Part shown: positions 1-44,550 of the stretch, one piece after another
How positions within the stretch are numbered: the first letter of the stretch is position 1
Layout: the number at the start of each line of letters is the position of its first letter
Sequence record: PZ445417.1
DNA: 44,550 bases
Strand: one strand, 5' to 3'
From: a phage
The notes under the pieces: generated by a model
What the model saw: only the letters and a program-made list of their open reading frames with translations
Told to the model about the DNA's origin: nothing
The model's database searches: none
Translations under genes and position numbers: made by a program

Positions 1-1386
1 ATGCGTAACTATGCGGCAGAACATCGCGCCCTTGAACGCGCGATCGCAAAGCGAAACCGACCGCCGCGACCAACACGCGTTGCGCAGGCCGTCCGCCTTT
101 ACCAGCCTGATTGCTTGCCGCACCAGGTTGAACTACTGCGAGACACGAAGACTAAAATCCTCGGCCTGTGTTCCGGCTTCGGGGGTGGGAAGTCGTGGGT
201 CGCTGCGCGAAAGGTCATCCAGCTTTTAACACTGAACCCCGGTCATGATGGCATCGTTACAGAACCGACTATTCCCCTCCTGGTTAAAATCATGTACCCG
301 GAATTGGAAAAGGCATTCGACGAGGCTGGATTCCGGTGGAAGTTCAATAAGCAGGACAAGATCTACAACGTGCTGGTGAAAGGCAAATGGACTCGCGTTA
401 TCTGTGAGTCAATGGAGAACTATACCCGCCTGATCGGTATCAACGCCGCGTGGATTGTTGCCGACGAGTTCGACACCACGAAGCAAGACGTCGCGATGGC
501 GGCTTATCACAAATTGCTTGGTCGTCTGCGTGCGGGCCTGGTACGTCAATTCGTCATCGTGTCCACGCCTGAAGGCTTCCGGGCGATGTACCAGATTTTC
601 GAAGTGGAGAAGGATAGCCAGAAGCGTTTGATCCGGGCGAAGACTACCGATAATCACCACTTACCGGCAGACTTTATCGACACTCTGCGCAGCCAGTATC
701 CGGCAAACCTGATTGATGCGTATCTGAACGGCTTGTTTGTCAACCTCACATCTGGCGCGGTATACAAGATGTTTAACCGTGAGGAGAACGCCAGCACTGA
801 AGAAGTGCAACCCGACGACACGCTGATTATCGGTATGGACTTTAACGTCACGAAGATGGCGGCGGTCGTGTACGTCAGACGGCAGCGCATCACCGAGAAC
901 AAGGAGTTCCGCGACGAGATCCACGCAGTGGATGAATTTGTGGACCTGTTTGACACCCCGGCTATGATTGAGGCGATCGAGGAGCGCTACCCAGATCATT
1001 GTGCTGCCGGTCGTGTTGTCGTTTACCCGGATAGCAGTGGTAAGTCTCGTAAGACGGTTAACGCATCGTCGTCAGATATCGCACAACTGGAAGACGCGGG
1101 CTTCGAGGTGGAGTATGACAGCGTTAACCCTCCTGTGAAAGACCGATTGATCGCGATGAATACGATGATGTGCAACTCGAAGGGCGTGCGCCAGTATTTT
1201 GTCAACCTGGATAAATGCCCTACACTAGCGAAATGTCTGGAACAGCAGGTTTACGACCTGAAGAAAGGCGAGCCGGATAAAACCGCCGGTGTGGACCACA
1301 TGAACGATGCCGCGGGCTATCCAATTGCGCACCTGTTCCCAGTGATTCGACCAATCGCCGTTGTTCCAACTGTAGACTTCTACTAA
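1..1386 (+). CDS. terL: terminase large subunit
   Basis: 461-aa ORF starting at base 1. Walker A-like GLCSGFGGGKS and Walker B-like WIVADEFD motifs. Followed by the portal gene; the small terminase ORF at the window end would stop with TAA using base 1 (TAATG overlap). Confidence 0.85.
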   Translation: MRNYAAEHRALERAIAKRNRPPRPTRVAQAVRLYQPDCLPHQVELLRDTKTKILGLCSGFGGGKSWVAARKVIQLLTLNPGHDGIVTEPTIPLLVKIMYPELEKAFDEAGFRWKFNKQDKIYNVLVKGKWTRVICESMENYTRLIGINAAWIVADEFDTTKQDVAMAAYHKLLGRLRAGLVRQFVIVSTPEGFRAMYQIFEVEKDSQKRLIRAKTTDNHHLPADFIDTLRSQYPANLIDAYLNGLFVNLTSGAVYKMFNREENASTEEVQPDDTLIIGMDFNVTKMAAVVYVRRQRITENKEFRDEIHAVDEFVDLFDTPAMIEAIEERYPDHCAAGRVVVYPDSSGKSRKTVNASSSDIAQLEDAGFEVEYDSVNPPVKDRLIAMNTMMCNSKGVRQYFVNLDKCPTLAKCLEQQVYDLKKGEPDKTAGVDHMNDAAGYPIAHLFPVIRPIAVVPTVDFY

Positions 1387-1396
1387 GGAAACGAAC

Positions 1397-2917
1397 ATGA
1401 CCGTTAACGTTGACAACCAGCACCCCCTCTATGCGCGCATCGCGCCAGAGTGGAAAATGATCCGGGATTGTGTAGCAGGGGAGCGCGCTGTGAAGGCGTG
1501 CGGCCCTTTGTACCTGCCGCATCCCGCCAGTGGTGACAATACTGACCCGAAAGCACGGGCGCGGTATAAGGCGTACAAGCAACGCGCTGTATTCCTGAAC
1601 GCCACCGCCCGCACACTTAACGCGCTGTTAGGCGTTGCCTTTGCTAAACCGGTAAGTCTGGACCTTTCCGGGGCGATGGCTGACCTGATTGACGACGTAG
1701 ACGGCAGCGGTATGCCGCTGCCGCAACTCCTGCGCGGTGCTATGTCGGAAGTGCTGCAATCGGGCCGCGCTGGCTTTATGGTGGACTACGACCGCCAGGC
1801 TAACTTTGATGAACTGGGTAACGTAGTGCCGCAGACAGCCGCTGAGATGGCCGCACACCGCCCGCTTATCCGCCTGTATACGGCTGAGCAGATCATCAAC
1901 TGGCGGCAGACCCACGGCGTCGACACGCTAATCGTGCTGAAGGAGACGGACGAAATCAGCACCGAAGACCCGGACGACTTCGCAAACCACGAGGTAACGA
2001 TCTGGACTGAGCTTCGCATGATTAACGGTGTGGCGCATGGTCGCCGCTGGTATTACAACGCGGACACGTCCGAGGTGCAAATGGACTTGCCGCGCGGCTT
2101 CACCCGAACCGACCTTGTACCACTGGTGGATGCCGCCGGTAACGCGCTTACTCAACTGCCATTTTGCTGGTGTGGTGCTGTGGACAACAACGCGACGCCG
2201 GACGCCGCACCGCTGGCGGATATTGCATCCATCAACATTAAGCACTACAACGCCGAAGCAGACGTCGCCGAGATTGCGCACATTGTGGGCCAACCTACAC
2301 TCATTGCGACGGGGCTAACCCAATCATGGGCTGATAAAAACCTGAAGGGTGGCATCGCGCTAGGCGCGACTAAGGGCGTTATCCTGGGTCAGAACATGGA
2401 CGCTAAACTGCTTCAGGCTGAGGAGAGAAACCTGTCAGTTGCGCTGTGTGAGCGACGCGAGTTGCAAATGGCTAAACTTGGCGCGGCCCTGGTCGAGAAG
2501 GGAACCGCACCTAAGACGGCAACTGAAGCGGCCTACGATGCGCAGACTGATAACAGTATCCTGTCACTGATTGCCGGTAACGTTGAGAAGGCTTTCAACC
2601 GTGCGCTGCAAATAGTCAAGCTGTTCACTGGTGACACCGCCGACCAGCGTGTGACGCTGAATAAGTTCTACACCGAGATCACGGTTGACGCACAGCTTAT
2701 GACCGCGATGATGGCAGGTGTGCAGACCGGTACTGTCCGACTGGCTGACTTCATCAAGTGGATGATGGCCCAGGGCGTTATTGATGACTCGCAAACCGTC
2801 GAGCAGGTGGAAGACGAGTTGCGAAATCAGAACCCATTGCCTCAAATGTCCCCGGATGCGGTAGAATCTACCGAAGAAGACCCGGACAAGGTAGCGGACG
2901 ATGGCGAGAACAATTAA
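1397..2917 (+). CDS. portal protein
   Basis: 506-aa ORF, ATG with AAGGAAA RBS, directly after terL. Size, position and acidic C-terminus are typical of portal proteins. Confidence 0.7.
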   Translation: MTVNVDNQHPLYARIAPEWKMIRDCVAGERAVKACGPLYLPHPASGDNTDPKARARYKAYKQRAVFLNATARTLNALLGVAFAKPVSLDLSGAMADLIDDVDGSGMPLPQLLRGAMSEVLQSGRAGFMVDYDRQANFDELGNVVPQTAAEMAAHRPLIRLYTAEQIINWRQTHGVDTLIVLKETDEISTEDPDDFANHEVTIWTELRMINGVAHGRRWYYNADTSEVQMDLPRGFTRTDLVPLVDAAGNALTQLPFCWCGAVDNNATPDAAPLADIASINIKHYNAEADVAEIAHIVGQPTLIATGLTQSWADKNLKGGIALGATKGVILGQNMDAKLLQAEERNLSVALCERRELQMAKLGAALVEKGTAPKTATEAAYDAQTDNSILSLIAGNVEKAFNRALQIVKLFTGDTADQRVTLNKFYTEITVDAQLMTAMMAGVQTGTVRLADFIKWMMAQGVIDDSQTVEQVEDELRNQNPLPQMSPDAVESTEEDPDKVADDGENN

Positions 2918-4004
2918 TCAATATATGGCGGACCGCATGATCCGCCGTCACATCTTCACCCAGCGCCTGAGCAATGACCAGGCGCGGAGGGTGTTGGCTA
3001 TGTGGGAGAAGTTCCGGCCCACGTTACTGGGTAAGCTGACCGAGTTACTTGATGGCAAAAAGTCCATGAACAACAAGGCACTTACCACTTTGTTAGCGCA
3101 ACTTGACAAGACCGTTAAAACAGAACTGCGCACCGAGTTTAAGGCGTTGGCTGAAAGCCTTCAGGAGTTCGCCGACACGGAGGCTGATTATCTCACCGAC
3201 ACATTAACGGCAGCGATCCAGCCGGTGGTCGCCGTACCGGCGGTCGAGGTGGTTGGCGTAGTGACCGGTGCGCAGATCGCAGCGACGGCAATGAAAAACC
3301 CGTTCCTGGGTAATACGATGATGCAATGGCCTGACTCACTTTCTGAGTGGACAAGGACGCAGATCGGCAATCAGGTGCGCGCCGGATTCATCCAGGGCAA
3401 GCCAACGACGGAAATTATCGCGGACGTGAGGCGCGCGCTAGGTGGTCGTAGTGCGCAAGCCATCTCAAGCGTTGTTAAGTCCGCAGTCAACCACTATGCG
3501 GCGACCGCCCGCGAACTAATGGTAAAAGCAAATGACGATATTCTCGAAGGTCGCCAATGGTTATCTACATTGGACACGCATACTTCTCCCATGTGCCAGC
3601 TACGCGATCGCCTGTTTTATCCGGTTGATGCTACTCCCGACACCAAAGGAAAGCGCGGCGGGAAAGTGGTGGCGGGATCACAATATGGCGCTGGTCCGGG
3701 CAAGCTACATTATTGCTGCCGTTCGACTGAGACGTGGAAAGTCAAAGGTATGGAAGACTGGCCCAGTGGTAAGCGTCCGGCACTGAAGGCTGACGCGGGT
3801 CGGTTGCTGAGTGAGCAGGCGGACGCGCAGACTGATTTCTTCTCATGGGTGCAGCGCCAGCCGCGCCATATCCTGGAAGAATTATACGGGGTGCAACGCG
3901 CCGACCAGATTATGCGCGGTGTGAAAGTGCCTAAGATGTTCACCGACACCGGCGAACTAATGACTATTGCACAGCTTAAAAACCGGGGGTTGTGGCGTGA
4001 TTAA
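2901..4004 (+). CDS. head morphogenesis protein (Mu gpF / SPP1 gp7-like minor head protein)
   Basis: 367-aa ORF overlapping the portal 3' end. Assigned by position after portal and by overall resemblance recalled from memory, not by search. Confidence 0.55.
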   Translation: MARTINQYMADRMIRRHIFTQRLSNDQARRVLAMWEKFRPTLLGKLTELLDGKKSMNNKALTTLLAQLDKTVKTELRTEFKALAESLQEFADTEADYLTDTLTAAIQPVVAVPAVEVVGVVTGAQIAATAMKNPFLGNTMMQWPDSLSEWTRTQIGNQVRAGFIQGKPTTEIIADVRRALGGRSAQAISSVVKSAVNHYAATARELMVKANDDILEGRQWLSTLDTHTSPMCQLRDRLFYPVDATPDTKGKRGGKVVAGSQYGAGPGKLHYCCRSTETWKVKGMEDWPSGKRPALKADAGRLLSEQADAQTDFFSWVQRQPRHILEELYGVQRADQIMRGVKVPKMFTDTGELMTIAQLKNRGLWRD

Positions 4005-4305
4005 GTATGCAGCGATTGGGTTGGTAATAGGTCTGGCGGTTGGATTCTGGCAGGGTAATTCCTACCGCGCGGGCGTTGTGGCGAGAGCGGCGCAAGAAGC
4101 GCAAGCCGAAGCCCAACGGCAGCAAACTAAAGTTATTGAGCGCTCCGCGCAGGCCGAACAAGCCCGCGATGTGGAATACCGGACTATCACGAAAGAGGTT
4201 GTGAAATATGTTACGCGTCCTAACCGTCCTGATTGTAGTTTTGATGCTGAGCGCGTGCGGATCAAGCAAAGCGCCATCGACGCCGCTAACCGAGTCGGTC
4301 TATAG
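3997..4305 (+). CDS. Rz: Rz-like i-spanin
   Basis: GTG start with GGGGG RBS. N-terminal TM segment YAAIGLVIGLAVGFW followed by an A/Q/E/R-rich coiled-coil region. Contains the embedded Rz1 ORF in another frame. Confidence 0.6.
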   Translation: MIKYAAIGLVIGLAVGFWQGNSYRAGVVARAAQEAQAEAQRQQTKVIERSAQAEQARDVEYRTITKEVVKYVTRPNRPDCSFDAERVRIKQSAIDAANRVGL

Positions 4306-4438
4306 GCCGCCTTGCACCTTTGAGAATGCCTCGGCAGACCCAGACGAAGACTTGCTGGTCGATGTTAAGAATATGGAATGTGGTGCGAAGCTGAGGGCGC
4401 AAGTGCTGGAGTTGCAGAAAATAATTCGGGGGCCGTGA
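4208..4438 (+). CDS. Rz1: Rz1-like o-spanin (outer-membrane lipoprotein)
   Basis: ATG with AAGAGG RBS. Signal peptide MLRVLTVLIVVLMLSAC with lipobox LSAC, proline-rich mature part. Starts inside Rz out of frame and runs past the Rz stop; its stop lies in the terminator hairpin. Confidence 0.6.
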   Translation: MLRVLTVLIVVLMLSACGSSKAPSTPLTESVYRPPCTFENASADPDEDLLVDVKNMECGAKLRAQVLELQKIIRGP

Positions 4439-4452
4439 AGGCCCCCTTTTTG
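4425..4452. terminator. rho-independent terminator, probably bidirectional
   Basis: GGGGGCC-gtgaa-GGCCCCC hairpin followed by TTTTTGTT on plus. It sits between convergent genes Rz1 (+) and 4453-5217 (-). Confidence 0.6.
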
Positions 4453-5217
4453 TTAGCGAGGAATACCGCAGATCTCGTTTAACGTCTTCACGTCCAGCGC
4501 CACCGCCGTGGACTTCGGCTTGTCAGGGTATGGAATGAACTGTTCCACTTCAGGCCACGCCTTGATCAGCTTCGTATCGGTATTGTGCATATCCAGCACG
4601 CCGGTAACGGTTAGTTTGAACGCGTCATACTTAGCTCGCAAATCGCGGCGGGCCTTGTCGTTACGGGCCAGTCGCTTACAGAAAGCATGATCTGCCGGGT
4701 AATCCACGCGACCGCGCGGAAGATATATCGGCAGCGCTTTCCCGTCCTCGTCCAATTCACACACTGACGCGAGCATCACTTCTTCGTATCCGGGTACAAT
4801 ATCGCCGAGGTCAGGCGCGAGCTTGTTCATGTATTTGATGTTCCAGTATCCGCGATGTGTGCGGTTTTGGTGTCCGTCGCCGCTCAATGACAAGGTGCGA
4901 ACATTACCGCCCGCGTTGATTTCGAATGTGGCGTCATAAACTCTTCCGATACCTTTCGGGTGGTCGGTGTTATTGCGATACGTCGCGAGGTTGGTGTAGA
5001 CGTGGACGCTGTACATGGGCGACTTGGCACCGTCTAGTGCTGCGATGTGTGTGCGTAACTCGGCGAAAGTGCGAATGCCTTTTGGCATACAGTCCAGCGT
5101 AATGGCGTACGCCAGGTCGCGAGAGTCCATCATGATTGATTTGGCTTCGGTAGCGATTTCATGGTCGCGCAGGATGTTAGCCAGAATCTGGTTTTTAATG
5201 TCTTTCGTCAGTCTCAT
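4453..5217 (-). CDS. hypothetical protein (254 aa), minus-strand insert in the head gene block
   Basis: Long ORF. Preferred start is the ATG at 5217 (MRLTKD...) with a GAGGA RBS; the track start at 5262 lacks one. Own upstream promoter-like motifs and a downstream hairpin. No recognisable motif. Confidence 0.6.
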   Translation of the reverse strand: MRLTKDIKNQILANILRDHEIATEAKSIMMDSRDLAYAITLDCMPKGIRTFAELRTHIAALDGAKSPMYSVHVYTNLATYRNNTDHPKGIGRVYDATFEINAGGNVRTLSLSGDGHQNRTHRGYWNIKYMNKLAPDLGDIVPGYEEVMLASVCELDEDGKALPIYLPRGRVDYPADHAFCKRLARNDKARRDLRAKYDAFKLTVTGVLDMHNTDTKLIKAWPEVEQFIPYPDKPKSTAVALDVKTLNEICGIPR

Positions 5218-5239
5218 TTGTGTGTCCTCGTTGTTGGTG

Positions 5240-5279
5240 TGCAACCAATATATTGCAACCAATACGCAGATTGCAAGCG
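5240..5279 (-). promoter_or_regulatory. promoter-like region with tandem ATTGGTTGCA motifs
   Basis: On the minus strand: TTGCAA, 18 bp, TATATT, with two ATTGGTTGCA copies, immediately upstream of the RBS of 4453-5217. The leader ATATTGGTTGCACACCAACAA is almost identical to the one at 39388-39410. Confidence 0.45.
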
Positions 5280-5366
5280 AATTTTGCGATTATTTTTATC
5301 GCTGATAATATTAGAAGCGTGAAGTCGAGCGGGTGGCCTGCTCTGCCACAATCCCAGGGGGATAGC

Positions 5367-6071
5367 ATGAAACTTACTAAAGCAGAATATGACGCGTTGC
5401 CGGAAGGTATGAAGGCGCTTTTTGTTGCCGATGGTGACGGGTATAAATCAACGTTCATGACCGCAGAAGAAGTACAGGCGGAAATCAAGGGTCTGAAAGA
5501 CAACAACGCTAAGCTGGTGAGCGAGAAGAAAGCAGAAGCCGAACGCCGCGCCGAAGCCGAGCGCCTTGCGAAAGAGAAAGAGGAAGCCGCCGCGCGCAAA
5601 AATGGCGACCTCGAAGCGATCGATAAGTCCTGGAAGGATAAGTTTGCGAAACACGAAGCAGACACATCGGGAAAAATCGAAGCCTACCGCAAGCAGATCC
5701 ACGACCTAACCATCGGCAGCGCTGCCAAAGACCTGGCCTCGAAGCTGTTCGGTAAGAATGCTGGGATCATGCAACGCCACGTAATGGACCGCCTGACGCT
5801 GGAAGACGGAGAAGACGGCAGCTTGAAAGTGCGTGTCTTGCAGGATGGCAAACCGTCCGCGCTGACGATGGAAGAGCTTGAAAAAGAGTTCCGTCATAAC
5901 GCCGATTTTGCATCCGTCCTGGCTGGCACGCCAGCCGGTGGCGCGCCTAGCAAACCGACGCAGGTTGTCGAAGATGTGAAGTCGAAAATCACTATGGGCC
6001 ATAGCTTCGGTATCACTGACCTTACAAAACAGGCGGGGGATATCATCGCGAAGATGGGCGACGACGAGTAA
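5367..6071 (+). CDS. putative scaffolding protein
   Basis: 234 aa from the ATG at 5367 (RBS GGGGGA). Charged helical region AEAERRAEAERLAKEKEEAAARK. Lies immediately upstream of the major capsid gene. Confidence 0.5.
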   Translation: MKLTKAEYDALPEGMKALFVADGDGYKSTFMTAEEVQAEIKGLKDNNAKLVSEKKAEAERRAEAERLAKEKEEAAARKNGDLEAIDKSWKDKFAKHEADTSGKIEAYRKQIHDLTIGSAAKDLASKLFGKNAGIMQRHVMDRLTLEDGEDGSLKVRVLQDGKPSALTMEELEKEFRHNADFASVLAGTPAGGAPSKPTQVVEDVKSKITMGHSFGITDLTKQAGDIIAKMGDDE

Positions 6072-6075
6072 GCAG

Positions 6076-6100
6076 ATTGCCCGCGAAAGCGGGCAATTTT
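6076..6100 (+). terminator. hairpin with short U-tract (possible attenuator)
   Basis: ATTGCCCGC-gaaa-GCGGGCAAT stem followed by TTTT, between the scaffold and capsid genes. Confidence 0.4.
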
Positions 6101-6168
6101 GCGAGCGCGGAAATCTAAGGTAACATTAACGTCACTGGGCGAATGCTCACAACTCAAAGGATTTCGAT

Positions 6169-7269
6169 ATGTCTTTAACAGTGTTCCAGCGTAAACTCGT
6201 TACCGCGGTTACGCAAATGATCCCCGACAACCTGAACGTTTTCAACGCCGCCGCCAATGGCGCTGTTGTTCTTGGTACGGGTGAAGTGCTGAAGGATGTT
6301 GTAGAGAAAATGTCCGTAGGCTTGATCGCCAACCTTGTTACCGACCGTAACGCCTACGCCCCGGTCGGCACTCCGGCAACCGCTAAAGTGCTGGCGCGTA
6401 TGCTGACCAACTCGGTTAACCTTTCCGCGAAAGTGGGTCCGGTGGCAATCACTAAGGCTATGATGGCTAAGATCGAAACCAACGTTAACAGCGTTGCGGC
6501 TGAGATTGCGGCGCAGGCCACTCAAGCGATTTTGTTGCACTACCTGAAAGCGGGTATCGGTGCGGGTAAAGCGGCGATCGAAAGCAACGCAGCGGCAAAA
6601 TACACCCAACCGGCGCGCGTTGACGGCGTTGGCGGTCGTACCTTCCCGACCCTGGCAGACTTCCCGCTGGCGGCTTCTAAGTTCGGCGATCAGGCGTCTT
6701 TGATTAAATCCTGGTTTATGGACGGCGTTACCTGGGCAAACTTTATTGCATACCAGGCGCTCCCGTCTGCCGAGCAGGTATTCGCAATTGGCGATCTCCA
6801 GGTAATGGGAGATGGCCTGGGCCGTCGCTTCATTATCTCCGATGCCGCTGCCGATGCTATGGGTGCTGGTAACATGCTGGGCCTGGTCCCTGGCGCGGTT
6901 GCAGTTACCACCAACGGCCTTGATATGCTGGCGCAGGAGAAAGGCGGTAACGAGAACATCGAGCGCTGGTGGCAGGGCGAGTTCGACTTCAACGTGGCTG
7001 TTAAAGGCTATCGTCTGAAGGCGTCCGCTCGTACCCCGATCGAAGGCGTCCGCTCGTTCAAACTGGACGATATTACCACTTCCGCTAACTGGGAACTGGA
7101 CCAGGGCCAGGTAGACAACGCACCGGCAACCGTTCAGGATGTTGGCGCTGTGGGTGATGGCGATACTAAAGGTCGTCGTAAGACCCAGGCTGCACAGGCA
7201 GTGCCTACCCGTCACATCAAGGAAACCGCTGGCGTACTGGTTACGCTGACTGCTACCACAGCGTCTTAA
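6169..7269 (+). CDS. major capsid protein
   Basis: 366-aa ORF, ATG with AAAGGA RBS, after the scaffold gene and followed by a strong terminator. Composition typical of major capsid proteins. Confidence 0.7.
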   Translation: MSLTVFQRKLVTAVTQMIPDNLNVFNAAANGAVVLGTGEVLKDVVEKMSVGLIANLVTDRNAYAPVGTPATAKVLARMLTNSVNLSAKVGPVAITKAMMAKIETNVNSVAAEIAAQATQAILLHYLKAGIGAGKAAIESNAAAKYTQPARVDGVGGRTFPTLADFPLAASKFGDQASLIKSWFMDGVTWANFIAYQALPSAEQVFAIGDLQVMGDGLGRRFIISDAAADAMGAGNMLGLVPGAVAVTTNGLDMLAQEKGGNENIERWWQGEFDFNVAVKGYRLKASARTPIEGVRSFKLDDITTSANWELDQGQVDNAPATVQDVGAVGDGDTKGRRKTQAAQAVPTRHIKETAGVLVTLTATTAS

Positions 7270-7287
7270 TCGACGCACATCCCAAAT

Positions 7288-7314
7288 GGGCGGGCTTATG
7301 CCCGCCTTTTTTTT
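7288..7314 (+). terminator. rho-independent terminator
   Basis: GGCGGGC-ttat-GCCCGCC hairpin followed by T8. Confidence 0.7.
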
Positions 7315-7329
7315 ATAGGAGTGAATATA

Positions 7330-7830
7330 ATGTATGGCGACCCGCAAACCTTTGTCGATTATGCCGCTGCGCGAGGCGTTGAAATTACGCTAGGCGATGC
7401 AACGCAACACCTCACCATCGTTAATGACTTCCTTAACGGCATCAACTGGATCGGCGAACCCGCAGACCCGACTGGCGTCGACGCATGGCCCCGCATCAAC
7501 TACCCATCGGACGGTAAGCCGGTGCGCGACACGCTTACTGAAGTTGTGGCGGTAGTGCCTGCCGGGCAAATCGTAGACTTTGCATCAATCCCCGTCGCCG
7601 TTGAGCAGGCCGTTTACCGGCTGGCGCTGTTGGTGGCGGACGAGATCGATATTTCTCCGGTCGGCGATGGTAAAGAGACTATCCGCGAAACGGTTGGCCC
7701 GATCACGATGGAATACGACCCGGCGTCGATTGGTAGCGGGGTATCGTTCCCGTGGTGGGATGGCTTGTTAGGGCACTGGGTTGATTCTGGCGGCAACGCC
7801 GTAGGCAATTTCGACGTATTCAGGGGGTAA
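7330..7830 (+). CDS. putative head-tail adaptor / head completion protein
   Basis: 166 aa from the ATG at 7330 (AGGAG RBS). Position between capsid and tail genes; function inferred from synteny only. Confidence 0.4.
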   Translation: MYGDPQTFVDYAAARGVEITLGDATQHLTIVNDFLNGINWIGEPADPTGVDAWPRINYPSDGKPVRDTLTEVVAVVPAGQIVDFASIPVAVEQAVYRLALLVADEIDISPVGDGKETIRETVGPITMEYDPASIGSGVSFPWWDGLLGHWVDSGGNAVGNFDVFRG

Positions 7831-7831
7831 T

Positions 7832-7951
7832 ATGAATCCTGCATTACTCGCGGCGATTATCGCCGCCAACACTAAACAGCCACCGGAACAAGAACCGGAG
7901 CCAGAACCAGTACCACCGGCACAGGAGAGCGAAGACGATGGCGGGCTTTAA
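7832..7951 (+). CDS. small hypothetical protein (39 aa, Pro/Glu-rich)
   Basis: ATG with AGGGGG RBS. Fills the gap between neighbouring genes and overlaps the next start. Not in the ORF track because it is under 60 aa. Confidence 0.3.
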   Translation: MNPALLAAIIAANTKQPPEQEPEPEPVPPAQESEDDGGL

Positions 7952-8291
7952 TTACGCAGGATTAAAGCGGAAAGTGAATCCGCTGATTAAAAAATTCGGC
8001 ATGACCGTTAAGGTTACGCGTCCGGGATCGGTTGACCGTGTAGACGGCGACGAAGTGGTAATCCCGCCAACGTCGTTTGACGTCATCGGTCTTCGCGAGG
8101 AGTACAAGCCTAGCGAGATCGACGGAACGCGTATCGTTGCCGGTGATGTGAAGTTTTTATGTCGGGCGGTTGAGCAATTGCGGGTGGGCGACCTGGTTAA
8201 CCTGAACGGCACTGACTTCCGGGTCGTCAACCCTAACCCACTGCAACCGGCGGGCACTACCATGCTGTTTCAACTACAGCTAAGGGGCTAA
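7938..8291 (+). CDS. putative head-tail joining protein
   Basis: 117 aa, ATG with AGGAGA RBS. Assigned by synteny in the connector region. Confidence 0.4.
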   Translation: MAGFNYAGLKRKVNPLIKKFGMTVKVTRPGSVDRVDGDEVVIPPTSFDVIGLREEYKPSEIDGTRIVAGDVKFLCRAVEQLRVGDLVNLNGTDFRVVNPNPLQPAGTTMLFQLQLRG

Positions 8292-8292
8292 C

Positions 8293-8886
8293 GTGGCTGA
8301 AGTCTACTCATTCGCCGCCACTATTGCTACGTGGGTGGATACGACGAAGGAGAACAACGACAAGGCGGTGCGGGCGTACGGTATGCAAATACTCGGACGC
8401 CTTATTGAGATCTCCCCGGTAGGCGACCCACGCCGGTGGAAGATTAACAAGGCCTACGCGCTTGCACGCGAACACGCGAACAAGGTGAACGCCGCACAGC
8501 GCCGCAAGAATGGCGGCAAACTGAAGCGCGGGCAGAAGAAGCACGCCAGTGTGCTCATCTCATTCAAAACTAAAAACGGCAACGTCACGTTCCGCCAGCG
8601 TGGCTGGGCGGCGAAGAATTACACCGGCGGACGCTTCCGGGGAAACTGGCAGGTTACGTTCGACCGTCCGGCTGTAGGCGCTATCGACCGCGTGGACAAG
8701 GCCGGAACGGCAACATTAGCCGCAGGGCGTGAAGTGCTGGCGCATTATGATTCTGGCGAATATGGGTCGATCTGGTTTACGAACAATGTGCCGTACGCGC
8801 AGCGACTGGAGTATGGCTGGAGTAAACAAGCGCCTGCGGGTATTGTTCGCGTCGTAGCGGCAGAAATTAATTCGAAGGTGAAATAA
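8293..8886 (+). CDS. putative neck / tail completion protein
   Basis: 197 aa with a probable GTG start after AAGGGG. Assigned by synteny. Confidence 0.4.
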   Translation: MAEVYSFAATIATWVDTTKENNDKAVRAYGMQILGRLIEISPVGDPRRWKINKAYALAREHANKVNAAQRRKNGGKLKRGQKKHASVLISFKTKNGNVTFRQRGWAAKNYTGGRFRGNWQVTFDRPAVGAIDRVDKAGTATLAAGREVLAHYDSGEYGSIWFTNNVPYAQRLEYGWSKQAPAGIVRVVAAEINSKVK

Positions 8887-9308
8887 TGAGCAATACTCTA
8901 ATCCGCAAGGCGCTTAACAGCGTAGTTGAAGAATTAGCGGTGAGCCTGAGCACTAATCCGCGTCCGATCCAGGTTAACTGGGAGAACGTGAGCGGAGACC
9001 ACGCAAACGGCAGCGGTGTCTATCTGGAACCGTACCTGCTTCCGGCCCCGACCCAGTTTGTGGGCTTCCAGCAGAAGGGCCGGATCTATGCAGGTGTCTA
9101 TCAGGTTGCTGTGGTATTTCCTGCGGGCACGGGCACACAGTATGCGAGTGAGCTGGCGGACGCCATCGCGACGTCTGACAAGTGGCAGGCCGTAAGGCTT
9201 ACTGGCGCTTCATTCCAGCTTCAGGACGCGCCCTACACCAGTTCGGTGATTGAGGATGTTGATCGTGCCCGCATCGTGGTCACAGTCCCCTACACCTGTT
9301 GCGCCTGA
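8886..9308 (+). CDS. putative tail terminator protein
   Basis: 140 aa, ATG overlapping the previous stop. Lies immediately upstream of the major tail gene. Confidence 0.4.
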   Translation: MSNTLIRKALNSVVEELAVSLSTNPRPIQVNWENVSGDHANGSGVYLEPYLLPAPTQFVGFQQKGRIYAGVYQVAVVFPAGTGTQYASELADAIATSDKWQAVRLTGASFQLQDAPYTSSVIEDVDRARIVVTVPYTCCA

Positions 9309-9368
9309 TTTGGCGCAATTCTATGCGTGCGGTATCATTAATCCGTATATCTAAACAGGAGCGTCATT

Positions 9369-10094
9369 ATGGGTTATCAACTTCCTAACGGGTCCAGCGT
9401 CCAGATTGGGTCCGTACTGGGCAGCGGCATCGCTGTTACGGCAGCTACCAACGCCGCCGCGTCTATCTCTGATCTTACGCAAGGTTGCGTTATCACCTGC
9501 GCGGCTTCTCATGGCCTGCAAGTCGGCGATGTGGTAATGTTCACTAAAACTCCGTGGGTCCGTGCGCTGAACCGAGCGTTCATCGTGGGTAAAGTGGATA
9601 CCAACGACGTTACGCTGGCGCGCTTCGACACCTCGGACGTGACCAAATATCCTACCGGCGCGTTTAGTGTAGGCACTCCGGGCGAAGTGGTGAAGGTGTC
9701 GAGCTTTATCGACTTCCCTTTCATTACTAACGTTGCCGTGTCTGGTGGCGACCAGCAGACTACTACCTTCCAGCCGTTGCAGGTGAACACCGCGATCAGT
9801 CTGAACACCACGAAAAACCCGTTGGTACAGACTTACACTTTCACCCACGACGAAGAAGACCCGATCCGCCCAATCCTGGAAGACCTGGACGACACACAGA
9901 AAACCACTGTGATTAAGTTCACTAACCCAGCGGCAGCAAGCGGCAAAGGTGAAATCCGTATTTACCCGGCTAAGGTATCTTTCCAGAAGATTCCGTCCGC
10001 AGAAGTAAACAACGTGGAAACGGTGCAATCCACTCTGACCATGCAGTCTGATATGGTTATCTACCGTAAGGATCTGGTCGAGGCATTGTCTTGA
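9369..10094 (+). CDS. major tail (tube) protein
   Basis: 241 aa, CAGGAG RBS. Followed by a strong terminator and then the chaperone gene with a frameshift site, which is the usual major tail / chaperone / tape measure order. Confidence 0.65.
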   Translation: MGYQLPNGSSVQIGSVLGSGIAVTAATNAAASISDLTQGCVITCAASHGLQVGDVVMFTKTPWVRALNRAFIVGKVDTNDVTLARFDTSDVTKYPTGAFSVGTPGEVVKVSSFIDFPFITNVAVSGGDQQTTTFQPLQVNTAISLNTTKNPLVQTYTFTHDEEDPIRPILEDLDDTQKTTVIKFTNPAAASGKGEIRIYPAKVSFQKIPSAEVNNVETVQSTLTMQSDMVIYRKDLVEALS

Positions 10095-10123
10095 TTTGGT
10101 CGCTTAAATAGCGAGTGATAATA

Positions 10124-10149
10124 TGGGGCCAGCACGGCCCCTTTTTTAT
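10124..10149 (+). terminator. rho-independent terminator
   Basis: GGGGCC-agcac-GGCCCC hairpin followed by TTTTTTATT. Confidence 0.7.
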
Positions 10150-10163
10150 TGGAGAATACTACA

Positions 10164-10526
10164 ATGGCTAAAGCACCACTCTTTACACTTGACCCTAAGC
10201 CTACATTTAAGCTGCCGATTGAGATTCCGCGCCCTGGTGAGAACGAGCCGGGTAAGATGACTTTCACCGTTCGCCACCGCCCGATCGACGAATTTTCGCA
10301 AACCATGCAGGACACCGAACGGAAGCTGTCGGAATACGACGACAATGACCCAGACGGCTTTAACGTTATGGTCGAGGCCATCATGCACGTCGCTGAGGGC
10401 TGGAATCTGCCGGACGAATTTAACGCGGAGAACGTCCGCCGCCTGGTGGTCAACTACCCACGCGCGTTCGGTGTGTTCCACACCTCGTACTATCTCGAAC
10501 TGATGGGATTGCGTGAAAAAAACTAA
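10164..10526 (+). CDS. tail assembly chaperone (lambda gpG-like)
   Basis: 120 aa from the ATG at 10164 (GGAGAA RBS). Ends LREKN* with the slippery heptamer A_AAA_AAC spanning the last codons. Confidence 0.65.
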   Translation: MAKAPLFTLDPKPTFKLPIEIPRPGENEPGKMTFTVRHRPIDEFSQTMQDTERKLSEYDDNDPDGFNVMVEAIMHVAEGWNLPDEFNAENVRRLVVNYPRAFGVFHTSYYLELMGLREKN

Positions 10527-10840
10527 TTGAGGCGGCGCGACGCTTTTATGGCCCGCCGCCACCCTCCGAAGATTTAGCCGCGAGTTTATGGGGTGCGGCC
10601 CCCGAAGATGTTTGTCCGCCTGTTGCGCTATGGCCCGACAACGCGAAGGTAGTCGCAGTCTTCACAGATTGCTCCACGCAATGGCGCACCGGATTTGGTG
10701 GCGCATACGGCATCGACTACGGCGTGTTGGAGTGGTTATTTAAGATGCACGGCATCGAAAACGAGCAGCGCGCGTTTAAAGATATTAAGCTAATGGAACG
10801 AATCGCGCTTGATGAAATGGCGCAGCAGAACCCCGCATAA
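10517..10840 (+). CDS. gpT-like extension of the tail chaperone, reached by -1 frameshift
   Basis: The -1 frame is open for 107 codons from the slippery site A_AAA_AAC (10517-10523) to the TAA at 10838-10840, with no in-frame ATG start; checked codon by codon. Confidence 0.55.
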   Translation, partial: KKLIEAARRFYGPPPPSEDLAASLWGAAPEDVCPPVALWPDNAKVVAVFTDCSTQWRTGFGGAYGIDYGVLEWLFKMHGIENEQRAFKDIKLMERIALDEMAQQNPA

Positions 10841-10842
10841 TG

Positions 10843-11157
10843 AAGCGGGGCAGATCGGGACGTCCCGTTTTGTCCCGCCTTTGCAAAACTGCATACCTAC
10901 TCACTTCCACTGCATAATCTAAAAGCGGGACAAGCGGGACGTCCCGATCTGCCCCGCCCTGTAAATGTGCATACCTATTCATATTTCATGCATAAACCAA
11001 ACGGGACAGAAAGCGGGACAAACATGGGGCGGGACAAAGCGGGACAGCACCCCGTCCCCGCCAGTGCTGCCGCGGGTTTTAGCCGATCGGGACAGGCGGG
11101 ACAAAGCCCAGTCTTTCAGACTAGACGGGGGTCAGTGGCCCCCCTCGTCTGAGACTG
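10843..11157. repeat. non-coding repeat element, copy 1 (inverted repeats, CGGGACA iterons, conserved long hairpin)
   Basis: Inverted arms GCGGGGCAGATCGGGACGTCCCG (10845-10867) and CGGGACGTCCCGATCTGCCCCGC (10935-10957); at least 8 CGGGACA copies; imperfect ~19-bp hairpin at 11109-11157. The distal ~160 bp is about 80% identical to 39047-39204. Confidence 0.7.
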
Positions 11158-11225
11158 CATAAGGTTTGTTTTAAAATCGCTGATACAATATCAATCGGCA
11201 ACTGCATAAAAAAGGGGACTGCATA

Positions 11226-13868
11226 ATGGCAGATCAGGCAGCAGGCATCACGCTAAAGGCGGATGTCGCACAAATCAGAACGGCAAATACTGTGCTGGAC
11301 TCCTTCGCACAGAAATCCGAGAACACAGAAAACAAGGTTAAGAAATTAAACGACACCCTCGGCAAATCCAAAAAGGTGACGAGTGACGCCGCGGGTGGAA
11401 TGGAGAAGCTGGCGACTGAATCGCAGCGTGCCGCCGACGGCATGACGAAACAAGAGCGACTTGCCAACCGGTTAGGCATGTCGACCAAAAACCTGGGCTT
11501 TGCCTCGCGTAACGCCGCATTCCAGTTACAGGATATCGCAGTTACGCTTGAGATGGGGATGCCGGTGCACCGCGTCATGCTTCAGCAGTTACCGCAGCTA
11601 ACTGGGGCGTTCGGTGGATTTGGTAACACGCTGCGTTATGTTGCGGGCTTCCTCGGTCCGGTAGGGATCGGCATTGCAGCACTAACGGCAACGTTAGGCG
11701 TAGGAGTGGCGGTTACGTCCCGTGCCGAAAACCAGGTCGCAGCGCTTAACAAGACGCTGGCGCTGTCAGGTAACATTTCCGGCCTCACTGCAAACCAGAT
11801 CCTGGTGCTATCCGAGAACGCCGAGCGCATGGGGGGGTCATTCAGTAAGACGCGTGACACAATCCAGGCACTGGCGGCGGCGGGGGTGAAAGCGGGCGCT
11901 GACTTCGGCGCGCTTGCGAAGGTTGTGAATGACTTCGCGAAGGCGTCTAATCAGCCGATCGCGGACGTGGTGGGGTCTATCGCTAAATTATCCAACGACC
12001 CGGTTGGCGGACTGCGCGCACTGGCGGACCAGTACCACGTCGTTACCGAGGCGCAGATCCAGCAGGTGCAATCGCTTGTAAATATGGGGCGTGAAACGGA
12101 CGCGGTGGCTATGGCTAACAAAACCGCCGCGGCGTCGTTCGCCAGCATGACCAACGATGTCAAGGCCAACATGGGTACGCTTGAGCGGTCGATGAACGTC
12201 GTCACATCGGCAGCTAAATCAATGTGGGATGCCATCCTGGATGTTGGGCGCGCGCAGTCCTCGAATGAGTCCGAGATGAAAGCGCGTGAATCCTTGCAGC
12301 GCATGACCACGGCGTACTATGCCGAGATGAAGGCGGTAAACGCTGCCGGTGGGGTGATGACCGAAGCGCAGAAAGCGCGTATTAACATGCTTTACAGCGA
12401 ACTGGTCGCCCAGGAAAAGGTAGTGGCGTCGCTCACCCTGCGCAACCGTGCCGAGCGAGACAGCGCCAGCGCCGCGGATGAAGCAGCAAAGGCGAACGAG
12501 GAGGCAAACCGCACCGCCCGCGACCGCGCCGCGTTTGAGAAGGAGTACGCGACCAACGCAAAGCGGCGATCCGACGAGATCGCCCGCCTCAATTTGCTGA
12601 ATAAGCGCGGTGTTATTAACGAGAAAGAACTAGCCGAGGCGGTGAAGCAGGTCAACGAACGTTACAAAGACCCCGCCCAGAAGAAGGCCGCCGCTGTTCG
12701 AGTCGATGCCGGGCTGAAAATGCTGGAAGTCGCGCGAAGCGAATTAGCCCAGCTTCGTGAGTCTGGAAAGCAGATCGAAGCCAACGCATCGACGCAGACC
12801 CGCACGCAACGCGCGCAAGCGGCCCTTAACAAGCTGGTGGCGGATCATGAACAGTTAATCGCGGCGAGCAAAGAAAGGGCACTGACGGCGGCAGAAAAGC
12901 AGCAAATGGCGGAGTTCGAGTCGGTTAAATCTGTACGCGAGCAGATCGTAGAAGAAGCCAAATTGCTGGACGCGAAAGAGAAGCAGATCAAGGCACACGC
13001 CCAGGTCGAGGCTTTCATCAAGAACCAGAACGCCGAGCTAAAAGCCACCGCGGCGGGCTATGCGCTTTCTACTCGCGAAGCGGCTAACCTGCGCGAAGAG
13101 TTGCAGCTAATTGACCGTCTTCAGCGTGCCGGTGCTAACGATACTGATATTGACAAGGCGGTGTCTAAGCTGCGTGAGGTTCAGGAAGCACAGACCGGTG
13201 CTAACGCCTCATTATGGGATGGATTCAGTCGCGGGCTTCGCGATAGTGTGGATGAAATGGGTAACGGATACACGCAGATGGCGTCACTCACAAAATTCAC
13301 GTTCGGCGCTATGCAGGACACGATGAACGAGTTTTTCGAGACTGGCAAGCTGAACGCAAAGGATATGGTTAAGTCCATCCTGAGCGAATTAATCAAGCTG
13401 GCTACCTCGCAGGCGTTCAAGTCCATCGTTAGCGCTTTCGGTGGCGACGGCGGCAAAAACGGATTGTTCGGCGCTATCTTCTCTGGCCTCACTAAGAATG
13501 CAGACGGCGGAGCGTACACCGGAGGCAATCTCGCGGCCTATTCGGGGCAAGTGGTAAGCCAGCCCACTTTTTTCAGTTATGGCGTCCAGGCGTTCGCTAA
13601 GGGCGCAGGATTGATGGGGGAGGCGGGACCCGAGGCCATCATGCCGCTTAAGCGCGGGCCAGACGGTAAACTAGGCGTCGCCGCTGCCGGTGGGGTCGGT
13701 GGGATGATTGTAACGACCAACGTTAACATGGGGACCGGTAAGACGGATACCAGTGTTAGCGGACCGGACCCGCGCACCGCGCAGGCGTTCGGAAAGCAAA
13801 TCACCGAGTCGGTCAAGGCCGAGATCGTGAAGGCGACGAAACCGGGTGGTGTACTTTACAAACGATGA
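11226..13868 (+). CDS. tail tape measure protein
   Basis: 880 aa, AAGGGGA RBS. Long Ala/Gln/Glu-rich helical protein with a Gly-rich C-terminal part, located between the chaperone and tail tip genes. Confidence 0.85.
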   Translation: MADQAAGITLKADVAQIRTANTVLDSFAQKSENTENKVKKLNDTLGKSKKVTSDAAGGMEKLATESQRAADGMTKQERLANRLGMSTKNLGFASRNAAFQLQDIAVTLEMGMPVHRVMLQQLPQLTGAFGGFGNTLRYVAGFLGPVGIGIAALTATLGVGVAVTSRAENQVAALNKTLALSGNISGLTANQILVLSENAERMGGSFSKTRDTIQALAAAGVKAGADFGALAKVVNDFAKASNQPIADVVGSIAKLSNDPVGGLRALADQYHVVTEAQIQQVQSLVNMGRETDAVAMANKTAAASFASMTNDVKANMGTLERSMNVVTSAAKSMWDAILDVGRAQSSNESEMKARESLQRMTTAYYAEMKAVNAAGGVMTEAQKARINMLYSELVAQEKVVASLTLRNRAERDSASAADEAAKANEEANRTARDRAAFEKEYATNAKRRSDEIARLNLLNKRGVINEKELAEAVKQVNERYKDPAQKKAAAVRVDAGLKMLEVARSELAQLRESGKQIEANASTQTRTQRAQAALNKLVADHEQLIAASKERALTAAEKQQMAEFESVKSVREQIVEEAKLLDAKEKQIKAHAQVEAFIKNQNAELKATAAGYALSTREAANLREELQLIDRLQRAGANDTDIDKAVSKLREVQEAQTGANASLWDGFSRGLRDSVDEMGNGYTQMASLTKFTFGAMQDTMNEFFETGKLNAKDMVKSILSELIKLATSQAFKSIVSAFGGDGGKNGLFGAIFSGLTKNADGGAYTGGNLAAYSGQVVSQPTFFSYGVQAFAKGAGLMGEAGPEAIMPLKRGPDGKLGVAAAGGVGGMIVTTNVNMGTGKTDTSVSGPDPRTAQAFGKQITESVKAEIVKATKPGGVLYKR

Positions 13869-13903
13869 TAAAATGGCCCTCACTACAACGTGGGGGCTTT
13901 TTT

Positions 13904-14503
13904 ATGTCACAAGGTACAATTACACTAACTAAGGGAAGTAAGACCGTCACGGGCGCGGGAACGGCGTTCTTGAGCGAGATCGGGAAGGTACGCGTGTTCG
14001 CCCGCATCGACGGCAACGACTACACCGGAAAAATTGCGGCATTCAACTCTAACACCGTCATTACCCTGGCGGATAACTGGGCCGGGCCGACAAAAGCCGG
14101 TGCGGCCTATGAGCTAATCGAAGCGCATGACCCGCGATCAAACGAATGGCCCTATTACTGGCACATGCAATTGCAAGGCGGCGGAGACGTGCAGCTGGCT
14201 TTCCGGTCCGAGGAATTGCAATTCGGTAACGGTTACGGTCAGAACATCGCGGACGGCCCGAACGCCGAAACGAAACAGTTCCCCGTGCAATTCATCGGAC
14301 TGACTACTGACAAGTGGTGCAACCCTAAACTGGTTTACAACTTCCTTCGCGGGCACTTCGTCAAACCGTTTGTTGTCACCGCGCCGGATGGCGAAACAGG
14401 TTTATTCGTGGTTGAGCGTTCGAGCTTGTCGTACACTGACAACGGGCACTACACGGCAACGGTATCCGCCACCCTTAAGACTGCTATTGGATTCGTAAGA
14501 TGA
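13904..14503 (+). CDS. minor tail protein (lambda gpM position)
   Basis: 199 aa from the ATG at 13904 (GGGGG RBS), after a hairpin plus T6 that follows the tape measure stop. N-terminal ~70 aa resemble the N-terminus of the tail fibre at 21387. Confidence 0.5.
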   Translation: MSQGTITLTKGSKTVTGAGTAFLSEIGKVRVFARIDGNDYTGKIAAFNSNTVITLADNWAGPTKAGAAYELIEAHDPRSNEWPYYWHMQLQGGGDVQLAFRSEELQFGNGYGQNIADGPNAETKQFPVQFIGLTTDKWCNPKLVYNFLRGHFVKPFVVTAPDGETGLFVVERSSLSYTDNGHYTATVSATLKTAIGFVR

Positions 14504-15288
14504 ATAAACTTTATCACGAGGCGACGCGCTTTGACCCATCGGGACGCGTTCGCCTGATTCACATTGACGCGCAGGACGTGGAGCCTGGCGACGGCGCGAT
14601 CGGCGCGGGCCACCATTATTTTCACTACTGCTTTATTCCGCACACTGCCGAAGATATTGCTGCCGCTGGCGGAGACGAGGACAAGCTAAAGCCCAAATCT
14701 ATCTTCTTCGGCGGGCAGGAGTTCGAATTTTGGCCCTTCGATCTGTCCGGCCTTAACTTCTCTACATCAACGGCAGCAGAACCGCAGCTAACCATCGTTG
14801 ATATTGGCGGCATAATCACCCGTCTGTCGCTGAATCACGACCAGCTACTGGGCGCGAAGGTTGAGATCATTGATACGTTCGCGAAGTTCCTGGATAACGG
14901 GTCGGATCCAGACCCGACGCAAAAACGTGTCCAGGAGTATTACATAGACTCACAGGTCGGGCGCAATCCAGGCAAGCAGATCACCTTCGCACTATCCTCC
15001 CCCGCGGATATGGAAGGGCAGGTCGTCCCGCGTCGCCAAATCATGAACATGTGCGAATGGGCGTTAAATGGGAAGTACGCCAGCGGGGACGGTTGCACAT
15101 GGAACCTTGCACGGCCTGGCATCAAGTATTACGACGAGCGTGGAAACGAAGTTATCGCAATGAATATGGACCGCTGCGGCGGATGCTTGTCCGACTGCTA
15201 TCTTCGTTTTGGACAAGGGCTTGCGGACCCTAAAGCTGCGGTGCTGGACTTCGGCGGTTTTCCGGGGTCCAAATTAATTAAGGGGTAG
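14500..15288 (+). CDS. minor tail protein L-like
   Basis: 262 aa. Cysteine cluster C-x-W...C-T-W...C-G-G-C-x-x-x-C near the C-terminus, reminiscent of the lambda gpL Fe-S site. Synteny M-L-K-I-J. Confidence 0.7.
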   Translation: MNKLYHEATRFDPSGRVRLIHIDAQDVEPGDGAIGAGHHYFHYCFIPHTAEDIAAAGGDEDKLKPKSIFFGGQEFEFWPFDLSGLNFSTSTAAEPQLTIVDIGGIITRLSLNHDQLLGAKVEIIDTFAKFLDNGSDPDPTQKRVQEYYIDSQVGRNPGKQITFALSSPADMEGQVVPRRQIMNMCEWALNGKYASGDGCTWNLARPGIKYYDERGNEVIAMNMDRCGGCLSDCYLRFGQGLADPKAAVLDFGGFPGSKLIKG

Positions 15289-15290
15289 CC

Positions 15291-16031
15291 ATGCTAACGA
15301 AAAAGGTAAAAAGCGATATCGCCGCACATGTCGCGGCATGTCTGCCGGAAGAAGCCTGCGGCCTGGTCGTCATGGTGGGCCGTAAGCAAGTATTCGTCCC
15401 GTGCCTTAACGTGTTTGAAGACCCGACCGGCGTGCGCTCACGCAAAGACGCTTTCACGATTAGTGATATGGCCTGGATGGATGCCGAGGATATGGGCGAC
15501 GTCGTGCGCGTAGTCCACTCGCACCCAGGTCAGCGAGATCTAACCCCGTCGTTGGGCGACGTTAACGGATGCAACGGCAGCGGCGTCGTCTGGACCATCA
15601 CTAACGAATATGGCGACTTTATCGAGATCGACCCAGAAGACCCGCCGCTGGTAGGTCGCCGATTTGTTCTCGGAATTACGGACTGTTACGGCCTCGTTAT
15701 GGACTGGCATAAAAAGCAGGGCGTAAACCTGCCAGACTTCCGTGTACCGTACAACTGGTGGGAGACAGGCGAAAACCTGTATATGGACAATTGGTATGGC
15801 GCGGGCTTCCGGGAGTGTGAGGAGAATACGCCGGGGGCGATGGTCATCATGCAGATTAGCGCGCCAGTGCCTAACCATGCCGGAATCTTCCTTCCGGGCA
15901 ACCAACTTCTACACCATATCTACGGCAGCCTGTCGAGCGTGATTCCCTTCCGGGCAGGATTTTTCCGCGACAATGTGGTTAAATGGGTACGTCATAAAGA
16001 CCTACCGGGGAATATCACAGAATGGCAATGA
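15291..16031 (+). CDS. tail assembly protein K-like (JAB/MPN plus NlpC/P60)
   Basis: 246 aa. JAMM-like VHSHPG motif in the N-terminal half and a Cys/His-containing C-terminal half. Synteny. Confidence 0.7.
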   Translation: MLTKKVKSDIAAHVAACLPEEACGLVVMVGRKQVFVPCLNVFEDPTGVRSRKDAFTISDMAWMDAEDMGDVVRVVHSHPGQRDLTPSLGDVNGCNGSGVVWTITNEYGDFIEIDPEDPPLVGRRFVLGITDCYGLVMDWHKKQGVNLPDFRVPYNWWETGENLYMDNWYGAGFRECEENTPGAMVIMQISAPVPNHAGIFLPGNQLLHHIYGSLSSVIPFRAGFFRDNVVKWVRHKDLPGNITEWQ

Positions 16032-16636
16032 CCACGTTTAAATTGTACGGCGTCTTAGGACGTCGTTTCGGTAAAGTGCATAAGCTGGACTGCTTCACAC
16101 CGGGCGAGGGTATCACCGGCCTGTGCGTGAAGTTACCCGGCTTACAGGACTTTCTAATGTCGGCCCACCTGGACAACATGATGTTCAAAGTGCGCAAGGG
16201 CAATCACACCCTGACCGGCTACGATGAGCTGGGCGAGTTCCACGGCAATCGCGTTGTTACCATCGCACCGGTTATGACCGGTGCAAAGCGCGGACTAGGC
16301 CAATTACTGGCTGGCGTAGCCATCGTGGTGGCGTCGTTCTACACCGGCGGGCTTGCTACTGCCGCTTTTGGTGCTTCAGCCGCTACCGCTGCCGCTATTG
16401 GTACGGCAACGTTTTCGTTCGGGATGTCGATGGCGCTGGGTGGCGTTATGCAATTGCTGTCACCGCAGCCGAAAGGATTGCAAACACGGCAGGACGTGGA
16501 TAACAAGGCGTCGTATGCGTTCGGAGGGCCGGTAAACACGACCGCGCAGGGTACGGCACTTGGTGTATTATGGGGCGAGCGTGAGATCGGTGGCGCTATT
16601 ATTTCCGCCGGAATCGTAACCGAGGATTTGAACTAA
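16022..16636 (+). CDS. tail assembly protein I-like
   Basis: 204 aa, with a C-terminal Gly/Ala-rich hydrophobic segment. Lies between the K-like and J-like genes. Confidence 0.6.
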   Translation: MAMTTFKLYGVLGRRFGKVHKLDCFTPGEGITGLCVKLPGLQDFLMSAHLDNMMFKVRKGNHTLTGYDELGEFHGNRVVTIAPVMTGAKRGLGQLLAGVAIVVASFYTGGLATAAFGASAATAAAIGTATFSFGMSMALGGVMQLLSPQPKGLQTRQDVDNKASYAFGGPVNTTAQGTALGVLWGEREIGGAIISAGIVTEDLN

Positions 16637-19600
16637 TGACGATTATCTACGACGTCACGGGCCATAAAGGCGGCGGTGGTAAACAGCACACTCCGCAGGA
16701 AACGCCCGATAGCCTGCATTCGCAGGCTAAAGCCCGCATCTTGCTCGCACTGGGTGAAGGTGAGTTCGAGGGAATTCCGAGCAACAGCGAATTACGGCAG
16801 CGCGTTTATTTGGACGGCACACCGATCCAGAACTCCGACAGGTCGGAAAACTTCCCCGGCGCGCGCGTGGAGTTCCGCCCTGGCACACAGCACCAGAATG
16901 TGATCCACGGATTTTCAGCGGTAGAAAGCGAACAATCCGTCGGTGTAAAACTGGAAAACGGCAAGCCGTGGGTGCGCCAGATTAATGACACCAGTCTTGA
17001 CGCCGTGCGCATTCGAATCGGCATTCCGGCTTTGTACACCAACGAAGATAATGGCGACCTTGTGGGCGGGCGAGTAAACTACAAAATCGTTGTATATACC
17101 GATAACGCAAATCCGCGTGAATTCAAGTTCGCTGCCGTTGGTAAAACAATGTCGCTGTATGAGCGGGACCACCGCATCGAGCTACCGTCGAACGTGAACA
17201 CCGGCTGGCGCGTGGAAGTTCACCGCACAACGGCAGATTCCACATCGGCGAAAGTGGTGAACGATATCCAGGTACAATCCATCACTGAGATTATCGACGC
17301 CCGCCTGCGCTACCCGCTAACAGCGCTGTTGTTCGTTGAGTTCGACGCTAAAGCGTTCCAGAACATCCCGCGCGTATCCATTAAGTGCAAAGGACGAAAA
17401 GTTCTAATCCCGAACAACTACGACCCGATTAATCATACATATTCGGGCGACTGGGACGGGACGTTTAAACGCGCATGGACGGATAACCCTGCGTGGCACT
17501 GGTACGATATTTGTATTACTGAACGCTTCGGCCTCGGTCGCCGGATCAAACCGCAAATGCTGAACCGGTACGCGCTCTACCAGATTGCGCAGCGCTGCGA
17601 TCAGTTGGTCAGCGACGGCAACGGTGGTCGAGAAATCCGCTTTAAGAATGATATGTACATTCAGTCACAGACAGATGCCTGGACCGTGCTTAAGGATTTA
17701 GCAGCCATCTTTGCTGGTATGACCTGGTGGGGAAACCAGATGTTGAATATCGTCAGTGACCAGCCGGTCGCAGCGGTATCGCACACTATCACCAACGCCT
17801 CGGTTATTGATGGGCGATTCGACTACGCATCGGGTAGCCAGAAAACTCGCTATTCCACGTTCGCGGTAGCATACGGCAACCCGAAAAACCACTACGATGA
17901 TGCCATCGCAACGGGGCAACGTGTCGAACTGGTACGCCGCCATAAGATTAACCGTCTAGACATCACGGCGATCGGCTGTACGCGTGAATCAGAAGCGCAA
18001 CGCCGCGGGCACTGGGCGCTAATCTCCAACCAGCTTGACCAGCAAGTTAGCTTCAAGGTTGGCATGGAAGGACTATTCTTTATTCCTGGTAGCGTAGTCG
18101 CGATCGCAGATACAAACATTTCTGGCGGCTTCGAGACCCGAGGCGGTCGCCTGTTGTCAGATCCTGGTACGCGGACTGTGCTGAATACAGACAGCGAAAT
18201 CACGTTCCGCCCAGGTGATAAATTCCTGGTACGCACCGATAGCGGCAATGTGGAGACCCGCGAGATCGCCAGCGTTAACGGCAACAAGGTAACGCTAAAA
18301 ACCGCGCTGGACTCCGACCCTATCCCAGATCAACCGTTTTGCGTTGATGGCGATGATATCCAGTTGCAGAAGTTCCGAATCACCGACCTGGAATATGACG
18401 ACTCTACCAGCACTTTTTCAGTGCGCGGGATCGAGTACAACGATAGCAAATATGATGCCGTTGATAATGGCGCTCGCCTTGACCCGGGCATCTTCACGCA
18501 AGTGCCTGACGGCGTAATGAAGGGGCCGGAATCCGTGACTATCACCCCGTCGCAGATTTCATCACAAGGCCAGCTAATCACCAACGTGGATATTGTTTTC
18601 CCGCCGGTGAAGGATGCTGTGGTGTATGAAATCCAGTGGCGACGCACCAGCTTGCAGAATATGGCGATCCAGTGGGGTAACGACTGGGTGAACATCCCAC
18701 GCACGGCATCGAACGGCGCGCACATCCCGAACGTGTTTTCCGGAAACTATCAAGCACGCGTTCGCGCGATTGGTATGGGCGAGATTTCATCCCCGTGGGT
18801 GTCGTCTGCCATCACGCCGGTGGAAGGGCGTCTCGGCGGTCTTAACGCGCCAATCATCACCAACGCGATTTCGGGCCTCCACCAGATTTTGTGGAAATGG
18901 AACCACAACAACGCCGCGACGGATATTTCATACACCGAGCTTGAAGTGCGCAAGACTGGTGAAACGGAGTGGGAGTTCTTAACCAACGTCCCATATCCTG
19001 GGTCGGAGTACGCGCAAACGTCGCTGGAGTTTGGCATTTACCAGCAGTTGCGCGCCCGTGTAGCGGATAAAATCGGCAACCTGTCGGACTGGTCAGCCCC
19101 GTTTGAAGGCCAGGTGAGTGACGAAGTCGACGAGTACATGAAGGGGCTTGATGACGCGTTCTTGACTTCCGAGGATGGAAAACACTTCCAGGAAGCGATC
19201 GACACCATGCCGCAAGGTATCTACGAGGCCATGCTCACCGACGCACAGCAATTGTTTAACGCCCGCGCCGAATATAAAGGGATTTATGCAGAAATCAAGG
19301 TGGCGTATAACGTGGCGGTGGATGCTAACGAGGCCGTGGCGCAACTGGAGACGTTGATCGGCACGCGCCTTGACGATGCGGAAGCGTCAATCCACACGTT
19401 GCAGACCGCGCAAAGCACACACGAACAAGCGTTCGCCCAGTACCAGCAAACTGTAGCCGCTAAGTTCGGGGAGCAGGAAGCTGCCATCCAGCAGGTACAA
19501 ACGGCAACGGCAGACGTAGCTGGCGCGCTGGCGGAGTACAAAACGCAGGTCGCAGCACAGTTCGACCAGCAGTCCGCCGCTATTGAGCAAAAGATGACGT

Positions 19601-20055
19601 CTTCGTTTAACCATGCAGGTGGTAACGCCACGTACAGCCTTAAGGCGGGCGTGACGTATAACGGGACTTACTATGATGCTGGTATGCAGCTTTCCGTCGT
19701 GGCGGAAGGTGGCGCGGTTAAATCCCGCATCGCGTTCAAGGCGGACCAGTTTTACATCATGCACCCGTCGAATGGGTCGCTTACGTCCGCGTTTATCGTT
19801 GACGGGGGGCAGGTGTACATTGACACGGCACGCATCAAGGATGCGACTATCAACTTCGCGCAGATCACGGACACGCTTCAGTCGAATAACTACGACGGCA
19901 GCACGCGCGGATGGCGCTTAGGGAAAGACGGAACGTTTATCAACCTGGGAACCGGCAACGGCGGCGCGATGAAACAGACGAACACGCAAATCAGCGTCAG
20001 GGATGGAAACGGCGTTCTCCGCGTGCAGATTGGTGAAATCACGGGTAGTTGGTAG
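16636..20055 (+). CDS. central tail fibre / host specificity protein (lambda gpJ-like)
   Basis: 1139 aa; the ATG overlaps the previous stop (TAATG). Largest ORF of the tail module. Domain content (fibronectin III-like repeats) is recalled, not searched. Confidence 0.8.
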   Translation: MTIIYDVTGHKGGGGKQHTPQETPDSLHSQAKARILLALGEGEFEGIPSNSELRQRVYLDGTPIQNSDRSENFPGARVEFRPGTQHQNVIHGFSAVESEQSVGVKLENGKPWVRQINDTSLDAVRIRIGIPALYTNEDNGDLVGGRVNYKIVVYTDNANPREFKFAAVGKTMSLYERDHRIELPSNVNTGWRVEVHRTTADSTSAKVVNDIQVQSITEIIDARLRYPLTALLFVEFDAKAFQNIPRVSIKCKGRKVLIPNNYDPINHTYSGDWDGTFKRAWTDNPAWHWYDICITERFGLGRRIKPQMLNRYALYQIAQRCDQLVSDGNGGREIRFKNDMYIQSQTDAWTVLKDLAAIFAGMTWWGNQMLNIVSDQPVAAVSHTITNASVIDGRFDYASGSQKTRYSTFAVAYGNPKNHYDDAIATGQRVELVRRHKINRLDITAIGCTRESEAQRRGHWALISNQLDQQVSFKVGMEGLFFIPGSVVAIADTNISGGFETRGGRLLSDPGTRTVLNTDSEITFRPGDKFLVRTDSGNVETREIASVNGNKVTLKTALDSDPIPDQPFCVDGDDIQLQKFRITDLEYDDSTSTFSVRGIEYNDSKYDAVDNGARLDPGIFTQVPDGVMKGPESVTITPSQISSQGQLITNVDIVFPPVKDAVVYEIQWRRTSLQNMAIQWGNDWVNIPRTASNGAHIPNVFSGNYQARVRAIGMGEISSPWVSSAITPVEGRLGGLNAPIITNAISGLHQILWKWNHNNAATDISYTELEVRKTGETEWEFLTNVPYPGSEYAQTSLEFGIYQQLRARVADKIGNLSDWSAPFEGQVSDEVDEYMKGLDDAFLTSEDGKHFQEAIDTMPQGIYEAMLTDAQQLFNARAEYKGIYAEIKVAYNVAVDANEAVAQLETLIGTRLDDAEASIHTLQTAQSTHEQAFAQYQQTVAAKFGEQEAAIQQVQTATADVAGALAEYKTQVAAQFDQQSAAIEQKMTSSFNHAGGNATYSLKAGVTYNGTYYDAGMQLSVVAEGGAVKSRIAFKADQFYIMHPSNGSLTSAFIVDGGQVYIDTARIKDATINFAQITDTLQSNNYDGSTRGWRLGKDGTFINLGTGNGGAMKQTNTQISVRDGNGVLRVQIGEITGSW

Positions 20056-20065
20056 CATAGGGGCT

Positions 20066-20090
20066 TCGGCCCCTTTCTTTTGGAGGTAAT
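20066..20090 (+). terminator. rho-independent terminator
   Basis: AGGGGC-ttcg-GCCCCT hairpin followed by TTCTTTT. Confidence 0.55.
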
Positions 20091-20092
20091 GC

Positions 20093-20395
20093 ATGGCTTT
20101 TGGAGTAGAAACATGGGACGCGCAAGGGCGTCCGAACAACTACGGGATCAAGCCGGTGTCGGTTGTCGGAATTATTAAACTTGCACAAGGTCAAACATCG
20201 GGGTCGTGGTCGTTCACTATCCCGTCAGGGATGAAAGTCGGTTTTGCGGTTACGCTTGACGTGGGAGGCACTACTGTCGGTCGGGCTATCCGCGCCCGCG
20301 GGAACACAATAACCGTGTCGGCGGCAAACAGCGTGGGTATCGGTAACTACCCCGCGTCCGCGTGCGAGGTAGTAGTTTTTGTGGAGAAAGCATAG
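20093..20395 (+). CDS. hypothetical protein (100 aa), probably tail-associated
   Basis: ATG with GGAGG RBS, immediately after the J-like gene. Confidence 0.5.
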   Translation: MAFGVETWDAQGRPNNYGIKPVSVVGIIKLAQGQTSGSWSFTIPSGMKVGFAVTLDVGGTTVGRAIRARGNTITVSAANSVGIGNYPASACEVVVFVEKA

Positions 20396-20397
20396 AA

Positions 20398-21069
20398 ATG
20401 GCAAACTTCGGCGCGTTAATTGATAACAACAACGGCAACCCATTTGTCACGCCAAATTCAACGCCGTTCGCCCTCTACGCTAAGGTGTCGGCAAATTCAG
20501 TGGGGGCGAGCGCGGATTATAAGACCGCTAGTGGCGTCGTGAATATCCCCGCAAACTATCCGGCGATGGTGTTCATGCGGTCTAATAACCGGTGTGTACT
20601 CGCAGCGTCCCGGTCAGGAAACAGGATTTTATTTAGCGGAAGCATTCAGGGGCGGAATAACCCACATTTTACCGTCACGGCGTACGTATTCGCGCGATTC
20701 CCGCAGCCGCTGCCGAAATGGGGTTTTGCTATTTGGGACGCCAGCGGGACTTGCATACTAACCAACGAGAGCAAGGTGCTCACCGATTTAGTAACTGTTG
20801 GCAGCTTCGGTAATAACGGGGGGATCAACATAGACCAGACGCTGCCGGGGAAGTACGCGGTGTCCCCGATGCTAATGGGTGCTACTCTTATTCAGATATT
20901 CGTGCAAGGACAGCCGCAAATTATCCAGATCTCGGCAGGGACAGGAGCTTACGACAACGGAAGCGGCACTCGTATTAACGCAGTCGCTACGCAGGCGGGG
21001 TCGGGTAGCGTCGCAGGGTATCAAAACACCGGCGTTGCGCTGACGGCAATTAACGTGGATGGGATATGA
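20398..21069 (+). CDS. hypothetical protein (223 aa), probably tail-associated
   Basis: ATG at 20398 (GGAGA RBS). Gly/Asn/Ser-rich. Contains a segment (FAIWDASG) resembling the N-terminus of the upstream 100-aa protein (FGVETWDAQG). Confidence 0.5.
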   Translation: MANFGALIDNNNGNPFVTPNSTPFALYAKVSANSVGASADYKTASGVVNIPANYPAMVFMRSNNRCVLAASRSGNRILFSGSIQGRNNPHFTVTAYVFARFPQPLPKWGFAIWDASGTCILTNESKVLTDLVTVGSFGNNGGINIDQTLPGKYAVSPMLMGATLIQIFVQGQPQIIQISAGTGAYDNGSGTRINAVATQAGSGSVAGYQNTGVALTAINVDGI

Positions 21070-21071
21070 AA

Positions 21072-21092
21072 AAGCCCCTTTCGGGGCTTATT
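21072..21092. terminator. bidirectional terminator
   Basis: AAGCCCC-tttc-GGGGCTT hairpin with an A-run upstream and T-rich downstream, between convergent genes. Confidence 0.6.
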
Positions 21093-21306
21093 TGCAGGTT
21101 GTGCTTTTGAAGTGGTCAACTGACACATACTGGAAGTTAAACGGGTAGCCAGCCATGAGCATTTTGTGACCGCTAAAATCTGCGACCCCAAACACAGGGA
21201 CGGAATACTCCATGTCGCTATTCAGGTATGTCGCGTCGCAGATTTTAGACGGCATAGTGGAACAACCGGACAAAAGAACCGCACAAATCATAATTAAAGT
21301 TTTCAT
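21088..21306 (-). CDS. small lipoprotein, candidate superinfection-exclusion protein (Cor/Llp-like)
   Basis: 72 aa from the ATG at 21306. Signal peptide MKTLIMICAVLLSGC with lipobox LSGC and a Cys-containing mature part. Minus-strand gene between the J-like and fibre genes with its own promoter-like motif and terminator. Confidence 0.55.
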   Translation of the reverse strand: MKTLIMICAVLLSGCSTMPSKICDATYLNSDMEYSVPVFGVADFSGHKMLMAGYPFNFQYVSVDHFKSTTCK

Positions 21307-21337
21307 GGTATCATCCCCTATATTTGGTTGAGTTTTA

Positions 21338-21370
21338 GTATTACACCGCTCAACCAGGATTGCAACCAAT
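21338..21370 (-). promoter_or_regulatory. sigma70-like promoter embedded in an ATTGGTTGCAA motif
   Basis: On the minus strand: ATTGGTTGCAA (-35 TTGCAA), 16 bp, TAATAC, ending about 30 nt upstream of the lipoprotein start. Confidence 0.45.
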
Positions 21371-21386
21371 TTATGAGGATTTAGCT

Positions 21387-23537
21387 ATGGCAGCGGGTAC
21401 GCTATCTGTAACGAACAATAGCAAGGCGGTAGTAGGGGTCGGCACAACGTTTACCGCGTTTAAAGCTGGCGACTTCTTAACGCTGGTAGTAGGACAAGTC
21501 CCCTACACCGTGGCGATCGCGTCCGTCGAAAGCGACACGGCGCTTACTCTGGTTCTGCCGTTCGACGGCCCAACGGCAACCGGACTTGCGTGGGATGGCG
21601 TTAAGCGCGATACCATGTCACTGGCAACGATGGGCGTTACCGTACAGGCGCAAAAAGCATTGCGCTTGATGATTGCAGATGAAAACAACTGGCGTGCGAT
21701 CTTCGGCGACGCTGAAGAAATCACAGTGACGTTACCTAACGGGCAGGTTATGCAGGGCATGTCATGGGGCTATCTGTCGCAGCTAATGAAGCAGATCGAC
21801 CCTGTTGAGATGCGCAACCTGCAACAACAAGCAGCCGCATCGGAAGCAGCCGCGCAGGGCTTCCGCGATCAGGCCGAAGAATTGGCGCAAAGCATAAACC
21901 CAGATAACCTGCTAACAAAATCCGGCAACCTGGCAGGACTCACCGACAAAACGCAAGCCTGGCTTAACGTTCGCCCGGACGGGGCAACGCCACTGGCGGG
22001 CAACCCAGTAGGTGACTACGACGCCGCGACAAAGCGTTGGGTAGAGAACCTGATTAACACAGGTACTGTCGGGCCTACTATGAACGGCGTGATGAACTAC
22101 GGTGTAGGTCAGGTTACGCTGTGGCATTCTCGCGCGTTCATTCCGTCTTACGCAGTTGTTGCAGACGGCCAGTTGTTGTCACGTACAGCTTACCCTGAAC
22201 TGTGGGCACATGCTCAGATGCACAACCCTATCAACGACAGCGTATGGTTAACGGGTAGCGGCAATCGCGCTAAATTCTCAACAGGTGACGGTAGTACCAC
22301 GTTCCGTGTACCGGACCTCAACGGTGTTCAAGCTGGGTCGCCGGCGAATCTTTTCGGGCGCGGGTCCAACGGGTCCAGTAATTTGTTACCCGGTACAACC
22401 TTGGAAAGTGCGTTACCTGATATCGCAGGTGAAAGCCCTGCGACTCTGATTCGTTACGTCGACGCAGCTTCTGAGGCGTTTCAGGCTACGGAGGTAAGTA
22501 CTTACGGTTACGGCTCGGATACAAACAACGCGCCTATCAAGTGGAAGCAGCTGAGCTTCCGGGCCTCACGGTCATCTCCTGTTTACGGTCGCTACAATAC
22601 GACCGAGGTTGTACCGAACTCTTTCGTCGGCGTATGGATTATCCGCGCATCTGGTGGGTTCGTGGCGGCGAATACGTCGTGGAGCGTGATTAACGGTGAC
22701 GCGTCTCGTCCGGCAGACGGCACAACTGCTGATGGCGGTAATGTATGTTCGTTGTATAAGGTCAACAACGTCAATGAAGCTGAAGCTAGTTTCCGTGCCC
22801 GTGCCGAGATTGGTGGTAACTATTCTGCTCGTATTTCCGTAACGAACAGTACCACACAAAGAAGCGCGAATCTGGATTTTGACGAAACAGGGACACTAAC
22901 TATACCGAATACCATAGTTGTGAACTCTCCGCGCTCCGATTTTGTTGGTATTTTGAGACTCACTCGTGCCGCAACCACCAATATCGGGTTCCAACCGACT
23001 TATGCCGACGGTAGCGTGGTGCCCGATACTAAGGTTGGGGGGCACATATTCTTCGAAGCCTCGACAGAAGATTCAGGCAATATGGGTCGTATGTCTCTCT
23101 GGCGTCGTCGTAAAGACGGCAACCGTACTGGCGAAGTTGGTATTGCGTTCCCGGCAACAGCAGGAACATTAGCACTGCAAGGAACATCGGGCCGAGAGTA
23201 TAAGAAAGATATTGCCGATGCGGACGCAAGCGAAGCTATGGGCCGCATTAACAGCCAGCGCCTTGTTAACTTCGTGTATAAGGATGATGAGCAAGAGCGT
23301 GTTAGATTTGGTGTAATTGCCGAAGAAGCAGAGTTGATCGCTCCGCAATACATCAAACACAATCAGGTATCTTACGAGGACATTCTTGACGAAGAAGGGA
23401 ATAAGATTGGCGAGAAGACAAGGGACAGACCTTCCGTCGACGTCAACCCAATCGTTATGGATTTGATGGGGTGTGTTCAATATCTCAATAAGCAGGTGGA
23501 GGAGTTGAAGGCCGAGATCGCGGCGTTGAAGAAATAA
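21387..23537 (+). CDS. tail fibre with C-terminal intramolecular chaperone domain
   Basis: 716 aa from the ATG at 21387 (GAGGA RBS). The C-terminal ~120 aa (GREYKKDIADA...VRFGVIAEE...) resemble the self-cleaving chaperone domain of endosialidases and L-shaped fibres. Confidence 0.65.
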   Translation: MAAGTLSVTNNSKAVVGVGTTFTAFKAGDFLTLVVGQVPYTVAIASVESDTALTLVLPFDGPTATGLAWDGVKRDTMSLATMGVTVQAQKALRLMIADENNWRAIFGDAEEITVTLPNGQVMQGMSWGYLSQLMKQIDPVEMRNLQQQAAASEAAAQGFRDQAEELAQSINPDNLLTKSGNLAGLTDKTQAWLNVRPDGATPLAGNPVGDYDAATKRWVENLINTGTVGPTMNGVMNYGVGQVTLWHSRAFIPSYAVVADGQLLSRTAYPELWAHAQMHNPINDSVWLTGSGNRAKFSTGDGSTTFRVPDLNGVQAGSPANLFGRGSNGSSNLLPGTTLESALPDIAGESPATLIRYVDAASEAFQATEVSTYGYGSDTNNAPIKWKQLSFRASRSSPVYGRYNTTEVVPNSFVGVWIIRASGGFVAANTSWSVINGDASRPADGTTADGGNVCSLYKVNNVNEAEASFRARAEIGGNYSARISVTNSTTQRSANLDFDETGTLTIPNTIVVNSPRSDFVGILRLTRAATTNIGFQPTYADGSVVPDTKVGGHIFFEASTEDSGNMGRMSLWRRRKDGNRTGEVGIAFPATAGTLALQGTSGREYKKDIADADASEAMGRINSQRLVNFVYKDDEQERVRFGVIAEEAELIAPQYIKHNQVSYEDILDEEGNKIGEKTRDRPSVDVNPIVMDLMGCVQYLNKQVEELKAEIAALKK

Positions 23538-23543
23538 ATAAAA

Positions 23544-23568
23544 GGGGCCATGCGGCCCCTTTTTTTTT
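23544..23568. terminator. bidirectional rho-independent terminator
   Basis: GGGGCC-atgc-GGCCCC hairpin flanked by an A-run upstream and T9 downstream, between the fibre gene (+) and the end of the minus-strand operon. Confidence 0.75.
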
Positions 23569-24142
23569 AGTTTGAGTTTTCCCAATCCATTTTGCGCCGC
23601 ACCAGAGGACTTTCGTAATATTCCTTGCCTTCCACTTCCACTAAAGGCCAGTCATTAACAATCACGTATGGCTCCGCAATATCCTCGATCACGCCGTGCG
23701 CGTTATGCTGACCGAACGATACGCCAACAAGGATAACACCGGCAACGCGACGTGTCAGATATTCGCGAGCGCAACGTGCCTCAACCAGTCCACGACGGAT
23801 GCCGCTGGTGGCCTTAACTTCGCAGGTCCATACGGCATCGATCACATGCTCGCGGAAGTCTGGACCGGACTTAACCTTGCGTTTACCGACCATGATGATA
23901 TCGCCGCGGTCAATGGTATTGGCGCTGAACAGGCCCGTGCGCATAAGCAAGCCTTGCGGTATACAACTGCGCCCGCCTGCTTGCCCTTCAAGATACATGC
24001 CTGCAAACATCTCGCCCAGCACACCAACAAGACGGCTTTGCTTGCACGCGTCGGACTTTAAGCGCCACTGGTCAAACTCGATGCTTGCTATCATTGCCGC
24101 CAGGTGGAATTGTTTACCGGTTATTTCATATTCGCCGTACAT
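23567..24142 (-). CDS. hypothetical protein (191 aa), possible PD-(D/E)xK-type nuclease
   Basis: ATG with GAGGA RBS. Weak D...E-V-K pattern (IDAVWTCEVK). Last gene of the minus-strand operon. Confidence 0.45.
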   Translation of the reverse strand: MYGEYEITGKQFHLAAMIASIEFDQWRLKSDACKQSRLVGVLGEMFAGMYLEGQAGGRSCIPQGLLMRTGLFSANTIDRGDIIMVGKRKVKSGPDFREHVIDAVWTCEVKATSGIRRGLVEARCAREYLTRRVAGVILVGVSFGQHNAHGVIEDIAEPYVIVNDWPLVEVEGKEYYESPLVRRKMDWENSN

Positions 24143-24184
24143 CGTGTGGTCCTCATTGATGCGGGCCGAAGCCCGCGATTAGAA

Positions 24185-24676
24185 TTATTTAAGTGCGCCA
24201 GTCACCAGTGTTTTTTCCATGTTACGGAAATCTTCCTGCGTCATGAGGATTTTAGATCCGTCTTCGCCGGTGAGCACGACCATAGGCTGGACGTCTTGAT
24301 CTGCGATGCCGAAATTAGCGGCTTTGACCGTCTTGCCCGCGGAAGAATGCCAGCCTTTTAGGCTTTCAAATTGTTCTGCCGTTGTATCGATCTGAATCTC
24401 GTCATGCACAGTCATGTAAGACTCGCCAAGCAGGGCGGCATACGCCACCAGATCCACGATGTTATCATCCTGGTGCTTACGGTGCTGGCGCACCAGCTTC
24501 AGGCAGATCAGGAAGGTCCAGGCTTCTTGCTCGGTCAGGTCGCGACCGGTAAGCGCGTTAAACACGGCAGCGATTTGTTTAGCGCTGCGCTCCTCTTTCG
24601 CGTTGTCATAGCCGTTTTCTTTCCCGCGCTGTTCCATAGTGGTGGCGGCGTTTTTGCAGTATTCGTATGCTTTCAT
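24185..24676 (-). CDS. hypothetical protein (163 aa)
   Basis: Preferred start is the ATG at 24676 with an AAAGGA RBS; the alternative is the ATG at 24700. No recognisable motif. Confidence 0.5.
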   Translation of the reverse strand: MKAYEYCKNAATTMEQRGKENGYDNAKEERSAKQIAAVFNALTGRDLTEQEAWTFLICLKLVRQHRKHQDDNIVDLVAYAALLGESYMTVHDEIQIDTTAEQFESLKGWHSSAGKTVKAANFGIADQDVQPMVVLTGEDGSKILMTQEDFRNMEKTLVTGALK

Positions 24677-24717
24677 TGTGTGGTCCTTTCTAGGGGCCAT
24701 ATTGCCCCGACGCGTTA

Positions 24718-24747
24718 ACTATAGTGCAACCAACCTATTGGTTGCAA
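24718..24747 (-). promoter_or_regulatory. sigma70-like promoter within a 22-bp palindrome TGCAACCAA-ccta-TTGGTTGCA
   Basis: On the minus strand: TTGCAA, 18 bp, TATAGT. The palindrome spans 24725-24746. Confidence 0.45.
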
Positions 24748-25205
24748 GTAAATTTTGCAACGTTTATTGCGTAAATTTTCGGGACTAAATCGCTACACGC
24801 CCGACGAATTGCCGCGATGTTCTTCGGACAGTCTTCAATGATGACCAGTTCCGACACGTCCGCATAGCAGACCATTTTGAACACAGCGCACGCCTTAAAC
24901 TCTGGCGGCGGGGTGTCGTCCAACATATGGCGCATAAACAACCGGCCTACTGGGAAGACCTCTAGTTGTTCGGCGGTGGTCTCCCAGCATTCTCGCTGCC
25001 GGTTGGTCAGATACGCTATCTCGAAGCCTTGCTCTTTATACATGCGCAACAGCGGCAGCATATCCATGTTCAGGTCTTCGCGTACGTGCGCTTTGTGCCA
25101 CTTCGCCCAAAATGTTGATTTGGTTTTTATACCAGGAACCAGGTCGGCGCGTGCATCACTCGAACCATTAATTACGCCATCAAGATCACAAATCAGTAGT
25201 TTCAT
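24735..25205 (-). CDS. HAD-superfamily phosphatase (nucleotidase or 3'-phosphatase-like)
   Basis: 156 aa. HAD motif I LICDLDGV (DxDG) at the N-terminus. Confidence 0.6.
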   Translation of the reverse strand: MKLLICDLDGVINGSSDARADLVPGIKTKSTFWAKWHKAHVREDLNMDMLPLLRMYKEQGFEIAYLTNRQRECWETTAEQLEVFPVGRLFMRHMLDDTPPPEFKACAVFKMVCYADVSELVIIEDCPKNIAAIRRACSDLVPKIYAINVAKFTCNQ

Positions 25206-25426
25206 TTTAAGCTCTCAATAAGGGTGTATCGGACGCTGCGCGCGGAAAACTTGTTACACACAAGATGCCAACGGGCGGTTATGACAAGCCAGCCGGTAAG
25301 ATCCAGGCCCAGGATATATTCCGGACGTGACACGCGCTTCACACGATTGCGGCGTGGGTCGATGTTATAGTCTCTTTGCATTTGGTCTACTACCGCGGGG
25401 TCGCGGTCAACGATTAAGATATTCAA
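25202..25426 (-). CDS. small hypothetical protein (74 aa)
   Basis: Probable TTG start with a strong AAGGAGA RBS. Overlaps both neighbouring genes, suggesting translational coupling. Confidence 0.35.
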   Translation of the reverse strand: MNILIVDRDPAVVDQMQRDYNIDPRRNRVKRVSRPEYILGLDLTGWLVITARWHLVCNKFSARSVRYTLIESLK

Positions 25427-25892
25427 GGAGTTCTCCTTCGCTCATTATTTCAATTTGTGCGCTGCCGGTTGGTGGCGCTTCGTCAAATATTATCAATTGC
25501 TGGCACTTGTTATTGCTCGGACCGACTTCACCGGTGACAGCGTGTATAAATCTAATCCGCCAGTCCAGAAGAATTATCAGGTTTGCAGTCCTCCGGGCCA
25601 GCCTCGCCCACTTCGTCGACGTGTCCTGATTCAGTAGCATGACAGTCCGGCGACCGTGCGCTGCGCACTCGACCCACGGCAGCGGATCGGAATATGGCGG
25701 ATTGCACCACTTCCACCCTTTCAACTCTGCCCAGTCCACATCAAGCGCGCTGTGCTCTGCCGTGAAGTAACGCGGTAGCAGATGATTGGCATCGCTTGCC
25801 GCCATATCGTAACGGAATCGGTATTTCCGACGAAGCGGTTTAAATAACGCTGGCGGCGTGCGCCAGCTATCTTTTTGCTCACTCTTCTGCAT
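25407..25892 (-). CDS. DNA N6-adenine methyltransferase (phage Dam-like)
   Basis: 161 aa. N-terminal DSWRTPPALF and the catalytic NPPY motif (WCNPPYS) of amino-methyltransferases. Confidence 0.75.
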   Translation of the reverse strand: MQKSEQKDSWRTPPALFKPLRRKYRFRYDMAASDANHLLPRYFTAEHSALDVDWAELKGWKWCNPPYSDPLPWVECAAHGRRTVMLLNQDTSTKWARLARRTANLIILLDWRIRFIHAVTGEVGPSNNKCQQLIIFDEAPPTGSAQIEIMSEGELLEYLNR

Positions 25893-26343
25893 GGTCGGTG
25901 TCTATCGCATACAGGGCGATTTTATTGCCGGTCTTGAGAATGCGTTGCACGCGCTTTGACTCCACAGCACTAAGCGGGCGCGCGTCCGGGTAGAAGCTGC
26001 CATTTGTAGGGTTGCGCCACGCCATAAGCACCAAATCTTTACGGTCAACCTTAGACTGGCGACCCTTCGGTCGCACGTACTCCTCAGCACGTTTACAATG
26101 TTCACGCAAACCATCGGCAGTGATGCGGTTTAGTGCAACGCTGGTGGTGTATCCGGTGCGCTGCATAATCCCCATCAGTTCGAAAAGCAGTACGAAGCGC
26201 TCCGCTAGCTCCTGGCGCACTTTCTTCTCTCCTTCATATAGCGCCTGGTTGGTGTCCGCCAACGCGTTCGCACGTTCTGCCTGCTCGCGGGCTTCTAGGC
26301 ATTGCGCGGCCCAGTAATTTTTCTCTTCTTGTAAAATTTTCAT
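25879..26343 (-). CDS. hypothetical protein (154 aa)
   Basis: ATG with GGAGA RBS. Predicted coiled-coil N-terminus. Confidence 0.5.
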   Translation of the reverse strand: MKILQEEKNYWAAQCLEAREQAERANALADTNQALYEGEKKVRQELAERFVLLFELMGIMQRTGYTTSVALNRITADGLREHCKRAEEYVRPKGRQSKVDRKDLVLMAWRNPTNGSFYPDARPLSAVESKRVQRILKTGNKIALYAIDTDHAEE

Positions 26344-26359
26344 CGTGTTGTCTCCGGGT

Positions 26360-26388
26360 ATTAAAAAGGGCGTCCAAACCGGACACCC
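26360..26388 (-). terminator. terminator-like hairpin plus U5 overlapping the predicted start site of the next promoter
   Basis: Minus-strand RNA: GGGUGUCC-gguuu-GGACGCCC followed by UUUUU, immediately upstream of the RBS of 25879-26343. Confidence 0.45.
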
Positions 26389-26390
26389 TC

Positions 26391-26441
26391 AATATAATGC
26401 AACCAATATGATTATGCAACCAATATGATTATGCAACCAAT
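26391..26441 (-). promoter_or_regulatory. three tandem 17-bp repeats ATTGGTTGCATAATCAT with a promoter-like arrangement
   Basis: Three direct copies at 26398-26441. On the minus strand: TTGCAT (copy 2), 17 bp, TATATT. Confidence 0.5.
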
Positions 26442-26765
26442 TTACGCATAAAAGTTCGGGTCGCGTGCAACGTCTACCAGGTAAAGGTTGCTTATGCGGT
26501 TGCCGTAGTGCCCTGGAGTGCGCTGGCGGCACACAACGGCGAAGCCTGGGGGGATTGTATTGCCCGTCTCAATAATCCACGCCACGCGTGCGCCAGACAG
26601 TGTCTTGCCGTTGTATTCGATACGTGTTCCACCATCGGCGGTGTTGATGTTGCCAATCTTGCAGCCCGTGGACTTCAGACGGATGACTCCGGTTTTGCTG
26701 TCGTAGGTGAATAGCTGGTTAGTCATTGCGACCGAAAAATCGATGGTTTCGTATGTAGCGTTCAT
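26442..26765 (-). CDS. HNH-like (homing-endonuclease-related) domain protein, possibly degenerate
   Basis: 107 aa. The pattern GTRIEYNGKTLSGARVAWII...GHYGNRISNLYLVD resembles HNH_3/NUMOD4-type phage proteins but lacks clear catalytic His residues. Confidence 0.35.
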   Translation of the reverse strand: MNATYETIDFSVAMTNQLFTYDSKTGVIRLKSTGCKIGNINTADGGTRIEYNGKTLSGARVAWIIETGNTIPPGFAVVCRQRTPGHYGNRISNLYLVDVARDPNFYA

Positions 26766-27457
26766 TTTAAATTTTCCTCGTTAACCGCTATCGCGAAGCC
26801 GCGCGGAGTGAGCGACCGGATTAATTTTGTGCGGGCTGATTTGCCTCCGAGGCGACTATACTGTTTCGAGTACCCTTTTTCAACGAAAACAGGTTTCTTC
26901 TCTGGCATACGGAAACCGTTGCCGGTCCATAAGCAGGTCAGCTTCGGATATGAATCGCGGGCGTTGATGTATTCCGGGAAGAGCGGGTGTACGTCATCCT
27001 CCGGCAGATATCCCCCATACTCCCACGGATCAAACGAGTGGTCTGGTTTACGCCACTTGGTGGAAAGTACACTGCGCGGATTCTCAATCATATATGGCAC
27101 TTCAAAGAAGTCACCTAAGTAAGCGGCAATCTTCGCGGTGCGCACCGCCTTAAGCTGAAAGGCGGGGTCTCTAGCACGCTTGCGCGGGAAAGCAGGTGCA
27201 CCGCTCACTGCCAGATCCGTGCATGGAGGAAACGCATATATGATATCAGGCGTACCAAAATCGCCATTCATCGCGCGGTCTACAAAGTCCAGATCGATAA
27301 ACTCATTGCGATACCGGATTCCGCGGCCATAAATCCGGTAGTCAAGGTACGACCCGTGATCGGCTTCGGAGTAGTTGAAGCAATAGCACTTATGCCCCAT
27401 CTCGGCAGCACGCTCAATCATCAAGCCGCTGCCGTCAAACAATGACCAGATTATCAT
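26762..27457 (-). CDS. DNA cytosine-5 methyltransferase-like protein
   Basis: 231 aa. Motif I-like LFDGSGL, motif IV-like FPPCTDLAVSG (PC catalytic dipeptide) and motif VI-like ENP, in the canonical order. Short for a complete C5 methyltransferase. Confidence 0.5.
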   Translation of the reverse strand: MIIWSLFDGSGLMIERAAEMGHKCYCFNYSEADHGSYLDYRIYGRGIRYRNEFIDLDFVDRAMNGDFGTPDIIYAFPPCTDLAVSGAPAFPRKRARDPAFQLKAVRTAKIAAYLGDFFEVPYMIENPRSVLSTKWRKPDHSFDPWEYGGYLPEDDVHPLFPEYINARDSYPKLTCLWTGNGFRMPEKKPVFVEKGYSKQYSRLGGKSARTKLIRSLTPRGFAIAVNEENLK

Positions 27458-28878
27458 TTGCGCGCCTTTTTAGCTTTCATGTATTCCATCAAGTCGTCCT
27501 GAATATCTCGCTTACTGTCGCGACGCTCGGCGACCAATTCGTCCAGTGTGCCGCGCGCCTGGATAATGTAGACGAATACCGGTCGAGGGTGTCCGGCCTG
27601 CATCTGGCGAACCGGCCCGATACGTTCAACGATCTGCGAAAAGTGCTCAAAGTTCCAGGTATCGGAGAAGATTGCCAGGTGATGCCCGCCGTCCTGCAAG
27701 TTAAGGCCGTGGCCTGCCGATGCCGGGTGTGCAAACATGATGGGGATCTCGCCCCTGTTCCACGCTTCCATATCCTTATTGCCCTGCTTACCTTTACCCA
27801 ACGCAACGCCGTGCGGAAATTTCTTCTTAAGACGTGCCAGGTCATGCTTGTACTGATACGCAACGAGCAACGGCGCACCGTTCAACTCCTCCACGATACT
27901 TTCCAGTGCGTCCAGCTTCGCGTCGTGAATCTTCACCCACTCGTCGGTCCGTTCGCCGTCTTCGTCCACCTTATACACAGCGCCGGAAGCAAGCTGAAGG
28001 CACTTGATGGTCTTCGATGCCGCGTTCGCCGCCTCCACCGTTCCGCTTTCCAGTTCGGCAAATAGCTCGCTTTCAAACTGGTCGTAAATCTTGCGGGCTT
28101 TCTTCGGCAGGTCCACAACAACCGGCGTATAGATTGGCTTGTCGCACCCGAAGTATTCAGCCGCGTCAACGGTGAGGGATACATCAGACAGGCGTTGTTG
28201 TATCTCTTTCTCGGAGTTCTTTAGCGGAGCGTGCTGCATAGTGAAGCTGCCAGGCTTAACAGGCTTGCTAATAAACCAGCGATCCGTAAATGCCTTATAG
28301 CTACTGCCGAGGCGTTCGCCACCGTCGACAAACCACGTCTGACCCCATAAGTCTTTCAAGCCATTTGGTGCTGGCGTGCCGGTCAGGTTAATCCAGCGCT
28401 TGACGTGCTTATGTGCAATCGCTGCCAGTGCGCGGGCGCGCTTGCTCCCCTGCTTGCTACGATAGCCTTTCAGCTTAGTCGATTCATCGGCAACAACGAC
28501 CGTAAAGGGCCACGCATCGCCGTAATAGTCAACCAGCCACTCAACCACATCATAGTTAACACAAACCACGTTAGCGTTACTCTCCAGCGCGGCTATGCGG
28601 TCCTTCTCTGGTCCAGTGCCGTCTACGACCAGCAGGGATGAGAACCGCCATTTCTCCTGCTCCGGGGGCCATGTACCGGATGCAACGCGAAGCGGGGCCA
28701 GCACCAGTACGCGGTCCTCATGATGGGACAGGACGCCAGTCTGGAACATTTTATTCAGTGCCCACATGGTTGCGCCGGTTTTACCGGAACCCATTGTCGC
28801 CCAGATATTACATCGCTTATGCTTGAGGATGAACGCGGTAATCAACTTCTGATATTCGCGGCGTCGGAATCGTGCCAT
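27454..28878 (-). CDS. ATP-dependent helicase (DEAD/SNF2-like)
   Basis: Walker A MGSGKTGA, DExx-like VVADESTKL, LTGTP motif. Preferred start is the ATG at 28878 (MARFRR, RBS AAGGCGGA) rather than 28968, which would overlap the upstream gene. Confidence 0.7.
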   Translation of the reverse strand: MARFRRREYQKLITAFILKHKRCNIWATMGSGKTGATMWALNKMFQTGVLSHHEDRVLVLAPLRVASGTWPPEQEKWRFSSLLVVDGTGPEKDRIAALESNANVVCVNYDVVEWLVDYYGDAWPFTVVVADESTKLKGYRSKQGSKRARALAAIAHKHVKRWINLTGTPAPNGLKDLWGQTWFVDGGERLGSSYKAFTDRWFISKPVKPGSFTMQHAPLKNSEKEIQQRLSDVSLTVDAAEYFGCDKPIYTPVVVDLPKKARKIYDQFESELFAELESGTVEAANAASKTIKCLQLASGAVYKVDEDGERTDEWVKIHDAKLDALESIVEELNGAPLLVAYQYKHDLARLKKKFPHGVALGKGKQGNKDMEAWNRGEIPIMFAHPASAGHGLNLQDGGHHLAIFSDTWNFEHFSQIVERIGPVRQMQAGHPRPVFVYIIQARGTLDELVAERRDSKRDIQDDLMEYMKAKKARK

Positions 28879-28882
28879 CTCT

Positions 28883-29106
28883 TTATTCCGCCTTTTTCCA
28901 GACTTCAGTTTCACTGTTCCAGTTCCTTTTTGTGGCGTCGTAGTTGGTGGCGTGTCCGATGTGGACACCAGTAGCCCGGAAGCTCTTAAACTTCTGCCAG
29001 CACACCGTCAACGGCAGCGGGGCATTCATGCCCGCGATAAACCATACGCGATCGCCTGGTTTGCATTCGCCCAGCTTGGTGAGTCGGTAATGTTCTTTCA
29101 TCGTCA
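28883..29106 (-). CDS. hypothetical protein (74 aa)
   Basis: ATG at 29106 with a GGGGGA RBS, inside a longer RBS-less ORF from the track. Confidence 0.4.
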
Positions 29107-29144
29107 TGTCCCCCAAAAATGGCGGGACAAGCCCGCCATATTGA

Positions 29145-29318
29145 TTATTCTTGTTCTGCACGATAGCGGCGCTGCCGTTCGCGCTCTTTCTTATTGCGGC
29201 ACGACTTGCACTCGGCCCGATGACCGTCTGGACTTCGCGCAGTTTTGCCGGTGTACTTGTGGAACTGGGATAGCGGCTTGATGCATCCGCAATTACTACA
29301 ACGTTTTTCTTCAATCAT
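29145..29318 (-). CDS. small zinc-ribbon protein (57 aa)
   Basis: ATG at 29318 with GAGGA RBS. CxxC...CxxC pattern (CSNCGC...CKSC). Confidence 0.4.
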   Translation of the reverse strand: MIEEKRCSNCGCIKPLSQFHKYTGKTARSPDGHRAECKSCRNKKERERQRRYRAEQE

Positions 29319-29349
29319 TTCTAAAATCCTCGATAGTGCCAACCTGCAC

Positions 29350-29383
29350 ACTATACCGCTATGCGACCAATTCAGCAACCAAT
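29350..29383 (-). promoter_or_regulatory. sigma70-like promoter with two ATTGGT(T/C)GC motif copies
   Basis: On the minus strand: ATTGGTTGCTGA-ATTGGTCGCA, -35 TTGCTG, 17 bp, TATAGT. Lies in the 3' end of the VRR-NUC gene, upstream of the zinc-ribbon gene. Confidence 0.4.
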
Positions 29384-29637
29384 AAATCGCAGTCTGCTAT
29401 GTTGTCGATAACGCGAACGTCAGCACCGCGGCGGGCCATTCGCTCATGTTCACGTACCTGGTGCGGCTTCGGTTTTCCTCCGGGGCGCTTCACTTCGACG
29501 AACACTATTTTGCCGTTGATGATAATAATCAGGTCGGGCGCACCTGCGCGCCCCTCCCATGCCAGTTTTCGGCAGAATCCGCCAACCTCTTTAACCAGTT
29601 TCATAAGGTGACGCTGCACCTTGCCTTCTGGTGTCAT
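29359..29637 (-). CDS. VRR-NUC domain nuclease
   Basis: 92 aa. PD-(D/E)xK-type pattern GAPDLIIIINGKIVFVEVKRPGGKPKPHQ typical of VRR-NUC. Confidence 0.6.
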   Translation of the reverse strand: MTPEGKVQRHLMKLVKEVGGFCRKLAWEGRAGAPDLIIIINGKIVFVEVKRPGGKPKPHQVREHERMARRGADVRVIDNIADCDLLVAELVA

Positions 29638-29825
29638 TTAGTTTGCAATTCCACGTTACGCAGACGAAGGTCTACCGGTATATCCGATCGACCGGTTAGC
29701 GCCAGCGCCAGGTTTTCAGGCGTGACAAGTGCCGTAATGGTCTTGCCACGTTCCAGTCTAATGACGATTCGAATCTCGTCGTTTTCCGCCGCGCCAGCGC
29801 GCATAATGCTCATTTCTGCTTTCAT
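29634..29825 (-). CDS. small hypothetical protein (63 aa)
   Basis: ATG at 29825 with AGGAAG RBS; the longer track ORF would need a TTG start without an RBS. Confidence 0.35.
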   Translation of the reverse strand: MKAEMSIMRAGAAENDEIRIVIRLERGKTITALVTPENLALALTGRSDIPVDLRLRNVELQTK

Positions 29826-29829
29826 AATC

Positions 29830-32121
29830 TTACTTCCTGTACCTGTACATAATGTCGCCTTCGGCGGCAAGTGGGAAGCCTTTCGCCCAAATAGGCAGGT
29901 CGCACATCAGCGCGCAAAGCTCCTCTGTCGTGTAGTCGTCGGTGTCCGGCACTTCTGTGATCAATTCATCATGCACCGATAGAACGATTTCATAGCCCGC
30001 AGCTTCAACGCCAGGCATTGACCAGGCGAGAATATCACGGCACAACGCCTGTACGATGTTCTCCGTCAGTTTGCCGCCGTAGGTGTACTGGAATCCCCAC
30101 TGGCGCGTCGTCTGATTCTCGCCCTGGTATTTGATGCGGGTGCTGGTGCGCTTCTTGCCGGTGTCTTCGTCAATCTCGGTCGTGACAGACAGCGCGATGC
30201 CTGGGTAGCTCATGATTCGCCCAGACGGCAACTCAATTTTCAACCACCACCCCGCGGCGTTCGGGTCGTCGCGCTCCTCGTCAAAGGTTGGGTCGTGCTT
30301 CGCCTTCGTGCGCACAATCTTGAGCGCTTTCCTACCATCCGGGCGAACGTTCGCGCCAGCCCAGTATGCTTTGCCCGGATTGCGGATTGCACACAACACC
30401 GCGTCCTCAAGCTCGGCCCAAAAGGCTACCGTCTTCGGGTGAGCCTCACGCCACATACGTTTGATTGCGTCACAAGTCAGCCATACGTTTTTCGGCAGTA
30501 TGTATGTTGGGCGCTCGTCTTTCTTGCCAGGCTTCGGCGGGCGCTTCGCTTCGTTAATGCGAGCGTACTCATAACCGCGTTTAGCCGCCGCCCAAATGTG
30601 ATCGGGGAATGTACCCTTCATGACGTCAGCCATAGTGTATAGGTCGAGGCCCAGGTTTTTAGCGAACTGCAAGAACGCCGCGACGCCGCCGCCGTAGCCC
30701 AGCCCCAATTCGCACGCCTTACCAATCTGGCGTAAGTCCTTGCGGTTGGCTTTAATGTATTCCGGGTCAAGACCGAACATCTTACCGGCAGTCTCACAAT
30801 AAATATCGCGTCCGGCCCTAAACACCATTAGCGCGGTTTTCTCGCCAGCGATCCAGGCAAGGCCACGCCCTTCCACGTTGGAGTAGTCCGCTACGACAAA
30901 CTTCTTACCCTTTGCAGGGATAATGCACCCGCGAACGGTCGAGGCCGTTAGCTTCGATATGTCATACGCCCAGTGTGCGGTCCCGCGTAACAGGGAGTTG
31001 ATGCCGTTGGTGAGCATGTGCGATCGGACCCAAAACGAGACGTCGCTTTCACCCTCGCGGCGTTTAATCTTCCCTTCGTGGTCGTCGCTGTACTCGCCAC
31101 GCGCCAGGTTTTGAGGTTGAAAGCCTTTACCGGCCCAGCGTAGCGTGCGCTTTGCCCCACCATACTGAAGACAACCACGGCGGCGACCATCTGCGGATAA
31201 GCCGTTAACTAGCGGATTGTACTTAGTCGATGCCGTTGATGACGCTCCGAGGCGCATTTCGATAAGCGCTTTGCCTTCGTCGGGGAAGTCAGGGTCTTCA
31301 AGCAGGTCGTTAAGTGTGGATTTCTGCGCGTTGTGGATCGTGAACGCCGGGGCGAGGTCGCGCAGCGCTGGCAGGAAGTCATTGCCGGTCAGCTTACCGC
31401 CGAAGCGCTCCCAGGCTTCTTCCTTCAATTCTTCCTTATGCGCCTGCACCGCTTTGATCGCGGCGTTCGCCAGGTCAACGTCCACATAGAAGCCGCGGTC
31501 GTTAATCAACTGGTCGATAAGCAGGATTTCATCTTCCTTCGGAGTATTGCCCCAGTCCGGTATGCGCCAATAGACTTCACGCATTGCGATAATATCCAGC
31601 GCGGCATAGCGCAGAAATTTGGCCCACTCTTCTGGGTGAGTCTCGCGAGTGTAGCGGCGGATTTTGTAGGTCTTAGGGGTAGGCTTACAGAATCGTTTAA
31701 TCAGCGCCTTGCCTGCCTTATCCTTCGCGTGCTCTGCGTCAACTCCCAGCACCTGGCACTGCATATCGAGACTACCCGGCAACGCGTGTCGAAAGGCCAT
31801 AATCATGGTGTCTTCGATCTGGCACACTGGCAGGTCAATACCCCACTTCTCGCGAATAACCAGGCGGTCAAACAGGAGGCCGTTAGCCATCACGATTTTT
31901 GCTTTCTTGCGGGATACCCGGCGGAGCGCCTTGCGCAGTTCACGCGGCATTGTGGGGGACTCGGTGCAATCCCACGTTTGCACGCGGCCTTCATCGATGG
32001 CGTATGTGCAAATCATAATCTCGGTAGTTGGGTGTTCTGCGTAGGCGTACGCACCAACTTTCTTCAGGTCTACCCCGCTAAATGTTTCGGTGTCGAGAAA
32101 CAGGCGTTCGAAGTCTTTCAT
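29830..32121 (-). CDS. DNA polymerase, family A, with 3'-5' exonuclease domain
   Basis: 763 aa. Exo I motif FLDTETFSG; Pol motif A VADYSNVEGR; motif B RQIGKACELGLGYGGG; motif C SVHDEL. GAGGA RBS. Confidence 0.85.
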   Translation of the reverse strand: MKDFERLFLDTETFSGVDLKKVGAYAYAEHPTTEIMICTYAIDEGRVQTWDCTESPTMPRELRKALRRVSRKKAKIVMANGLLFDRLVIREKWGIDLPVCQIEDTMIMAFRHALPGSLDMQCQVLGVDAEHAKDKAGKALIKRFCKPTPKTYKIRRYTRETHPEEWAKFLRYAALDIIAMREVYWRIPDWGNTPKEDEILLIDQLINDRGFYVDVDLANAAIKAVQAHKEELKEEAWERFGGKLTGNDFLPALRDLAPAFTIHNAQKSTLNDLLEDPDFPDEGKALIEMRLGASSTASTKYNPLVNGLSADGRRRGCLQYGGAKRTLRWAGKGFQPQNLARGEYSDDHEGKIKRREGESDVSFWVRSHMLTNGINSLLRGTAHWAYDISKLTASTVRGCIIPAKGKKFVVADYSNVEGRGLAWIAGEKTALMVFRAGRDIYCETAGKMFGLDPEYIKANRKDLRQIGKACELGLGYGGGVAAFLQFAKNLGLDLYTMADVMKGTFPDHIWAAAKRGYEYARINEAKRPPKPGKKDERPTYILPKNVWLTCDAIKRMWREAHPKTVAFWAELEDAVLCAIRNPGKAYWAGANVRPDGRKALKIVRTKAKHDPTFDEERDDPNAAGWWLKIELPSGRIMSYPGIALSVTTEIDEDTGKKRTSTRIKYQGENQTTRQWGFQYTYGGKLTENIVQALCRDILAWSMPGVEAAGYEIVLSVHDELITEVPDTDDYTTEELCALMCDLPIWAKGFPLAAEGDIMYRYRK

Positions 32122-32288
32122 TGCTTAATCCTCACTACGGCGTCAGCGCTGCCGATCATGGAGAAGATGCCGTCTGACAGGGCGATCTCCTCGCCGTTGT
32201 TGCGAATCTCGGCAACTGTGAAATATTCCCCCAGTAGCTTAGACCATACCCGCATTCCGACTTTCACTTCGCTGGCTTTAATACGCAT
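32118..32288 (-). CDS. small hypothetical protein (56 aa)
   Basis: ATG with AGGA RBS. Its stop overlaps the polymerase start (ATGA). Not in the ORF track because it is under 60 aa. Confidence 0.3.
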   Translation of the reverse strand: MRIKASEVKVGMRVWSKLLGEYFTVAEIRNNGEEIALSDGIFSMIGSADAVVRIKQ

Positions 32289-32302
32289 TTTTCATTGTCC
32301 TA

Positions 32303-32328
32303 TTAAAAAGCCCGCATTAAGCGGGCTT
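32303..32328 (-). terminator. rho-independent terminator (minus strand)
   Basis: AAGCCCGC-attaa-GCGGGCTT hairpin followed on the minus strand by UUUUUAAU, just after the SSB-like gene stop. Confidence 0.6.
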
Positions 32329-32346
32329 GAATAGTGGGCTTTGCCC

Positions 32347-33132
32347 TTAACGGCGGCGACGTTTACGTGGCGCTTCGTCTTCGTCGTCTTCGTCCTCATC
32401 TTCGTCATCACGCGACTTGCGACGTTTGCGAGGTTTTTCATCTTCCTCATCGTCGTCGTCATCGCGGCGCTTGGATTTCTTGGACTTGCGCGGCTTGTCA
32501 TCCTCGTCATCGTCATCACGACGTTTTGACTTCTTAGCCTTACGCGGGCTTTCATCTTCGTCATCGTCGCCCAGGTCTTCGTCGGAACATGAAGACCCGC
32601 CACCTCCGAAGGCTTCGCCGTCCTCACGGAATCGCAGACCCAGCAAGCCAGCACCGAGTCCCTTGCCGTTGGTATTGTTCCATGCCCAAATATCAAGGGA
32701 CACGTTGCAATAACAACCGGAGTAGATCTCCTGGCCTTCAATCTCGTCGCCGTCGATGGTCAGACCTTGTTCAGTCTGCTTCTCGCCGAGTGACGTTTGA
32801 ATGATTGGTTGTTTGAACGATTTGGCGTTGATATACAACATGCCTTCGAATTCTTCGGTTACTTCATCGCGCTCGTCGCCGTCGCGAACTGCACATTCCT
32901 TAGAATCCTGGGCGTAGTGGCGGTCCATCCACTTATCGGCATTCTTCTCGGATTTCAGCTTGTCGGTGAGCACTGCGCGTGCTGCCGCTTCCACTTTGTC
33001 CACCTGCGGATCTTCTTTATCCAGAAGAATCACGGCACGGTATGCCGGTTTTTGTCCATCCTGTTTAGGGGTATCACGTTCCCAAATTTTCAGGAAGCAT
33101 ACGCGCACATTTTTCAGGTTGACTTTAGCCAT
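32347..33132 (-). CDS. single-strand DNA-binding protein-like (T7 gp2.5-type) with charged tandem-repeat C-terminal tail
   Basis: 261 aa from the ATG at 33132 (GAGGA RBS). N-terminus MAKVNLKNVRVCF and an FGGGG motif before the tail, as in gp2.5-type SSBs. The last ~70 aa are alternating acidic and basic blocks, mirrored by ~60-bp DNA tandem repeats. Confidence 0.5.
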   Translation of the reverse strand: MAKVNLKNVRVCFLKIWERDTPKQDGQKPAYRAVILLDKEDPQVDKVEAAARAVLTDKLKSEKNADKWMDRHYAQDSKECAVRDGDERDEVTEEFEGMLYINAKSFKQPIIQTSLGEKQTEQGLTIDGDEIEGQEIYSGCYCNVSLDIWAWNNTNGKGLGAGLLGLRFREDGEAFGGGGSSCSDEDLGDDDEDESPRKAKKSKRRDDDDEDDKPRKSKKSKRRDDDDDEEDEKPRKRRKSRDDEDEDEDDEDEAPRKRRRR

Positions 33133-33222
33133 TTTCCAATTCCTCATTTTCACATGTATCGGGGTTATTGGAAGCCACCCCGTTCGGCTTGGTTGCTAAT
33201 TTACTTGGTTGCGCCTAAGCGG

Positions 33223-33465
33223 TCAAGCATTTTCATTAAAAAGATTTCTGGTAACGTAGTTGGTAGCGTTCTCGATCCAGCTTAACGGCGGGCGGTCGCC
33301 ATGTCTCGCGATCCACGCCACGGCAATGGTGCTGTAACCATCGTCCAGCCATTGGGTTGGATGGCGAATCATCCAGGCCACCATTAACACGCCTTGCACA
33401 CAATGCAGGATAAAGCCCAGCGCGCCGATAACAAACATCAATAAGATTGCGAATACTTTATTCAT
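33223..33465 (-). CDS. small membrane protein (80 aa)
   Basis: Two predicted hydrophobic helices (FAILLMFVIGALGFIL, GVLMVAWMI). Confidence 0.4.
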   Translation of the reverse strand: MNKVFAILLMFVIGALGFILHCVQGVLMVAWMIRHPTQWLDDGYSTIAVAWIARHGDRPPLSWIENATNYVTRNLFNENA

Positions 33466-34888
33466 TGCTTAAGTCCTCGTCAGTAGCTACAGACCACGCA
33501 GGGCGCGGGTCGTCGATGGGTGCTAATACCGGTTTAGCCGGTGCGCGCGTGATTTTATCACACAACTTGGCCCACACTTTCGGCTTCTCGTCCTTCAATA
33601 CCTTCTCGGCGTCGGTAGGACTGAGTAATGTTTCTTTGTACATCACGTCGCGCTTGATCCGGGCCTTCGTGAAGATTTCAATCACTTCGCTTTCGTCCGC
33701 CCACTTGCGGATCCCTTCCTTACCGGCAACCATCTTGAGGCCCAGCGCTTCGCCATCGCCAGCCATAACCGCCTTGAATACCGCGGACTCGATAGCCTTG
33801 ATGTGCTGGCGCATTGCGTCTAGACCTTCATATGCCTTGCGCAGTTCCGCGGCGGTCATAGCGCCGGGGGCCGCTTCTTTCTTGCCACGCTTCGCACGTC
33901 GTGCCGCTTTGCGGGCTTCGCGGGCCATATTGCGGTCGTGATTGGCGCATTCTTCCTCTGTCGCAATACTCACGTCGTCGCCCAGGTCTTCGTCTGTTGC
34001 CGTTGGAGGGGTCATCGTGTCGATTGCGGCCTTAGCGCGTGCACTACACTGATCCGCAAATCGGCACCACTGACACGCATCAACGCTCGGTCGGAAGTCG
34101 GCACGGGTGAGTCCTTTCTTACCTCGGGCGTACGCTTCCAGGGCGGAGATAGCACGCTTGGACGCAAACTTCGCGAATATCTCCAGGGCTTCTACCGAAA
34201 TATCCCACTCCGACGCCCCGCCGCAATACGGCTGGAAGATAACAAGGCGCACGGTCGTGATGTCGTACATGGATTGCAGCTTGCGCAGCAGGCCGAGCGC
34301 GTACAGCATAAGCTGTTTGTTTTCTTTCGCCTCGACCTTATGCCGCCCCGTCTTCAGGTCGCCAACAATCAGCATGTACGTGCCGTCGGTCTTCTTCATG
34401 ACCATGACCATATCCGCAGTGCCGAACGTCTTAACCCGGTTGCCGTCGATCTCGAAGCCTGAGTGAAGGACGCGGGTCAGATCGGCGCGCATCTCAAGCT
34501 GAACAAACTCCGCCACTTCGAGGAGCGGTCGCCAGTGGTCGATGTACGCGTCGCACTGTTTCACCATGTCGTCGTTGACCAGTACGCCGCCTTTCGGTGC
34601 TTTCGGGTGGGCCTTTACCGGCCCCTTACCTTCGTTCTCGACGTAGCACCCTTTGTACGTCTTAGCGGTTATCAGCTTCTCACCGGCGATAATACGGTTG
34701 AGAACGACTTCAGATACGGTGTGCATACTCGTACCGTTAATCGCCGCTTGCCCGGATTCGTTCGGGATATCTTTTTCCACCACCAGGGCGGCAGGGCAAC
34801 CCATCCATTTTTTAGCACCGGATGGCCCGAGTAATGAATGTTCCGTATTACTACCGGATTGCGTTTTACGTTTTGGTTTAATCGCCAT
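33458..34888 (-). CDS. Cas4/RecB-like exonuclease (PD-(D/E)xK with Fe-S cysteines)
   Basis: 476 aa. N-terminal Cys (WMGCPA) plus C-terminal cluster C-x2-C-x5-C (CQWCRFADQC) as in Cas4/AddB-type nucleases. Adjacent to the SSB-like gene. Confidence 0.6.
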   Translation of the reverse strand: MAIKPKRKTQSGSNTEHSLLGPSGAKKWMGCPAALVVEKDIPNESGQAAINGTSMHTVSEVVLNRIIAGEKLITAKTYKGCYVENEGKGPVKAHPKAPKGGVLVNDDMVKQCDAYIDHWRPLLEVAEFVQLEMRADLTRVLHSGFEIDGNRVKTFGTADMVMVMKKTDGTYMLIVGDLKTGRHKVEAKENKQLMLYALGLLRKLQSMYDITTVRLVIFQPYCGGASEWDISVEALEIFAKFASKRAISALEAYARGKKGLTRADFRPSVDACQWCRFADQCSARAKAAIDTMTPPTATDEDLGDDVSIATEEECANHDRNMAREARKAARRAKRGKKEAAPGAMTAAELRKAYEGLDAMRQHIKAIESAVFKAVMAGDGEALGLKMVAGKEGIRKWADESEVIEIFTKARIKRDVMYKETLLSPTDAEKVLKDEKPKVWAKLCDKITRAPAKPVLAPIDDPRPAWSVATDEDLSNE

Positions 34889-35069
34889 TATTCCACCCGT
34901 GTAAACTGGACAATTACATATTTGCAGATATTAGCCAAGCCCGCTTTTTCGACACGTCTGTGCACTTCACGCTGCGCATCGGTCCAGCACGTCTAGGCGT
35001 CCTTGTTAATAACAATAAAAGAAGTGTGGTCGTTTAATTCGTGGCATGTTGCCAGCACGAAGAATTTCA

Positions 35070-35321
35070 TTATTTCGTCTCCCAGCGGTCAATCGTTCTT
35101 GCTTCGGATGCAACTGCAAAGCGAACATATTCCAGATTGGAGTCCGCCCAAATATAAAAGTCGGGGTTAGTAAAGGTGGTGCGCTTAATTTGCGCGGGAG
35201 TATTGCGGCGTTTATCAATTACGGCAACGCGTGACTGAAAGCTGCCGATGCGTTCGAATAGCCAATAGTACGGGCGCTGGTCGCGGGAGTCCACCGCCTC
35301 GATTAGCGTGAAGCGTGCCAT
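35070..35321 (-). CDS. hypothetical protein (83 aa)
   Basis: ATG with GAGGA RBS, immediately after a terminator hairpin. Confidence 0.45.
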   Translation of the reverse strand: MARFTLIEAVDSRDQRPYYWLFERIGSFQSRVAVIDKRRNTPAQIKRTTFTNPDFYIWADSNLEYVRFAVASEARTIDRWETK

Positions 35322-35332
35322 TGTCTCGTCCT

Positions 35333-35361
35333 CTAAAAAGAGGCCCGCAGATTAGCGGGCC
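35333..35361 (-). terminator. rho-independent terminator (minus strand)
   Basis: GGCCCGC-agatta-GCGGGCC hairpin followed on the minus strand by CUUUUU, after the stop of 35370-35879. Confidence 0.55.
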
Positions 35362-35369
35362 GGAATATA

Positions 35370-35879
35370 TTAATCTTCCAGTTCGAAATAGGTTTCGACG
35401 ATTTCTTTTAAATCTTTGTGGAAGTCTTCGACGTCGTCATCTTCCAGCTTGGCGATTGATTTGATTTCGAACGCGTCCAGCAGGTCGTCGAATTCGTCGT
35501 TCGCGTCGTCGTCGTCACCGCCGGCAATAATCGCGGCATACTGTTTGATTTCGTCGCGCATCTCTGCCAGCGGATCGGCATCTTTCTTACCTTTGCCTTT
35601 CGCCGGTGCTTTCTTAGCCTTAGCCGGTTTTTCGTCTTCGGCATCTTCGTCGTCATCTTCTACGACTTCTTTTTTGGCCTTACCTTTAGCCGGTGCTTTT
35701 TTAGTTTTCGCTGGTGCTTCGTCTTCAGCGTCGTCATCTTCTACGACTTCTTTTTTGGCCTTAGACGGCTTTTTATCTTCCTGCTTACCAACGGCAGCGC
35801 CAACGGTTTCATAATGTTTAGCGATGATTTCCAGTGCTACTACGCCGCGAGTGATCAGGTTTACGATTTGCTCAAACAT
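35370..35879 (-). CDS. acidic repeat protein (169 aa), first gene of the leftward early operon
   Basis: ATG at 35879 (GGAGA RBS). Internal ~22-aa tandem repeat KAKKEVVEDDDxEDExPAKxKKAPAKGK and a strongly acidic C-terminus, mirrored by a DNA tandem repeat around 35647-35763. Confidence 0.55.
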   Translation of the reverse strand: MFEQIVNLITRGVVALEIIAKHYETVGAAVGKQEDKKPSKAKKEVVEDDDAEDEAPAKTKKAPAKGKAKKEVVEDDDEDAEDEKPAKAKKAPAKGKGKKDADPLAEMRDEIKQYAAIIAGGDDDDANDEFDDLLDAFEIKSIAKLEDDDVEDFHKDLKEIVETYFELED

Positions 35880-36082
35880 GGTATATCTCCGATTGGTTAA
35901 GTTTAGGTGTCGACAGTTAACTTCGTCGGTGGCCTTAACATAGTGCCTGGTTGCGCGTTCTCCCTTTCGGGTAGTGGACCAGGTTATATAATCACGGTTG
36001 GGAATCCTGACACTTCGATCCGGCCCCTGCGTTGCCCCTCTCCAGTTTGCGTCCTGCATCCTGTCGACGGGGTGAATAATAG

Positions 36083-36115
36083 ATTGGTTGCAGGATAGGT
36101 GTCAACAACTAATTT
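36083..36115 (+). promoter_or_regulatory. rightward early promoter P1 (ATTGGTTGCAG motif)
   Basis: ATTGGTTGCAG (-35 TTGCAG), 16 bp, TAATTT. Confidence 0.45.
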
Positions 36116-36116
36116 C

Positions 36117-36175
36117 AAAAAAAAAAGCGCCGAAGCAAAATGCGACGGCGCTAACCAATAAGAGACAATGAGACG
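36117..36175 (-). ncRNA. candidate ~58-nt antisense small RNA
   Basis: Minus-strand promoter (plus coordinates 36181-36209): TTGAAA, 17 bp, TGT-AATAAT. Minus-strand terminator GCGCCG...CGGCGC plus U10 at 36117-36151. No ORF. Antisense to the leader of P1 transcripts. Confidence 0.3.
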
Positions 36176-36222
36176 GGAGTATTATTACACGCGTGCGCGC
36201 CCGTTTCAATATTCCAAAGGAG

Positions 36223-36251
36223 TTGACACCCCGCGGTTTTAGGTGTAGTTT
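36223..36251 (+). promoter_or_regulatory. rightward early promoter P2
   Basis: TTGACA, 17 bp, TAGTTT, about 30 nt upstream of the RBS of the HTH gene. Confidence 0.55.
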
Positions 36252-36282
36252 CGTTGGTCATTAACCAACCGGAGACAGAACA

Positions 36283-36612
36283 ATGAATATCGACGACGCA
36301 ATCGAAATGTTAACTAAGACTGTTTGCAGTGAGACAAGCCGGTCCTGGGCATATACCGATGCCGTGGGGGCGGTGTTATTCGAAATCGAACGTCTGCGCC
36401 GTGTCGAAAAAGAATTGCGCGCGAAGCTGGAATTACTCAACGGTACAGCAGCCAGCAAGCTGCAAAAGCACAATGAAGAAATGGAAGAATACAAAAAACA
36501 GGTTATCCGTTTGCGCGATGAGGGAAAGTCATGGGCGATGATTGCCGAGTTAACCGGAATTAATCAGAGCACAGTGCGCTCCTGGGTACGCAATAATAAA
36601 ACTTCTAAGTAA
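36283..36612 (+). CDS. HTH DNA-binding protein (putative regulator or replication accessory protein)
   Basis: 109 aa, GGAGA RBS. C-terminal helix-turn-helix KSWAMIAELTGINQSTVRSWV; coiled-coil middle part. Confidence 0.55.
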   Translation: MNIDDAIEMLTKTVCSETSRSWAYTDAVGAVLFEIERLRRVEKELRAKLELLNGTAASKLQKHNEEMEEYKKQVIRLRDEGKSWAMIAELTGINQSTVRSWVRNNKTSK

Positions 36613-36616
36613 GGCA

Positions 36617-38887
36617 ATGGCAATGAGCTTAATTAAATTCGCGGTAACAAGACCCGCTAAAAAAGGCGAAAAAGCCAGGGCGGAAAACTTCCAGATGACC
36701 ACCGACGAGTTTTTCGAATTTATCAACGATGCTAAAGAAATATCCTCGGTGCATATCAACAAGACGGAAGATAAAGCCGAGTATGCGCGCCGCAAGCGTA
36801 AGGCCGATGGCATTGTGGCTTATACCAGTGATGGGCTGCGCCGCAAGACCAGTGCGGTGGATCGCTCGATCCTGTTCTTCGATATTGACCGTACCGACAC
36901 CCGCACCCTGCGCCGCTGCCGTAAGGCTTTCATCGACGCAGGACTGGAACATGTATTTCACACCACAACCGGCGACCGCCACCCGCTGAAAGGAGGCACG
37001 CGTTGCGCTCGTTTCCTGGTGCTCACCGATAAGCCTGTACCTGCTGAAGACCTGGGCCGCGTCCAGTATGCACTATTACACCAACTGGGCCTGTCAGATG
37101 TGGACTTCGATGATTGTACGAAAGACACAAACCGCCTTATGTACCTGCCTCACCAGCAATCGGTTATTAAGTGTCACTACGGCAAACGTGCCCGCGTCCG
37201 TCGTCTGCTTCGCCTGGCTGATAAGCTGGGAGTGGAAAAAGAGGAAGTACGCCGCGAACTAACCCAGGGCGATGACGGCGTGGCTGACGGTATTCTGGAT
37301 TGGTGCTTCCAGGCGGGATTCGAACCGCTGTCGTCCGGGCGTGGCTATGAAGTGCCGTGCCCTAACGAACACCTGCACAGCGGCGAAGGGTCCACCGCTA
37401 TCATGGTTAAGGATGGAGAGATCCGTTTCAAGTGTATGCACACCGGCAACGAGTGTTGCTCGGAACTGAACAGACACCAGCACCTGGCGCTACGTCTTAT
37501 CGGGATACCGGACCACCTGAACGTCGAACCACACAACATGTCTCGTAAGCAAATCGCCGCCATCCTTCCGGGACTGGACGACGAGGAAGTCGAATCGTGC
37601 TATGAACATATCGTTGATGCGGTCGGTGACGGCGACGAGTACGGCGGATGTACGGACGCAGACCTGGACAACGAGCCGGTTGCACTGTTCAGCAAGCACG
37701 ACCCGATCATCGAGGGGTTGATTAACTTTAAATCGACCTGGTACATGGCTGGCGAGTCGAACATCGGTAAATCTTTCTACGTGCTGGGGCAGATGGGTGC
37801 GATTGCCGCGGGCATTCCGTTTGGCGGTGCGAAGGTCGTCCAGTCTCATTGCTTCTATTTCGACGCGGAAGGTGGCGAAGCCTCTAACCAGCGTAAGGAG
37901 GCATTGCAGATCAAATATGAGCACGACCTGGACAAGCTGCACATTATAGACCTGCAATCACGCGGCTGGGATATCACCAGCAAATCCGGCTTGCGTGAAG
38001 TTATCAGCTTCATCAACCGCACCGCTAACGGCGAACCGGTGGGCCTGGTGGCGTTCGACTCACTCAACCAGACTGTTGCGCTGCGGTCCGCCGATGCTAA
38101 ACCGTTCGACGAGAACAACGCCAGCGATATGGGCGAAGTGGTCAAGGCGCTGAAGGCCATCGCAGAAAATACAGGCGGCAGTGCGGGCGTCATCCACCAC
38201 CCGGCGAAGGGTGCAAACGGCAGTAGATCCCCCCGCGGGTCCGGCGCGCTGCATGGTGCTGTCGATTCCGCGTTCTTCCTGGAGCAACCGGACGACAATC
38301 AGCCGGGCCAATTGAACCTGTATCACGAAAAAGCACGTAACGGCATCAAGCAAGCGCCGCGTGGCTTCGTCCTGCTCAAGTGCAAGGTTAAGGTGGATCT
38401 CCGCAAGTCCGAGGCGTTCGAATCGCACCAGTCCACCAGCACCGGGCCGGACTTCGGCGATGTGGTTGCCGGTTGGGACGTCAAGCCAATTGCCTCCACG
38501 CCACGCGACGAGACTCTTTACCTCGTACCGGTCGCCCTGGCGCCGTTCGCAATCGAACAGGCAAAGGCAGCGGGCAAAGCAGCAGTTAAGGAAGAGAACA
38601 CCGCCGGACCGCGCAACGAAAAAGAGAAAGTGCTTTATGCGGCACTGGAAAAACTGATGGAAGATAACCCGGACCATACCGGATTCAGTAAATCGGCGAT
38701 TGTCCGCCAGGCGGGATTGGCAAAAGGTGGCACATCGACGAAGGCAATCGACGATATGGTCGAGCGCGGCGTACTCGGTTTTTATACAGATCCGCACACT
38801 GGGGCCATCTATGGGTCGTCGAATATCGTCATTAAAACAAGTATACCCATCACGCTTTCGGCGACAGATGACGACCTGAAAGATTAA
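36617..38887 (+). CDS. DNA primase/helicase (prim-pol-like N-terminal domain plus RecA-like ATPase)
   Basis: 756 aa. N-terminal acidic motif LFFDIDR and HVFHTTTG (archaeo-eukaryotic primase-like), a Cys/His cluster, and Walker A GESNIGKS with Walker B-like VAFDSLNQ. Confidence 0.7.
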   Translation: MAMSLIKFAVTRPAKKGEKARAENFQMTTDEFFEFINDAKEISSVHINKTEDKAEYARRKRKADGIVAYTSDGLRRKTSAVDRSILFFDIDRTDTRTLRRCRKAFIDAGLEHVFHTTTGDRHPLKGGTRCARFLVLTDKPVPAEDLGRVQYALLHQLGLSDVDFDDCTKDTNRLMYLPHQQSVIKCHYGKRARVRRLLRLADKLGVEKEEVRRELTQGDDGVADGILDWCFQAGFEPLSSGRGYEVPCPNEHLHSGEGSTAIMVKDGEIRFKCMHTGNECCSELNRHQHLALRLIGIPDHLNVEPHNMSRKQIAAILPGLDDEEVESCYEHIVDAVGDGDEYGGCTDADLDNEPVALFSKHDPIIEGLINFKSTWYMAGESNIGKSFYVLGQMGAIAAGIPFGGAKVVQSHCFYFDAEGGEASNQRKEALQIKYEHDLDKLHIIDLQSRGWDITSKSGLREVISFINRTANGEPVGLVAFDSLNQTVALRSADAKPFDENNASDMGEVVKALKAIAENTGGSAGVIHHPAKGANGSRSPRGSGALHGAVDSAFFLEQPDDNQPGQLNLYHEKARNGIKQAPRGFVLLKCKVKVDLRKSEAFESHQSTSTGPDFGDVVAGWDVKPIASTPRDETLYLVPVALAPFAIEQAKAAGKAAVKEENTAGPRNEKEKVLYAALEKLMEDNPDHTGFSKSAIVRQAGLAKGGTSTKAIDDMVERGVLGFYTDPHTGAIYGSSNIVIKTSIPITLSATDDDLKD

Positions 38888-38962
38888 ATTTTGCGCGCAT
38901 TGGTTGCCGATATGGGAATTCCCATATCGCTAAAAGATTAAATTTTGCGCGCATTGGTTGCC
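38881..38962. repeat. two perfect 28-bp direct repeats flanking a perfect 22-bp palindrome
   Basis: AGATTAAATTTTGCGCGCATTGGTTGCC at 38881-38908 and 38935-38962. Palindrome CGATATGGGAATTCCCATATCG at 38908-38929. Each repeat contains ATTGGTTGCC. Confidence 0.8.
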
Positions 38963-39046
38963 ATTTTGGGCGTTTTTAACTGGTCGTATTGGTTGCCGTG
39001 TAGTGTAAATATAATGAATAGTTATGCAATAAAACTGCATAAAGTA

Positions 39047-39204
39047 AGCGGGACAAAAAGCGGGACAAACAAGGGGCGGGACAAAGCGGGACAGCACCCC
39101 TGTCCCGCCCCGGATGACGCGGCCTGGAGAGGAGCGGGACAGCGGGACAGCACCCCAGTCTTTCAGACTAGACGGGGGTCAACGGCCCCCCTCGTCTGAG
39201 ACTG
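39047..39204. repeat. non-coding repeat element, copy 2 (CGGGACA iterons plus conserved hairpin)
   Basis: Six CGGGACA copies, a GCGGGACAG-cacccc-TGTCCCGCC dyad, and a hairpin at 39156-39204 that differs from copy 1 only in its loop. Confidence 0.7.
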
Positions 39205-39360
39205 AATAAAATCCGGGAATTGCAAAAATACACGGCAGCATGACGCGAAGTGCGGTCGCGGATGAACTAGGCAACCAATGCTAGTTGCATTATGCTGAGT
39301 GAAAAATGCAGTTTGCAGTCACAGCAGATAGCGATCAACTTTTTCATGCGCGTGATTAAT

Positions 39361-39401
39361 ATTGGTTGCATCCGCCCTGGCACCCTGCTATATTGGTTGC
39401 A
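39361..39401 (+). promoter_or_regulatory. sigma70-like promoter with two ATTGGTTGCA copies
   Basis: ATTGGTTGCAT (-35 TTGCAT), 17 bp, TATATT, then a leader GGTTGCACACCAACAAGAGGAC nearly identical to the one upstream of 4453-5217. Confidence 0.5.
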
Positions 39402-39422
39402 CACCAACAAGAGGACTGAACA

Positions 39423-39728
39423 ATGAAAGCACTAATCTGGAACTACTCATTAGCAGTGGCGAAGCTGGACGAAGCGAAGGCACTCAACGGCAACGTAGAT
39501 CAGGCGCTTCAGGTTGCGATACTGGCGCATCAATCCCTTCGCAGCGCGCTCTATGGTATGGGCGCCAGCATGGACGAACTGAGGCCGTTGCGCGCGGCTA
39601 TCAGGGCTTACGCGCTGGCATTTGCCCGTGAGCGCCTGGCGTATCGCTTCGGGATCGGCGAGACGGCAGTGACAAACGTCGCCCGGATTAAAGCCCAGCG
39701 CGAACTATTCGCCCAGCTTGCGAAATAA
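39423..39728 (+). CDS. hypothetical protein (101 aa)
   Basis: ATG with AGAGGA RBS; Ala/Leu-rich, predicted helical. Confidence 0.5.
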   Translation: MKALIWNYSLAVAKLDEAKALNGNVDQALQVAILAHQSLRSALYGMGASMDELRPLRAAIRAYALAFARERLAYRFGIGETAVTNVARIKAQRELFAQLAK

Positions 39729-39737
39729 GGGGCCAAA

Positions 39738-40013
39738 ATGAGCCGTAGGCGAGCTAAACAGCTTTCGTGGAGCATACCGCTGCATTGCATACGAATATGG
39801 GCTGAGAATGCGAATGCGGGGGATTCTGTATTCTGGTGTTATCGCGATGACGTTAAGCCGTTGACGCAGACTCTCTACCTGCACCAGTTCGCAGCACAAC
39901 ACGATTTCAGGGTGCGGACTTCCTTGCAACCAATGGGGATCCGTATTACATTACGCCGAAAGCCTGCCGTTGAGCGGGTAGGCAAACACTGGAGACTGAG
40001 CAAATGTTACTAG
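39738..40013 (+). CDS. hypothetical protein (91 aa)
   Basis: ATG ORF, basic, closely following the previous gene. Confidence 0.45.
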   Translation: MSRRRAKQLSWSIPLHCIRIWAENANAGDSVFWCYRDDVKPLTQTLYLHQFAAQHDFRVRTSLQPMGIRITLRRKPAVERVGKHWRLSKCY

Positions 40014-40138
40014 GCGACTTCCCGCAGGAGCTTATGGACCTGCATATGTGCGTACTTGGCTACGAACAGAACGGCATCGCTACGGTATGCGACGGCGACA
40101 CGAAGACTATCGACGAGCTTGAGGAGACTGAACTATGA
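40004..40138 (+). CDS. small hypothetical protein (44 aa)
   Basis: ATG with GGAG RBS. Overlaps both neighbours, ending in an ATGA junction with the next gene. Confidence 0.3.
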   Translation: MLLGDFPQELMDLHMCVLGYEQNGIATVCDGDTKTIDELEETEL

Positions 40139-40689
40139 AATTACTATTCCGCCGCAAATCAGACGGAAAAATCCTGAAGCCGATCCAGACCCTGGATTCC
40201 TACGTCCGCATACAAAACGCGGCGGGCAATCGGGTGTGGTGGGCGAAGAAAGACAAGCTGCCTGAAAACTTTGACGTACTCACACACGATATTGAGCGCG
40301 GCGATGTGCTGCGTGATATCCGCGACGGGCAATTGTGGATTGTGGAGCACGCCCACCAGAATGGCTTGCGGTTGAAGTCCGGGATCTTGTTGAAGGGCAT
40401 GACGTACTTCGGGCTAATCCACTTTGAACGAGTGGGCCGCAATTACAGCCTTCGCAAACGCCAGCCGCATGAGCGCGTGGAGTTCCGCAAGTCGCAGCCC
40501 GCCTATGCCACCTACGACGCGAGCAAAGTGATGGATCCGATCCGCCAGGCGACGCATGAGATTATTAATCGCTTTGATGCCGTGACGAACGCACAGCGCC
40601 AGGCTAAGGAATACGGTGTGGGATTCATCCGTGTCGAACCAGACGGCAGCATGAACGCCATTGACCCGCGCTCGGTGATTCTGAAATGA
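40135..40689 (+). CDS. hypothetical protein (184 aa)
   Basis: ATG ORF; no recognisable motif. Confidence 0.5.
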   Translation: MKLLFRRKSDGKILKPIQTLDSYVRIQNAAGNRVWWAKKDKLPENFDVLTHDIERGDVLRDIRDGQLWIVEHAHQNGLRLKSGILLKGMTYFGLIHFERVGRNYSLRKRQPHERVEFRKSQPAYATYDASKVMDPIRQATHEIINRFDAVTNAQRQAKEYGVGFIRVEPDGSMNAIDPRSVILK

Positions 40690-40856
40690 ATAAATTCGAT
40701 TTAGTGCGGGATAAATTAACCCGCGATTTATACTTGGTGGTCGCCGTAACCCATTACCAGGTTAAACTACGTAATGCGGCTACTAAGCAAGCGCACTGGG
40801 CGCCACGCCATAACCCACACCTGGAGGTAGTATCCCGTGTCGGCTGTGATTCGTGA
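40686..40856 (+). CDS. small hypothetical protein (56 aa)
   Basis: ATG overlapping the previous stop (ATGA). Confidence 0.3.
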   Translation: MNKFDLVRDKLTRDLYLVVAVTHYQVKLRNAATKQAHWAPRHNPHLEVVSRVGCDS

Positions 40857-40961
40857 TATGCTCATGCACAACCGCTTTGAGATAGGCGGTCGGGTGTTTC
40901 GCAATTACTTCGTGGCGCGTGCCTGGGCGCGCCATATTGGCAGACCGGAGGGGGCAATACG

Positions 40962-41249
40962 ATGTTACACGATTTAATATATTGGTTTGGATTGGGGTGC
41001 GCGGCACTCTTTGCTGCGGTGCTGGCGCTGTTGGTATGGGTGTTCCTGATTTGGCCCGCGGTGGAAGCCGCCAGCATTACCCGCATGACGTTCCAGATAT
41101 ACAAGCGCCGTGGCATCACGGGGCACCCGACCAGGTTGCGCATGTGGTGGCTATGGTATCGCGATATGATAGGGGGCCGGATGTTCGAGGCCGTCCGATC
41201 GGAAGGGTGGGAGTGGAAAGGCGTCGGCAAGTGGTCCATTTTCGAATAA
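40962..41249 (+). CDS. membrane protein (95 aa)
   Basis: ATG with GGAGGGGG RBS. Hydrophobic N-terminal region (LIYWFGLGCAALFAAVLALLVWVFLIW) and a basic C-terminus. Confidence 0.45.
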   Translation: MLHDLIYWFGLGCAALFAAVLALLVWVFLIWPAVEAASITRMTFQIYKRRGITGHPTRLRMWWLWYRDMIGGRMFEAVRSEGWEWKGVGKWSIFE

Positions 41250-41266
41250 TTATGCAAGCGTGATAT

Positions 41267-41302
41267 AGTCCCAGTGAGCTAAAACTTACTGGGACTTTTT
41301 TT
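41267..41302 (+). terminator. rho-independent terminator abutting the holin start
   Basis: AGTCCCAGT-12 nt loop-ACTGGGACT hairpin followed by T7; the holin ATG follows immediately. Confidence 0.6.
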
Positions 41303-41593
41303 ATGGATAAGCTAAACGAGTGGTTATTTGCCATCGCATGTCTGGCTGGCGGCTTCGTAGGCGCACGCATTCATGGCGAGGCAACGAAGGGGCCGCTAAA
41401 CTTCGTTTTATATATCGTAGTTGGCTTCCTGTGTGCCATATTTGGTGCACCAGCTATCGCCGAGTGGGCGGGCTTATCGGGCGAGCGCACGGTCGCCGGT
41501 TTGGGCTTCGTAACTGCAATCTTCTGGATGCCAATAGCCGCCCGGATCAGGGAGACTATTGCGTCGTTCCGACTTCCGGGGGGCGCAAAATGA
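41303..41593 (+). CDS. putative holin (three transmembrane segments)
   Basis: 96 aa with three hydrophobic segments and a charged C-terminus; lies two genes upstream of the endolysin. Confidence 0.5.
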   Translation: MDKLNEWLFAIACLAGGFVGARIHGEATKGPLNFVLYIVVGFLCAIFGAPAIAEWAGLSGERTVAGLGFVTAIFWMPIAARIRETIASFRLPGGAK

Positions 41594-41835
41594 TTATCTC
41601 CGTCCTGTTGTTTGTTATCATAGGGGCTTCGTCCCTGTTTAACGTGTATGCGCCGTCCGTTCAGGATGGCATTTTAGGCCGGGTGTTATATCTGCTAACG
41701 GCGATGATCTGCGTTATCGGATTGTTGCAAACAGGAGACGTATCTGACACCACCTGGACCGCGTTAATCTGGCTGTTTGCATTGCGCACGCTGCGTAATG
41801 CTGTTTTGAATGGGGTAAAACATGCGATTCAGTGA
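41590..41835 (+). CDS. small membrane protein (81 aa), possible second holin or antiholin
   Basis: ATG overlapping the holin stop (ATGA). Two hydrophobic segments. Overlaps the endolysin start. Confidence 0.45.
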   Translation: MIISVLLFVIIGASSLFNVYAPSVQDGILGRVLYLLTAMICVIGLLQTGDVSDTTWTALIWLFALRTLRNAVLNGVKHAIQ

Positions 41836-42313
41836 TAACGGTCTCCGATTTACGGCAGCATGGGAGACTTTCAGCCCAGTGCCGTATTTCGCGACGAAGA
41901 AAGAGCAGGCCCGCGGCCTGTACACCTGGGGCTATGGTCACACCGGCACTAATCCGCCGCGGAGCATTACCCGTGCAGAAGCGCTGGAGCTGCTCAAGCG
42001 AGATGTGGCGTATGCTGAGGACTGGGTGAACAAATACGCCCATAAGAGCATTAACCAGGCGCAATTTGACGCGCTGGTTGACCTGGTAATCAATGCTGGT
42101 CAAGGTCCGATCATGCCGGACGACGTCGCCGGTGACTTCGACGATGCTGTCCGCCTGGGTGACTGGGCGAAGGTCCGTGCTACTCTGCCACAGTTCCGCA
42201 AGCAAGGCGGGGAAGTGCTGAAAGGGCTGGTCCGCCGAGCAATCGGCAGACAAGCGCTATTTGATGGTAAGCAGTGGGACGTTGCCGAGAAAATCGGACG
42301 TAACGCAGCATAA
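41822..42313 (+). CDS. endolysin (phage lysozyme, glycoside hydrolase 24-like)
   Basis: 163 aa. N-terminal region LRFTAAWETFSPVPYF...GLYTWGYGHT matches the catalytic region pattern of P22/T4-type lysozymes (from memory). Confidence 0.65.
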   Translation: MRFSDNGLRFTAAWETFSPVPYFATKKEQARGLYTWGYGHTGTNPPRSITRAEALELLKRDVAYAEDWVNKYAHKSINQAQFDALVDLVINAGQGPIMPDDVAGDFDDAVRLGDWAKVRATLPQFRKQGGEVLKGLVRRAIGRQALFDGKQWDVAEKIGRNAA

Positions 42314-42329
42314 TACGGGGTAACACAGT

Positions 42330-42491
42330 ATGTTAAAAAGTATTCTTGATCATAACGCCGACGCGCTCGCTGCGCTGGCTAAAACCGAAGACCCAGGCGC
42401 ACGCGCCATTATCGCGGACACAATCAGTCATGCGGGTGTCTTTGATGCGAAGCTGCCGAGTCCGCCACCGTCCGCAGAGCCAGAAGAGTAA
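42330..42491 (+). CDS. small hypothetical protein (53 aa)
   Basis: ATG ORF after the endolysin, ending just before a terminator. Confidence 0.3.
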   Translation: MLKSILDHNADALAALAKTEDPGARAIIADTISHAGVFDAKLPSPPPSAEPEE

Positions 42492-42497
42492 ACCACA

Positions 42498-42524
42498 AGC
42501 CCGGTAATTCCGGGCTTTTTATTT
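42498..42524 (+). terminator. rho-independent terminator
   Basis: AGCCCGG-taatt-CCGGGCT hairpin followed by TTTTTATTT. Confidence 0.7.
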
Positions 42525-42585
42525 CTTGACTTGCAACCAACATAGACGCCATACTGCGACCAATCAACAAGAGGAGTATTACACT

Positions 42586-42666
42586 ATGGCACGTAATGAT
42601 ATTTGGGTATTGGCAATCTGGTCCGCCGCGGCATTTATCGGTATGGTTATTTGCGAATTGCTATAA
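42586..42666 (+). CDS. very small hydrophobic peptide (26 aa)
   Basis: ATG with strong AGAGGAG RBS at 9-nt spacing. Sequence MARNDIWVLAIWSAAAFIGMVICELL is a single predicted transmembrane helix. Preceded by ATTGGT(T/C)GCA motifs. Confidence 0.25.
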   Translation: MARNDIWVLAIWSAAAFIGMVICELL

Positions 42667-42727
42667 CCCGCTGCAATAGGGACCGTGGTATATTGTCCTC
42701 GGTCCCATAATCAGGAAGTGGATTAAT

Positions 42728-43870
42728 ATGCACCCGCAAACTAAAATCACCGACGAGCAATTGATCGCCGAGTTGCAATCCGGCACTACCGCGAAAGAGA
42801 TTGCGAAGAAGTACGGTCTTTCCCTCCGAAATGTCTACATGCGAAAAGCCCGCCTGTCGAAGAAAGGGATTGGTCACGGTAACGATGCCGTAATCCGTAA
42901 GCGCGTTGCCGATGGCTTTGGCGTTAAGCGCGTATCCGCCCTGGTGCGCGGAAATGGCGAAGAAGTCATGTCGTGGGTTATCACTGAGCAGGACAAGGAG
43001 CGCCAGCTTGAGGCAATGCGCGCCGTTGTCGAGGGTATGAACAGCGAAATCACACCGGCAGCACCAGTAAGCGCCCCACCAGTCCCGATCCAGGCACTTG
43101 ACCTACTCAACCTGTATACCGTGTCCGACTTCCACCTGGGCATGTTGGCCTGGGGCGAGGAGACTGGAGAAGACTGGGATATGGCGATCGCCGAAGACCT
43201 GTTCTACCGCTGGTTTGTCGAAGCCTTCGCACGCGCCCCGGACGCAGGCACTGCCGTAATTAATATCCTCGGAGATATGGCGCATTTTGATAGCCTCGAT
43301 GCCGTCACCCCGGCCAGTGGTCACGTACTGGACGCGGATACCCGCTACCAGAAGCTGGTCCGCTACATGATTCGCATGGTGCGCAACGTGGTAGACCTGG
43401 CGCTGCAAAAGCACCACAAAGTCAAACTGCTAATTGTCCAGGGCAATCATGACGAGTCTGGCATGATTTGGCTTGCGGAGATGTTCAATACCCTGTACGA
43501 GAACGAGCCGCGCGTCGATGTGGACACGTCCCCGGACGTATACAAAATGGTGCAGCACGGTAAAACAACGCTGTTCTTCCACCACGGGCACAAAGCGCGC
43601 TTCGATGCTATCGAAACCGTCATGATTTCTAAATTCAGACAGGCTTTCGGATCCAGCGAGTACAGCTACGCGCATGTAGGCCACTTGCATCACCAGAAGA
43701 TTGTTGAATCCCGCAACATGATTGTTGAACAGCACCGGACTCTCGCAGCGAAAGACGCCTACGCCAGTCGTGGCGGTTGGATGTCCGGTCGCAGCGCCAA
43801 CGTCATTACCTACAGCGCCAACTACGGCGAAGTAGCACGCTTAACCATTAGCCCGGAAATGTTGAAGTAA
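42728..43870 (+). CDS. HTH domain fused to a calcineurin-like metallophosphoesterase
   Basis: 380 aa, AGGAAG RBS. N-terminal HTH (TTAKEIAKKYGLSLRNVYMRK). Phosphoesterase-like motifs in the canonical order: DFH, GDMAHFD, GNHDE, HHGH, GHLHH. Confidence 0.6.
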   Translation: MHPQTKITDEQLIAELQSGTTAKEIAKKYGLSLRNVYMRKARLSKKGIGHGNDAVIRKRVADGFGVKRVSALVRGNGEEVMSWVITEQDKERQLEAMRAVVEGMNSEITPAAPVSAPPVPIQALDLLNLYTVSDFHLGMLAWGEETGEDWDMAIAEDLFYRWFVEAFARAPDAGTAVINILGDMAHFDSLDAVTPASGHVLDADTRYQKLVRYMIRMVRNVVDLALQKHHKVKLLIVQGNHDESGMIWLAEMFNTLYENEPRVDVDTSPDVYKMVQHGKTTLFFHHGHKARFDAIETVMISKFRQAFGSSEYSYAHVGHLHHQKIVESRNMIVEQHRTLAAKDAYASRGGWMSGRSANVITYSANYGEVARLTISPEMLK

Positions 43871-43901
43871 CGGCGACCCGTAACCCTCCCAGCCTGCCGA
43901 T

Positions 43902-43930
43902 TTGGTGGGCTTTTTTGTGCCTGTTATAAT
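43902..43930 (+). promoter_or_regulatory. extended -10 promoter upstream of the small terminase gene
   Basis: TTGGTG, 17 bp, TGT-TATAAT. Confidence 0.4.
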
Positions 43931-43999
43931 CCCCTTAGATGGCAGGGCCGTCTCCTATGTTGCCGATGGTCGGCGCATATGAACAAAAGGGCTTATATC

Positions 44000-44550
44000 A
44001 TGGCAGAAATCAAAGTTAAGGGCCGACGCGCCAAACTGGACGGACGAGTAGCAGTAACCCCGCGCCGTAAACCAGGCGAGCAAACCGAGCACACCAATCT
44101 TGGACCTGAAATCGAGTACGGGAAGCGACGTAAAGGCGGCAAATGTGGACGCCCTACTGACTACAGATCCGTTTACTGCGACCAGCTTCGCCGCTATTTT
44201 GCCGACGCCGACGCCTGGCAGGTCAACTACTCCGATAAAGGCGCTGCGCAAGTAATCCCCCGCAACAAAATGCCAACCTTCGGTCGATTTGCCGCGGAAA
44301 TCGGTGTGGGCGTAGCTTGCCTGTATCGCTGGGCGCGCGCACATGAGGAGTTCGCCGAGGCGATGGCTGACGCGATGGAGTTGCAGAAAACTTTCCTGAT
44401 GGAAGCTGGCGGCGTGACCATCGCGGCTGGCTTCGCGACCTTCCTGCTTAAAGCTAACCACGGCATCCGGGACGATATTCCGCTGGATGACGACGAAGAT
44501 GATAACGGCGACGTAGTTGTCGAACCTTCCGGCAAAGGCCAGGGTGAATA
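44000..44550 (+). CDS. terS: terminase small subunit (3' end runs off the window)
   Basis: ATG with AAAGGG RBS. Open to the last base (183 codons plus 2 nt). HTH-like segment FAAEIGVGVACLYRWARAHEEF. Bases 44549-44550 plus base 1 form TAA, overlapping the terL ATG. Confidence 0.6.
   Translation, partial: MAEIKVKGRRAKLDGRVAVTPRRKPGEQTEHTNLGPEIEYGKRRKGGKCGRPTDYRSVYCDQLRRYFADADAWQVNYSDKGAAQVIPRNKMPTFGRFAAEIGVGVACLYRWARAHEEFAEAMADAMELQKTFLMEAGGVTIAAGFATFLLKANHGIRDDIPLDDDEDDNGDVVVEPSGKGQGE

Follow-up and report, generated by a model that had tools for sequence, protein, structure and literature searches.

In the accepted model of lysis, the action of endolysin on peptidoglycan releases the activity of the spanins, which then break the outer membrane of the host as infection ends. 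In phage lambda the spanin genes Rz and Rz1 lie directly after S and R. They encode a type II inner-membrane protein and an outer-membrane lipoprotein, respectively, with Rz1 in the +1 frame and with cysteines in the periplasmic regions. Lambda Rz1 is fully embedded in Rz; the protein is rich in proline, contains a penta-proline stretch, and lacks a helix (PMC6139136). Spanin genes that are not linked to the other lysis genes are textbook knowledge in T4 (PMC6139136), where PseT.3 and PseT.2, of the 'separated' class and of another sequence family, were shown to function by complementation. A further family, the Jersey family of 'overlapped' spanins, was defined by Kongari et al. in 2018 and lists phages HK578, EP23, JL1, SO-1, and SSL-2009a; a shorter EP23-to-SO-1 subfamily with a two-helix i-spanin was described in the same paper (PMC6139136). 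For the Guernseyvirinae-like phage Schulenberg, a 2019 genome announcement mentioned that the holin/antiholin and endolysin genes are "genetically separate" from the spanin genes (PMC6763661).

The sequence analysed here, PZ445417.1, is a window of 44,550 nt that represents the complete genome of a Dhillonvirus, an HK578-like siphophage of E. coli. A preliminary description of the genome pointed out an overlapping Rz/Rz1 pair in the head gene block, far from the holin and endolysin genes. Neither the pair nor its split position is new: both have been annotated and described before in this group of phages. The GenBank record of phage KarlBarth, for example, carries both genes under the names i-spanin and o-spanin (bas17_0005/0006). 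In the literature searched, Dhillonvirus-specific remarks on the location of the spanin genes were restricted to routine listings.

The i-spanin gene (Rz) covers positions 3997..4305 on the plus strand, starts with GTG, and encodes 102 amino acids. A GGGGG ribosome-binding stretch precedes the GTG at 3985-3989, and the start codon overlaps the stop codon of the head-morphogenesis gene (GTGATTAA, within 3985..4004, plus strand). This overlap is kept in 17/17 Dhillonvirus genomes and suggests that translation of Rz may be coupled to that of the head-morphogenesis gene. The Rz reading frame was intact in all 17. The N-terminus of the protein is hydrophobic (MIKYAAIGLVIGLAVGFWQG), with a transmembrane segment at approximately residues 3-20 (nt 4003-4056). 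The hydrophobic stretch spans residues 1-20, reaches a Kyte-Doolittle 15-residue maximum of 2.05 at residue 1, and is preserved among the 17 genomes, and no second hydrophobic segment was detected in Rz by Kyte-Doolittle hydropathy. The protein thus has the single N-terminal transmembrane domain and C-terminal periplasmic domain of an i-spanin, although its very short N-terminus makes the positive-inside rule ambiguous. Two helices are predicted for the periplasmic domain, which contains a single cysteine (Cys80). AlphaFold2 (AF2) models of Rz and Rz1 were produced from single sequences and had low confidence (pLDDT 57-66), and they were used for secondary structure only. The Rz model (pLDDT 66) has helices at residues 3-72 and 84-99 with a break at 73-83, which suggests, with low to moderate confidence, that the periplasmic domain is mainly alpha-helical, with two helices and a linker. 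This helix pattern is in line with what was described for the EP23-to-SO-1 subfamily.

The o-spanin gene (Rz1) extends from 4208 to 4438 on the plus strand and encodes a prolipoprotein of 76 amino acids with an ATG start. As the preliminary description had noticed, Rz1 starts inside Rz in another frame and runs past its stop codon: the frame is +1 relative to Rz, the overlap is 98 nt, and the gene continues for 133 nt beyond the Rz stop. The term 'embedded' that was used for this architecture had to be replaced, since in the nomenclature of adjacent, overlapping, and embedded o-spanin genes a pair in which Rz1 passes the Rz stop belongs to the 'overlapped' class. A Shine-Dalgarno sequence AAGAGG is located at 4193..4198 (plus strand), 9 nt 5' of the Rz1 ATG and within the part of the i-spanin coding sequence that encodes the motif KEVVKYV; it is invariant in the 17 genomes. 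The N-terminus of Rz1 reads MLRVLTVLIVVLMLSAC followed by GSS, with a signal peptide of residues 1-16. The lipobox L-S-A-C (nt 4247-4258) ends in Cys17 and is followed by Gly at +2. Judged by pattern, Rz1 carries a signal for signal peptidase II, as its lipobox ends in Cys, and the residue at +2 is not Asp, as expected for sorting to the outer membrane. The [LM]SAC motif and the Gly are invariant in the 17 genomes.

The mature Rz1 protein would have 60 residues, including Cys36 and Cys58. The claim of a lipobox followed by a proline-rich body was correct for the lipobox only, as just 6 of the 60 residues are proline (10%) and the longest run is PP. Apart from the signal peptide, Rz1 has no hydrophobic segment, and its C-terminus is charged. 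In its AF2 model, a disordered linker joins the signal helix to another helix at the C-terminus (residues 50-73). Compared with lambda Rz1, the protein thus differs in running past Rz, in its low proline content, and in the predicted C-terminal helix. The lipobox and all three cysteines of Rz1 are invariant in the 17 Dhillonvirus genomes and in the homologues of Jersey, K1G, and SP-031. Rz Cys80 likewise is invariant, together with Rz1 Cys36 and Cys58, across the Dhillonvirus and Guernseyvirinae homologues. On the basis of these sequences, periplasmic cysteines would be available in both proteins for the predicted intermolecular disulfide bonds.

Polymorphism in the 17 genomes showed that both frames are under purifying selection. 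The pN/pS ratio was 0.13 for Rz and 0.11 for the part of Rz1 downstream of the Rz stop, with values of 1.3-7.2 in control frames. Before the overlap, variation at wobble positions tracked the Rz frame, and past the Rz stop it tracked the Rz1 frame. In the latter region 28/44 third positions of the Rz1 frame were variable, and the other two frames gave pN/pS values of 5-7. Within the overlap the pN/pS of Rz1 was 0.84.

Both proteins matched PHROG families annotated as "Rz-like spanin". Rz was assigned to phrog_2536 ('Rz-like spanin') at 1.2e-34, and Rz1 matched phrog_5672 at 1.2e-25 and phrog_1267 at 2.5e-12. Identity of Rz to the spanin of phage EP23 was 88%, and both proteins also showed similarity to more distant Jersey-family members, with 39-44% identity for the i-spanins and 33-45% for the o-spanins of Shelanagig (Jersey), K1G, and SP-031; the lipobox Cys of Rz1 was aligned with that of all three o-spanins. 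A search of Pfam gave no family at E <=0.1 for Rz1, and for Rz the sole match, DUF7168, was insignificant. NCBIfam gave nothing above threshold for either protein. The P2_Rz1 model of NCBIfam scored 14.4 bits against Rz1 (E = 0.03), below its cutoff of 27, and nearly all sub-threshold matches of Rz1 were to lipoprotein families that aligned mostly over the signal peptide. The Pfam Rz and Rz1 models represent the lambda Rz/Rz1 sequence families. There is no detectable sequence similarity between the lambda proteins and the pair described here (no Pfam match at E <=0.1), which lacks both the Pfam profile and the embedded proline-rich Rz1 of the lambda type. A sequence search of the PDB with Rz returned nothing meaningful.

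The lysis genes that accompany the pair occupy 41303-42313, as initially reported. They encode, all on the plus strand, a holin of 96 amino acids (41303..41593; phrog_2359 holin, 1.1e-31), a second holin or antiholin of 81 amino acids (41590..41835; phrog_2508 holin, 1.1e-26), and an endolysin of the lysozyme family of 163 amino acids (41822..42313; PF00959, 4e-21; phrog_7 endolysin, 1.2e-35). Since the stop codon of the TerS gene (44000 to the window end) spans the window junction, the map is circular, and on this map the first holin is encoded 6.2 kb upstream of the spanins. From the endolysin stop to the Rz start the distance is 6233 nt, with five annotated genes in between, for a phosphoesterase, TerS, TerL, the portal, and head morphogenesis, in agreement with the proposed separation. 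The spanin genes thus do not adjoin the endolysin gene as in a canonical contiguous cassette. Three terminator-like hairpins are found around the holin-endolysin unit; hairpins in this part of the genome that may terminate transcription include those at 42497-42517 and 43891-43911. The placement of the pair between head morphogenesis and scaffold genes proved correct for position, but a minus-strand Nmad5 gene (4453-5217) intervenes before the scaffold gene (5367-6071).

A complete second spanin pair beside the endolysin gene, which would have contradicted the split layout, was searched for and was not found. When the 44.5 kb were scanned in six frames for lipobox sequences, three matches were obtained: Rz1, one antisense ORF, and a lipoprotein of the Cor type. 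No other spanin candidate emerged, and none of the lipobox ORFs was near the endolysin gene. The antisense ORF (34698-34904) was judged spurious, being opposite to a long minus-strand gene and having a TTG start. The remaining ORF, at 21088-21306, was assigned to the Cor exclusion family by its match. Two small ORFs downstream of the endolysin gene were rejected as a second spanin or another outer-membrane disruptor, having neither a lipobox nor a family match: the product of 42330-42491 is acidic without a transmembrane domain and that of 42586-42666 is a hydrophobic peptide of 26 amino acids. A unimolecular spanin of the T1 gp11 type, which combines a lipobox signal at the N-terminus with a transmembrane domain at the C-terminus in one polypeptide, was also discarded, since Rz1 has no C-terminal transmembrane domain and the 21088-21306 ORF, the only other credible lipobox ORF, matches the Cor family.

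The Rz1 stop codon lies in a predicted intrinsic-terminator hairpin, as the preliminary description had it. The hairpin at 4428..4451 has a 7-bp G+C stem, a 5-nt loop, and a T-run (GGGGGCC-GTGAA-GGCCCCC at 4428-4446, then TTTTT), with a minimum free energy of -22.9 kcal/mol and a z-score of -2.46. The TGA (4436-4438) is positioned in the loop. The 4428-4451 hairpin scores as a terminator in the minus-strand direction as well, and the convergent Nmad5 gene runs towards it. The hairpin is kept in the 17 genomes, with a G-C to A-T change at the base of the stem and a loop that always holds the stop codon (TGA or TAA). These features suggest that the hairpin would terminate transcription. Consensus scans of the plus strand detected no terminator-like site between 43912 and 4428, and the TerS-TerL-portal-head morphogenesis-Rz-Rz1 genes may accordingly form a predicted unit that ends at the hairpin, its extent being estimated from consensus scans only.

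Among relatives, the split layout turned out to be common. A 3.5-kb query containing the head morphogenesis, spanin, and scaffold genes was covered for >=80% in 139/157 matching Dhillonvirus records, and the position of the spanins between head-morphogenesis and scaffold genes was found in at least 139 Dhillonvirus records as well as in Jerseyvirus, Kagunavirus, and Cornellvirus. A scan of viral_contigs yielded 14 related loci, all from Dhillonvirus; the more distant relatives were found by a tblastn search of a phage collection. Spanins of other Dhillonvirus phages have the same position, the same 309-nt/231-nt coordinates with respect to the head-morphogenesis gene, and 88-92% protein identity. 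The pair of PZ445417.1 belongs to the shorter EP23-to-SO-1 subfamily. Its sole difference from the other Dhillonvirus spanins is that the i-spanin is a 102-residue allele without the last 7 residues (a TATAVQVR-type tail) that are found in 11/16 relatives.

The Guernseyvirinae Shelanagig (Jerseyvirus), K1G (Kagunavirus), and FSL SP-031 (Cornellvirus) have homologous spanins with the same invariant cysteines, likewise encoded between the head-morphogenesis and scaffold genes and away from holin and endolysin. Their i-spanins are longer (about 118-128 amino acids), and, in comparison with the 98 nt found here, the two genes overlap by 155 nt in Jersey but by just 8 nt in SP-031. In these phages a decoration-protein gene is present between the head-morphogenesis gene and the spanins. 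A small convergent gene on the minus strand follows the o-spanin gene in SP-031 but is missing from Shelanagig and K1G, and in Shelanagig no terminator is annotated at this position. The likeness to Schulenberg is taken from the published statement of separation alone. In the lambdoid Klebsiella phages Kp4862-1 and KpnBHU6, overlapped spanins of the same PHROG families (phrog_2536 at 6e-47, phrog_5672 at 2e-22), 40% and 30% identical to the PZ445417.1 pair, occur in a contiguous holin-endolysin-i-spanin-o-spanin cassette. This classical layout, which is unlike that of PZ445417.1, includes a Q-like antiterminator upstream of the lysis cassette in Kp4862-1. The canonical cassette position of the same family in two phages supports assignment of a spanin function.

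Taken as a whole, the pair very probably is an overlapped-class two-component spanin that belongs to the Jersey family. A membrane protein and a lipoprotein with a role outside lysis, such as superinfection exclusion or an accessory function in head assembly, would explain the location in the head gene block, between the head-morphogenesis and scaffold genes and maybe in translational coupling with the former. The unmatched curated Pfam and NCBIfam spanin models may be read in the same way, and an experimental test of any Jersey-family member was not found in the literature searched. We nevertheless consider such a role improbable, as both families fill the spanin slot of the holin-endolysin-Rz-Rz1 cassette in the two Klebsiella phages, the genome is otherwise without any spanin, and a Cor-type exclusion lipoprotein is already encoded at 21088-21306. 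The conserved periplasmic cysteines and the helix pattern moreover fit the rules for spanins (PMC6139136).

That Rz is the sole gene and Rz1 a chance open frame over its end and the spacer is highly improbable. The frame is short, it is uncalled or truncated in many database records, and its pN/pS inside the overlap is high, but the low ratio past the Rz stop, where most third positions vary and the other frames score far higher, argues against coincidence. The ATG, the Shine-Dalgarno sequence, the lipobox, and the three cysteines are invariant in 17 genomes, these features are conserved in phages with only 33-45% identity, and PHROG o-spanin families were matched. Equally hard to maintain is the view that the split layout arose in PZ445417.1 alone by a recent or uncommon rearrangement and would be a novel lysis-gene organisation, even if 6.2 kb separate the holin and endolysin genes from the pair, terminator-like hairpins surround the holin-endolysin unit, and the Klebsiella relatives have contiguous genes. 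Synteny refuted this explanation: the 3.5-kb segment is shared by most matching Dhillonvirus records and the position recurs in Jerseyvirus, Kagunavirus, and Cornellvirus. The separation is also in print for Schulenberg, and spanins that are not linked to other lysis genes are known from T4.

If the pair acts as a spanin, its action can be envisaged by analogy with the lambda Rz/Rz1 model. The transmembrane helix at the N-terminus of the i-spanin would hold this protein in the inner membrane, with the helical domain extending into the periplasm. The o-spanin would receive its lipid at Cys17, and sorting would place it in the inner leaflet of the outer membrane. Binding of the two proteins via their C-terminal regions would give disulfide-linked complexes threaded through the peptidoglycan, which would stay inactive until endolysin released by the holin removes the peptidoglycan. 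Once freed, the complexes would fuse the outer membrane or disrupt it. Because holin and endolysin set the timing, spanin genes would need late expression only, not linkage.

It is conceivable, but we consider it unlikely, that the location of the pair is not neutral and that the genes left a lambdoid cassette of holin, endolysin, and spanin for the 3' end of a packaging and head operon, where the overlap with the head gene and a terminator of its own would make the dosage and timing of the spanin independent of the holin-endolysin unit. Such a relocation would involve an ancestor shared by Dhillonvirus and Guernseyvirinae or exchange between them, with the Klebsiella relatives keeping the cassette. 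If true, the layout would be a form of regulatory design and would affect lysis at the functional level.

With two holins, an endolysin, and a two-component spanin, the lysis set of Dhillonvirus PZ445417.1 is complete despite the split layout. The significance of this beyond annotation quality is small. In many public Dhillonvirus records the spanin gene or genes are labelled 'hypothetical', or the o-spanin is truncated and lacks its signal peptide, and such annotation errors can make Dhillonvirus phages appear to be devoid of spanins in automated surveys.

The i-spanin gene Rz (3997-4305, plus strand) starts with a GTG overlapping the head-morphogenesis stop codon (GTGATTAA), and encodes 102 amino acids with the hydrophobic segment MIKYAAIGLVIGLAVGFWQG at the N-terminus. 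The o-spanin gene Rz1 (4208-4438, plus strand; ATG start, 76 aa) lies in the +1 frame relative to Rz, with the Shine-Dalgarno sequence AAGAGG 9 nt upstream of its ATG; it overlaps Rz by 98 nt and extends 133 nt beyond the Rz stop. The Rz1 N-terminus, MLRVLTVLIVVLMLSAC followed by GSS, has a basic residue, a core of hydrophobic residues and the lipobox L-S-A-C, then Gly. The Rz1 TGA (4436-4438) is located in the loop of the hairpin GGGGGCC-GTGAA-GGCCCCC (4428-4446; folding energy -22.9 kcal/mol, z = -2.46), which is followed by TTTTT and scored on both strands in the terminator scan. The start of Rz1 within Rz in another frame, the lipobox and the stop codon in the terminator hairpin had been recognized in the preliminary description, and all its coordinates proved correct. 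Two of its terms do not apply: a gene starting inside Rz and passing its stop is of the "overlapped" class, "embedded" being the lambda case (PMC6139136), and Rz1 is not proline-rich because the mature lipoprotein has only 6 prolines in 60 residues.

The spanin interpretation of the pair is supported. Rz matched phrog_2536 (1.2e-34) and Rz1 matched phrog_5672 (1.2e-25) and phrog_1267 (2.5e-12), all labelled "Rz-like spanin", and the two collinear genes of phage KarlBarth are annotated as i-spanin and o-spanin. The curated Pfam and NCBIfam models gave nothing above threshold for either protein. The Jersey family of overlapped two-component spanins includes those of HK578, EP23, JL1, SO-1, SSL-2009a and EK99P-1; it has a subfamily of shorter i-spanins with two helices, from EP23 to SO-1, o-spanins with two constant cysteines, and i-spanins with a variable extreme C-terminus (Kongari et al. 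2018, PMC6139136). Rz is 88% identical to its EP23 counterpart. The spanins of Jerseyvirus Shelanagig, Kagunavirus K1G and Cornellvirus SP-031 are 33-45% identical to those of the window and share their cysteines, with the lipobox Cys aligned. Single-sequence AlphaFold models of low confidence predicted for Rz a long helix (3-72) that takes in the membrane anchor and helix 1, then, past a break around the Cys, another helix (84-99), and for Rz1 a helical signal segment followed by a disordered linker and a helix at the C-terminus (50-73); both fit the published description of the family. The pair and its position are already known and annotated, though inconsistently: many database records label one or both genes hypothetical, and in RefSeq phage Envy (locus L002, 3281-3439) a 52-aa o-spanin was called without signal peptide or lipobox. 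The phrog_5672 profile has 47 positions and matched only o-spanin residues 32-76, so the signal peptide is not covered.

A role of the pair other than in lysis is unlikely in view of its relatives in Klebsiella phages and of the absence of any other spanin in the genome. Klebsiella phage Kp4862-1 encodes the same two PHROG families (6e-47, 2e-22; 40% and 30% identical to the window proteins) directly 3' of a Q-like antiterminator, holin and endolysin, a classical lambdoid cassette, and KpnBHU6 likewise has the order holin-endolysin-spanin; wherever the cassette is contiguous, therefore, the family sits in the spanin position. Lipoprotein signals, sought in all six frames across the whole window, were found only in Rz1, in a 72-aa lipoprotein between tail genes (21088-21306, minus strand; MKTLIMICAVLLSGC...) and in an antisense TTG-start ORF regarded as spurious. 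The 72-aa protein, apart from Rz1 the one credible lipobox ORF of the genome, matched the Cor superinfection-exclusion family (phrog_1119, 5e-26).

That Rz1 is a chance ORF was excluded by a selection analysis of a 450-nt window segment aligned with 16 Dhillonvirus genomes (84-93% identical; n = 17 sequences). Both ORFs were intact in 17 of 17. Upstream of the overlap, variable sites numbered 15/7/36 at Rz codon positions 1/2/3 and pN/pS was 0.13 in the Rz frame versus 1.3 and 2.0 in the remaining frames; downstream of the Rz stop the counts were 9/4/28 at Rz1 codon positions and pN/pS was 0.11 in the Rz1 frame versus 7.2 and 5.0. Within the overlap the Rz frame dominated (0.27) and the Rz1 signal peptide was more tolerant (0.84), although its lipobox Cys17 never changed. 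The Shine-Dalgarno sequence, the start codons, Rz Cys80 and Rz1 Cys36 and Cys58 were invariant as well. The hairpin was kept, its basal stem pair changing from G-C to A-T, and a stop codon (TGA or TAA) lay in its loop in every aligned sequence. The most conserved i-spanin motif, ITxEVVKYVxxP (4186-4216), coincides with the o-spanin Shine-Dalgarno sequence and start codon; it is also retained in FSL SP-031, where the overlap is only 8 nt (alignments A1, A2), so dual coding alone is insufficient to explain its conservation. At the nucleotide level the spanin segment 3997-4438 (84.5-92.8% identity among Dhillonvirus loci L001-L019) diverges more than the flanking head-morphogenesis (91.7-95.0%) and scaffold (92.6-97.6%) genes.

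In the region 4285-4326 the i-spanin alleles differ: that of the window, 102 aa ending in NRVGL*, is shared with five relatives; eleven others (L007, L009-L015, L017-L019) have a 109-aa form ending in GVGTATAVQVR. The tail of the longer form can be aligned with that of Jersey and K1G (AAAVQNGIAK), so the shorter allele found in the window appears from these alignments to be truncated by 7 residues at the C-terminus. Differences in the middle of the o-spanin go together with the two allele groups.

The lysis genes are split. Within the span that the preliminary description gave for holin and endolysin, two genes of holin families (41303-41593, 41590-41835) and an endolysin gene of the lysozyme family (41822-42313) were confirmed. 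The map of this complete genome is circular because the TAA of the small-terminase (TerS) ORF, starting at 44000, spans both window ends: it comprises the last two bases and base 1, which is also the A of the large-terminase ATG. Clockwise, the endolysin stop is 6233 nt from the Rz start, and this stretch contains, all on the plus strand, two small ORFs and, as had been stated, phosphoesterase, TerS, TerL, portal and head-morphogenesis genes. No spanin-like gene was found downstream of the endolysin. The ORFs 3' of it encode an acidic 53-aa protein (42330-42491, plus strand) and a 26-aa hydrophobic peptide (42586-42666, plus strand; MARNDIWVLAIWSAAAFIGMVICELL), both without Pfam match. Three strong plus-strand terminator-like hairpins, at 41267-41296 (immediately 5' of the holin), 42497-42517 (3' of the endolysin unit) and 43891-43911 (3' of the phosphoesterase), flank the holin-endolysin unit and the phosphoesterase gene; their arrangement suggests that the region before the packaging operon is transcribed as three short units. 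The scan detected no further plus-strand hairpin between 43911 and the one at the Rz1 stop. Judged from these consensus scans, the spanins would lie at the end of a transcription unit running from TerS to Rz1, separate from the holin-endolysin unit.

A rearrangement specific to this phage is excluded as the origin of this layout by synteny with relatives. Many Escherichia phages of the genus Dhillonvirus (HK578-like siphophages) match the 3.5 kb around the pair at 92-93.5% identity; of 157 matching records, 139 cover 80% or more of this segment in one match. The split layout recurs, collinear, in no fewer than 139 Dhillonvirus records. Jerseyvirus, Kagunavirus and Cornellvirus carry a homologous pair at the same site, between head morphogenesis and scaffold. 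In Jerseyvirus SeF1 the phrog_2536/5672 spanins are reported as Gp_009/010, and holins and endolysin as Gp_063-065 (PMC9409062). In T4, the textbook precedent, the spanins are likewise not linked to holin or endolysin (PMC6139136). The split layout is not unusual.

The position given in the preliminary description, between head-morphogenesis and scaffold genes, needs correcting in that a minus-strand Nmad5 gene (about 4453-5217; PF18757, 1.6e-51) intervenes before the scaffold gene (5367-6071). Preceded by a sigma-70-like promoter (5276..5247), Nmad5 runs towards the spanin terminator. Nmad5 had no match in the corresponding slot (about 3460-4020) of 4 of 16 Dhillonvirus relatives (L011, L014, L016, L018); in the two inspected, L011 and L016, a different gene of ~170 aa with the motif ATDGHRLF is present, with a weak, below-cutoff match to the DNA polymerase III beta-clamp central domain (PF02767, 4e-5). 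The slot looks like a variable cargo slot within the head gene block.

By analogy with lambda Rz/Rz1, of which it is not a sequence relative, the pair would most likely act according to the established lambda model. The i-spanin would be anchored in the inner membrane, and the o-spanin would be lipidated at Cys17 and sorted to the outer membrane because residue +2 is Gly rather than Asp. The two would bind via their C-terminal regions, with conserved cysteines covalently stabilizing the complex. Peptidoglycan would cage the complexes until the holin permits endolysin action, and the freed complexes would then disrupt the outer membrane. As this trigger would be post-translational, linkage to the other lysis genes would be unneeded, and late expression from the packaging/head operon would be enough for the spanins.

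Follow-up and report, generated by a model that had tools for sequence, protein, structure and literature searches.

The 254-aa open reading frame at positions 4453-5217 of the window (the whole 44,550-nucleotide stretch of phage DNA analyzed here, record PZ445417.1) is nmad5 from a Dhillonvirus, a gene that is already catalogued as a family and already studied genetically, and it is shown by alignment and position to be the direct, positional ortholog of the published gene in which mutations allow escape from the membrane NTPase defense Tmn. Overall, this is an ordinary and known gene. The reading that we favor, tentatively and with somewhat less than even confidence, is that Nmad5 is in this phage an early-acting, non-enzymatic protein, putatively a partner-binding protein or adaptor, and that the escape substitution K216E alters its function.

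The window is a complete or near-complete genome of Dhillonvirus, the HK578-like virulent siphophages of E. coli; across positions 3900-6200 it shares 92.7% identity with phage SECphi18, and this region has matches in 157 phage records. The features on which the following discussion draws are listed here in window coordinates.

3967-4305, plus strand: Rz, the upstream flank of nmad5
4208-4438, plus strand: Rz1, convergent with nmad5 across the GC-rich hairpin
4428-4446, both strands: GC-rich hairpin, bidirectional and terminator-like, common to Rz1 and nmad5 (7 G-C pairs, 5-nt loop)
4453-5217, minus strand: nmad5 coding sequence (254 aa, 765 nt; ATG at 5217, stop codon TAA at 4453-4455)
4453-4689, minus strand: C-terminal module with K216 (residues 177-254), where constraint on the protein is strongest
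4570-4572, minus strand: codon of K216, computed from the ATG at 5217; K-to-E at this position is the Tmn-escape change in the SM_A8 ortholog
5225-5229, minus strand: Shine-Dalgarno sequence GAGGA, 7 nt before the ATG, invariant in 8 Dhillonvirus relatives
5240-5249 and 5254-5263 (span 5240-5263), minus strand: direct repeat of the 10-mer ATTGGTTGCA, two copies 14 nt apart
5247-5276, minus strand: predicted sigma70-like promoter (-35 TTGCAA at 5271-5276, 18-nt spacer, -10 TATATT at 5247-5252)
5367-6071: scaffold gene, downstream flank; nmad5 points against both this gene and Rz/Rz1
6169-7269: major capsid gene, downstream flank
36283-36612: open reading frame resembling HTH proteins and sigma-70 region 4, a candidate regulator for ATTGGTTGCA

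The placement of this frame on the minus strand between the spanin pair and the scaffold gene, as given in the preliminary description, is confirmed by the calls of the open reading frame and its flanks. The frame is a real gene and no chance reading frame, because its product matches a Pfam family with an E value of 1.3e-51 and its dN/dS is 0.21. A longer form starting at TTG 5262 is unlikely, since the N termini of the family (M1-R2-L3-T4) align exactly at the ATG at 5217.

The Pfam family is PF18757, "Nucleotide modification associated domain 5", which the protein matches over its full length (score 176.1 bits, gathering cut-off 27; residues 1-253 aligned to profile positions 1-206), and the protein also belongs to PHROG 1965 (E 1e-58). 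The corresponding NCBI name, "Nmad5 family putative nucleotide modification protein", or an equivalent Nmad5 annotation is already found in GenBank records of related phages (SECphi18 gp24, BF9, and UDS3lw), and the gene is therefore not the unknown that it had been taken to be; neither PADLOC nor NCBIfam gives a match for the window protein or for a lambdoid homolog. In a profile search covering 1.84 billion representative proteins, 360 members of the Nmad5 family were retrieved, typically of about 200 aa. All motifs of PF18757 occur in the window protein (N-terminal RLT..I, GG, T..KL...WPE, and LN...G(L/I)P), whose excess of about 50 residues over the usual length of ~207 aa is due to two lineage-specific insertions, at residues ~75-92 and ~116-160, that are faster-evolving. 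The closest link to published work is CDS7 of SM_A8 (254 aa, 5047-5811, minus strand), which aligns with the window protein without gaps over 254 of 254 residues at 85% identity, conserves K216, and lies two genes before the scaffold gene in the same antisense locus beside the scaffold and capsid genes.

The gene had been viewed as an insertion into the head gene block, a view that does not survive comparison with its relatives: full-length nmad5 lies at the same position in ~143 of 157 Dhillonvirus-type records (about 9 in 10), and a distant 45-kb siphophage carries an Nmad5 protein of 38% identity in the same antisense slot, between its spanin/head-morphogenesis genes and its scaffold gene. 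The composition of nmad5 is also native (GC 53.5%, GC3 65%, and an r of 0.82 between its codon usage and that of the other genes in the comparison), and a recent horizontal insertion is rejected on this ground together with conservation in the genus. The slot itself is plastic. A gene of phrog_24635 is added upstream of nmad5 in SM_A8 and SM_A2, an extra and unrelated 172-aa gene is present in SM_W22, a 184-aa RusA-like/clamp-like gene follows nmad5 in 101114BS4, two further genes occupy the slot of the distant 45-kb siphophage, and the phages whose slot has gained genes include L005. Natural truncations of nmad5 are seen in JL1, where a 74-aa remnant accompanies a phrog_24635 gene, and in SM_S24 (184 aa). 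Among nine sequences, the dN/dS of nmad5 (0.21) is above those of the scaffold (0.06), capsid (0.075), and head-morphogenesis (0.056) genes. The profile is that of an accessory gene that is retained yet dispensable. Near-conservation in all relatives, which would ordinarily be expected of a core head gene, is thus found here for a gene that is dispensable and no part of the head module; its accessory character, which had been proposed from its layout, is borne out by a published viable deletion (PMC11846954) and by the truncations in JL1 and SM_S24. The locus has the properties of a "moron-like" autonomous cassette, namely a predicted promoter and a hairpin, the published viable deletion, and variable content. 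It should be noted that this likeness is tempered by the native composition and by the retention of the gene in about 9 in 10 records.

The signals around the gene are largely as had been described. The hairpin is shared with Rz1 as proposed, but its extent is narrower (4428-4446 rather than 4425-4452); it overlaps the Rz1 stop codon, lies 6 nt from the nmad5 stop codon, and has folding energies of -19.1 kcal/mol on the plus strand and -17 kcal/mol on the minus strand, and the T-run, strong on the plus strand (TTTTTGTT), is less so in the direction of nmad5 (GAATTATTTT). The tandem promoter-like element and the good ribosome-binding site are likewise present, as two copies of ATTGGTTGCA, a sigma70-like match, and GAGGA, with the ATTGGTTGCA repeats falling within the predicted promoter. 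This promoter is the sole match in 3900-5800, where 1 was found and 1.4 were expected, so that alone it is not significant. However, both ATTGGTTGCA copies, the -10 hexamer, and the TTGCA of the -35 hexamer are invariant among 8 Dhillonviruses, one of which, LM40P1, has a protein that is only 63% identical and differs in the last base of the -35 hexamer, and the promoter region is better conserved than the coding sequence.

The 10-mer is not specific to nmad5. With up to 1 mismatch, ATTGGTTGCA has 20 sites in the window against 3.5 ± 2.3 in shuffled sequences, and none of 100 shuffles reached 20. Most sites are intergenic and 5' of non-structural genes, including those for DUF6378, a block of ligase-like, Dam, and phosphatase genes, an SNF2 block, an HTH gene, the primase-helicase, several small genes at ~39 kb, and a cor-like gene, whereas the head-tail block (5264-21360) contains zero sites at the same tolerance. 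Downstream of one site, at 39392, lies a leader that nearly matches that of nmad5 (TATATTGGTTGCACACCAACAA(C)GAGGA...ATG), and the gene at 39423 is preceded by both a promoter and a leader near-identical to those of nmad5. The motif is therefore a genome-wide one, found ahead of non-structural genes but nowhere in the late block, an observation that is new here; a search of the literature for the 10-mer yielded nothing but unrelated primer sequences and gave no description of a regulon. The view of nmad5 as an autonomous antisense unit holds in that it has its own predicted promoter, and the motif within this promoter is one common to non-structural transcription units.

The arrangement of the sites bears on what the motif may be. 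The copies form tandem repeats with spacings of 12-35 bp, one palindromic pair (24725/24737), and, in one case, a pair (42532/42555) that is inverted relative to the downstream gene, and their position and orientation vary relative to the -35 and -10 hexamers. Given such varied arrangements, ATTGGTTGCA resembles an operator, bound by a phage regulator and overlapping sigma70 promoters, more closely than it resembles a directional promoter hexamer, and an operator of this kind could act at any stage of infection. The shared motif, taken together with the early-left position of nmad5 in temperate relatives that is described below, suggests that nmad5 is probably transcribed with the non-structural (early or middle) genes and not with the head genes.

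The contexts of Nmad5 genes in other phages fall into several patterns. In the Rabinowitzvirinae (the M6-like Pseudomonas phages of Yuavirus and the Bordetella phages of Vojvodinavirus), nmad5 is located inside a cassette for 5-hmdU-derived thymidine hypermodification, between aGPT-Pplase1 and a thymidylate-synthase-like hydroxymethylase, and in PTXU04 it directly follows a DNA methyltransferase gene. In the lambdoid phage mEp235 and an Stx1 phage, the directly adjoining order is N, nmad5, and cIII; in Klebsiella prophages nmad5 stands before Kil, with no called gene between it and cI; and in a Providencia prophage it is the first gene behind cI and is itself followed within two genes by those for a DUF2800 nuclease, an Enc34-type SSB, and PolA, the same replication module that the Dhillonvirus of the window encodes at 29830-34888. 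In Vibrio and Dinoroseobacter phages, C130_2, and a metagenomic phage, nmad5 lies among small early or replication genes. The association with modification enzymes thus appears to be confined to one clade, and the gene is, to judge from gene order, commonly early, often promoter-proximal, and near genes of DNA metabolism; that it apparently heads the early-left operon in temperate relatives is new here. On the map of phage lambda, the ral/sieB slot holds the promoter-proximal accessory genes of the pL operon, from N to cIII, and the lambdoid nmad5 genes sit in this slot, a positional analogy that implies no relation in sequence or structure. Dispensability and an interaction with host immunity are traits that nmad5 shares with those accessory genes, but in the virulent phage of the window the gene has been relocated to the head block under its own predicted promoter.

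The structure of the protein was modeled with AlphaFold2 from an alignment of 119 sequences (pLDDT 90.4, pTM 0.83). The modeled chain begins as a helical hairpin and continues through a third helix, a small β-sheet, and a long helix to 3-4 short helices at the C terminus; the same topology and order of secondary structure were obtained for a lambdoid member (pLDDT 91.6). A Foldseek search of BFVD with the model matched other Nmad5 proteins only (E 1e-28 to 8e-6), no solved structure was found to share the fold, and searches of PDB sequences gave nothing with the single sequence and only noise with the profile (E 0.31, a capsid protein, and 0.64). As modeled, therefore, Nmad5 has a fold that is without a solved relative, which is new here. 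The 124 aligned family members are all single-domain proteins of 180-254 aa, among which there are no extra domains or fusions.

Residue conservation was assessed over 114 sequences, comprising the window protein and 113 homologs. The near-invariant residues are T213, L217, W221, P222, E223, L246, and N247, and all signature residues of the family are present in the window protein (N-terminal R-L-T, G104, T213/L217/W221-P222-E223, L246-N247, and the C-terminal G-[LI]-P). Lys216 lies within the most conserved motif of the family, T213-x-x-K216-L217-x-x-x-W221-P222-E223, whereas the sole pair with a catalytic appearance, D176-H177, is conserved in 50-60% of members. The dN/dS of residues 176-254 is 0.05-0.09, the eight closer Dhillonvirus sequences have identical amino acids at residues 221-250, and the final 18 residues are identical in a homolog of 39% overall identity despite ~11 synonymous differences. 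Because these differences are accompanied by unrelated downstream DNA, the constraint on the C-terminal tail acts at the protein level, and recombination as the source of the identical tail is rejected on the same grounds. The center of the protein evolves fastest, with a windowed dN/dS that peaks at ~0.5, a value that indicates relaxation and not diversifying selection, so that positive selection on this part is also rejected. That constraint is strongest in the C-terminal module bearing K216 is new here.

The published genetics of nmad5 come from Yamashita et al. (2025, Commun Biol), who studied the gene in the Dhillonviruses SM_A8 (CDS7) and SMS22 (CDS6) (PMC11846954). Mutants of these phages that escape Tmn carry K216E in nmad5 (K296E in the numbering of SMS22), and reversion of the escape mutation restores sensitivity to Tmn; deletion of nmad5 yields viable phage but no escape, and cloning of the gene failed, apparently because of toxicity (PMC11846954). 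The product was termed a "DNA modification enzyme" in that study (PMC11846954). The link to defense that had been suggested for the gene thus stands, in that K216E in the SM_A8 ortholog escapes Tmn and cloning was apparently toxic, but the suggestion that Nmad5 is itself an anti-defense or exclusion factor is unsupported. Adjacency of nmad5 to the anti-Tmn gene was considered and rejected, the latter being ORF35 and nmad5 being CDS6 or CDS7. A comparison can be made with RIIB of T2, another phage gene in which Tmn escape mutations arise and whose product, according to a 2026 preprint, is sensed directly by the cytosolic arms of Tmn, with association separable from activation (PMC13001434). RIIB is expressed early (PMC13001434), as nmad5 would be by inference. 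The two differ in that the RIIB escape alleles include nonsense mutations, so that loss of the protein results in escape, whereas in nmad5 K-to-E escapes and deletion does not.

This last difference is central to the mechanism, because an allele that escapes where a deletion fails to do so is unlikely to represent mere removal of a trigger or of a mark on the DNA and suggests that the K216E protein acts positively. In the mechanism that we tentatively propose, Nmad5 would be a stand-alone adaptor composed of a long helical bundle, a small β-sheet, and a C-terminal helical module, and this invariant module would engage, early in infection, a conserved partner in the DNA metabolism of the host or the phage. 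Tmn would depend on the same C-terminal surface, and the K216E protein would then act either as a non-activating decoy on the sensor arms of Tmn or by altering the presentation of the partner; the decoy is one of several readings that fit the behavior of the point mutant and the deletion. The single-domain character of the members, the weak conservation of D176-H177, the constraint on the tail at the protein level, and the precedent of RIIB are points for a non-enzymatic reading. The hypermodification cassette of Yuavirus and Vojvodinavirus and the methyltransferase neighbor in PTXU04 are observations that count in the opposite direction, and it should be recognized that the absence of a match in the PDB is still compatible with catalysis.

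The principal rival to the adaptor reading is that Nmad5 is an enzyme, or an obligatory auxiliary subunit, of DNA or nucleotide modification and that Tmn or other systems perceive the modified DNA, which we regard as unlikely, albeit deserving serious weight. The family was reportedly named, by Iyer et al. in 2013, for its association with modification genes, and it is from this association that its label stems. The placements in the Yuavirus/Vojvodinavirus cassette and after the PTXU04 methyltransferase are in line with the label, as are the presence in the window of two methyltransferases, Dam and a member of phrog_757, and the conservation of the polar residues R2, T4, N14, D176, H177, E223, and N247. 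The Yuavirus and Vojvodinavirus proteins do belong to the same family, with ~38-40% identity over the C-terminal 85 residues, but their genes are flanked by those for aGPT-Pplase1, a kinase, radical-SAM and PLP enzymes, and a hydroxymethylase, none of which is encoded in the window: a scan of the open reading frames of the window together with the annotation of SECphi18 gave no hydroxymethylase, 5-hmdU DNA kinase, aGPT-Pplase, radical-SAM enzyme, or PLP enzyme. This lack of hypermodification partners in the window is also new here, and the Dam and phrog_757 methyltransferases are ~20 kb from nmad5. Such partners are missing in most of the lineages sampled, which include, besides Dhillonvirus, the lambdoid and Stx phages and the Klebsiella and Providencia prophages, and are also absent in Vibrio phage D454, Dinoroseobacter phage R26L, C130_2, and L002. 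In the BASEL collection, the Queuovirinae are far more resistant to restriction than Dhillonvirus (PMC8594841), which implies that Dhillonvirus is comparatively restriction-sensitive and counts against this rival. The D176-H177 pair is conserved in only 50-60% of the family, no likeness to solved enzymes is seen in fold or sequence, and deletion of nmad5 leaves sensitivity to Tmn unchanged (PMC11846954), all of which weigh against the enzymatic reading. In the window genome, nothing was found that backs the label "DNA modification enzyme".

It is improbable, in our estimation, that Nmad5 is instead a DNA-binding protein that regulates transcription of the early program, with its C-terminal helices acting in the manner of an HTH, possibly on ATTGGTTGCA. 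The promoter-proximal position beside N or cI in temperate relatives would suit such a role, as would the basic character of the C-terminal third (pI ~9.0) and the short consecutive helices at residues 214-220 and 222-227 of the AlphaFold2 model. DNA binders are often toxic when overproduced, so that the toxicity of nmad5 would also be in keeping with this role. Yet no HTH is matched in Pfam, the structure has no match among DNA-binding folds, and the gene at 36283-36612, with its resemblance to HTH proteins and sigma-70 region 4, is a better candidate for the regulator acting at ATTGGTTGCA; moreover, nmad5 can be deleted with retention of viability (PMC11846954). A function in head assembly or as a structural accessory protein has in its favor only the location of the gene in the head block and its conservation there, and is very improbable indeed: the gene lies on the strand opposite the head genes and has a predicted promoter and terminator of its own, homologs elsewhere are in early operons far from structural genes, the deletion is viable (PMC11846954), and natural truncations exist. 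A clear match to a structural or assembly protein was found neither in Pfam nor in the PDB sequence and fold searches, the capsid hit at E 0.31 being noise.

A broader version of the adaptor reading, which we consider possible but on balance doubtful, is that the Nmad5 family as a whole is mislabeled and consists of proteins of a new fold that are the first products of the early operon in many phages and dock onto a conserved component of the host or the replisome by a C-terminal peptide, with ATTGGTTGCA being the operator or promoter signature of a previously undescribed early regulon of Dhillonvirus. The invariant peptide T..KL...WPE ... LN...GLP would serve for docking during host takeover, and Tmn-type membrane NTPase sensors would read, or be blocked through, the same surface, on which K216E would create a dominant decoy. 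The family, widespread in temperate and virulent phages of Proteobacteria, would accordingly be one that does not modify nucleotides.

The published description of Nmad5 as a DNA modification enzyme whose product is sensed by Tmn derives from the family name alone. Because the partner enzymes are absent, the early position is promoter-proximal in many phages, the fold has no counterpart among solved structures, and the module carrying K216 is constrained, the enzymatic interpretation is one to be tested and not assumed. The gene is the locus at which Dhillonviruses escape from Tmn, and since these phages are common among the coliphages considered as candidates for therapy, the function of Nmad5 bears on phage engineering.

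The antisense slot adjoining nmad5, the 254-aa gene at window 4453-5217 on the minus strand, is a small hot-spot whose extra genes differ among Dhillonviruses. These additions comprise a 172-aa orphan gene, an upstream gene of 104-109 aa assigned to phrog_24635, and a downstream 184-aa gene that matches phrog_3007 (“RusA-like”) and has a weak match, below the cut-offs, to the DNA polymerase III beta central domain. The added genes, with coordinates within the loci retrieved from related phages, are as follows.

L011 1861-2379: added gene in SM_W22
L023 2353-2667: added gene in SM_A8
L024 2317-2646: added gene in SM_A2
L012 2632-2961: added gene in JL1
L017 2281-2835: added gene in 101114BS4

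Window region 3900-6200 of this E. coli Dhillonvirus also matches records (OQ221563.1 and others) whose names point to Acinetobacter (NJ01), Campylobacter, Sodalis, and Salmonella as hosts, and the Nmad5 protein of NJ01 is 87.4% identical to that of the window. These non-E. coli host labels look doubtful, and contamination may be an alternative.

In temperate phages, Nmad5 genes occupy other settings. In a Providencia alcalifaciens prophage (L029 4257-12065), the order is cI, Nmad5, small genes, DUF2800 nuclease, Enc34-type SSB, and PolA; Nmad5 is the first gene of an operon carrying a replication module, which is the same as that at window 29830-34888. A CAP12-PCTIR TIR gene follows the module. 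In the Stx1 phage SH2026Stx1 (L025 3959-6271), an IS element with three transposase ORFs has inserted into the pL operon directly after Nmad5, separating this gene from cIII.

A second gene with a modification label was noted in the window, where the counterpart of SECphi18 gp49 (“Nucleotide modification associated protein”) adjoins the HAD-phosphatase-like gene and Dam. Its product matches Pfam DUF6378 (E 1.3e-9) and also PHROGs named “phosphofructokinase.”

24185-24700, minus strand: DUF6378 gene

A putative scaffold/capsid promoter (TTGCGA-16-TAATAT) is divergent from the nmad5 promoter, and the scaffold 5' UTR contains a GC hairpin, GAGCGGGTGGCCTGCTC in the window and GAGCGGGTGGCCCGCTC in most relatives. 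Both elements are almost invariant in the 8 Dhillonviruses compared; the 5' UTR folds no better than shuffled sequences (z −0.75).

5284-5311, plus strand: putative scaffold/capsid promoter
5323-5343, plus strand: GC hairpin

The leader ACCAA(C/T)(C)AACAA(C)GAGGA precedes the start codons of three window genes.

5218-5240: leader of nmad5
39402-39422: leader of the 101-aa ORF at 39423
42564-42586: leader of the small ORF at 42587

The last of these, an unannotated ORF of about 26 aa (42587-42667, MARNDIWVLAIWSAAAFIGMVICELL) between the endolysin region and the metallophosphatase gene, encodes a product that looks hydrophobic and membrane-like. It is preceded by a strong SD, AAGAGGAG, and, further 5', by a hairpin resembling a terminator and by an inverted pair of copies of ATTGGTTGCA, the 10-mer duplicated in the nmad5 promoter region.

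This motif has 10 exact sites in the window and 10 with one mismatch, where 3.5 were expected. Its clusters, with tandem copies at 12-35 bp spacing, lie upstream of non-structural genes, and the head-tail block (5264-21360) contains no exact or one-mismatch site.

5240-5263: nmad5 promoter region
21361-21370: motif site
24725-24746: palindrome between the DUF6378 and HAD-phosphatase-like genes
26398-26441: triple array upstream of the ligase-like gene 25879-26343
29362-29383, 36083-36092, 38899-38997, 39270-39279, 39361-39401, 39925-39934, 42532-42564: further sites or clusters

At 24725-24746, the motif occurs twice as an almost perfect palindrome, TGCAACCAAC-CT-ATTGGTTGCA, an arrangement that suggests binding of a dimeric regulator. 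The three copies at 26398-26441 (ATTGGTTGCATAATCAT twice, then the third) are spaced by exactly 17 bp, and one provides a −35 element, TTGCAT, 17 nt ahead of a −10 TATATT. The motif, of which the literature searched gave no description, probably serves as an operator or promoter signature shared by an early/middle regulon.

Follow-up and report, generated by a model that had tools for sequence, protein, structure and literature searches.

The overlapping pair of open reading frames situated between the tube and tape-measure genes of a Dhillonvirus phage very probably specifies two products by a programmed -1 ribosomal frameshift of the lambda G/GT type, namely a 120-aa chaperone G and a minor 225-aa GT fusion, as judged from the sequence of the phage and its comparison with relatives. 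The window, i.e., the whole stretch of 44,550 nucleotides in sequence record PZ445417.1, belongs to an HK578/SO-1-like E. coli siphophage of this genus. A nucleotide search with the 2-kb stretch around the site recovered 157 phage records matching at 80-95% identity, nearly all of which are Escherichia/Shigella Dhillonvirus phages (HK578, SO-1, JL1, SSL-2009a and others).

Frameshifting of the G/GT kind belongs to the textbook features of long-tailed phages (PMC5009743), and the ORF map of the window, read alongside the annotations of relatives, places the overlapping pair in the location typical of it, between the tube gene and the tape-measure gene. In order along the plus strand, the gene for the major tail (tube) protein (9369-10094), an ORF whose counterparts in relatives are labelled major tail or tail tube protein, is followed by a terminator-like hairpin (10125-10148), gene G, the T extension in the -1 frame, 385 nt of non-coding DNA and the gene for the 880-aa tape measure protein (11226-13868). 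The latter, identified as an ORF with the corresponding annotation in relatives, is the presumed client of G/GT. The terminator-like hairpin in the tube-G intergenic region, GGGGCC...GGCCCC followed by a T-run, was picked up in a pattern scan as a consensus match. It could attenuate transcription, which would leave the tube protein more abundant than G/GT and the tape measure protein.

Gene G (10164-10526, plus strand) starts with the ATG at 10164 and ends with the TAA at 10524-10526. Its 120-aa product, which results from standard decoding, matches the Pfam family Phage_TAC_4 (PF08748, E 1.4e-23) at full length, with residues 1-120 on positions 1-124 of the 124-position profile, and the PHROGs family phrog_569 (E 1e-40). 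A preliminary description of this DNA had noted that the ORF ends in LREKN* with the heptamer A_AAA_AAC across its last codons, and a direct reading of the sequence confirms this: the final codons are GAA (10515-10517), AAA (10518-10520) and AAC (10521-10523), followed by the TAA, so that the slippery heptamer occupies 10517-10523 on the plus strand in the X_XXY_YYZ phase of the 0 frame. The run of A at the site comprises seven residues (10516-10522). The 0-frame stop (10524-10526, plus strand) abuts the heptamer, an adjacency shared with most relatives (see below), and could act as a “shifty stop” pause element. On the 5' side, a TGA in the -1 frame (10514-10516, plus strand) sets the limit of the region in which a shift would give a long product. 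The overlap of the two frames in the window is thereby confined to 10 nt, and the heptamer is therefore the sole possible junction between them.

Past the TGA, 107 codons of the -1 frame (10517-10837) are free of stops, and the frame closes with a TAA at 10838-10840. It had been described as lacking an in-frame ATG start, and this stands: the first canonical start (ATG/GTG/TTG) encountered in the -1 frame of the window is a GTG lying 69 codons past the heptamer. The size first given for the fusion, ~227 aa, has to be corrected to 225 aa (120 + 105), as codons 1 and 2 of the 107 fall on the heptamer. The T extension proper (10523-10840, plus strand) amounts to 105 codons and the TAA after the shift. 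It matches the Pfam family DUF1799 (PF08809, E 2.8e-21) and the PHROGs family phrog_680. The earlier label “gpT-like” is thus apt with respect to position and presumed role, but not with respect to family, for which Pfam gives DUF1799 and not lambda gpT. In the Pfam scan, neither G nor T matched the lambda gpG/gpT families, and T gave only DUF1799 at E values up to 0.01. A further PHROGs profile, phrog_17368 (213 positions), aligns with G at positions 1-107 and with T at positions 147-212; because it matches both, a family with the two parts in one polypeptide exists. A word-indexed protein search with the G-T fusion as the query returned 3 matches only, and a search of PDB sequences returned no match.

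Comparison of 19 distinct Dhillonvirus sequences bears on the coding status of the T frame. The variable columns are distributed over codon positions 1/2/3 as 20/7/68, the codon differences relative to the window comprise 247 synonymous and 53 nonsynonymous changes, and stops are present in both of the non-T frames in every one of the 19 sequences. Because of this pattern T is, on comparative sequence grounds, a translated protein segment under purifying selection that has no start codon of its own. In a broader set of 106 distinct sequences, 96 show no canonical start up to 10 codons away from the slip site, and the stand-alone DUF1799 ORFs that a library of 1.84 billion proteins contains are 38-150 aa long, with ragged N-termini.

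The conservation of the slip site was assessed in an unbiased sample, in which loci were found via an alignment of the T-domain core only, as opposed to the slip site, and 87 of which contain the complete region. A first scan of viral contigs was left out of the counts, given that its distant loci were reached via EKKLIEAA, a peptide which spans the slip site and hence biases the recovery. An in-phase heptamer is present in all 87 T-core relatives: 86 carry A_AAA_AAC and a single one (locus L066) carries G_GGA_AAC. The site had been proposed to match the conserved G/GT frameshift of tailed phages, and synteny, the PF08748 and PF08809 matches, the purifying selection on T, its lack of a start codon and the in-phase heptamer in 87/87 relatives all agree with this assignment, as does the alignment with the chaperone genes of relatives put forward as a means of checking it. 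In 84 of the 87, AAAAAAC lies directly 5' of the G stop (TGA in 64, TAA in 19 and TAG in 1), and in two others A_AAA_AAC is followed by one extra codon and then TAG. In L066 the sequence reads G_GGA_AAC TAA and the preceding codon is GCG, a coordinated change that preserves the X_XXY_YYZ pattern. In total, the 0-frame stop abuts the heptamer in 85/87 T-core relatives. Among the 106 distinct sequences, the codon immediately 5' of the heptamer is AGA, CGA, GAA, AAA, GTA, GCA or GCG; bases 1 and 2 of this codon are free, and base 3 is always identical to X. Further, the T-frame residue encoded across the 0-frame stop varies among relatives (I, T, S, K, R or E), yet the T-frame codon over the stop always starts with the purine that completes the 0-frame stop, which argues that the position of this stop is itself selected.

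The same A_AAA_AAC and stop are found in more distant phages recovered by tblastn with the whole domain, namely T1, Tlsvirus Devorator and Serratia phage ChibiTotoro (T identity 36-44%), and the site is kept in phase down to ~30% protein identity. Among relatives, the two frames overlap upstream over lengths of 10-307 nt, and the heptamer is therefore their only fixed junction. A homologous chaperone pair in the Webervirus Klebsiella phage vB_KpnS-VAC5 (locus L057, positions 540-570) has a G end reading GCA AAA GTT TAA, with a non-canonical heptamer; this phage may employ single-tRNA slippage on A_AAA_G, or another site.

Downstream of the heptamer there is a candidate stimulatory hairpin (10531-10560, plus strand) with the arms GGCGGCG (10531-10537) and CGCCGCC (10554-10560), which form a 7-bp G/C stem after a 7-nt spacer. 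With a local minimum free energy of -17.1 kcal/mol, it ranks in the top 1.9% for stability when compared with 42-nt windows across the 4 kb around it. Comparison with dinucleotide shuffles gives no signal (z -0.1), and 12.8% of synonymous recodings fold as well or better (p 0.13), as the stem is made up of GCG and CCG, codons common in E. coli. In this phage the hairpin is a candidate only, and codon usage alone could explain it. At the level of the family, comparison of clades points to a probably real element. Hairpins with the same spacer and differing stem sequences are seen in other clades, with 5' and 3' arms GGCGGTTT / AAACCGCC in T1, GCCGCCG / CGGCGGC in the main metagenomic clade, GGCCGTTGAGT / GTTCAGCGGTC in a metagenomic sub-clade and GGCCGCCC / GGGCGGCC in locus L054, and also in ChibiTotoro. 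The hairpin region falls in the top 0.1-4% of stability of its own locus in 13 of 16 clade representatives, and the native hairpin is more stable than 95% or more of the synonymous recodings drawn from the codon usage of the locus itself in 12 of 17. The combined p across the family is ~1e-12 to 1e-13, for representatives that are not independent of each other. In the main metagenomic clade, 93.7% of the cells pair, with some compensatory changes, and a register shifted by 3 pairs equally well on account of GGC repeats. A search against Rfam yielded no frameshift element, its lone match being a sub-threshold miRNA due to the intergenic inverted repeat.

These features can be combined into a more tentative proposal, to which we would give slightly less than even chances, that the Phage_TAC_4/DUF1799 pair carries a family-wide cassette, consisting of A_AAA_AAC, the abutting stop and a hairpin after a 7-nt spacer, in which the RNA structure dictates the sequence of the linker between G and T. 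If so, the cassette would have been preserved over a range that takes in Dhillonvirus, the T1-like phages and a large uncultivated group of proteobacterial phages, and the hairpin would have been rebuilt in each clade from different codons, i.e., those for Ala-Ala/Pro-Pro, Ala-Ala/Gly-Gly or Arg-Ala-Val/Lys-Pro-Pro. As a separate observation, the 3' arm of the hairpin in the window codes for PPPP in T (10553-10564, in the context GPPPPS). Polyproline stalls ribosomes without EF-P, and at this position it would affect only those ribosomes that have already shifted. The equivalent of this tract is PPPP in ChibiTotoro, PP in T1 and GGG in the metagenomic clade.

The sequence of events at the site can be envisaged as follows. 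The majority of ribosomes would read G up to the TAA and release the 120-aa protein. In a minority, the tRNA-Lys on AAA (10518-10520) and the tRNA-Asn on AAC (10521-10523) would slip back by one base and re-pair on AAA AAA, with reading resumed at the CTA that begins at 10523. The pause permitting this slippage is probably provided by the abutting 0-frame stop and the G+C-rich hairpin 7 nt downstream. The resulting GT protein would comprise the Phage_TAC_4 chaperone domain followed by the DUF1799 domain (120 + 105 = 225 aa) and would be made in a small amount relative to G. A_AAA_AAC is far less shift-prone in E. coli than A_AAA_AAG (review PMC5009743); because the heptamer is a weak one in this host, the efficiency here may likewise be low, which would be compatible with a low GT:G ratio. 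By analogy with lambda (PMC5009743), G and the G part of GT would coat the tape-measure protein, the T part would recruit the tail tube protein, and both G and GT would be absent from the virion.

As a pattern in a single genome, the site on its own is weak evidence, since a crude scan for an in-phase heptamer near an ORF end with an open -1 frame gives 5 matches in the window, 4 of them besides the chaperone site; it is the comparative data that lift the site above chance. The probability that a given in-phase 7-mer fits XXXYYYZ is 1/256. One of the additional matches, G_GGG_GGC at 41578 (region 41303-41835), lies close to an ORF end and has a -1 frame that stays open for 85 codons more; it was rejected as a false positive on the basis of relatives, which annotate two separate, adjacent holin genes along with an endolysin there. 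Such cases would favor the view that the heptamer and the open -1 frame of the chaperone gene are likewise fortuitous and that T goes unexpressed. Against it, T is a Pfam domain under purifying selection and the in-phase site is kept in relatives at protein identities as low as ~30%, so that mere coincidence is effectively refuted and can be assigned only a negligible probability. With respect to the exact heptamer, AAAAAAC is under-represented in the window, with 3 copies on both strands against 8.0 expected from dinucleotide-preserving shuffles, which is consistent with slippery runs being avoided other than at the programmed site. The remaining copies, at 24210 (minus strand) and 36493 (plus strand), are out of the X_XXY_YYZ phase of the long ORF around them or are without a long -1 extension.

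Two other explanations would have T expressed by a different route. One is that the RNA polymerase, as opposed to the ribosome, slips at the site, adding an extra A on the A7 run to yield the same long protein with Lys in place of Asn at the junction. The seven consecutive A of the window (10516-10522) are in its favor, and a transcript with one added nucleotide would encode ...REKKLIEAA..., a case that could not be told apart in the DNA. However, efficient transcriptional slippage needs ~8-9 or more identical bases, and the site does not present a conserved homopolymer of such length: the window itself has A7, 83 of the 106 distinct relatives have just A6, and L066 with its G_GGA_AAC is down to three A. 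Moreover, conservation extends to the strict phase of the heptamer, to the last base of the codon before it and to the stop next to it, none of which would be relevant to an RNA polymerase. These points render slippage during transcription highly improbable. The other is that the DUF1799 ORF is a separate gene with its own translation, for instance by termination-reinitiation at the ATT which overlaps the G stop (TAATT). This is the position at which the SO-1 and HK578 records start the gp16 CDS, and stand-alone DUF1799 ORFs are widely predicted by gene callers. Yet the N-termini of those stand-alone ORFs are inconsistent, and the -1 frame of the window offers no ATG/GTG/TTG before the above-mentioned GTG. 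The codon at the ATT position in relatives is variously ATC, ACA, ATT, AGC, ATA, AAA, ACC, AAG, AGG, ACG, GAA or AGA, a diversity from which it follows that there is no conserved near-cognate start. A separate gene would also leave unexplained why the heptamer and its phase are conserved, and is at odds with the existence of the fused family phrog_17368; its probability is about as slight as that of polymerase slippage, if not marginally smaller. A programmed -1 ribosomal frameshift accordingly remains the preferred reading of the locus.

Such a frameshift would resemble that of lambda G/GT in several respects: the location between the tube and tape-measure genes, the combination of a short and a -1-extended product, the lack of an own start for T and the position of the shift at the very end of the upstream ORF. 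The slip heptamer of lambda is G_GGA_AAG, unlike the A_AAA_AAC seen here with its directly following stop. Unlike in lambda, too, G is a Phage_TAC_4 protein and T a DUF1799 domain, with no Pfam match to the lambda families, and a downstream hairpin is apparently conserved in the present family. For the lambda G/GT frameshift, passages of PMC5009743 and PMC5313236 cite Levin, Hendrix & Casjens 1993 and Xu, Hendrix & Duda 2004. The same frameshift motif as that of the window has been described, as a prediction, for gp12/gp13 of the Acinetobacter phage vB_AbaS_Loki (PMC5313236); this phage belongs to another genus and has another host, and the likeness pertains to the motif.

Further parallels are found in the T1-like Drexlerviridae (T1, Stevie, Skenny and Devorator), whose T domains are homologous to that of the window with 36-40% identity by tblastn. 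The announcements of the T1-like phages Stevie and Skenny mention a “conserved translational frameshift”. T1 and Devorator share with the window an identical A_AAA_AAC TAA and a hairpin 7 nt downstream; they differ from it in the stem, as noted above for T1, and their records list two separate ORFs. The E. coli dnaX gene is comparable in its lysine-codon heptamer and in a downstream stem-loop at a distance of 6-7 nt; there, the heptamer is A_AAA_AAG and the shift truncates the protein (PMC5009743). Most of the uncultivated relatives (L019-L150, the metagenomic clade) additionally carry AGGGAG, the same sequence as the SD-like stimulator of dnaX, ~7 nt upstream of the heptamer; its pairing with the anti-SD ranks, as a median, at the 3.5th percentile of the locus. 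In contrast to that clade, no convincing SD-like stimulator was found upstream of the heptamer in the window, nor a comparable one in T1.

With respect to annotation, a joined G-T CDS is present in 0 of the 9 GenBank records that were inspected, and a literature search found no paper describing the frameshift for Dhillonvirus. Hence, the Dhillonvirus site is an unannotated instance of the well-known G/GT frameshift, whose exact motif has already been published for Loki, and what is mildly new about it is confined to the conservation, across the family, of the stop and hairpin context. The understanding of phage tail assembly is left unchanged by it. The main value lies in annotation, as the right GT protein, 225 aa long, is obtained once the frameshift is recognized. 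T is listed as a separate “hypothetical protein”, as a fragment or as a “tail length tape measure protein”, or is absent, in >150 Dhillonvirus genomes and in ~1,100 phage records that contain a DUF1799 ORF. Additionally, the family with its invariant heptamer and stop and its variable hairpin provides a clean comparative set for how A_AAA_AAC, weak in E. coli, is boosted. PHROGs mislabels both phrog_569 (G) and phrog_680 (T) as “tail length tape measure protein”, and this label is attached to the two small ORFs in many phage records, including HK578 gp15.

Finally, T and the tape-measure gene are separated by a 385-nt gap (10841-11225) that is non-coding and rich in repeats. It contains a 26-nt inverted repeat (10845-10870 / 10932-10957), GGGACGTCCC palindromes, a 42-nt direct repeat and the motif GCGGGACAA. 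This motif occurs 9 times in the window against 0.63 copies expected, with 5 copies in 10841-11225, 3 at 39048-39084 and 1 at 29122. The first palindrome of the gap is annotated as a rho-independent terminator in HK578, and the repeats of 10841-11225 and 39020-39160 are named “region A” and “region B” in the SO-1 record. The repeats in these two regions look like arrays of putative sites for a phage DNA-binding protein.

Follow-up and report, generated by a model that had tools for sequence, protein, structure and literature searches.

The phage of sequence record PZ445417.1 is a Dhillonvirus, an HK578/SO-1-like coliphage, and carries two copies of an iteron-plus-hairpin module that probably serves as its replication origin. 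The module is proposed to be read by a winged helix at the C-terminus of the initiator, the phage's own primase-helicase. The primary origin would be copy B, which directly follows the initiator gene; copy A, located in the tail operon, would be a second origin or a site bound by the initiator. The original prediction had listed four candidate roles without choosing one. Of these, the replication origin is now best supported and a cis-acting RNA is a weak candidate, while a packaging site is unlikely and binding by the phage HTH protein was not upheld. A defined replication origin for Dhillonviruses or Guernseyvirinae was not found in the literature. Such phages belong to the coliphages and Salmonella phages that are isolated most frequently, and they are in use in therapy and biocontrol collections. 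Both loci are already marked in the GenBank record of a close relative, the Sodalis phage SO-1 (GQ502199), as the repeat_regions 'region A' and 'region B'. The annotation describes palindromic as well as direct and inverted repeats, notes that the two regions are alike and mentions a 'possible' function. It is a note only and, compared with the present analysis, gives no analysis, distribution or protein partner. No paper characterising SO-1-type regions A and B was found in the literature.

Copy 1 (10989-11162; copy A) and copy 2 (39036-39209; copy B) were 82-84% identical according to MAFFT and a repeat search, close to the originally predicted value of about 80%. The predicted clustering of CGGGACA in both copies was also confirmed. 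The genome contained 16 sites, with 6.3 expected and 16 or more reached in 0 of 100 shuffles, and 14 of the 16 fell within the two loci. Plus-strand sites started at 10926, 11002, 11014, 11030, 11040, 11088 and 11097 in locus A and at 39049, 39061, 39077, 39087, 39135 and 39143 in locus B. Inverted sites were located at 10871-10877 and 39101-39107. With six to seven CGGGACA per copy, the array shows the short, replicon-specific direct repeats at an initiator gene that are typical of iteron origins. Both loci were found in about 140-157 sequenced relatives. Among Dhillonvirus genomes, iterons and stems were invariant, spacers and loops varied, and sequence segments had been exchanged between copies A and B. 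The two copies were matched within one genome even when the iteron differed between genera, with CGGGACA in both copies of Dhillonvirus.

Region A (10842..11225, plus strand), equivalent to 'region A' of SO-1, comprises the whole non-coding gap from the DUF1799 tail assembly chaperone to the tape measure gene, where copy 1 had been predicted to lie. The gap measures 384 nt between the chaperone stop codon (10841) and the ATG of the tape measure gene (11226). It contains one full module and a partial upstream duplicate. The extra inverted arms described for copy 1 were present, but with a length of 26 nt instead of 23 bp (10845-10870 and 10932-10957, spanning 10845..10957; 96% complementary). 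Each arm includes a palindromic GGGACGTCCC as well as CGGGAC(A/G) sites that resemble iterons. Two TGCATA boxes lie between the arms, and the pair has the appearance of an incomplete tandem copy of the box and iteron section of the module. The full module starts with the upstream boxes GTGCATACCTATTCATATTTCATGCATAA (10967..10995, plus strand), a degenerate version of TGAATAGTTATGCA-N7-TGCATAA; copy A of some relatives (L064) has the exact TGAATAGTTATGCA box. Iteron cluster 1 (11002..11062, plus strand) consists of four direct CGGGACA (11002, 11014, 11030 and 11040) followed by a degenerate inverted GTCCCCGCC. The central spacer AGTGCTGCCGCGGGTTTTAGCCGAT (11063..11087, plus strand), which is partly conserved with L037 and phiEap-2, leads to iteron cluster 2 with two direct CGGGACA (11088..11103, plus strand). 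The compound hairpin (11109..11158) has an outer helix CAGTC/GACTG, a middle helix and an apical G-run/C-run helix. Three CTGCATAA boxes at 11155, 11202 and 11219 (11155..11226, plus strand) are located downstream, the last one overlapping the tape measure start codon. The small ORFs across copy 1 (plus strand, 10965-11162; minus strand, 10785-10982) are not supported, and 1-nt indels occur inside them among relatives. Several 'hypothetical protein' ORFs annotated in GenBank across regions A and B are probably spurious.

Region B (38888..39422, plus strand), equivalent to 'region B' of SO-1, is the non-coding sequence 3' of the primase-helicase gene. Its module is flanked by ATTGGTTGC motifs and, in agreement with the predicted location, copy 2 starts about 130 nt past the stop at 38887. 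The boxes TGAATAGTTATGCA (39015-39028) and TGCATAA (39036-39042; together 39015..39042, plus strand) keep their sequence even where the iterons differ. Iteron cluster 1 (39049..39109, plus strand) has four direct CGGGACA and then the exact inverted one at 39101-39107, with the dyad GCGGGACAGcaccccTGTCCCGCC. An internal dyad GCGGGACAG-cacccc-TGTCCCGCC had been claimed for both copies; it is exact in copy 2 but degenerate in copy 1, where one base is missing (GCGGGACAGCACCCCGTCCCCGCC). Two direct CGGGACA form iteron cluster 2 (39135..39149, plus strand). The compound hairpin (39156..39204) has the stems of copy A and two loop differences. A CACGGCAGCA box (39231..39240, plus strand) lies 3' of the hairpin, is conserved in all lineages and is the point where the homology of the mosaic pairs described below resumes.

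The sole differences between the hairpins at 11109-11158 and 39156-39204 were two positions in the loop, CAGTG versus CAACG, which agrees with the identical stems and differing loops of the original prediction. Folding of the 53-nt copy-1 hairpin as ssDNA gave z = -3.2, and an equal fold was obtained in 0 of 200 shuffles. As RNA, the 76-nt stretches around the hairpins reached z = -3.8 (copy 1) and -2.2 (copy 2), and the iteron clusters folded no better than shuffles (z = -0.3 and -1.4). Both strands of the palindrome fold, the bottom strand slightly better, and the opposite strand folded equally well or better in 12 of 13 hairpins. The hairpins of 11 lineages were all significant ssDNA folds, with z from -2.6 to -4.7. 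Twelve hairpins shared a mean pairwise identity of only 60%, at a self-complementarity of 67-82%. MAFFT misaligned divergent hairpins across lineages, and per-lineage folds and shuffles were used instead of cross-lineage covariation with MAFFT and RNAalifold. Formal covariation in the Dhillon clade was minimal, with one compensatory pair in RNAalifold, because the stems barely vary within this clade. L038 showed a compensatory stem change from AGACG/CGTCT to GGACG/CGTCC. Within the genus, the stems were fixed and the loop varied, and across lineages stem sequences differed with the fold preserved. The selection on structure that had been suggested from the two copies is thereby supported.

The module is shared by many enterobacterial siphoviruses. 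At least 12 lineages carried a homologous one directly 3' of the stop codon of the primase-helicase gene, most of them with the same order of parts: TGAATAGTTATGCA/TGCATAA boxes, three to four direct iterons, an inverted iteron, a spacer, two to three iterons and a three-helix hairpin. Carriers were Dhillonvirus, L173, L175, L177, Cornellvirus Shemara, phiEap-2, AH01, TS33, L026/L037, L027, L031, L176/L179, L180, eiAU and many metagenomic phages. L180 had only GGGGATC dyads and an A/T-rich spacer. L178, whose contig ends early, showed GGTGCCA iterons and an A/T-rich spacer, with no hairpin visible. The flanking boxes were constant while the iterons changed by lineage, the variants being CGGGACA, GTGTGGCA, GTGTGCCA, GGTGCCA, CGGACAA, CCGACA, GGGATAA, GGGGATG, GGGGGAGA, CGCCCCG, TTGCGAGT and GGGGATC. 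All five GGGGGAGA sites of the Shemara genome were inside the module, with 0.65 expected. The spacer was G+C-rich in Dhillonvirus, and many related lineages had an A/T-rich TGATTTATAAGGA(A)AAA between the iteron clusters. In every lineage examined, the module was on the strand of the primase gene, and copy A was on that of the tail genes. Copies A and B of eiAU, which was reached via a paper and tblastn, shared a unique 52-nt block with 88% identity and differed in sequence from the Dhillonvirus pair. The Shemara and phiEap-2 genomes had the primase-adjacent copy only. Despite homologous primases, no module followed the primase gene in Jerseyvirus, Kagunavirus and L022/L023. Scans with the TGAATAGTTATGCA 14-mer yielded mostly chance matches and were filtered for downstream repeats, and a locus search anchored on TMP returned close relatives only.

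The proposed initiator is a primase-helicase of 756 aa (36617..38887, plus strand). Its N-terminal domain has an AEP prim-pol fold, and the protein further contains a Zn motif (CPNH...C.H.HC), a RepA-like helicase (AAA_25) and, at the C-terminal end, a predicted winged helix and an acidic tail. The N-terminal domain matched AEP prim-pols (6zp9, E = 2e-5) and not a Toprim domain of the DnaG type. For the helicase, AAA_25 was the only Pfam match, RSF1010 RepA (1g8y) was a weak match in the PDB, and an assignment to SF3 was not obtained. The predicted winged-helix domain (38618..38833, plus strand; residues ~668-739) varies more than any other part of the protein and is proposed to read the iterons. 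Its AF2 model, of moderate confidence, showed an H-S-H-H-S-wing-S topology with pLDDT 81-91. Foldseek retrieved mostly winged-helix proteins, mainly DNA binders (MarR family, linker histone, IclR, ScpB and DnaD-N), with a best E of 9e-3, a probability of up to 0.99 and no match at E <= 1e-3. The model and these matches lend modest fold-level support to a winged helix. The combination of an AEP prim-pol with a C-terminal winged helix in one protein, as in ORF904, was found here, the winged helix by model. The acidic tail DDDLKD (38867..38884, plus strand) has a counterpart in all relatives examined, which end in a similar D/E-L-x-D/N motif. Homologues of the primase-helicase were collected with the full-length query; when just the last 157 aa were used as query, one fragment was the only protein retrieved.

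Iterons and winged helix appear to vary together. The start of the putative recognition helix was DGGRRRPA with CCGACA iterons, GGGN[SK]RRR with CGGACAA, AGG[NG]RRPA with GGGAT and KGG[DG]RY with GGGG(G/A)(A/T)GA; inside the Dhillon-like clade the correlation was weak. Two natural mosaic pairs, L037 versus phiEap-2 and L026 versus AH01, had about 90% DNA and 97-100% protein identity up to primase codon ~660-672. Across the C-terminal domain, iterons and hairpin, identity was only 35-60% in both pairs, and it was back at 80-100% immediately 3' of the hairpin. The iteron type differed within both pairs. The C-terminal domain of L037 was closest to that of L026, with which it shares its iteron. 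These two independent mosaics point to the last ~100 primase-helicase codons, the iterons and the hairpin as one swappable unit. The co-transfer of winged helix and module could partly result from their physical adjacency between two conserved recombination anchors.

From these sequence patterns, we infer binding, melting, priming and origin activity at the modules. The 756-aa primase-helicase would read the CGGGACA iterons via its own C-terminal winged helix and oligomerise across both iteron clusters. It would then open the DNA, so that the adjacent palindrome could extrude as a one-strand hairpin, and would load its helicase and prime at the opened site. As the ancestral copy, B would be the primary origin beside the initiator gene. 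The same protein would also bind copy A in the tail operon, and this copy would act as a second origin or as a site assisting or stalling forks, with SPP1 oriR and P4 crr as analogues. Neither module of the window, i.e. the whole analysed stretch of 44,550 nt, contained a DnaA (TTWTNCACA) or IHF (WATCAANNNNTTR) consensus. A role of DnaA/IHF, considered for the likeness of the TTATGCA boxes to TTWTNCACA, was dropped for this reason. Perfect DnaA boxes occurred in L125, which is probably an unrelated chance match. GC skew mirrored gene orientation and marked neither site, and a plasmid search revealed no similarity to plasmid origins.

An array that merely binds the winged helix, for autoregulation, titration, handcuffing or as a fork barrier, would leave replication to start elsewhere, primed by transcription or dependent on recombination as in T7 and T4. 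The coupling of winged helix and iterons applies equally to such an array, no obvious A/T-rich unwinding element was present in the Dhillonvirus modules, and the replisome looks T7-like with PolA, a gp2.5-like SSB and the acidic helicase tail. Also, SPP1 oriR is thought to be a barrier rather than an active origin (PMC6316719). However, the site right after the initiator gene, the two-cluster iterons and the conserved hairpin match known origins of the P4, pRN1 and RSF1010 types. Elsewhere in the window, no repeat-rich sequence emerged as a candidate origin, and a mere binding array is considered unlikely. A role as RNA, be it a terminator, attenuator, processing site, put-like antiterminator or small RNA whose repeats are bound by an RNA-binding factor, is judged improbable. 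The constant strand of the module, the stability of the hairpin as RNA, its variable loop on conserved stems and a sigma-70-like promoter seen by eye 3' of the module in several lineages are compatible with it. But neither hairpin is followed by a U-tract (tails GCATAAGG and AATAAAAT), a terminator scan was negative there, and the opposite strand and the iteron clusters fold as described above. Rfam 15 yielded no match at the gathering level, the sole sub-threshold match being a spurious Archaea_SRP with 29.6 bits versus a threshold of 96.5. Direct and inverted repeats that change together with a domain of DNA-binding type indicate recognition of dsDNA. A CsrA sponge or sRNA, suggested by GGA motifs, was rejected on account of the missing promoter, terminator and Rfam match, the unfolded iteron region and the iterons without GGA in other lineages.

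The small HTH protein (36283-36612), previously suggested to bind the array, is encoded upstream of the primase gene in all lineages, as might be expected if the iterons were its operators. Yet the HTH genes of L037 and phiEap-2 are about 95% identical in DNA next to different iterons, and the HTH family varies (HTH_23/sigma70_r4 in Dhillon-like, XRE/HTH_3 in Guernseyvirinae-like phages) while the module is homologous. The intergenic ATTGGTTGC, with 16 sites genome-wide versus 0.56 expected, is a better candidate for a regulator's operator. The iterons are very unlikely to be operators of the HTH protein. Regions such as pac and cosB typically contain arrays of repeats and bent or structured DNA, and copy A lies in the late region, which would suit a pac or recombination site for a terminase or recombinase. 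The chance of this is slight, since PhageTerm predicted headful packaging for Opt-212, the one Dhillonvirus analysed, and five Dhillonvirus genomes were assembled as circles (PMC9022532). In addition, the module is found behind the primase gene in every lineage, irrespective of where the terminase gene lies, and the Guernseyvirinae Shemara and phiEap-2 have no copy elsewhere. A recent or selfish, MITE-like duplication without function might explain why copy A splits a normally contiguous operon and why segments were exchanged between A and B. It is already contradicted by the conservation data and has hardly any probability left: both copies are kept genus-wide in the above relatives, with invariant iterons and stems next to variable spacers and loops, and eiAU has its own matched pair of different sequence. 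The original prediction had named a recent local duplication without conservation as evidence against itself; this was not what was found.

If the replication-origin reading is correct, it offers a testable origin, a testable protein partner in the initiator's own winged helix, and natural specificity swaps for studying the evolution of iteron recognition. It would also provide a Gram-negative counterpart to the oriL/oriR question of SPP1, i.e. the purpose of a second origin in late genes. Escape mutants of the Dhillonvirus HK578 versus OLD map to the helicase-primase and its promoter, and OLD was reported as a sensor of ssDNA hairpins at origins (bioRxiv 10.64898/2026.07.10.737580). The reported sensitivity of HK578 to OLD would then probably be due to the DNA hairpin of this module. 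As a speculative extension, winged helix, iterons and hairpin might form a portable 'origin-specificity cassette' exchanged by recombination among at least two groups, Guernseyvirinae and Dhillonvirus, with Eiauvirus as a possible third. Such exchange might create replication-specificity groups and possibly alter the origin hairpins sensed by defence systems such as OLD or Lamassu. The second, cassette-matched site in the tail operon of Dhillonvirus and Eiauvirus might be a programmed initiator-bound barrier or a second origin that times the switch to concatemer synthesis for headful packaging.

The overall layout resembles that of the Bacillus phage SPP1, also a headful siphovirus of ~44 kb with two similarly organised repeat sites bound by one initiator, gp38. 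Its oriL lies at the gene of the initiator, and oriR is part of a non-coding segment by which the late morphogenesis genes are interrupted (PMC6316719). It has been proposed that forks are stalled by oriR, which would also trigger the switch from theta to sigma replication (PMC3485210). Dhillonvirus and eiAU likewise have two similarly organised sites, at the initiator gene and in a non-coding island of the late genes, a correspondence of anatomy only. There is neither sequence nor protein homology to SPP1. The initiator, the helicase loader and the DnaB-type helicase of SPP1 are individual proteins, and priming relies on the primase of the host; its origins contain an A/T-rich unwinding element and lack a long compound hairpin. 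The satellite phage P4 has iterons in two distinct cis elements, ori and crr. P4 alpha combines primase, helicase and a C-terminal iteron-binding winged helix in one polypeptide (PMC4234260, PMC2777425), an organisation shared by the present protein with its predicted winged helix. However, the primase of alpha is of the Toprim type and its helicase belongs to SF3, in place of the AEP prim-pol and RepA-like AAA_25 helicase of the present protein, and P4 ori is without a conserved compound hairpin. The oriV of the IncQ plasmid RSF1010 has iterons beside palindromes that are single-strand initiation hairpins (ssiA/ssiB) for a dedicated primase. The helicase of the present phage belongs to the RepA family as well (AAA_25; weak match to 1g8y), but RSF1010 uses three separate proteins (RepC, RepA and RepB') and two ssi hairpins on opposite strands, and has no sequence similarity to the module. 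The Sulfolobus plasmid pRN1 differs by its archaeal host, an SF3 helicase, the lack of iterons and a stem-loop of ~100 nt. Its ORF904 consists of an AEP prim-pol, a helicase and a C-terminal winged helix, with a small DNA-binding gene upstream, and the essential origin element is a stem-loop just 3' of the rep gene, conserved in structure and not in sequence (PMC4234260). A stem-loop of this kind, structure-conserved and sequence-variable, was found 3' of the primase-helicase gene here, and similar arrangements in some bacteriophages were already remarked by the authors of the pRN1 study (PMC4234260).

The window was a complete or near-complete genome of a Dhillonvirus (HK578/SO-1-like coliphage). 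As the original prediction had claimed, a repeat was shared by the tail-gene locus, region A (repeat at 10989-11162), and the locus after the primase-helicase gene, region B (repeat at 39036-39209), with 82-84% identity. The iteron CGGGACA was enriched, with 16 occurrences in the genome against 6.3 expected and 14 of the 16 inside the two loci. The two hairpins (11109-11158 and 39156-39204) differed in two loop bases and nothing else and folded better than shuffled sequences. The extra inverted arms around GGGACGTCCC were likewise present, with an arm length of 26 nt. Database searches yielded 157 phage records matching both loci. At least 80% of the query was matched at 80-95% identity in 144 records for region A and 138 for region B. 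The GenBank record of Sodalis phage SO-1 marks both stretches, 'region A' and 'region B', as mutually similar repeats with the function given as 'possible ...'. A published analysis of these regions was not found in the literature search.

Loci of relatives outside Dhillonvirus were collected by anchoring on the primase-helicase gene. The same module architecture was found directly after the primase stop codon in relatives whose primase was only 37-49% identical. It comprised one or two TGAATAGTTATGCA/TGCATAA-type boxes, three to four direct iterons, an inverted iteron or dyad, a spacer of ~25 nt, two to three more iterons, a long compound hairpin whose 5' arm has a G-run and whose 3' arm has a C-run, a TTATTCA/TGCATAA box and CACGGCA(G/A)CA. 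In several lineages, a sigma-70 promoter-like sequence was seen by eye at the module end. Carriers were Salmonella phage Shemara (Cornellvirus), where three tiny hypothetical ORFs are annotated over the module, Enterobacter phage phiEap-2, Pantoea phage AH01, Hafnia phage TS33, Edwardsiella phage eiAU and additional metagenomic lineages. Jerseyvirus, Kagunavirus and two IMG/VR lineages had no module after the primase gene; a terminator was present there instead, together with an HTH gene in convergent orientation.

The boxes flanking the module were conserved across lineages and the iteron was lineage-specific. Iteron types were CGGGACA, GTGTGGCA, GTGTGCCA, GGTGCCA, CGGACAA, CCGACA, GGGATAA, GGGGATG, GGGGGAGA, CGCCCCG, TTGCGAGT and GGGGATC. 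In the Shemara genome, all five GGGGGAGA sites lay within the module (0.65 expected). In the window, TGAATAGTTATGCA/TGCATAA boxes flanked the iteron-hairpin core at 10889-11226 and 39015-39042. They were kept despite differing iterons in the relatives' loci L005, L026, L027, L031, L053 and L168, and most lineages had two TGAATA boxes spaced by ~21 nt. The TGAATAGTTATGCA/TGCATAA boxes matched neither the DnaA nor the IHF consensus. A more distant variant with TGGACAT iterons, a TGAATAGTTATGCA box and a simple hairpin (TTTGGACACACCC...GGGTGTCCAAA) was present in L069 (IMGVR_UViG_3300037153_000557, ~7150-7400). It was located upstream of, not after, a gene beginning with a Cys-rich motif that appeared Zn-finger-like by eye.

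The hairpins of all lineages adopted a long three-helix form. As ssDNA, hairpins from 11 lineages showed z-scores between -2.6 and -4.7; per hairpin, 0-4 of 200 shuffles folded equally well. Mean pairwise identity among 12 hairpins was only 60%, at a self-complementarity of 67-82%. An alternative form with three hairpins was possible in some lineages, since the outer arms form an X-loop-X' unit of their own. The Dhillon-like relative L038 carried a compensatory change from AGACG/CGTCT to GGACG/CGTCC. Among the Dhillonvirus genomes compared, iterons and stems were invariant, and the loop, the inter-iteron sequences and some lengths (1-nt indels) varied, which indicates a non-coding, protein-binding and structural element and not small ORFs. 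Such ORFs were placed over the modules by ORF listing and in several GenBank records; because Dhillonvirus relatives differ there by 1-nt indels that shift the frame, they are probably not genes. 'Hypothetical proteins' are annotated over region A in Dhillonvirus records, at 38192-38711 in Shemara (L005) and at 1614-1895 in the TS33 locus L167.

In 12 of 13 cases, folding of the opposite strand of the hairpin equalled or exceeded that of the top strand. The apical loop of the hairpin often held an inverted iteron, namely TGTCGG (L026/L037), TGTCCG (phiEap-2), TCTCCC (TS33) or TGTCCCC (L019). The iteron region folded no better than shuffles, the terminator scan found no U-tract after the hairpin and the Rfam search gave no family match. 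A hit to archaeal SRP RNA at 10843-11063 (minus strand; 29.6 bits, where the gathering score is 96.5) was judged spurious and due to long G+C-rich inverted repeats.

Two mosaic pairs pointed to a candidate reader of the iterons. The primases of L037 and phiEap-2 were 97-100% identical up to residue ~650-660 and only 42-57% identical over the final ~100 residues, and their iterons differed (CCGACA vs CGGACAA). The pair L026 and AH01 showed the same pattern. In both pairs, DNA identity was ~90% up to primase codon ~660-672, fell to 35-60% over the C-terminal domain, iterons and hairpin with only the universal boxes as islands of identity, and returned to 80-100% directly after the hairpin. The exchanged unit was thus exactly the C-terminal domain plus iterons and hairpin. 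The C-terminal domain of L037 was closest to that of L026, with which it shared iteron and hairpin. Confounding of this co-transfer by adjacency is possible.

The C-terminal domain was the most variable part of the primase-helicase (32-38% identity among lineages vs 55-77% elsewhere). AlphaFold2 predicted a winged-helix topology with a core pLDDT of 81-91, and Foldseek matched predominantly winged-helix proteins, mostly DNA binders, with modest statistics (best E 9e-3, probability 0.99). The opening residues of the putative recognition helix tracked the iteron type: DGGRRRPA with CCGACA, GGGN[SK]RRR (a shared 2-residue insertion) with CGGACAA, AGG[NG]RRPA with GGGAT and KGG[DG]RY with GGGGGAGA/GGGGATGA. 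The correlation was weaker within the Dhillon-like clade.

The N-terminus of the primase-helicase had a predicted AEP prim-pol fold (match 6zp9, E = 2e-5), followed by a Zn motif and a RepA-like helicase (AAA_25). An acidic C-terminal tail (38867-38884; DDDLKD, EDDDLEN, DEDLEN and similar) was kept in all primase homologues examined and resembled the polymerase-contacting C-terminal tail of T7 gp4. Together with the encoded PolA and gp2.5-like SSB, it suggests a T7-like replisome. Related internal repeats (families D2-D7), whose products alternate between acidic (D/E) and basic (K/R/A/G) stretches, were located at 32354-32580 and 35424-35763 in two early minus-strand genes (32347-33153 and 35370-36059). 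Judged by position relative to eiAU, one of these genes is the gp2.5-like SSB homologue.

Shemara (Cornellvirus) and phiEap-2 held only the primase-adjacent copy, and in these phages the tail chaperone gene directly adjoins the tape measure gene. A large non-coding island separated these genes in both Dhillonvirus and Eiauvirus, whose tape measure proteins were only 39% identical. The eiAU island and post-primase region had CGCCCCG iterons in common and shared a 52-nt block (88% identical) absent elsewhere in the genome. The islands and this matched pair indicate that the arrangement with two sites is either old or recurrent. Sites A and B stay matched within a genome while diverging between genera. 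The pre-hairpin variants GGCGGGACAAAGCCC and GCGGGACAGCACCCC each occurred at both sites in different Dhillonvirus genomes, showing exchange between sites. Region A of eiAU (L172, 42365-42890, minus strand) also had a strong terminator following the chaperone gene, an ORF on the reverse strand (gp54) and a TGCAACCAAC array ahead of the iterons.

A second motif, ATTGGTTGC, occurred 16 times in the window against 0.56 expected (5241-5263, 21362, 24737, 26399-26441, 29375, 36083, 38899-38996, 39271, 39361-39400 and 39926), mostly between long ORFs by eye against the ORF list and often in pairs or triplets. Lineage-specific counterparts in similar kinds of places were TGTTGGCTG (phiEap-2, Shemara, TS33, L031), TGCAACCAAC (eiAU), TTGGCCGC (L179) and TGTTGGCAGC (L180). 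ATTGGTTGC probably serves a phage regulator as operator or promoter element, and this regulator is possibly the HTH protein encoded upstream of the primase. The motif was contained in TATATTGGTTGCACACCAACAA, a perfect 22-nt inverted repeat whose copies lay 34 kb apart, upstream of the head-gene region (5231-5252) and downstream of region B (39389-39410). It also ended each copy of CTGAAAGATTAAATTTTGCGCGCATTGGTTGCC, a 41-nt direct repeat (38876-38916 and 38930-38970, 90% identical) spanning the primase stop codon.

With moderate confidence, the module is interpreted as a replication origin. The primase-helicase would bind the iterons via its own winged helix, assemble there, extrude the palindrome by melting the DNA and then prime. 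Weak points of the origin reading are the absence of an A/T-rich unwinding element from the Dhillonvirus modules and of DnaA or IHF sites from the modules, a GC skew uninformative on origin position, the modest fold-search statistics and the relatives lacking the module. A winged-helix binding site that is not an origin is a much less probable explanation. A module acting as RNA is somewhat more doubtful still, since opposite-strand folding, inverted iterons in the loop, an iteron region folding no better than shuffles and the lack of a U-tract or Rfam family favour a DNA-level element. The first mosaic pair speaks against the HTH protein, named originally as one candidate iteron binder: the HTH genes upstream of the primase are ~95% identical in L037 and phiEap-2, yet the iterons differ. 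An HTH operator is therefore very improbable, and a packaging site or junk sequence is rated at least as remote.

Published systems operate along the lines of this proposed mechanism. The RSF1010 oriV combines iterons and ssi hairpins with a helicase of the RepA family. P4 alpha is a primase-helicase with a winged helix binding iterons, and pRN1 ORF904 is a prim-pol-helicase with a winged helix; downstream of its gene lies an essential stem-loop whose structure is conserved while its sequence varies, and a like arrangement in some phages was seen by the pRN1 authors (PMC4234260, PMC2777425). For copy A, the best analogue is SPP1, a siphovirus of 44 kb that packages by headful. Its oriL lies at the initiator gene, and its oriR occupies a non-coding island among the late genes; oriR is proposed to stall forks and thereby set off concatemer synthesis (PMC6316719, PMC3485210). 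Headful packaging was predicted by PhageTerm for Dhillonvirus Opt-212, and the five Dhillonvirus genomes of that report assembled as circular (PMC9022532). HK578 reportedly escapes P2 OLD by mutations in the helicase-primase or its promoter, and ssDNA hairpins at origins are the reported OLD trigger (preprint 10.64898/2026.07.10.737580). The OLD results fit the origin model but do not map the origin. The proposed iteron-type origin resembles P4 and pRN1 in being recognised by one of the initiator's own domains. It differs from them in helicase class, in pairing iterons and a hairpin, in a specificity cassette that can be exchanged and in a second copy which, as in SPP1, sits among late genes, here the tail operon of two genera.

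Follow-up and report, generated by a model that had tools for sequence, protein, structure and literature searches.

The stretch of phage DNA that we analysed (record PZ445417.1, 44,550 nucleotides, called the window below) carries a cor gene. Judged by its family matches, the gene is a true Cor homologue and belongs to a type that is already known and already annotated. We consider it very likely that this cor, which comes from a virulent Dhillonvirus coliphage, encodes a superinfection-exclusion lipoprotein that would inactivate FhuA allosterically from the periplasmic side. The FhuA target, the periplasmic allostery, and the activity and timing of the promoter are what we infer. The window itself is a Dhillonvirus genome, with its first 25 kb about 92% identical, at 93–96% coverage, to bob, Pubbukkers, CEC_Kaz_2018 and others. 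We found no tRNA genes and no Rfam families in the whole window. Coordinates of the features are collected in Table 1.

Table 1. Features of the cor region, in window coordinates.
Feature	Position	Strand	Basis
J-like central tail fibre / tail tip protein	16636..20055	+	ORF; annotation in relatives
100-aa cassette protein (phi80 gp22 / T1 ST32 type)	20093..20395	+	PHROG 557, E=8e-33
223-aa cassette protein (phi80 gp23 / T1 ST31 type)	20398..21069	+	PHROG 425, E=1e-67
Hairpin AAGCCCC-GAAA-GGGGCTT between the convergent cor and 223-aa genes	21089..21072	both by geometry	terminator scan, fold, covariation
cor CDS (219 nt, 72 codons + TAA)	21088..21306	minus	ORF, family profile matches, dN/dS
Mature domain after Cys15 (57 aa, C23...C71 pair and AGYPF motif)	21091..21261	minus	alignment columns, AF2 model
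Signal peptide (residues 1-14) and lipidated Cys15 (predicted)	21262..21306	minus	sequence reading, conservation in 83 members
Shine-Dalgarno AGGGGA, 7 nt before the cor ATG	21319..21314	minus	conserved in 8 Dhillonviruses, one G/A change
Promoter-like motif TTGCAA (21365..21360), 17 nt, TGn-AATACT (21345..21337; extended -10)	21337..21365	minus	conservation in relatives
Lateral tail fibre gene, divergent from cor	21387..23537	+	PHROGs 6921, 1980; annotation in relatives

The cor gene and its lipoprotein

The initial annotation had described a small lipoprotein gene that runs against the tail genes, between the J-like protein region and the tail fibre, and the ORF is there as described. Its translation is MKTLIMICAVLLSGCSTMPSKICDATYLNSDMEYSVPVFGVADFSGHKMLMAGYPFNFQYVSVDHFKSTTCK, which divides into the signal peptide MKTLIMICAVLLSGC and the mature part STMPSKICDATYLNSDMEYSVPVFGVADFSGHKMLMAGYPFNFQYVSVDHFKSTTCK. 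Compared with seven Dhillonvirus orthologues, cor has a dN/dS of 0.05–0.31 at dS values of up to 0.9, and the gene is under purifying selection. Because curated family profiles match the protein and dN/dS is in this range, the sequence evidence makes cor a genuine gene and not a chance ORF.

At the N-terminus, a lysine at position 2 and a hydrophobic core precede the lipobox L12-S13-G14-C15 (21273..21262). The signal peptide and lipobox had been recognised before, and we agree with that reading: C15 is invariant in the 83 family members that we aligned, and G14 is present in 79 of them. The mature part is longer than the roughly 50 residues first given for it, at 58 aa counting Cys15, and it has two further cysteines, C23 and C71. 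The residue at +2 after Cys15 is Ser and not Asp, so the standard +2 rule predicts an outer-membrane destination. Going by these sequence rules, Cor should be lipidated and should reside in the outer membrane.

The family assignment comes from two curated profiles. The NCBIfam equivalog model NF047972, "phage exclusion lipoprotein Cor", matches residues 2–71 with 56.6 bits (cutoff 31; E=1.9e-15), and PHROG 1119, "Cor superinfection exclusion protein", matches the full length of the protein (E=5.1e-26). A Pfam search with the protein gave no match, and the Cor family is without a Pfam model. With tblastn against phage genomes we obtained 238 records with a match. Identity is 82–93% to the Dhillonvirus genes annotated as Cor or superinfection exclusion, 49% to T1 Cor, about 50% to T1-like Cor proteins, 41% to the Cor of HK542 and the mEp phages, and 36% to phi80 Cor. 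The Dhillonvirus orthologues already carry the annotation "Cor superinfection exclusion protein". The choice of search matters for the count of relatives: a word-indexed protein search returned only six near-identical relatives, while a profile built from diverse Cor proteins returned 298.

These matches correct the earlier statement that the sequence is not recognisably similar to known exclusion proteins; two profiles and the 49% identity to T1 Cor say otherwise. A profile comparison with the Cor and Llp families had been named as one way to check the idea, and it came out in its favour, with the NF047972 score given above and with PHROG 1119 holding T5 Llp as well (E=1e-19).

In the 83-sequence alignment C15, C23, C71 and G53 are invariant, A52, Y54, P55 and F56 are conserved in at least 96%, and V61 and F66 are nearly invariant. 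All of these residues are present here. Two positions in our allele are unusual: D31, where 80 of the 83 sequences have G, and M51, where 74 have R or K. Judging by conservation, these two residues could change the affinity or specificity of this allele; that G31D and R51M shift FhuA binding or the target range is a second, weaker possibility.

The signals on either side of the gene suggest a small transcription unit. The 223-aa gene stops at 21069 and cor at 21088, and a hairpin fills the 18 nt that separate them. It folds with -13 kcal/mol (z = -2.75), and its stem has compensatory changes in Pubbukkers (A..T) and in JLBYU37 (T..A). On the cor strand the hairpin is followed by TTTTT and the scan calls a terminator; on the + strand it is followed only by ATTTG and there is no call. 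It had been described as a bidirectional terminator. The hairpin is bidirectional by geometry, which upholds one half of that description, and it fits the consensus in the cor direction only. Because the T tract on the + strand is poor, termination of the tail operon at this hairpin may be leaky. T1 has annotated terminators at the equivalent place, between its cor and ST31.

Upstream of cor there is a promoter-like motif, also pointed out in the initial annotation. By consensus it is weak: it scores 8/12, which is under the threshold of our scan. Its conservation carries the claim, as the motif is nearly invariant in relatives and the sole change inside it falls on the free "n" base. The 81-nt divergent intergenic region as a whole is 90–98% identical in relatives, compared with 83–93% for the cor coding sequence. 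At the equivalent position T1 cor has TTGCAA-17-TACAAT, and phi80 cor has an annotated promoter and transcription start of its own. Going by the sequence and its conservation, TTGCAA-17-TGnAATACT is the probable cor promoter.

We rejected three other candidates in this region, two of them as the cor promoter. The sole scan match on the cor strand, at 21314..21287, overlaps the start codon, and another match, inside cor, is on the + strand. A 7-bp inverted repeat around the -10, GGTTGAG...CTCAACC, was considered as a possible operator or hairpin in the RNA and rejected as a conserved structure. Relatives differ in its left arm but show no matching change in the right arm, and its fold is no better than that of shuffled sequences (z = -1.33).

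Predicted fold and proposed mode of action

There is no Cor structure in the PDB, and the sole match that phmmer finds there is T5 Llp in the FhuA–Llp complex (8a60_B, E=0.02). An hhalign comparison of the Cor profile with Llp gives a probability of 95%, over only the first 40 columns and with the signal peptide included. We modelled Cor with AF2 from the 83-sequence alignment. The model has a mean pLDDT of 84.7, about 95 over residues 21–70, and contains four beta strands.

In a Foldseek search of the PDB with this model, 8a60_B was second by E-value (0.064, a weak value) with a probability of 1.00. The superposition has a target-normalised TM of 0.62 and an rmsd of 2.9 A over 59 columns, at 25% identity. 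Among the Foldseek matches listed, 8a60_B has the best target-normalised TM and the highest identity, and its rmsd is among the lowest. Small barrels of the Tudor/chromo-like kind match the model with E-values like that of Llp. We set these aside as generic small-barrel matches, as Llp alone combines the TM of 0.62, a low rmsd, the top identity and support from profiles. A structure search of BFVD returned lipoproteins of T5-like phages as hits 2 and 3, directly after the Dhillonvirus orthologue.

The mature Cor domain is thus predicted by the model to have an Llp-like fold. Our protein is, on sequence grounds, a member of the Cor-Llp superfamily and not of the Llp subfamily, because the sequence signal to Llp is remote and there is no neighbouring pb5-type gene.

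From this we can lay out how Cor would act. The prolipoprotein would be exported, receive its lipid at Cys15 and be cut by signal peptidase II. The Lol pathway would then deliver it to the periplasm-facing inner leaflet of the outer membrane, as sequence rules predict from the +2 Ser. The beta-rich domain of 57 residues, probably pinned by a C23-C71 disulfide, would bind FhuA, a TonB-dependent transporter, on its periplasmic face. By analogy with T5 Llp, this binding would cause an allosteric change in which the extracellular loops fold inward and the phage-binding site is destroyed. FhuA-dependent phages would then be unable to superinfect, and progeny would not be wasted on the debris of lysed cells. 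Sparing progeny from debris is the role that has been stated for T1 Cor and T5 Llp (PMC11990801). The gene would form its own small transcription unit, with the promoter and the hairpin terminator, running against the late tail operon, so its expression is probably independent of the tail genes.

Cor might exclude FhuA phages in some way other than the Llp-type lock, either as part of a complex that includes further proteins of the outer membrane or by a block that acts on DNA entry or TonB coupling and not on adsorption, and its identity to Llp of just 20–25% or so leaves room for this. A study of 2018 by Arguijo-Hernandez (cited in PMC13164509) reportedly, going by its title, has Cor interacting with outer membrane proteins, which counts for such a mechanism. 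A recent preprint treats Cor and Llp as one family and states that the way Cor proteins work at the molecular level is yet to be elucidated (bioRxiv 10.64898/2026.03.26.714494). Against this, the predicted fold and the conserved disulfide pair agree with Llp: the paper that published the FhuA–Llp structure notes that Llp is about 20% identical to Cor, including the disulfide, and that Cor likely acts alike (PMC9586334). An AF3 model docks a T1-like Cor at the periplasmic face of FhuA with an ipTM of 0.84 (PMC13164509), and the +2 Ser predicts an outer-membrane lipoprotein that faces the periplasm. We regard a mechanism of another kind as unlikely and keep periplasmic inactivation of FhuA as the preferred reading.

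The FhuA-type cassette and the expected receptor

The order J, 100-aa protein, 223-aa protein, cor and lateral tail fibre is common to YD-2008.s, bob, Pubbukkers, McMelon, ZCEC11, SSL-2009a and JLBYU37. In T1 the cassette reads ST33-ST32-ST31-terminator-cor, and cor is on the opposite strand there too. In phi80 it reads gp21-22-23-cor-stf, and the phi80 cor annotation gives a signal peptide and the statement "blocks TonB-dependent outer membrane FhuA receptor". A cassette of J, gp22-like, gp23-like and cor genes is also found in HK542 and Erwinia phage 49. Because T1 and the Dhillonviruses are arranged likewise, a reversed cor is normal for virulent phages with this cassette; in the temperate ones, cor and the tail genes share one strand.

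Identity of the 223-aa protein is 96% to its counterpart in bob, 54% to the one in JLBYU37 and 47% to T1 ST31. The protein is a candidate for an FhuA-specific tail-tip or receptor-binding component, a role taken from published work (PMC8594841, PMC13164509). On the other side of cor, the lateral tail fibre gene starts with the ATG at 21387 and has GAGGA upstream. Its similarity to relatives fades past about 21880, and the distal part is variable.

Several of the relatives have a reported receptor. FhuA is required by JLBYU37, JLBYU60 and Teewinot, and earlier work had found the same for bob and Envy (PMC10373560). In the BASEL collection, receptor specificity goes with the alleles of the loci downstream of gpJ "without exception", both in Drexlerviridae and in Dhillonvirus (PMC8594841). 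An analysis from 2026 found that the cor cassette tracks FhuA use and that, within the BASEL collection, the extended cassette occurs in FhuA users only (PMC13164509). Dhillonviruses with other receptors have other genes here: Rtp44/Rtp45 homologues in HK578 (LptD type) and three unrelated small genes in PTXU06 (BtuB). Cassette homology and this literature point strongly to FhuA as the expected terminal receptor of our phage. A Cor- or Llp-like receptor blocker had already been proposed from position and architecture, and as a predicted function it is supported by the Cor family profiles, by the FhuA-associated cassette and by the Llp-like model.

We also weighed whether the protein could be a lipoprotein of the Cor/Llp superfamily that blocks another outer-membrane protein, such as BtuB or a different TonB-dependent transporter. 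Members linked to other receptors do exist: in the BtuB-dependent PTXU06 this site is occupied by a distant PHROG 1119 member with an identical signal peptide, and Cor-like proteins are reported in BtuB users (PMC13164509). The departures of our allele at the two conserved positions 31 and 51 also speak for this. However, the mature domain is 82–93% identical to the Cor of Dhillonviruses that depend on FhuA or have an FhuA-type cassette, the Cor equivalog model NF047972 is passed, and the adjoining 223-aa protein is nearly the same as the one in FhuA-dependent bob. In PTXU06 the mature domain and the partner genes are quite different from those here. A target other than FhuA is improbable on this evidence, and FhuA stays the preferred one.

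An outer-membrane spanin of the Rz1 kind, or a generic moron lipoprotein unrelated to receptors, hardly comes into question: such a spanin is also a small lipoprotein, and there is a faint match to PHROG 456, "Rz-like spanin" (E=0.25, residues 3–20), but this match is confined to the signal peptide, bob, a close relative, has its lysis genes (holins, endolysin) at a distance of more than 20 kb, cor is flanked by tail genes with no overlapping i-spanin partner, and the Cor family matches (NF047972, PHROG 1119) are strong. An exclusion lipoprotein of the Rtp45 type, directed at LptD, was rejected as well, with PHROG 4281 matching residues 2–17 only (E=0.17).

The region upstream of cor is shared well beyond the phages that carry this gene. 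A stretch of 109 nt, which reaches from the start of the tail-fibre gene across the intergenic region into the first 15 nt of cor, is at least 90% identical in nearly all of 108 phage records, with two records just below 90%. It is common to phages of the cor type (FhuA), the LptD type (Oekolampad, TheodorHerzl, SO-1) and the BtuB type (PTXU06). In HK578, which we aligned separately, the similarity ends right after ATGAAAACTTTAAT; its Rtp45-like lipoprotein starts with MKTLI and then diverges. In PTXU06 the similarity goes further, and the whole signal peptide of its lipoprotein, MKTLIMICAVLLSGC, is identical to that of our Cor. The mature domain of the PTXU06 lipoprotein is a distant Cor/Llp relative (PHROG 1119, E=3e-7; hhalign 95%).

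We lean towards the view that the divergent promoter and 5'UTR, with the start codon and first five codons of the lipoprotein gene, are a fixed part of the backbone, an "expression and export socket". Receptor-blocking mature domains that are unrelated or only distantly related would be joined to this socket by recombination, along with the receptor-binding genes that match them (Cor with FhuA, Rtp45-like proteins with LptD, the distant Cor/Llp relative with BtuB). If this is true, the signal-peptide coding sequence contains one of the recombination junctions of the receptor-switching cassette. The socket is the sole point of this analysis that is mildly new, and it could help in engineering matched modules for receptor binding and exclusion.

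Otherwise the phage is an ordinary member of a well-sampled genus, and current knowledge is unchallenged by it. A suitable annotation is simply cor (Cor superinfection-exclusion lipoprotein). With the two genes upstream, cor predicts FhuA as the terminal receptor, which is useful for the choice of phages in a cocktail: those that depend on FhuA would shut one another out and have resistance routes in common.

Comparison with known systems

The closest counterparts are the Cor proteins of other Dhillonviruses (jat, YD-2008.s EpYD_16, bob_15, SSL-2009a orf27, JLBYU37_19). These have 72 aa, and their genes have a like position, orientation, promoter region and terminator hairpin. The differences are allelic only: our protein has CST in place of CA(D/N) after the cleavage site, D31 in place of G and M51 in place of R.

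T1 Cor (ST30, YP_003915) is likewise a lipoprotein. It has an equal pattern of cysteines and an equal cassette, its gene is convergent to ST31, and both phages are virulent. T1 differs in having recombination genes upstream of cor and not a lateral tail fibre gene, and it belongs to the family Drexlerviridae.

In the temperate phages phi80, N15, HK022 and HK542, Cor is a lipoprotein of lysogenic conversion. It forms one family with the protein here, at 36–41% identity, and cor of this kind (phi80, HK542) shares the order J, gp22, gp23, cor and stf. Temperate-phage cor of the phi80 type, annotated as a moron, is on the strand of the tail genes, whereas ours is on the opposite strand. The phi80/HK-type Cor also has an insertion of three residues (KQxP) ahead of the first mature Cys, which is missing here.

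T5 Llp (PDB 8A60 chain B) is the only member of the wider family with a solved mechanism (PMC9586334). It is equal in size, has the same layout of lipobox-Cys...Cys...Cys and matches the predicted fold of Cor. The llp gene also adjoins a receptor-binding gene and has its own promoter, in a virulent phage. Llp differs in its identity of only about 25%, in being missing from the tblastn matches of Cor, and in being paired with pb5 and not with a gp22/gp23-type cassette.

The LptD-blocking lipoproteins of the Rtp45 type (HK578 gp24, Rtp45) occupy the equal slot in LptD-dependent Dhillonviruses, where promoter, 5'UTR and MKTLI are identical to those here. They differ in their mature sequence, which is unrelated (PHROG 4281), and in being co-oriented with their RBP gene. 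For this type a steric mechanism on LptDE has been described (PMC12685063), while for the Cor in our window we favour the allosteric route of T5 Llp.

Probable recombination at the start of cor

In nearly all of the 108 Dhillonvirus-type records, the promoter region of cor, its 5'UTR and its first five codons (MKTLI) are at least 90% identical, and this holds irrespective of receptor type. The Rtp45-like lipoprotein of the LptD-type phage HK578 has only MKTLI and the upstream DNA in common with cor, while the lipoprotein of the BtuB-dependent phage PTXU06 shares the whole signal peptide (MKTLIMICAVLLSGC) with Cor and starts to diverge exactly after the lipobox Cys. These comparisons therefore place one of the junctions at which the receptor cassette recombines inside the signal-peptide coding region.

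Past the signal peptide, two residues set this Cor allele apart from most of the 83-sequence family (see table). All seven Dhillonvirus Cor orthologues that we compared have G at position 31 and R at position 51.

Several records labelled as Campylobacter phage (A144, A15b and A136; stated host C. jejuni) also carry cor loci of the Dhillonvirus or T1 type, with either 89% or about 50% identity to cor of the window. The cor locus is present twice in record PQ843332 (88.6 kb). These entries look like misassigned, chimeric or concatenated database records.

Features in and around the receptor cassette
Feature	Window position	Strand	Remark
Two genes between J and cor	20093-21069	+	PHROG labels 557 'outer membrane protein', 425 'membrane associated protein'
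Cor codon 51, Met51	21154-21156	-	Arg or Lys in 74/83 family members
Cor codon 31, Asp31	21214-21216	-	Gly in 80/83 family members
cor promoter region, 5'UTR and MKTLI	21292-21400	-	Compare, in other phage DNA, L016 7525-7665 and L017 2501-2861
Variable part of lateral tail-fibre gene	21880-23537	+	
Phosphatase-like protein	24735-25205	-	Polynucleotide-kinase PHROG
Dam-type N6-adenine methyltransferase	25407-25892	-	
154-aa protein	25879-26343	-	PHROG 10530 label 'DNA ligase'
231-aa ORF	26762-27457	-	Position of relatives' Dcm-type methyltransferase

The hairpin and the tail-fibre gene

In the tail-operon direction, the hairpin shared by cor and the 223-aa gene is followed only by ATTTG, and the scan made no terminator call for it on the + strand (21060-21100). 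For the lateral tail-fibre gene, no consensus promoter of its own was found in 21307-21386. Late transcripts may read through the hairpin, antisense to cor, and continue into the tail-fibre gene.

Conservation of this gene with relatives is limited to its first ~500 nt. DNA similarity ends near 21880 for most Dhillonviruses and near 22110 for bob and YD-2008.s, and several different tail-fibre PHROGs match along the length of the protein. This fits a swap of the distal part, which would be the part that recognises glycans.

Downstream of the tail fibre there is a block of minus-strand genes (23567-27457). The 'DNA ligase' label in this block looks doubtful because the protein is so small.

The gene pair between J and cor

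The locus of these two genes is treated as a receptor-binding module in the BASEL papers (PMC8594841). An exclusion role has been suggested for them, and no structural homologues were found (PMC13164509). Among FhuA-dependent Dhillonviruses, the 223-aa protein diverges far more than Cor does, with 54% versus 82% identity to JLBYU37.

Follow-up and report, generated by a model that had tools for sequence, protein, structure and literature searches.

A conserved segment of the Dhillonvirus replication block probably carries two DNA methylase genes and a fixed HNH-like gene

The region at positions 25407 to 27457 of the window, the 44,550-nt stretch of DNA analyzed here (PZ445417.1), is in our judgement probably a conserved DNA-modification segment of the Dhillonvirus replication (early-type) gene block, a judgement that covers the explanation developed below as a whole. 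The window is the complete genome of a Dhillonvirus (an HK578-like E. coli phage). All the open reading frames of the region lie on the minus strand, at the coordinates reported in the first-pass annotation. The segment would comprise, in this order, the genes for an SNF2-family DNA helicase (27454..28968), a short Dcm-like cytosine-5 (C5) DNA methyltransferase of 231 aa (26762..27457) and a 107-aa gp31-like, HNH-like protein (26442..26765), then a terminator (26363..26388), and finally the genes for a 154-aa protein (25879..26343) and a Dam-type N6-adenine DNA methyltransferase of 161 aa (25407..25892), all of them on the minus strand.

Phages Zumzum, AV129 and Oekolampad showed ∼93% DNA identity to PZ445417.1, and the 4-kb region compared with more than 140 Dhillonvirus genomes was 92 to 93.5% identical, with shared gene labels. 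Diverged metagenomic contigs also kept the matching gene order across the methylase region. The Dam, short C5 methylase and 107-aa genes bear the same labels in Oekolampad (Bas18) and in many GenBank Dhillonvirus records. The methylase segment is ordinary: annotations of it can already be found in more than 100 GenBank genomes. The upstream neighbor, the SNF2 helicase gene (PF00176, E=3e-10; PHROG 62, E=1e-156), overlaps the start of the C5 methylase gene by 4 bp with its stop; in the relatives a shorter start is annotated for it, giving 474 aa.

The Dam-like protein with an NPPY motif described in the first-pass annotation was borne out. It matched PF05869 far above threshold (E=3.9e-35, 121.5 bits against a cutoff of 28.1) as well as PHROG 111 (E=2.5e-55), with the NPPY catalytic motif at residues 64 to 67 and the small size typical of this phage Dam family, which we take to be the Dam type of phages T1 and HP1. 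It differs from the phage N-6-adenine methyltransferase equivalog TIGR01712 in falling below that cutoff (85.6 versus 97.05 bits). It is annotated as Dam-like in Oekolampad and others. GATC is the assumed target; 161 such sites were counted in the window, with an observed/expected ratio of 0.77, and no informative depletion of GATC, CCWGG or other palindromes was found in the site-frequency analysis.

The evidence supports the 231-aa protein as a genuine but unusually short C5 methylase without a normal target recognition domain. A profile search, proposed as a check in the first-pass annotation, placed it in the phage short Dcm family (PHROG 757, E=2e-82 over residues 1 to 229). Neither Pfam nor NCBIfam gave a match, PF00145 being absent even at E≤1, and a few members of the short Dcm family carry precomputed PF00145 matches. 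Motifs I, IV and VI, already recognized in the first pass, are present in order, as LFDGSG (residues 6 to 11), FPPC (76 to 79, within FPPCTD and including Cys79) and IENP (124 to 127, including Glu125). Across 61 diverse homologues Cys79, Glu125 and Pro127 were invariant and Asn126 was nearly so, motif I being relaxed to LFDxxG in the family; Lys172 was also invariant, whereas the position of Leu173 was not conserved. The first-pass statement that the protein is too short to hold a normal target recognition domain stood as well: only ∼65 residues (about 143 to 205) occupy that site. This insert has its own invariant residues (Tyr170, Lys172, Thr174, Trp177 and Pro185), and it would serve in place of that domain, similar to the situation in DNMT3-type enzymes. 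The C-terminal end forms a motif X-like helix, IRSLTPRGFAxAV.

The predicted fold was in line with this assignment. The AF2 model was of high confidence (pLDDT 93.8, pTM 0.91), and Foldseek returned 54 PDB matches at E≤0.001; all 50 of the 50 matches listed were C5 DNA methylases, mainly DNMT3A/B. The top matches were DNMT3A/B, the prophage CP-933R methylase 3g7u, DIM2 and DNMT1, with probability 1.00 and E values from 6e-6 to 7e-4. Direct sequence search of the protein against PDB chains yielded nothing meaningful, and the family profile reached M.HaeIII only at E=0.35, a value that is not significant, with motifs I to IV in register. The likeness to the PF00145 methylases (M.HhaI, M.HaeIII and E. 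coli Dcm) and to the DNMT3A/B catalytic domain thus lies in the fold and in the shared order of SAM-binding motif I, Pro-Cys motif IV, Glu-Asn-x motif VI and the C-terminal motif X-like helix. Unlike M.HhaI and M.HaeIII, which are presumably ∼100 residues longer, the short Dcm contains no separate target recognition domain between motifs VIII and IX. The short Dcm enzymes may, to our knowledge, rank with the smallest C5 DNA methylases. We also considered a split methylase, in which motifs IX and X would come from the 107-aa protein, and rejected it, since the 231-aa protein already has the motif X-like helix and the 107-aa protein is HNH-like and not methylase-like.

The short length is the norm of a family of ∼2,900 clusters at 90% identity (823 at 50% identity), in which nearly all members have 210 to 260 aa, with ∼230 aa being typical. 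The protein is therefore neither truncated nor a fragment, but a whole enzyme from a very large family found in phages.

Members of this family have a published role as triggers of retron Eco1/Ec86 (bioRxiv 10.1101/2023.08.16.553469). In that study the K42 Dcm raised the level of 5mC on Ec86 msDNA, as determined by LC-MS, a plasmid expressing the enzyme by itself gave activity, and its quadruple mutant was inactive; the CCWGG specificity quoted for it was assumed from the host Dcm. The Dcm of KarlJaspers (Bas06) is 54% identical to the 231-aa protein over its full length (E=3e-86, 236 versus 231 aa), and its Cys82, Glu128, Lys175 and Lys176 are exactly the residues mutated in the K42 study. 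Three of these four are present here as Cys79, Glu125 and Lys172, Lys176 being replaced by Leu173. Like the K42 and KarlJaspers genes, the gene studied here is a stand-alone phage gene in a replication or early region. Those phages belong to the Drexlerviridae, however, and their gene has no coupled gp31-like gene downstream, unlike that of Dhillonvirus. Family membership and the active, 54%-identical homologue lead us to predict that the 231-aa protein forms 5mC.

The 107-aa protein is a distant relative of I-HmuI/HNH_3 proteins. It matched PHROG 99, "HNH endonuclease," with E=3e-16, and Pfam HNH_3 below threshold (13 bits against a cutoff of 24.8), over profile positions 5 to 21 of 46 only, the match stopping short of the catalytic half of the profile. 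Similarly weak HNH_3 matches were obtained with four of the seven members of the family. The resemblance to HNH_3 claimed in the first-pass annotation was thus upheld, and the canonical His is indeed absent, but the lack of obvious catalytic His residues holds only in part, given one invariant His86 in a Gly-His-Tyr context. The canonical Asp-His position is occupied by Val78-Cys79 here, by Leu in six members and by Arg-Cys in the Eiauvirus homologue, while Gly85-His86-Tyr87, Arg90, Asn93-Leu94 and Asp98 are invariant in the family, Gly85-His86 sitting 7 residues beyond that position. The protein also differs from I-HmuI-type enzymes in ending at residue 107, without a NUMOD3 or helix-turn-helix DNA-binding tail. 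The AF2 model, limited by an input of only six close sequences, was no better than moderate (pLDDT 73) and was poor exactly at residues 82 to 90, and Foldseek found no PDB match for it below E=2.5. Direct search against PDB chains gave nothing meaningful and the family profile no HNH match; hhalign of the family against I-HmuI produced no alignment, which is a weak negative.

All four genes of the span are under purifying selection and are well maintained. The dN/dS values were 0.035 for the C5 methylase, 0.059 for Dam and 0.19 for the 154-aa gene, and the pN/pS of the 107-aa gene was 0.108. All 160 phage records with the 107-aa gene have it at full length, and in all 156 matching Dhillonvirus records it occupies the same locus; the gene belongs to the core set of both Dhillonvirus and Eiauvirus. 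In the first-pass annotation members of the cluster had been regarded as possibly domesticated or decaying. The short C5-like and HNH-like genes are both shorter than the canonical families, with neither protein reaching a Pfam threshold. That they are remnants, pseudogenes in the making, is nevertheless a reading to which we give almost no credence: the ratios of these two genes (0.035 and 0.108) and their constant lengths across ∼150 genomes and diverged contigs argue against it, the C5 methylase was modeled completely and with confidence, and a homologue of that protein is enzymatically active. With dN/dS or pN/pS from 0.035 to 0.19 over the span, or 0.04 to 0.19 in all four genes when expressed as pN/pS, decay is therefore refuted.

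The stop of the C5 methylase gene and the start of the 107-aa gene share an ATGA overlap (26762..26765, minus strand), a 4-bp arrangement found in every relative examined, deletion alleles included, and one that by its sequence is predicted to couple translation of the 107-aa gene to that of Dcm. Partial Dcm alleles were found in 6 of 153 records; Dcm is occasionally lost via in-frame deletions, the coupled 107-aa gene being left intact; vB_EcoS_PS2 and Teewinot are natural Dcm-deletion phages.

Most likely, the 107-aa product is a nuclease-dead DNA-binding protein with a function independent of Dcm. It would descend from an I-HmuI/HNH_3 homing endonuclease from which the canonical Asp-His pair and the C-terminal DNA-binding modules have disappeared, and the relic would now be fixed as a core gene whose translation is coupled to that of Dcm. 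The invariant His86 leaves room for a non-canonical active site, which may exist in the protein. We consider it unlikely that the protein is still an active, free-standing HNH enzyme, a nuclease or nickase that serves in homing or in excluding competitors and whose rearranged site would use Gly85-His86 where Asp-His is expected, together with Asn93 and Asp98/Asn104. The metal-binding Asp beside the His is replaced by Gly, the His-to-Asn spacing is 7 residues versus 12 in I-HmuI, the C-terminal DNA-binding modules are absent, and the Pfam HNH_3 match ends before the catalytic half. Moreover, free-standing homing endonucleases are usually sporadic, selfish elements, whereas this gene is a core gene under purifying selection, fixed at one locus in essentially every Dhillonvirus.

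The coupling bears on a different proposal, that the short C5 methylase receives the sequence recognition that it lacks from the 107-aa protein, acting as its DNA-targeting or regulatory partner. The 4-bp overlap is kept in all relatives, and the homologue in Edwardsiella phage eiAU-183 directly adjoins a C5 methylase that is of another type (PF00145). This neighborhood may, however, merely reflect common ancestry of the replication block. The short Dcm family occurs in ∼1,480 phage records versus only 160 for the 107-aa family, the K42 homologue worked without any partner on its plasmid, and the 107-aa gene remains intact and coupled where the catalytic core of Dcm is deleted, so that we consider such a partnership improbable. 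No significant similarity between the short Dcm family and the eiAU-183 PF00145 methylase was detected with hhalign, and therefore the two gp31-adjacent cytosine methylases are not demonstrably of the same type. As a separate observation, gp31-like genes adjoin unrelated C5 methylases in two phage genera. A broader idea, in which the gp31-like protein has been exapted as a nuclease-dead DNA-binding module of the I-HmuI type that works with phage cytosine methylases, seems to us equally improbable; if it were true, a methylase lacking a target recognition domain might be steered or gated by this module. Our preferred reading remains a nuclease-dead DNA-binding protein that functions independently of Dcm.

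A fourth gene in the span, the 154-aa gene (25879..26343), was not mentioned in the first-pass annotation. The gene shares 14 bp with the start of Dam, and its product matched PHROG 10530 over the full length, a family labeled "DNA ligase," a name also used in some records. The KxDG ligase motif is absent from its sequence, and there was no Pfam or NCBIfam match. Between this gene and the 107-aa gene lies an intrinsic-terminator-like hairpin (26363..26388, minus strand), GGGTGTCC-GGTTT-GGACGCCC followed by TTTTT, which appeared in both the minimum free energy (MFE) and centroid folds, was conserved in eight relatives and bears a terminator label in the annotations of phages WFI and WF5505; a simple consensus terminator scan did not list it. 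Because the hairpin separates the 107-aa and 154-aa genes, the span may not form a single operon. Of the early operon proposed in the first pass, the conserved modification segment in an early-type block was retained, while its unity as an operon may be broken at this point. Next to the hairpin, three 17-bp units with ATTGGTTGCA stand in tandem (26398..26441, minus strand), compared with two in the relatives. The motif is repeated genome-wide, with 20 matches in the window versus 3.5 expected, a count reached in 0 of 100 shuffles.

Dam and the short Dcm would act as two minimal orphan methyltransferases, modifying adenine N6 and cytosine C5, respectively, after replication with S-adenosylmethionine. 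This predicted activity follows from family membership and, for Dcm, also from the experiments with the 54%-identical homologue. The likely gain would be shielding against some restriction enzymes, and an anti-restriction purpose is plausible. In the related Drexlerviridae, restriction resistance was not simply linked to methylase genes in a published comparison, and a broad anti-restriction effect is doubtful because Dhillonvirus was the less restriction-resistant comparison group in BASEL. No methylation data for this phage or any other Dhillonvirus were found in the searchable literature. Dcm methylation has a known cost, recognition by retron Eco1/Ec86, and probably methyl-dependent restriction as well, and this cost would account for the occasional in-frame Dcm deletions.

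Genome annotation is little affected by these findings. The natural in-frame Dcm deletions are ready isogenic-like controls for methylome and defense-sensing work, and a probable homing-endonuclease relic turned into a fixed, apparently translationally coupled core gene is a small point of interest in the biology of these phages.

The 44,550-bp window corresponded to a complete genome of Dhillonvirus, the HK578-like E. coli siphoviruses. The 4-kb stretch at the methylase genes was 92 to 93.5% identical to that of Zumzum, AV129, Zar3M, mckay, Oekolampad (BASEL Bas18) and Sodalis phage SO-1, and approximately 150 further phages matched it at the same level. The gene set is already known and annotated in the records of these relatives, much as the first-pass annotation had guessed: that of Oekolampad carries the labels "Dam-like N6-adenine methyltransferase", "putative homing endonuclease", "Dcm-like C5 cytosine methyltransferase" and "DNA helicase".

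All the genes noted in that annotation were confirmed in place on the minus strand, namely, those for the C5-like protein, or short Dcm (26762-27457; 231 aa), the HNH-like protein (26442-26765; 107 aa) and Dam (25407-25892; 161 aa). Upstream lies an SNF2 helicase gene (27454-28968, minus strand; 504 aa), and a gene missing from the annotation (25879-26343, minus strand) encodes a 154-aa protein without an assigned function. The helicase stop overlaps the start of the short Dcm gene by 4 bp, the stop of the latter overlaps the start of the 107-aa gene by another 4 bp (ATGA), and the 154-aa gene overlaps the start of the Dam gene by 14 bp. Since the 107-aa and 154-aa genes are separated by a conserved terminator-like hairpin and T-run (26363-26388), which the records of WFI and WF5505 label as a terminator, a single operon is not certain. 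The order helicase, Dcm, gp31-like (107-aa) protein, ∼150-aa protein and Dam was retained in diverged metagenomic contigs, in which the gp31-like protein showed just 57 to 58% identity. The longest helicase open reading frame (ORF) starts at a GTG (504 aa), and in all annotated relatives the start lies further downstream (474 aa; 1,425 bp). An extra 243-bp gene was observed between the terminator and the 154-aa gene in the locus sequences of Oekolampad (L001:2839-3081), WFI (L008:2205-2447) and EK99P-1 (L009:2205-2447); its absence from the window thus reveals a small variable insertion point within the cluster.

The 231-aa protein had no match in Pfam or NCBIfam even at an E value of ≤1, and no solved structure was matched by sequence search. 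Its family comprised 2,889 clusters at 90% identity (823 at 50%) and 1,479 phage records, nearly all members being 210 to 260 aa long, and was distributed among Dhillonvirus, Drexlerviridae, Klebsiella siphoviruses, rV5-like phages and some T4-like phages. When 61 diverse members were aligned, Cys79 (FPPCTD), Gly86, Glu125, Pro127 (IENP), Pro144, Tyr170, Lys172, Thr174, Trp177 and Pro185 were invariant, and Asn126 was nearly so. The AlphaFold2 model was confident (pLDDT, 93.8; pTM, 0.91), and all 50 of the 50 matches listed by Foldseek against the PDB were C5 DNA methylases, led by the catalytic domains of DNMT3A and DNMT3B (E value of ∼6e-6; probability, 1.00) and including the E. coli prophage CP-933R methylase (3g7u), DIM2 and DNMT1. 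The invariant Cys79 and Glu125 and this fold bear out the C5 methyltransferase motifs first recognized in the sequence. The protein was also rightly judged too short for a normal target recognition domain: merely ∼65 residues, strongly conserved, lie between the core and the last helices, and they probably constitute a miniature recognition element. The 231-aa protein is not a fragment.

The short Dcm was 54% identical over its full length (E value of 3e-86) to the 236-aa Dcm of KarlJaspers (Bas06), whose genome is 95.4% identical to that of K42, the phage used in a preprint on retron Ec86 (10.1101/2023.08.16.553469). In that study, escape mutants of K42 had the 711-bp dcm gene disrupted, expression of K42 Dcm triggered the retron and raised 5mC in msDNA as determined by LC-MS, and a Cys82Ala/Glu128Ala/Lys175Ala/Lys176Ala mutant was inactive (10.1101/2023.08.16.553469). 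The numbers of the mutated residues fit the Bas06 protein exactly and correspond to Cys79, Glu125, Lys172 and Leu173 in the 231-aa protein. A later paper treats the retron-trigger mechanism as accepted (PMC12916289). The CCWGG target given for K42 Dcm is an assumed one, borrowed from the host Dcm and mutated only in msDNA (10.1101/2023.08.16.553469).

HNH ancestry of the 107-aa protein was supported by PHROG 99 ("HNH endonuclease"; E value of 3e-16, residues 9 to 99); the match to Pfam HNH_3 was sub-threshold and restricted to profile positions 5 to 21 of 46, before the catalytic half. Its family is tiny (12 clusters), with members only in Dhillonvirus-like phages and Edwardsiella Eiauvirus. 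The Asp-His of HNH_3 proteins is replaced by Val78-Cys79 here and by Leu in other members, so the family has no conserved catalytic residue at that position. The reported lack of an obvious catalytic His is correct as far as the canonical site goes but misses His86, which is invariant in the family together with Gly85, Tyr87, Arg90, Asn93-Leu94 and Asp98. The AlphaFold2 model was moderate (pLDDT, 73) and poor over residues 82 to 90. These comparisons support descent from an I-HmuI/HNH_3-type endonuclease; the protein may or may not have kept nuclease activity. In Edwardsiella phage eiAU-183 (L006:852-4382), a 151-aa homologue (∼40% identity) with a weak N-terminal I-HmuI NUMOD-like match is flanked by the helicase and by a 330-aa PF00145 C5 methylase, after which comes a PF05869 Dam; the gp31-like gene therefore adjoins two cytosine methylase types in two phage genera.

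The suggestion that some members of the cluster were decaying proved wrong. The short Dcm gene showed a dN/dS of 0.035, and the 107-aa gene showed a pooled pN/pS of 0.108, with synonymous sites partly saturated, and had its full length in each of the 160 phage records carrying a copy. Selfish homing endonucleases are usually not fixed, constrained core genes; the 107-aa gene is both fixed and constrained, which favours its domestication.

Partial short-Dcm alleles were present in 6 of the 153 Dhillonvirus records matching the methylase gene, at sites corresponding to 26762-27457 in the window. Residues 50 to 167 were lost in frame in vB_EcoS_PS2 (L013:1765-2094), and residues 12 to 181 were likewise lost in frame in Teewinot (L014:1178-1363) and Shigella phage 1b (L015:1178-1363), leaving a 61-aa ORF; metagenomic variants P0004, P0012 and P0119 carried different in-frame deletions. 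In the complete genomes of PS2, Teewinot and Shigella phage 1b, the catalytic core was gone and both 4-bp overlaps and the 107-aa gene were intact. Such in-frame alleles suggest that the short Dcm is dispensable and at times selected against. Its loss fits the known retron-trigger role, methyl-dependent restriction probably being a further cost, and the alleles are consistent with recurrent escape from Dcm- or 5mC-sensing defences. They also suggest a Dcm-independent function for the 107-aa protein, whose expression probably relies on translational coupling. One observation favours the alternative of a targeting or regulatory partner of the short Dcm, namely, the recurrence of the gp31-like gene between helicase and C5 methylase in eiAU-183. 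A replication gene block inherited from a common ancestor accounts equally well for that arrangement, the K42 homologue indicates that the short Dcm functions alone, and the short Dcm is ∼10 times as widespread as the 107-aa family.

The adenine methyltransferase identification, with its NPPY motif (residues 64 to 67), was upheld by PF05869 (E value of 3.9e-35; 121.5 bits versus a cutoff of 28.1) and PHROG 111 (E value of 2.5e-55); the TIGR01712 equivalog cutoff was not reached. With a dN/dS of 0.059 among nine Dhillonvirus genomes, the protein is, by sequence, an ordinary small phage Dam, and its target is assumed from family membership to be GATC. The "DNA ligase" label that PHROG 10530 and several GenBank records (SO-1 gp30, Zumzum and PS2) give to the 154-aa ORF appears to be a misannotation that has been passed on, since the ORF had no Pfam or NCBIfam match and its sequence lacks the KxDG ligase motif; the dN/dS of 0.19 nevertheless identifies this ORF as a real gene.

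The 10-mer ATTGGTTGCA occurred 20 times with at most one mismatch, versus 3.5 expected (at least 20 in 0 of 100 shuffles), at 26398-26441 (minus strand), 5240-5263, 21361-21370, 24725-24746, 29362-29383, 36083-36092, 38899-39401, 39925-39934 and 42532-42564. Copies often form pairs or triplets with 12- to 17-bp spacing at gene junctions. The site at 26398-26441 contains three tandem 17-bp units, versus two in eight relatives; two neighbouring units plus TATATT would form a promoter-like TTGCAT-N17-TATATT site, overlapping the terminator hairpin at its 5' arm. The motif probably serves as a phage promoter or operator.

Phage orphan methylases are conventionally taken to counter restriction, and this set may play such a role. 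Striking site avoidance was absent from the genome (161 GATC and 151 CCWGG sites). In Drexlerviridae, the BASEL authors could not relate resistance to methylase genes in any simple way; the host used for isolation has none of McrA, McrBC and Mrr, so any 5mC cost would be invisible in that work. Overall, the initial interpretation was partly supported, correct in the identities and mistaken about decay. The remaining interest lies in the specificity of this family of minimal C5 methylases and in the role of a fixed homing-endonuclease relic.
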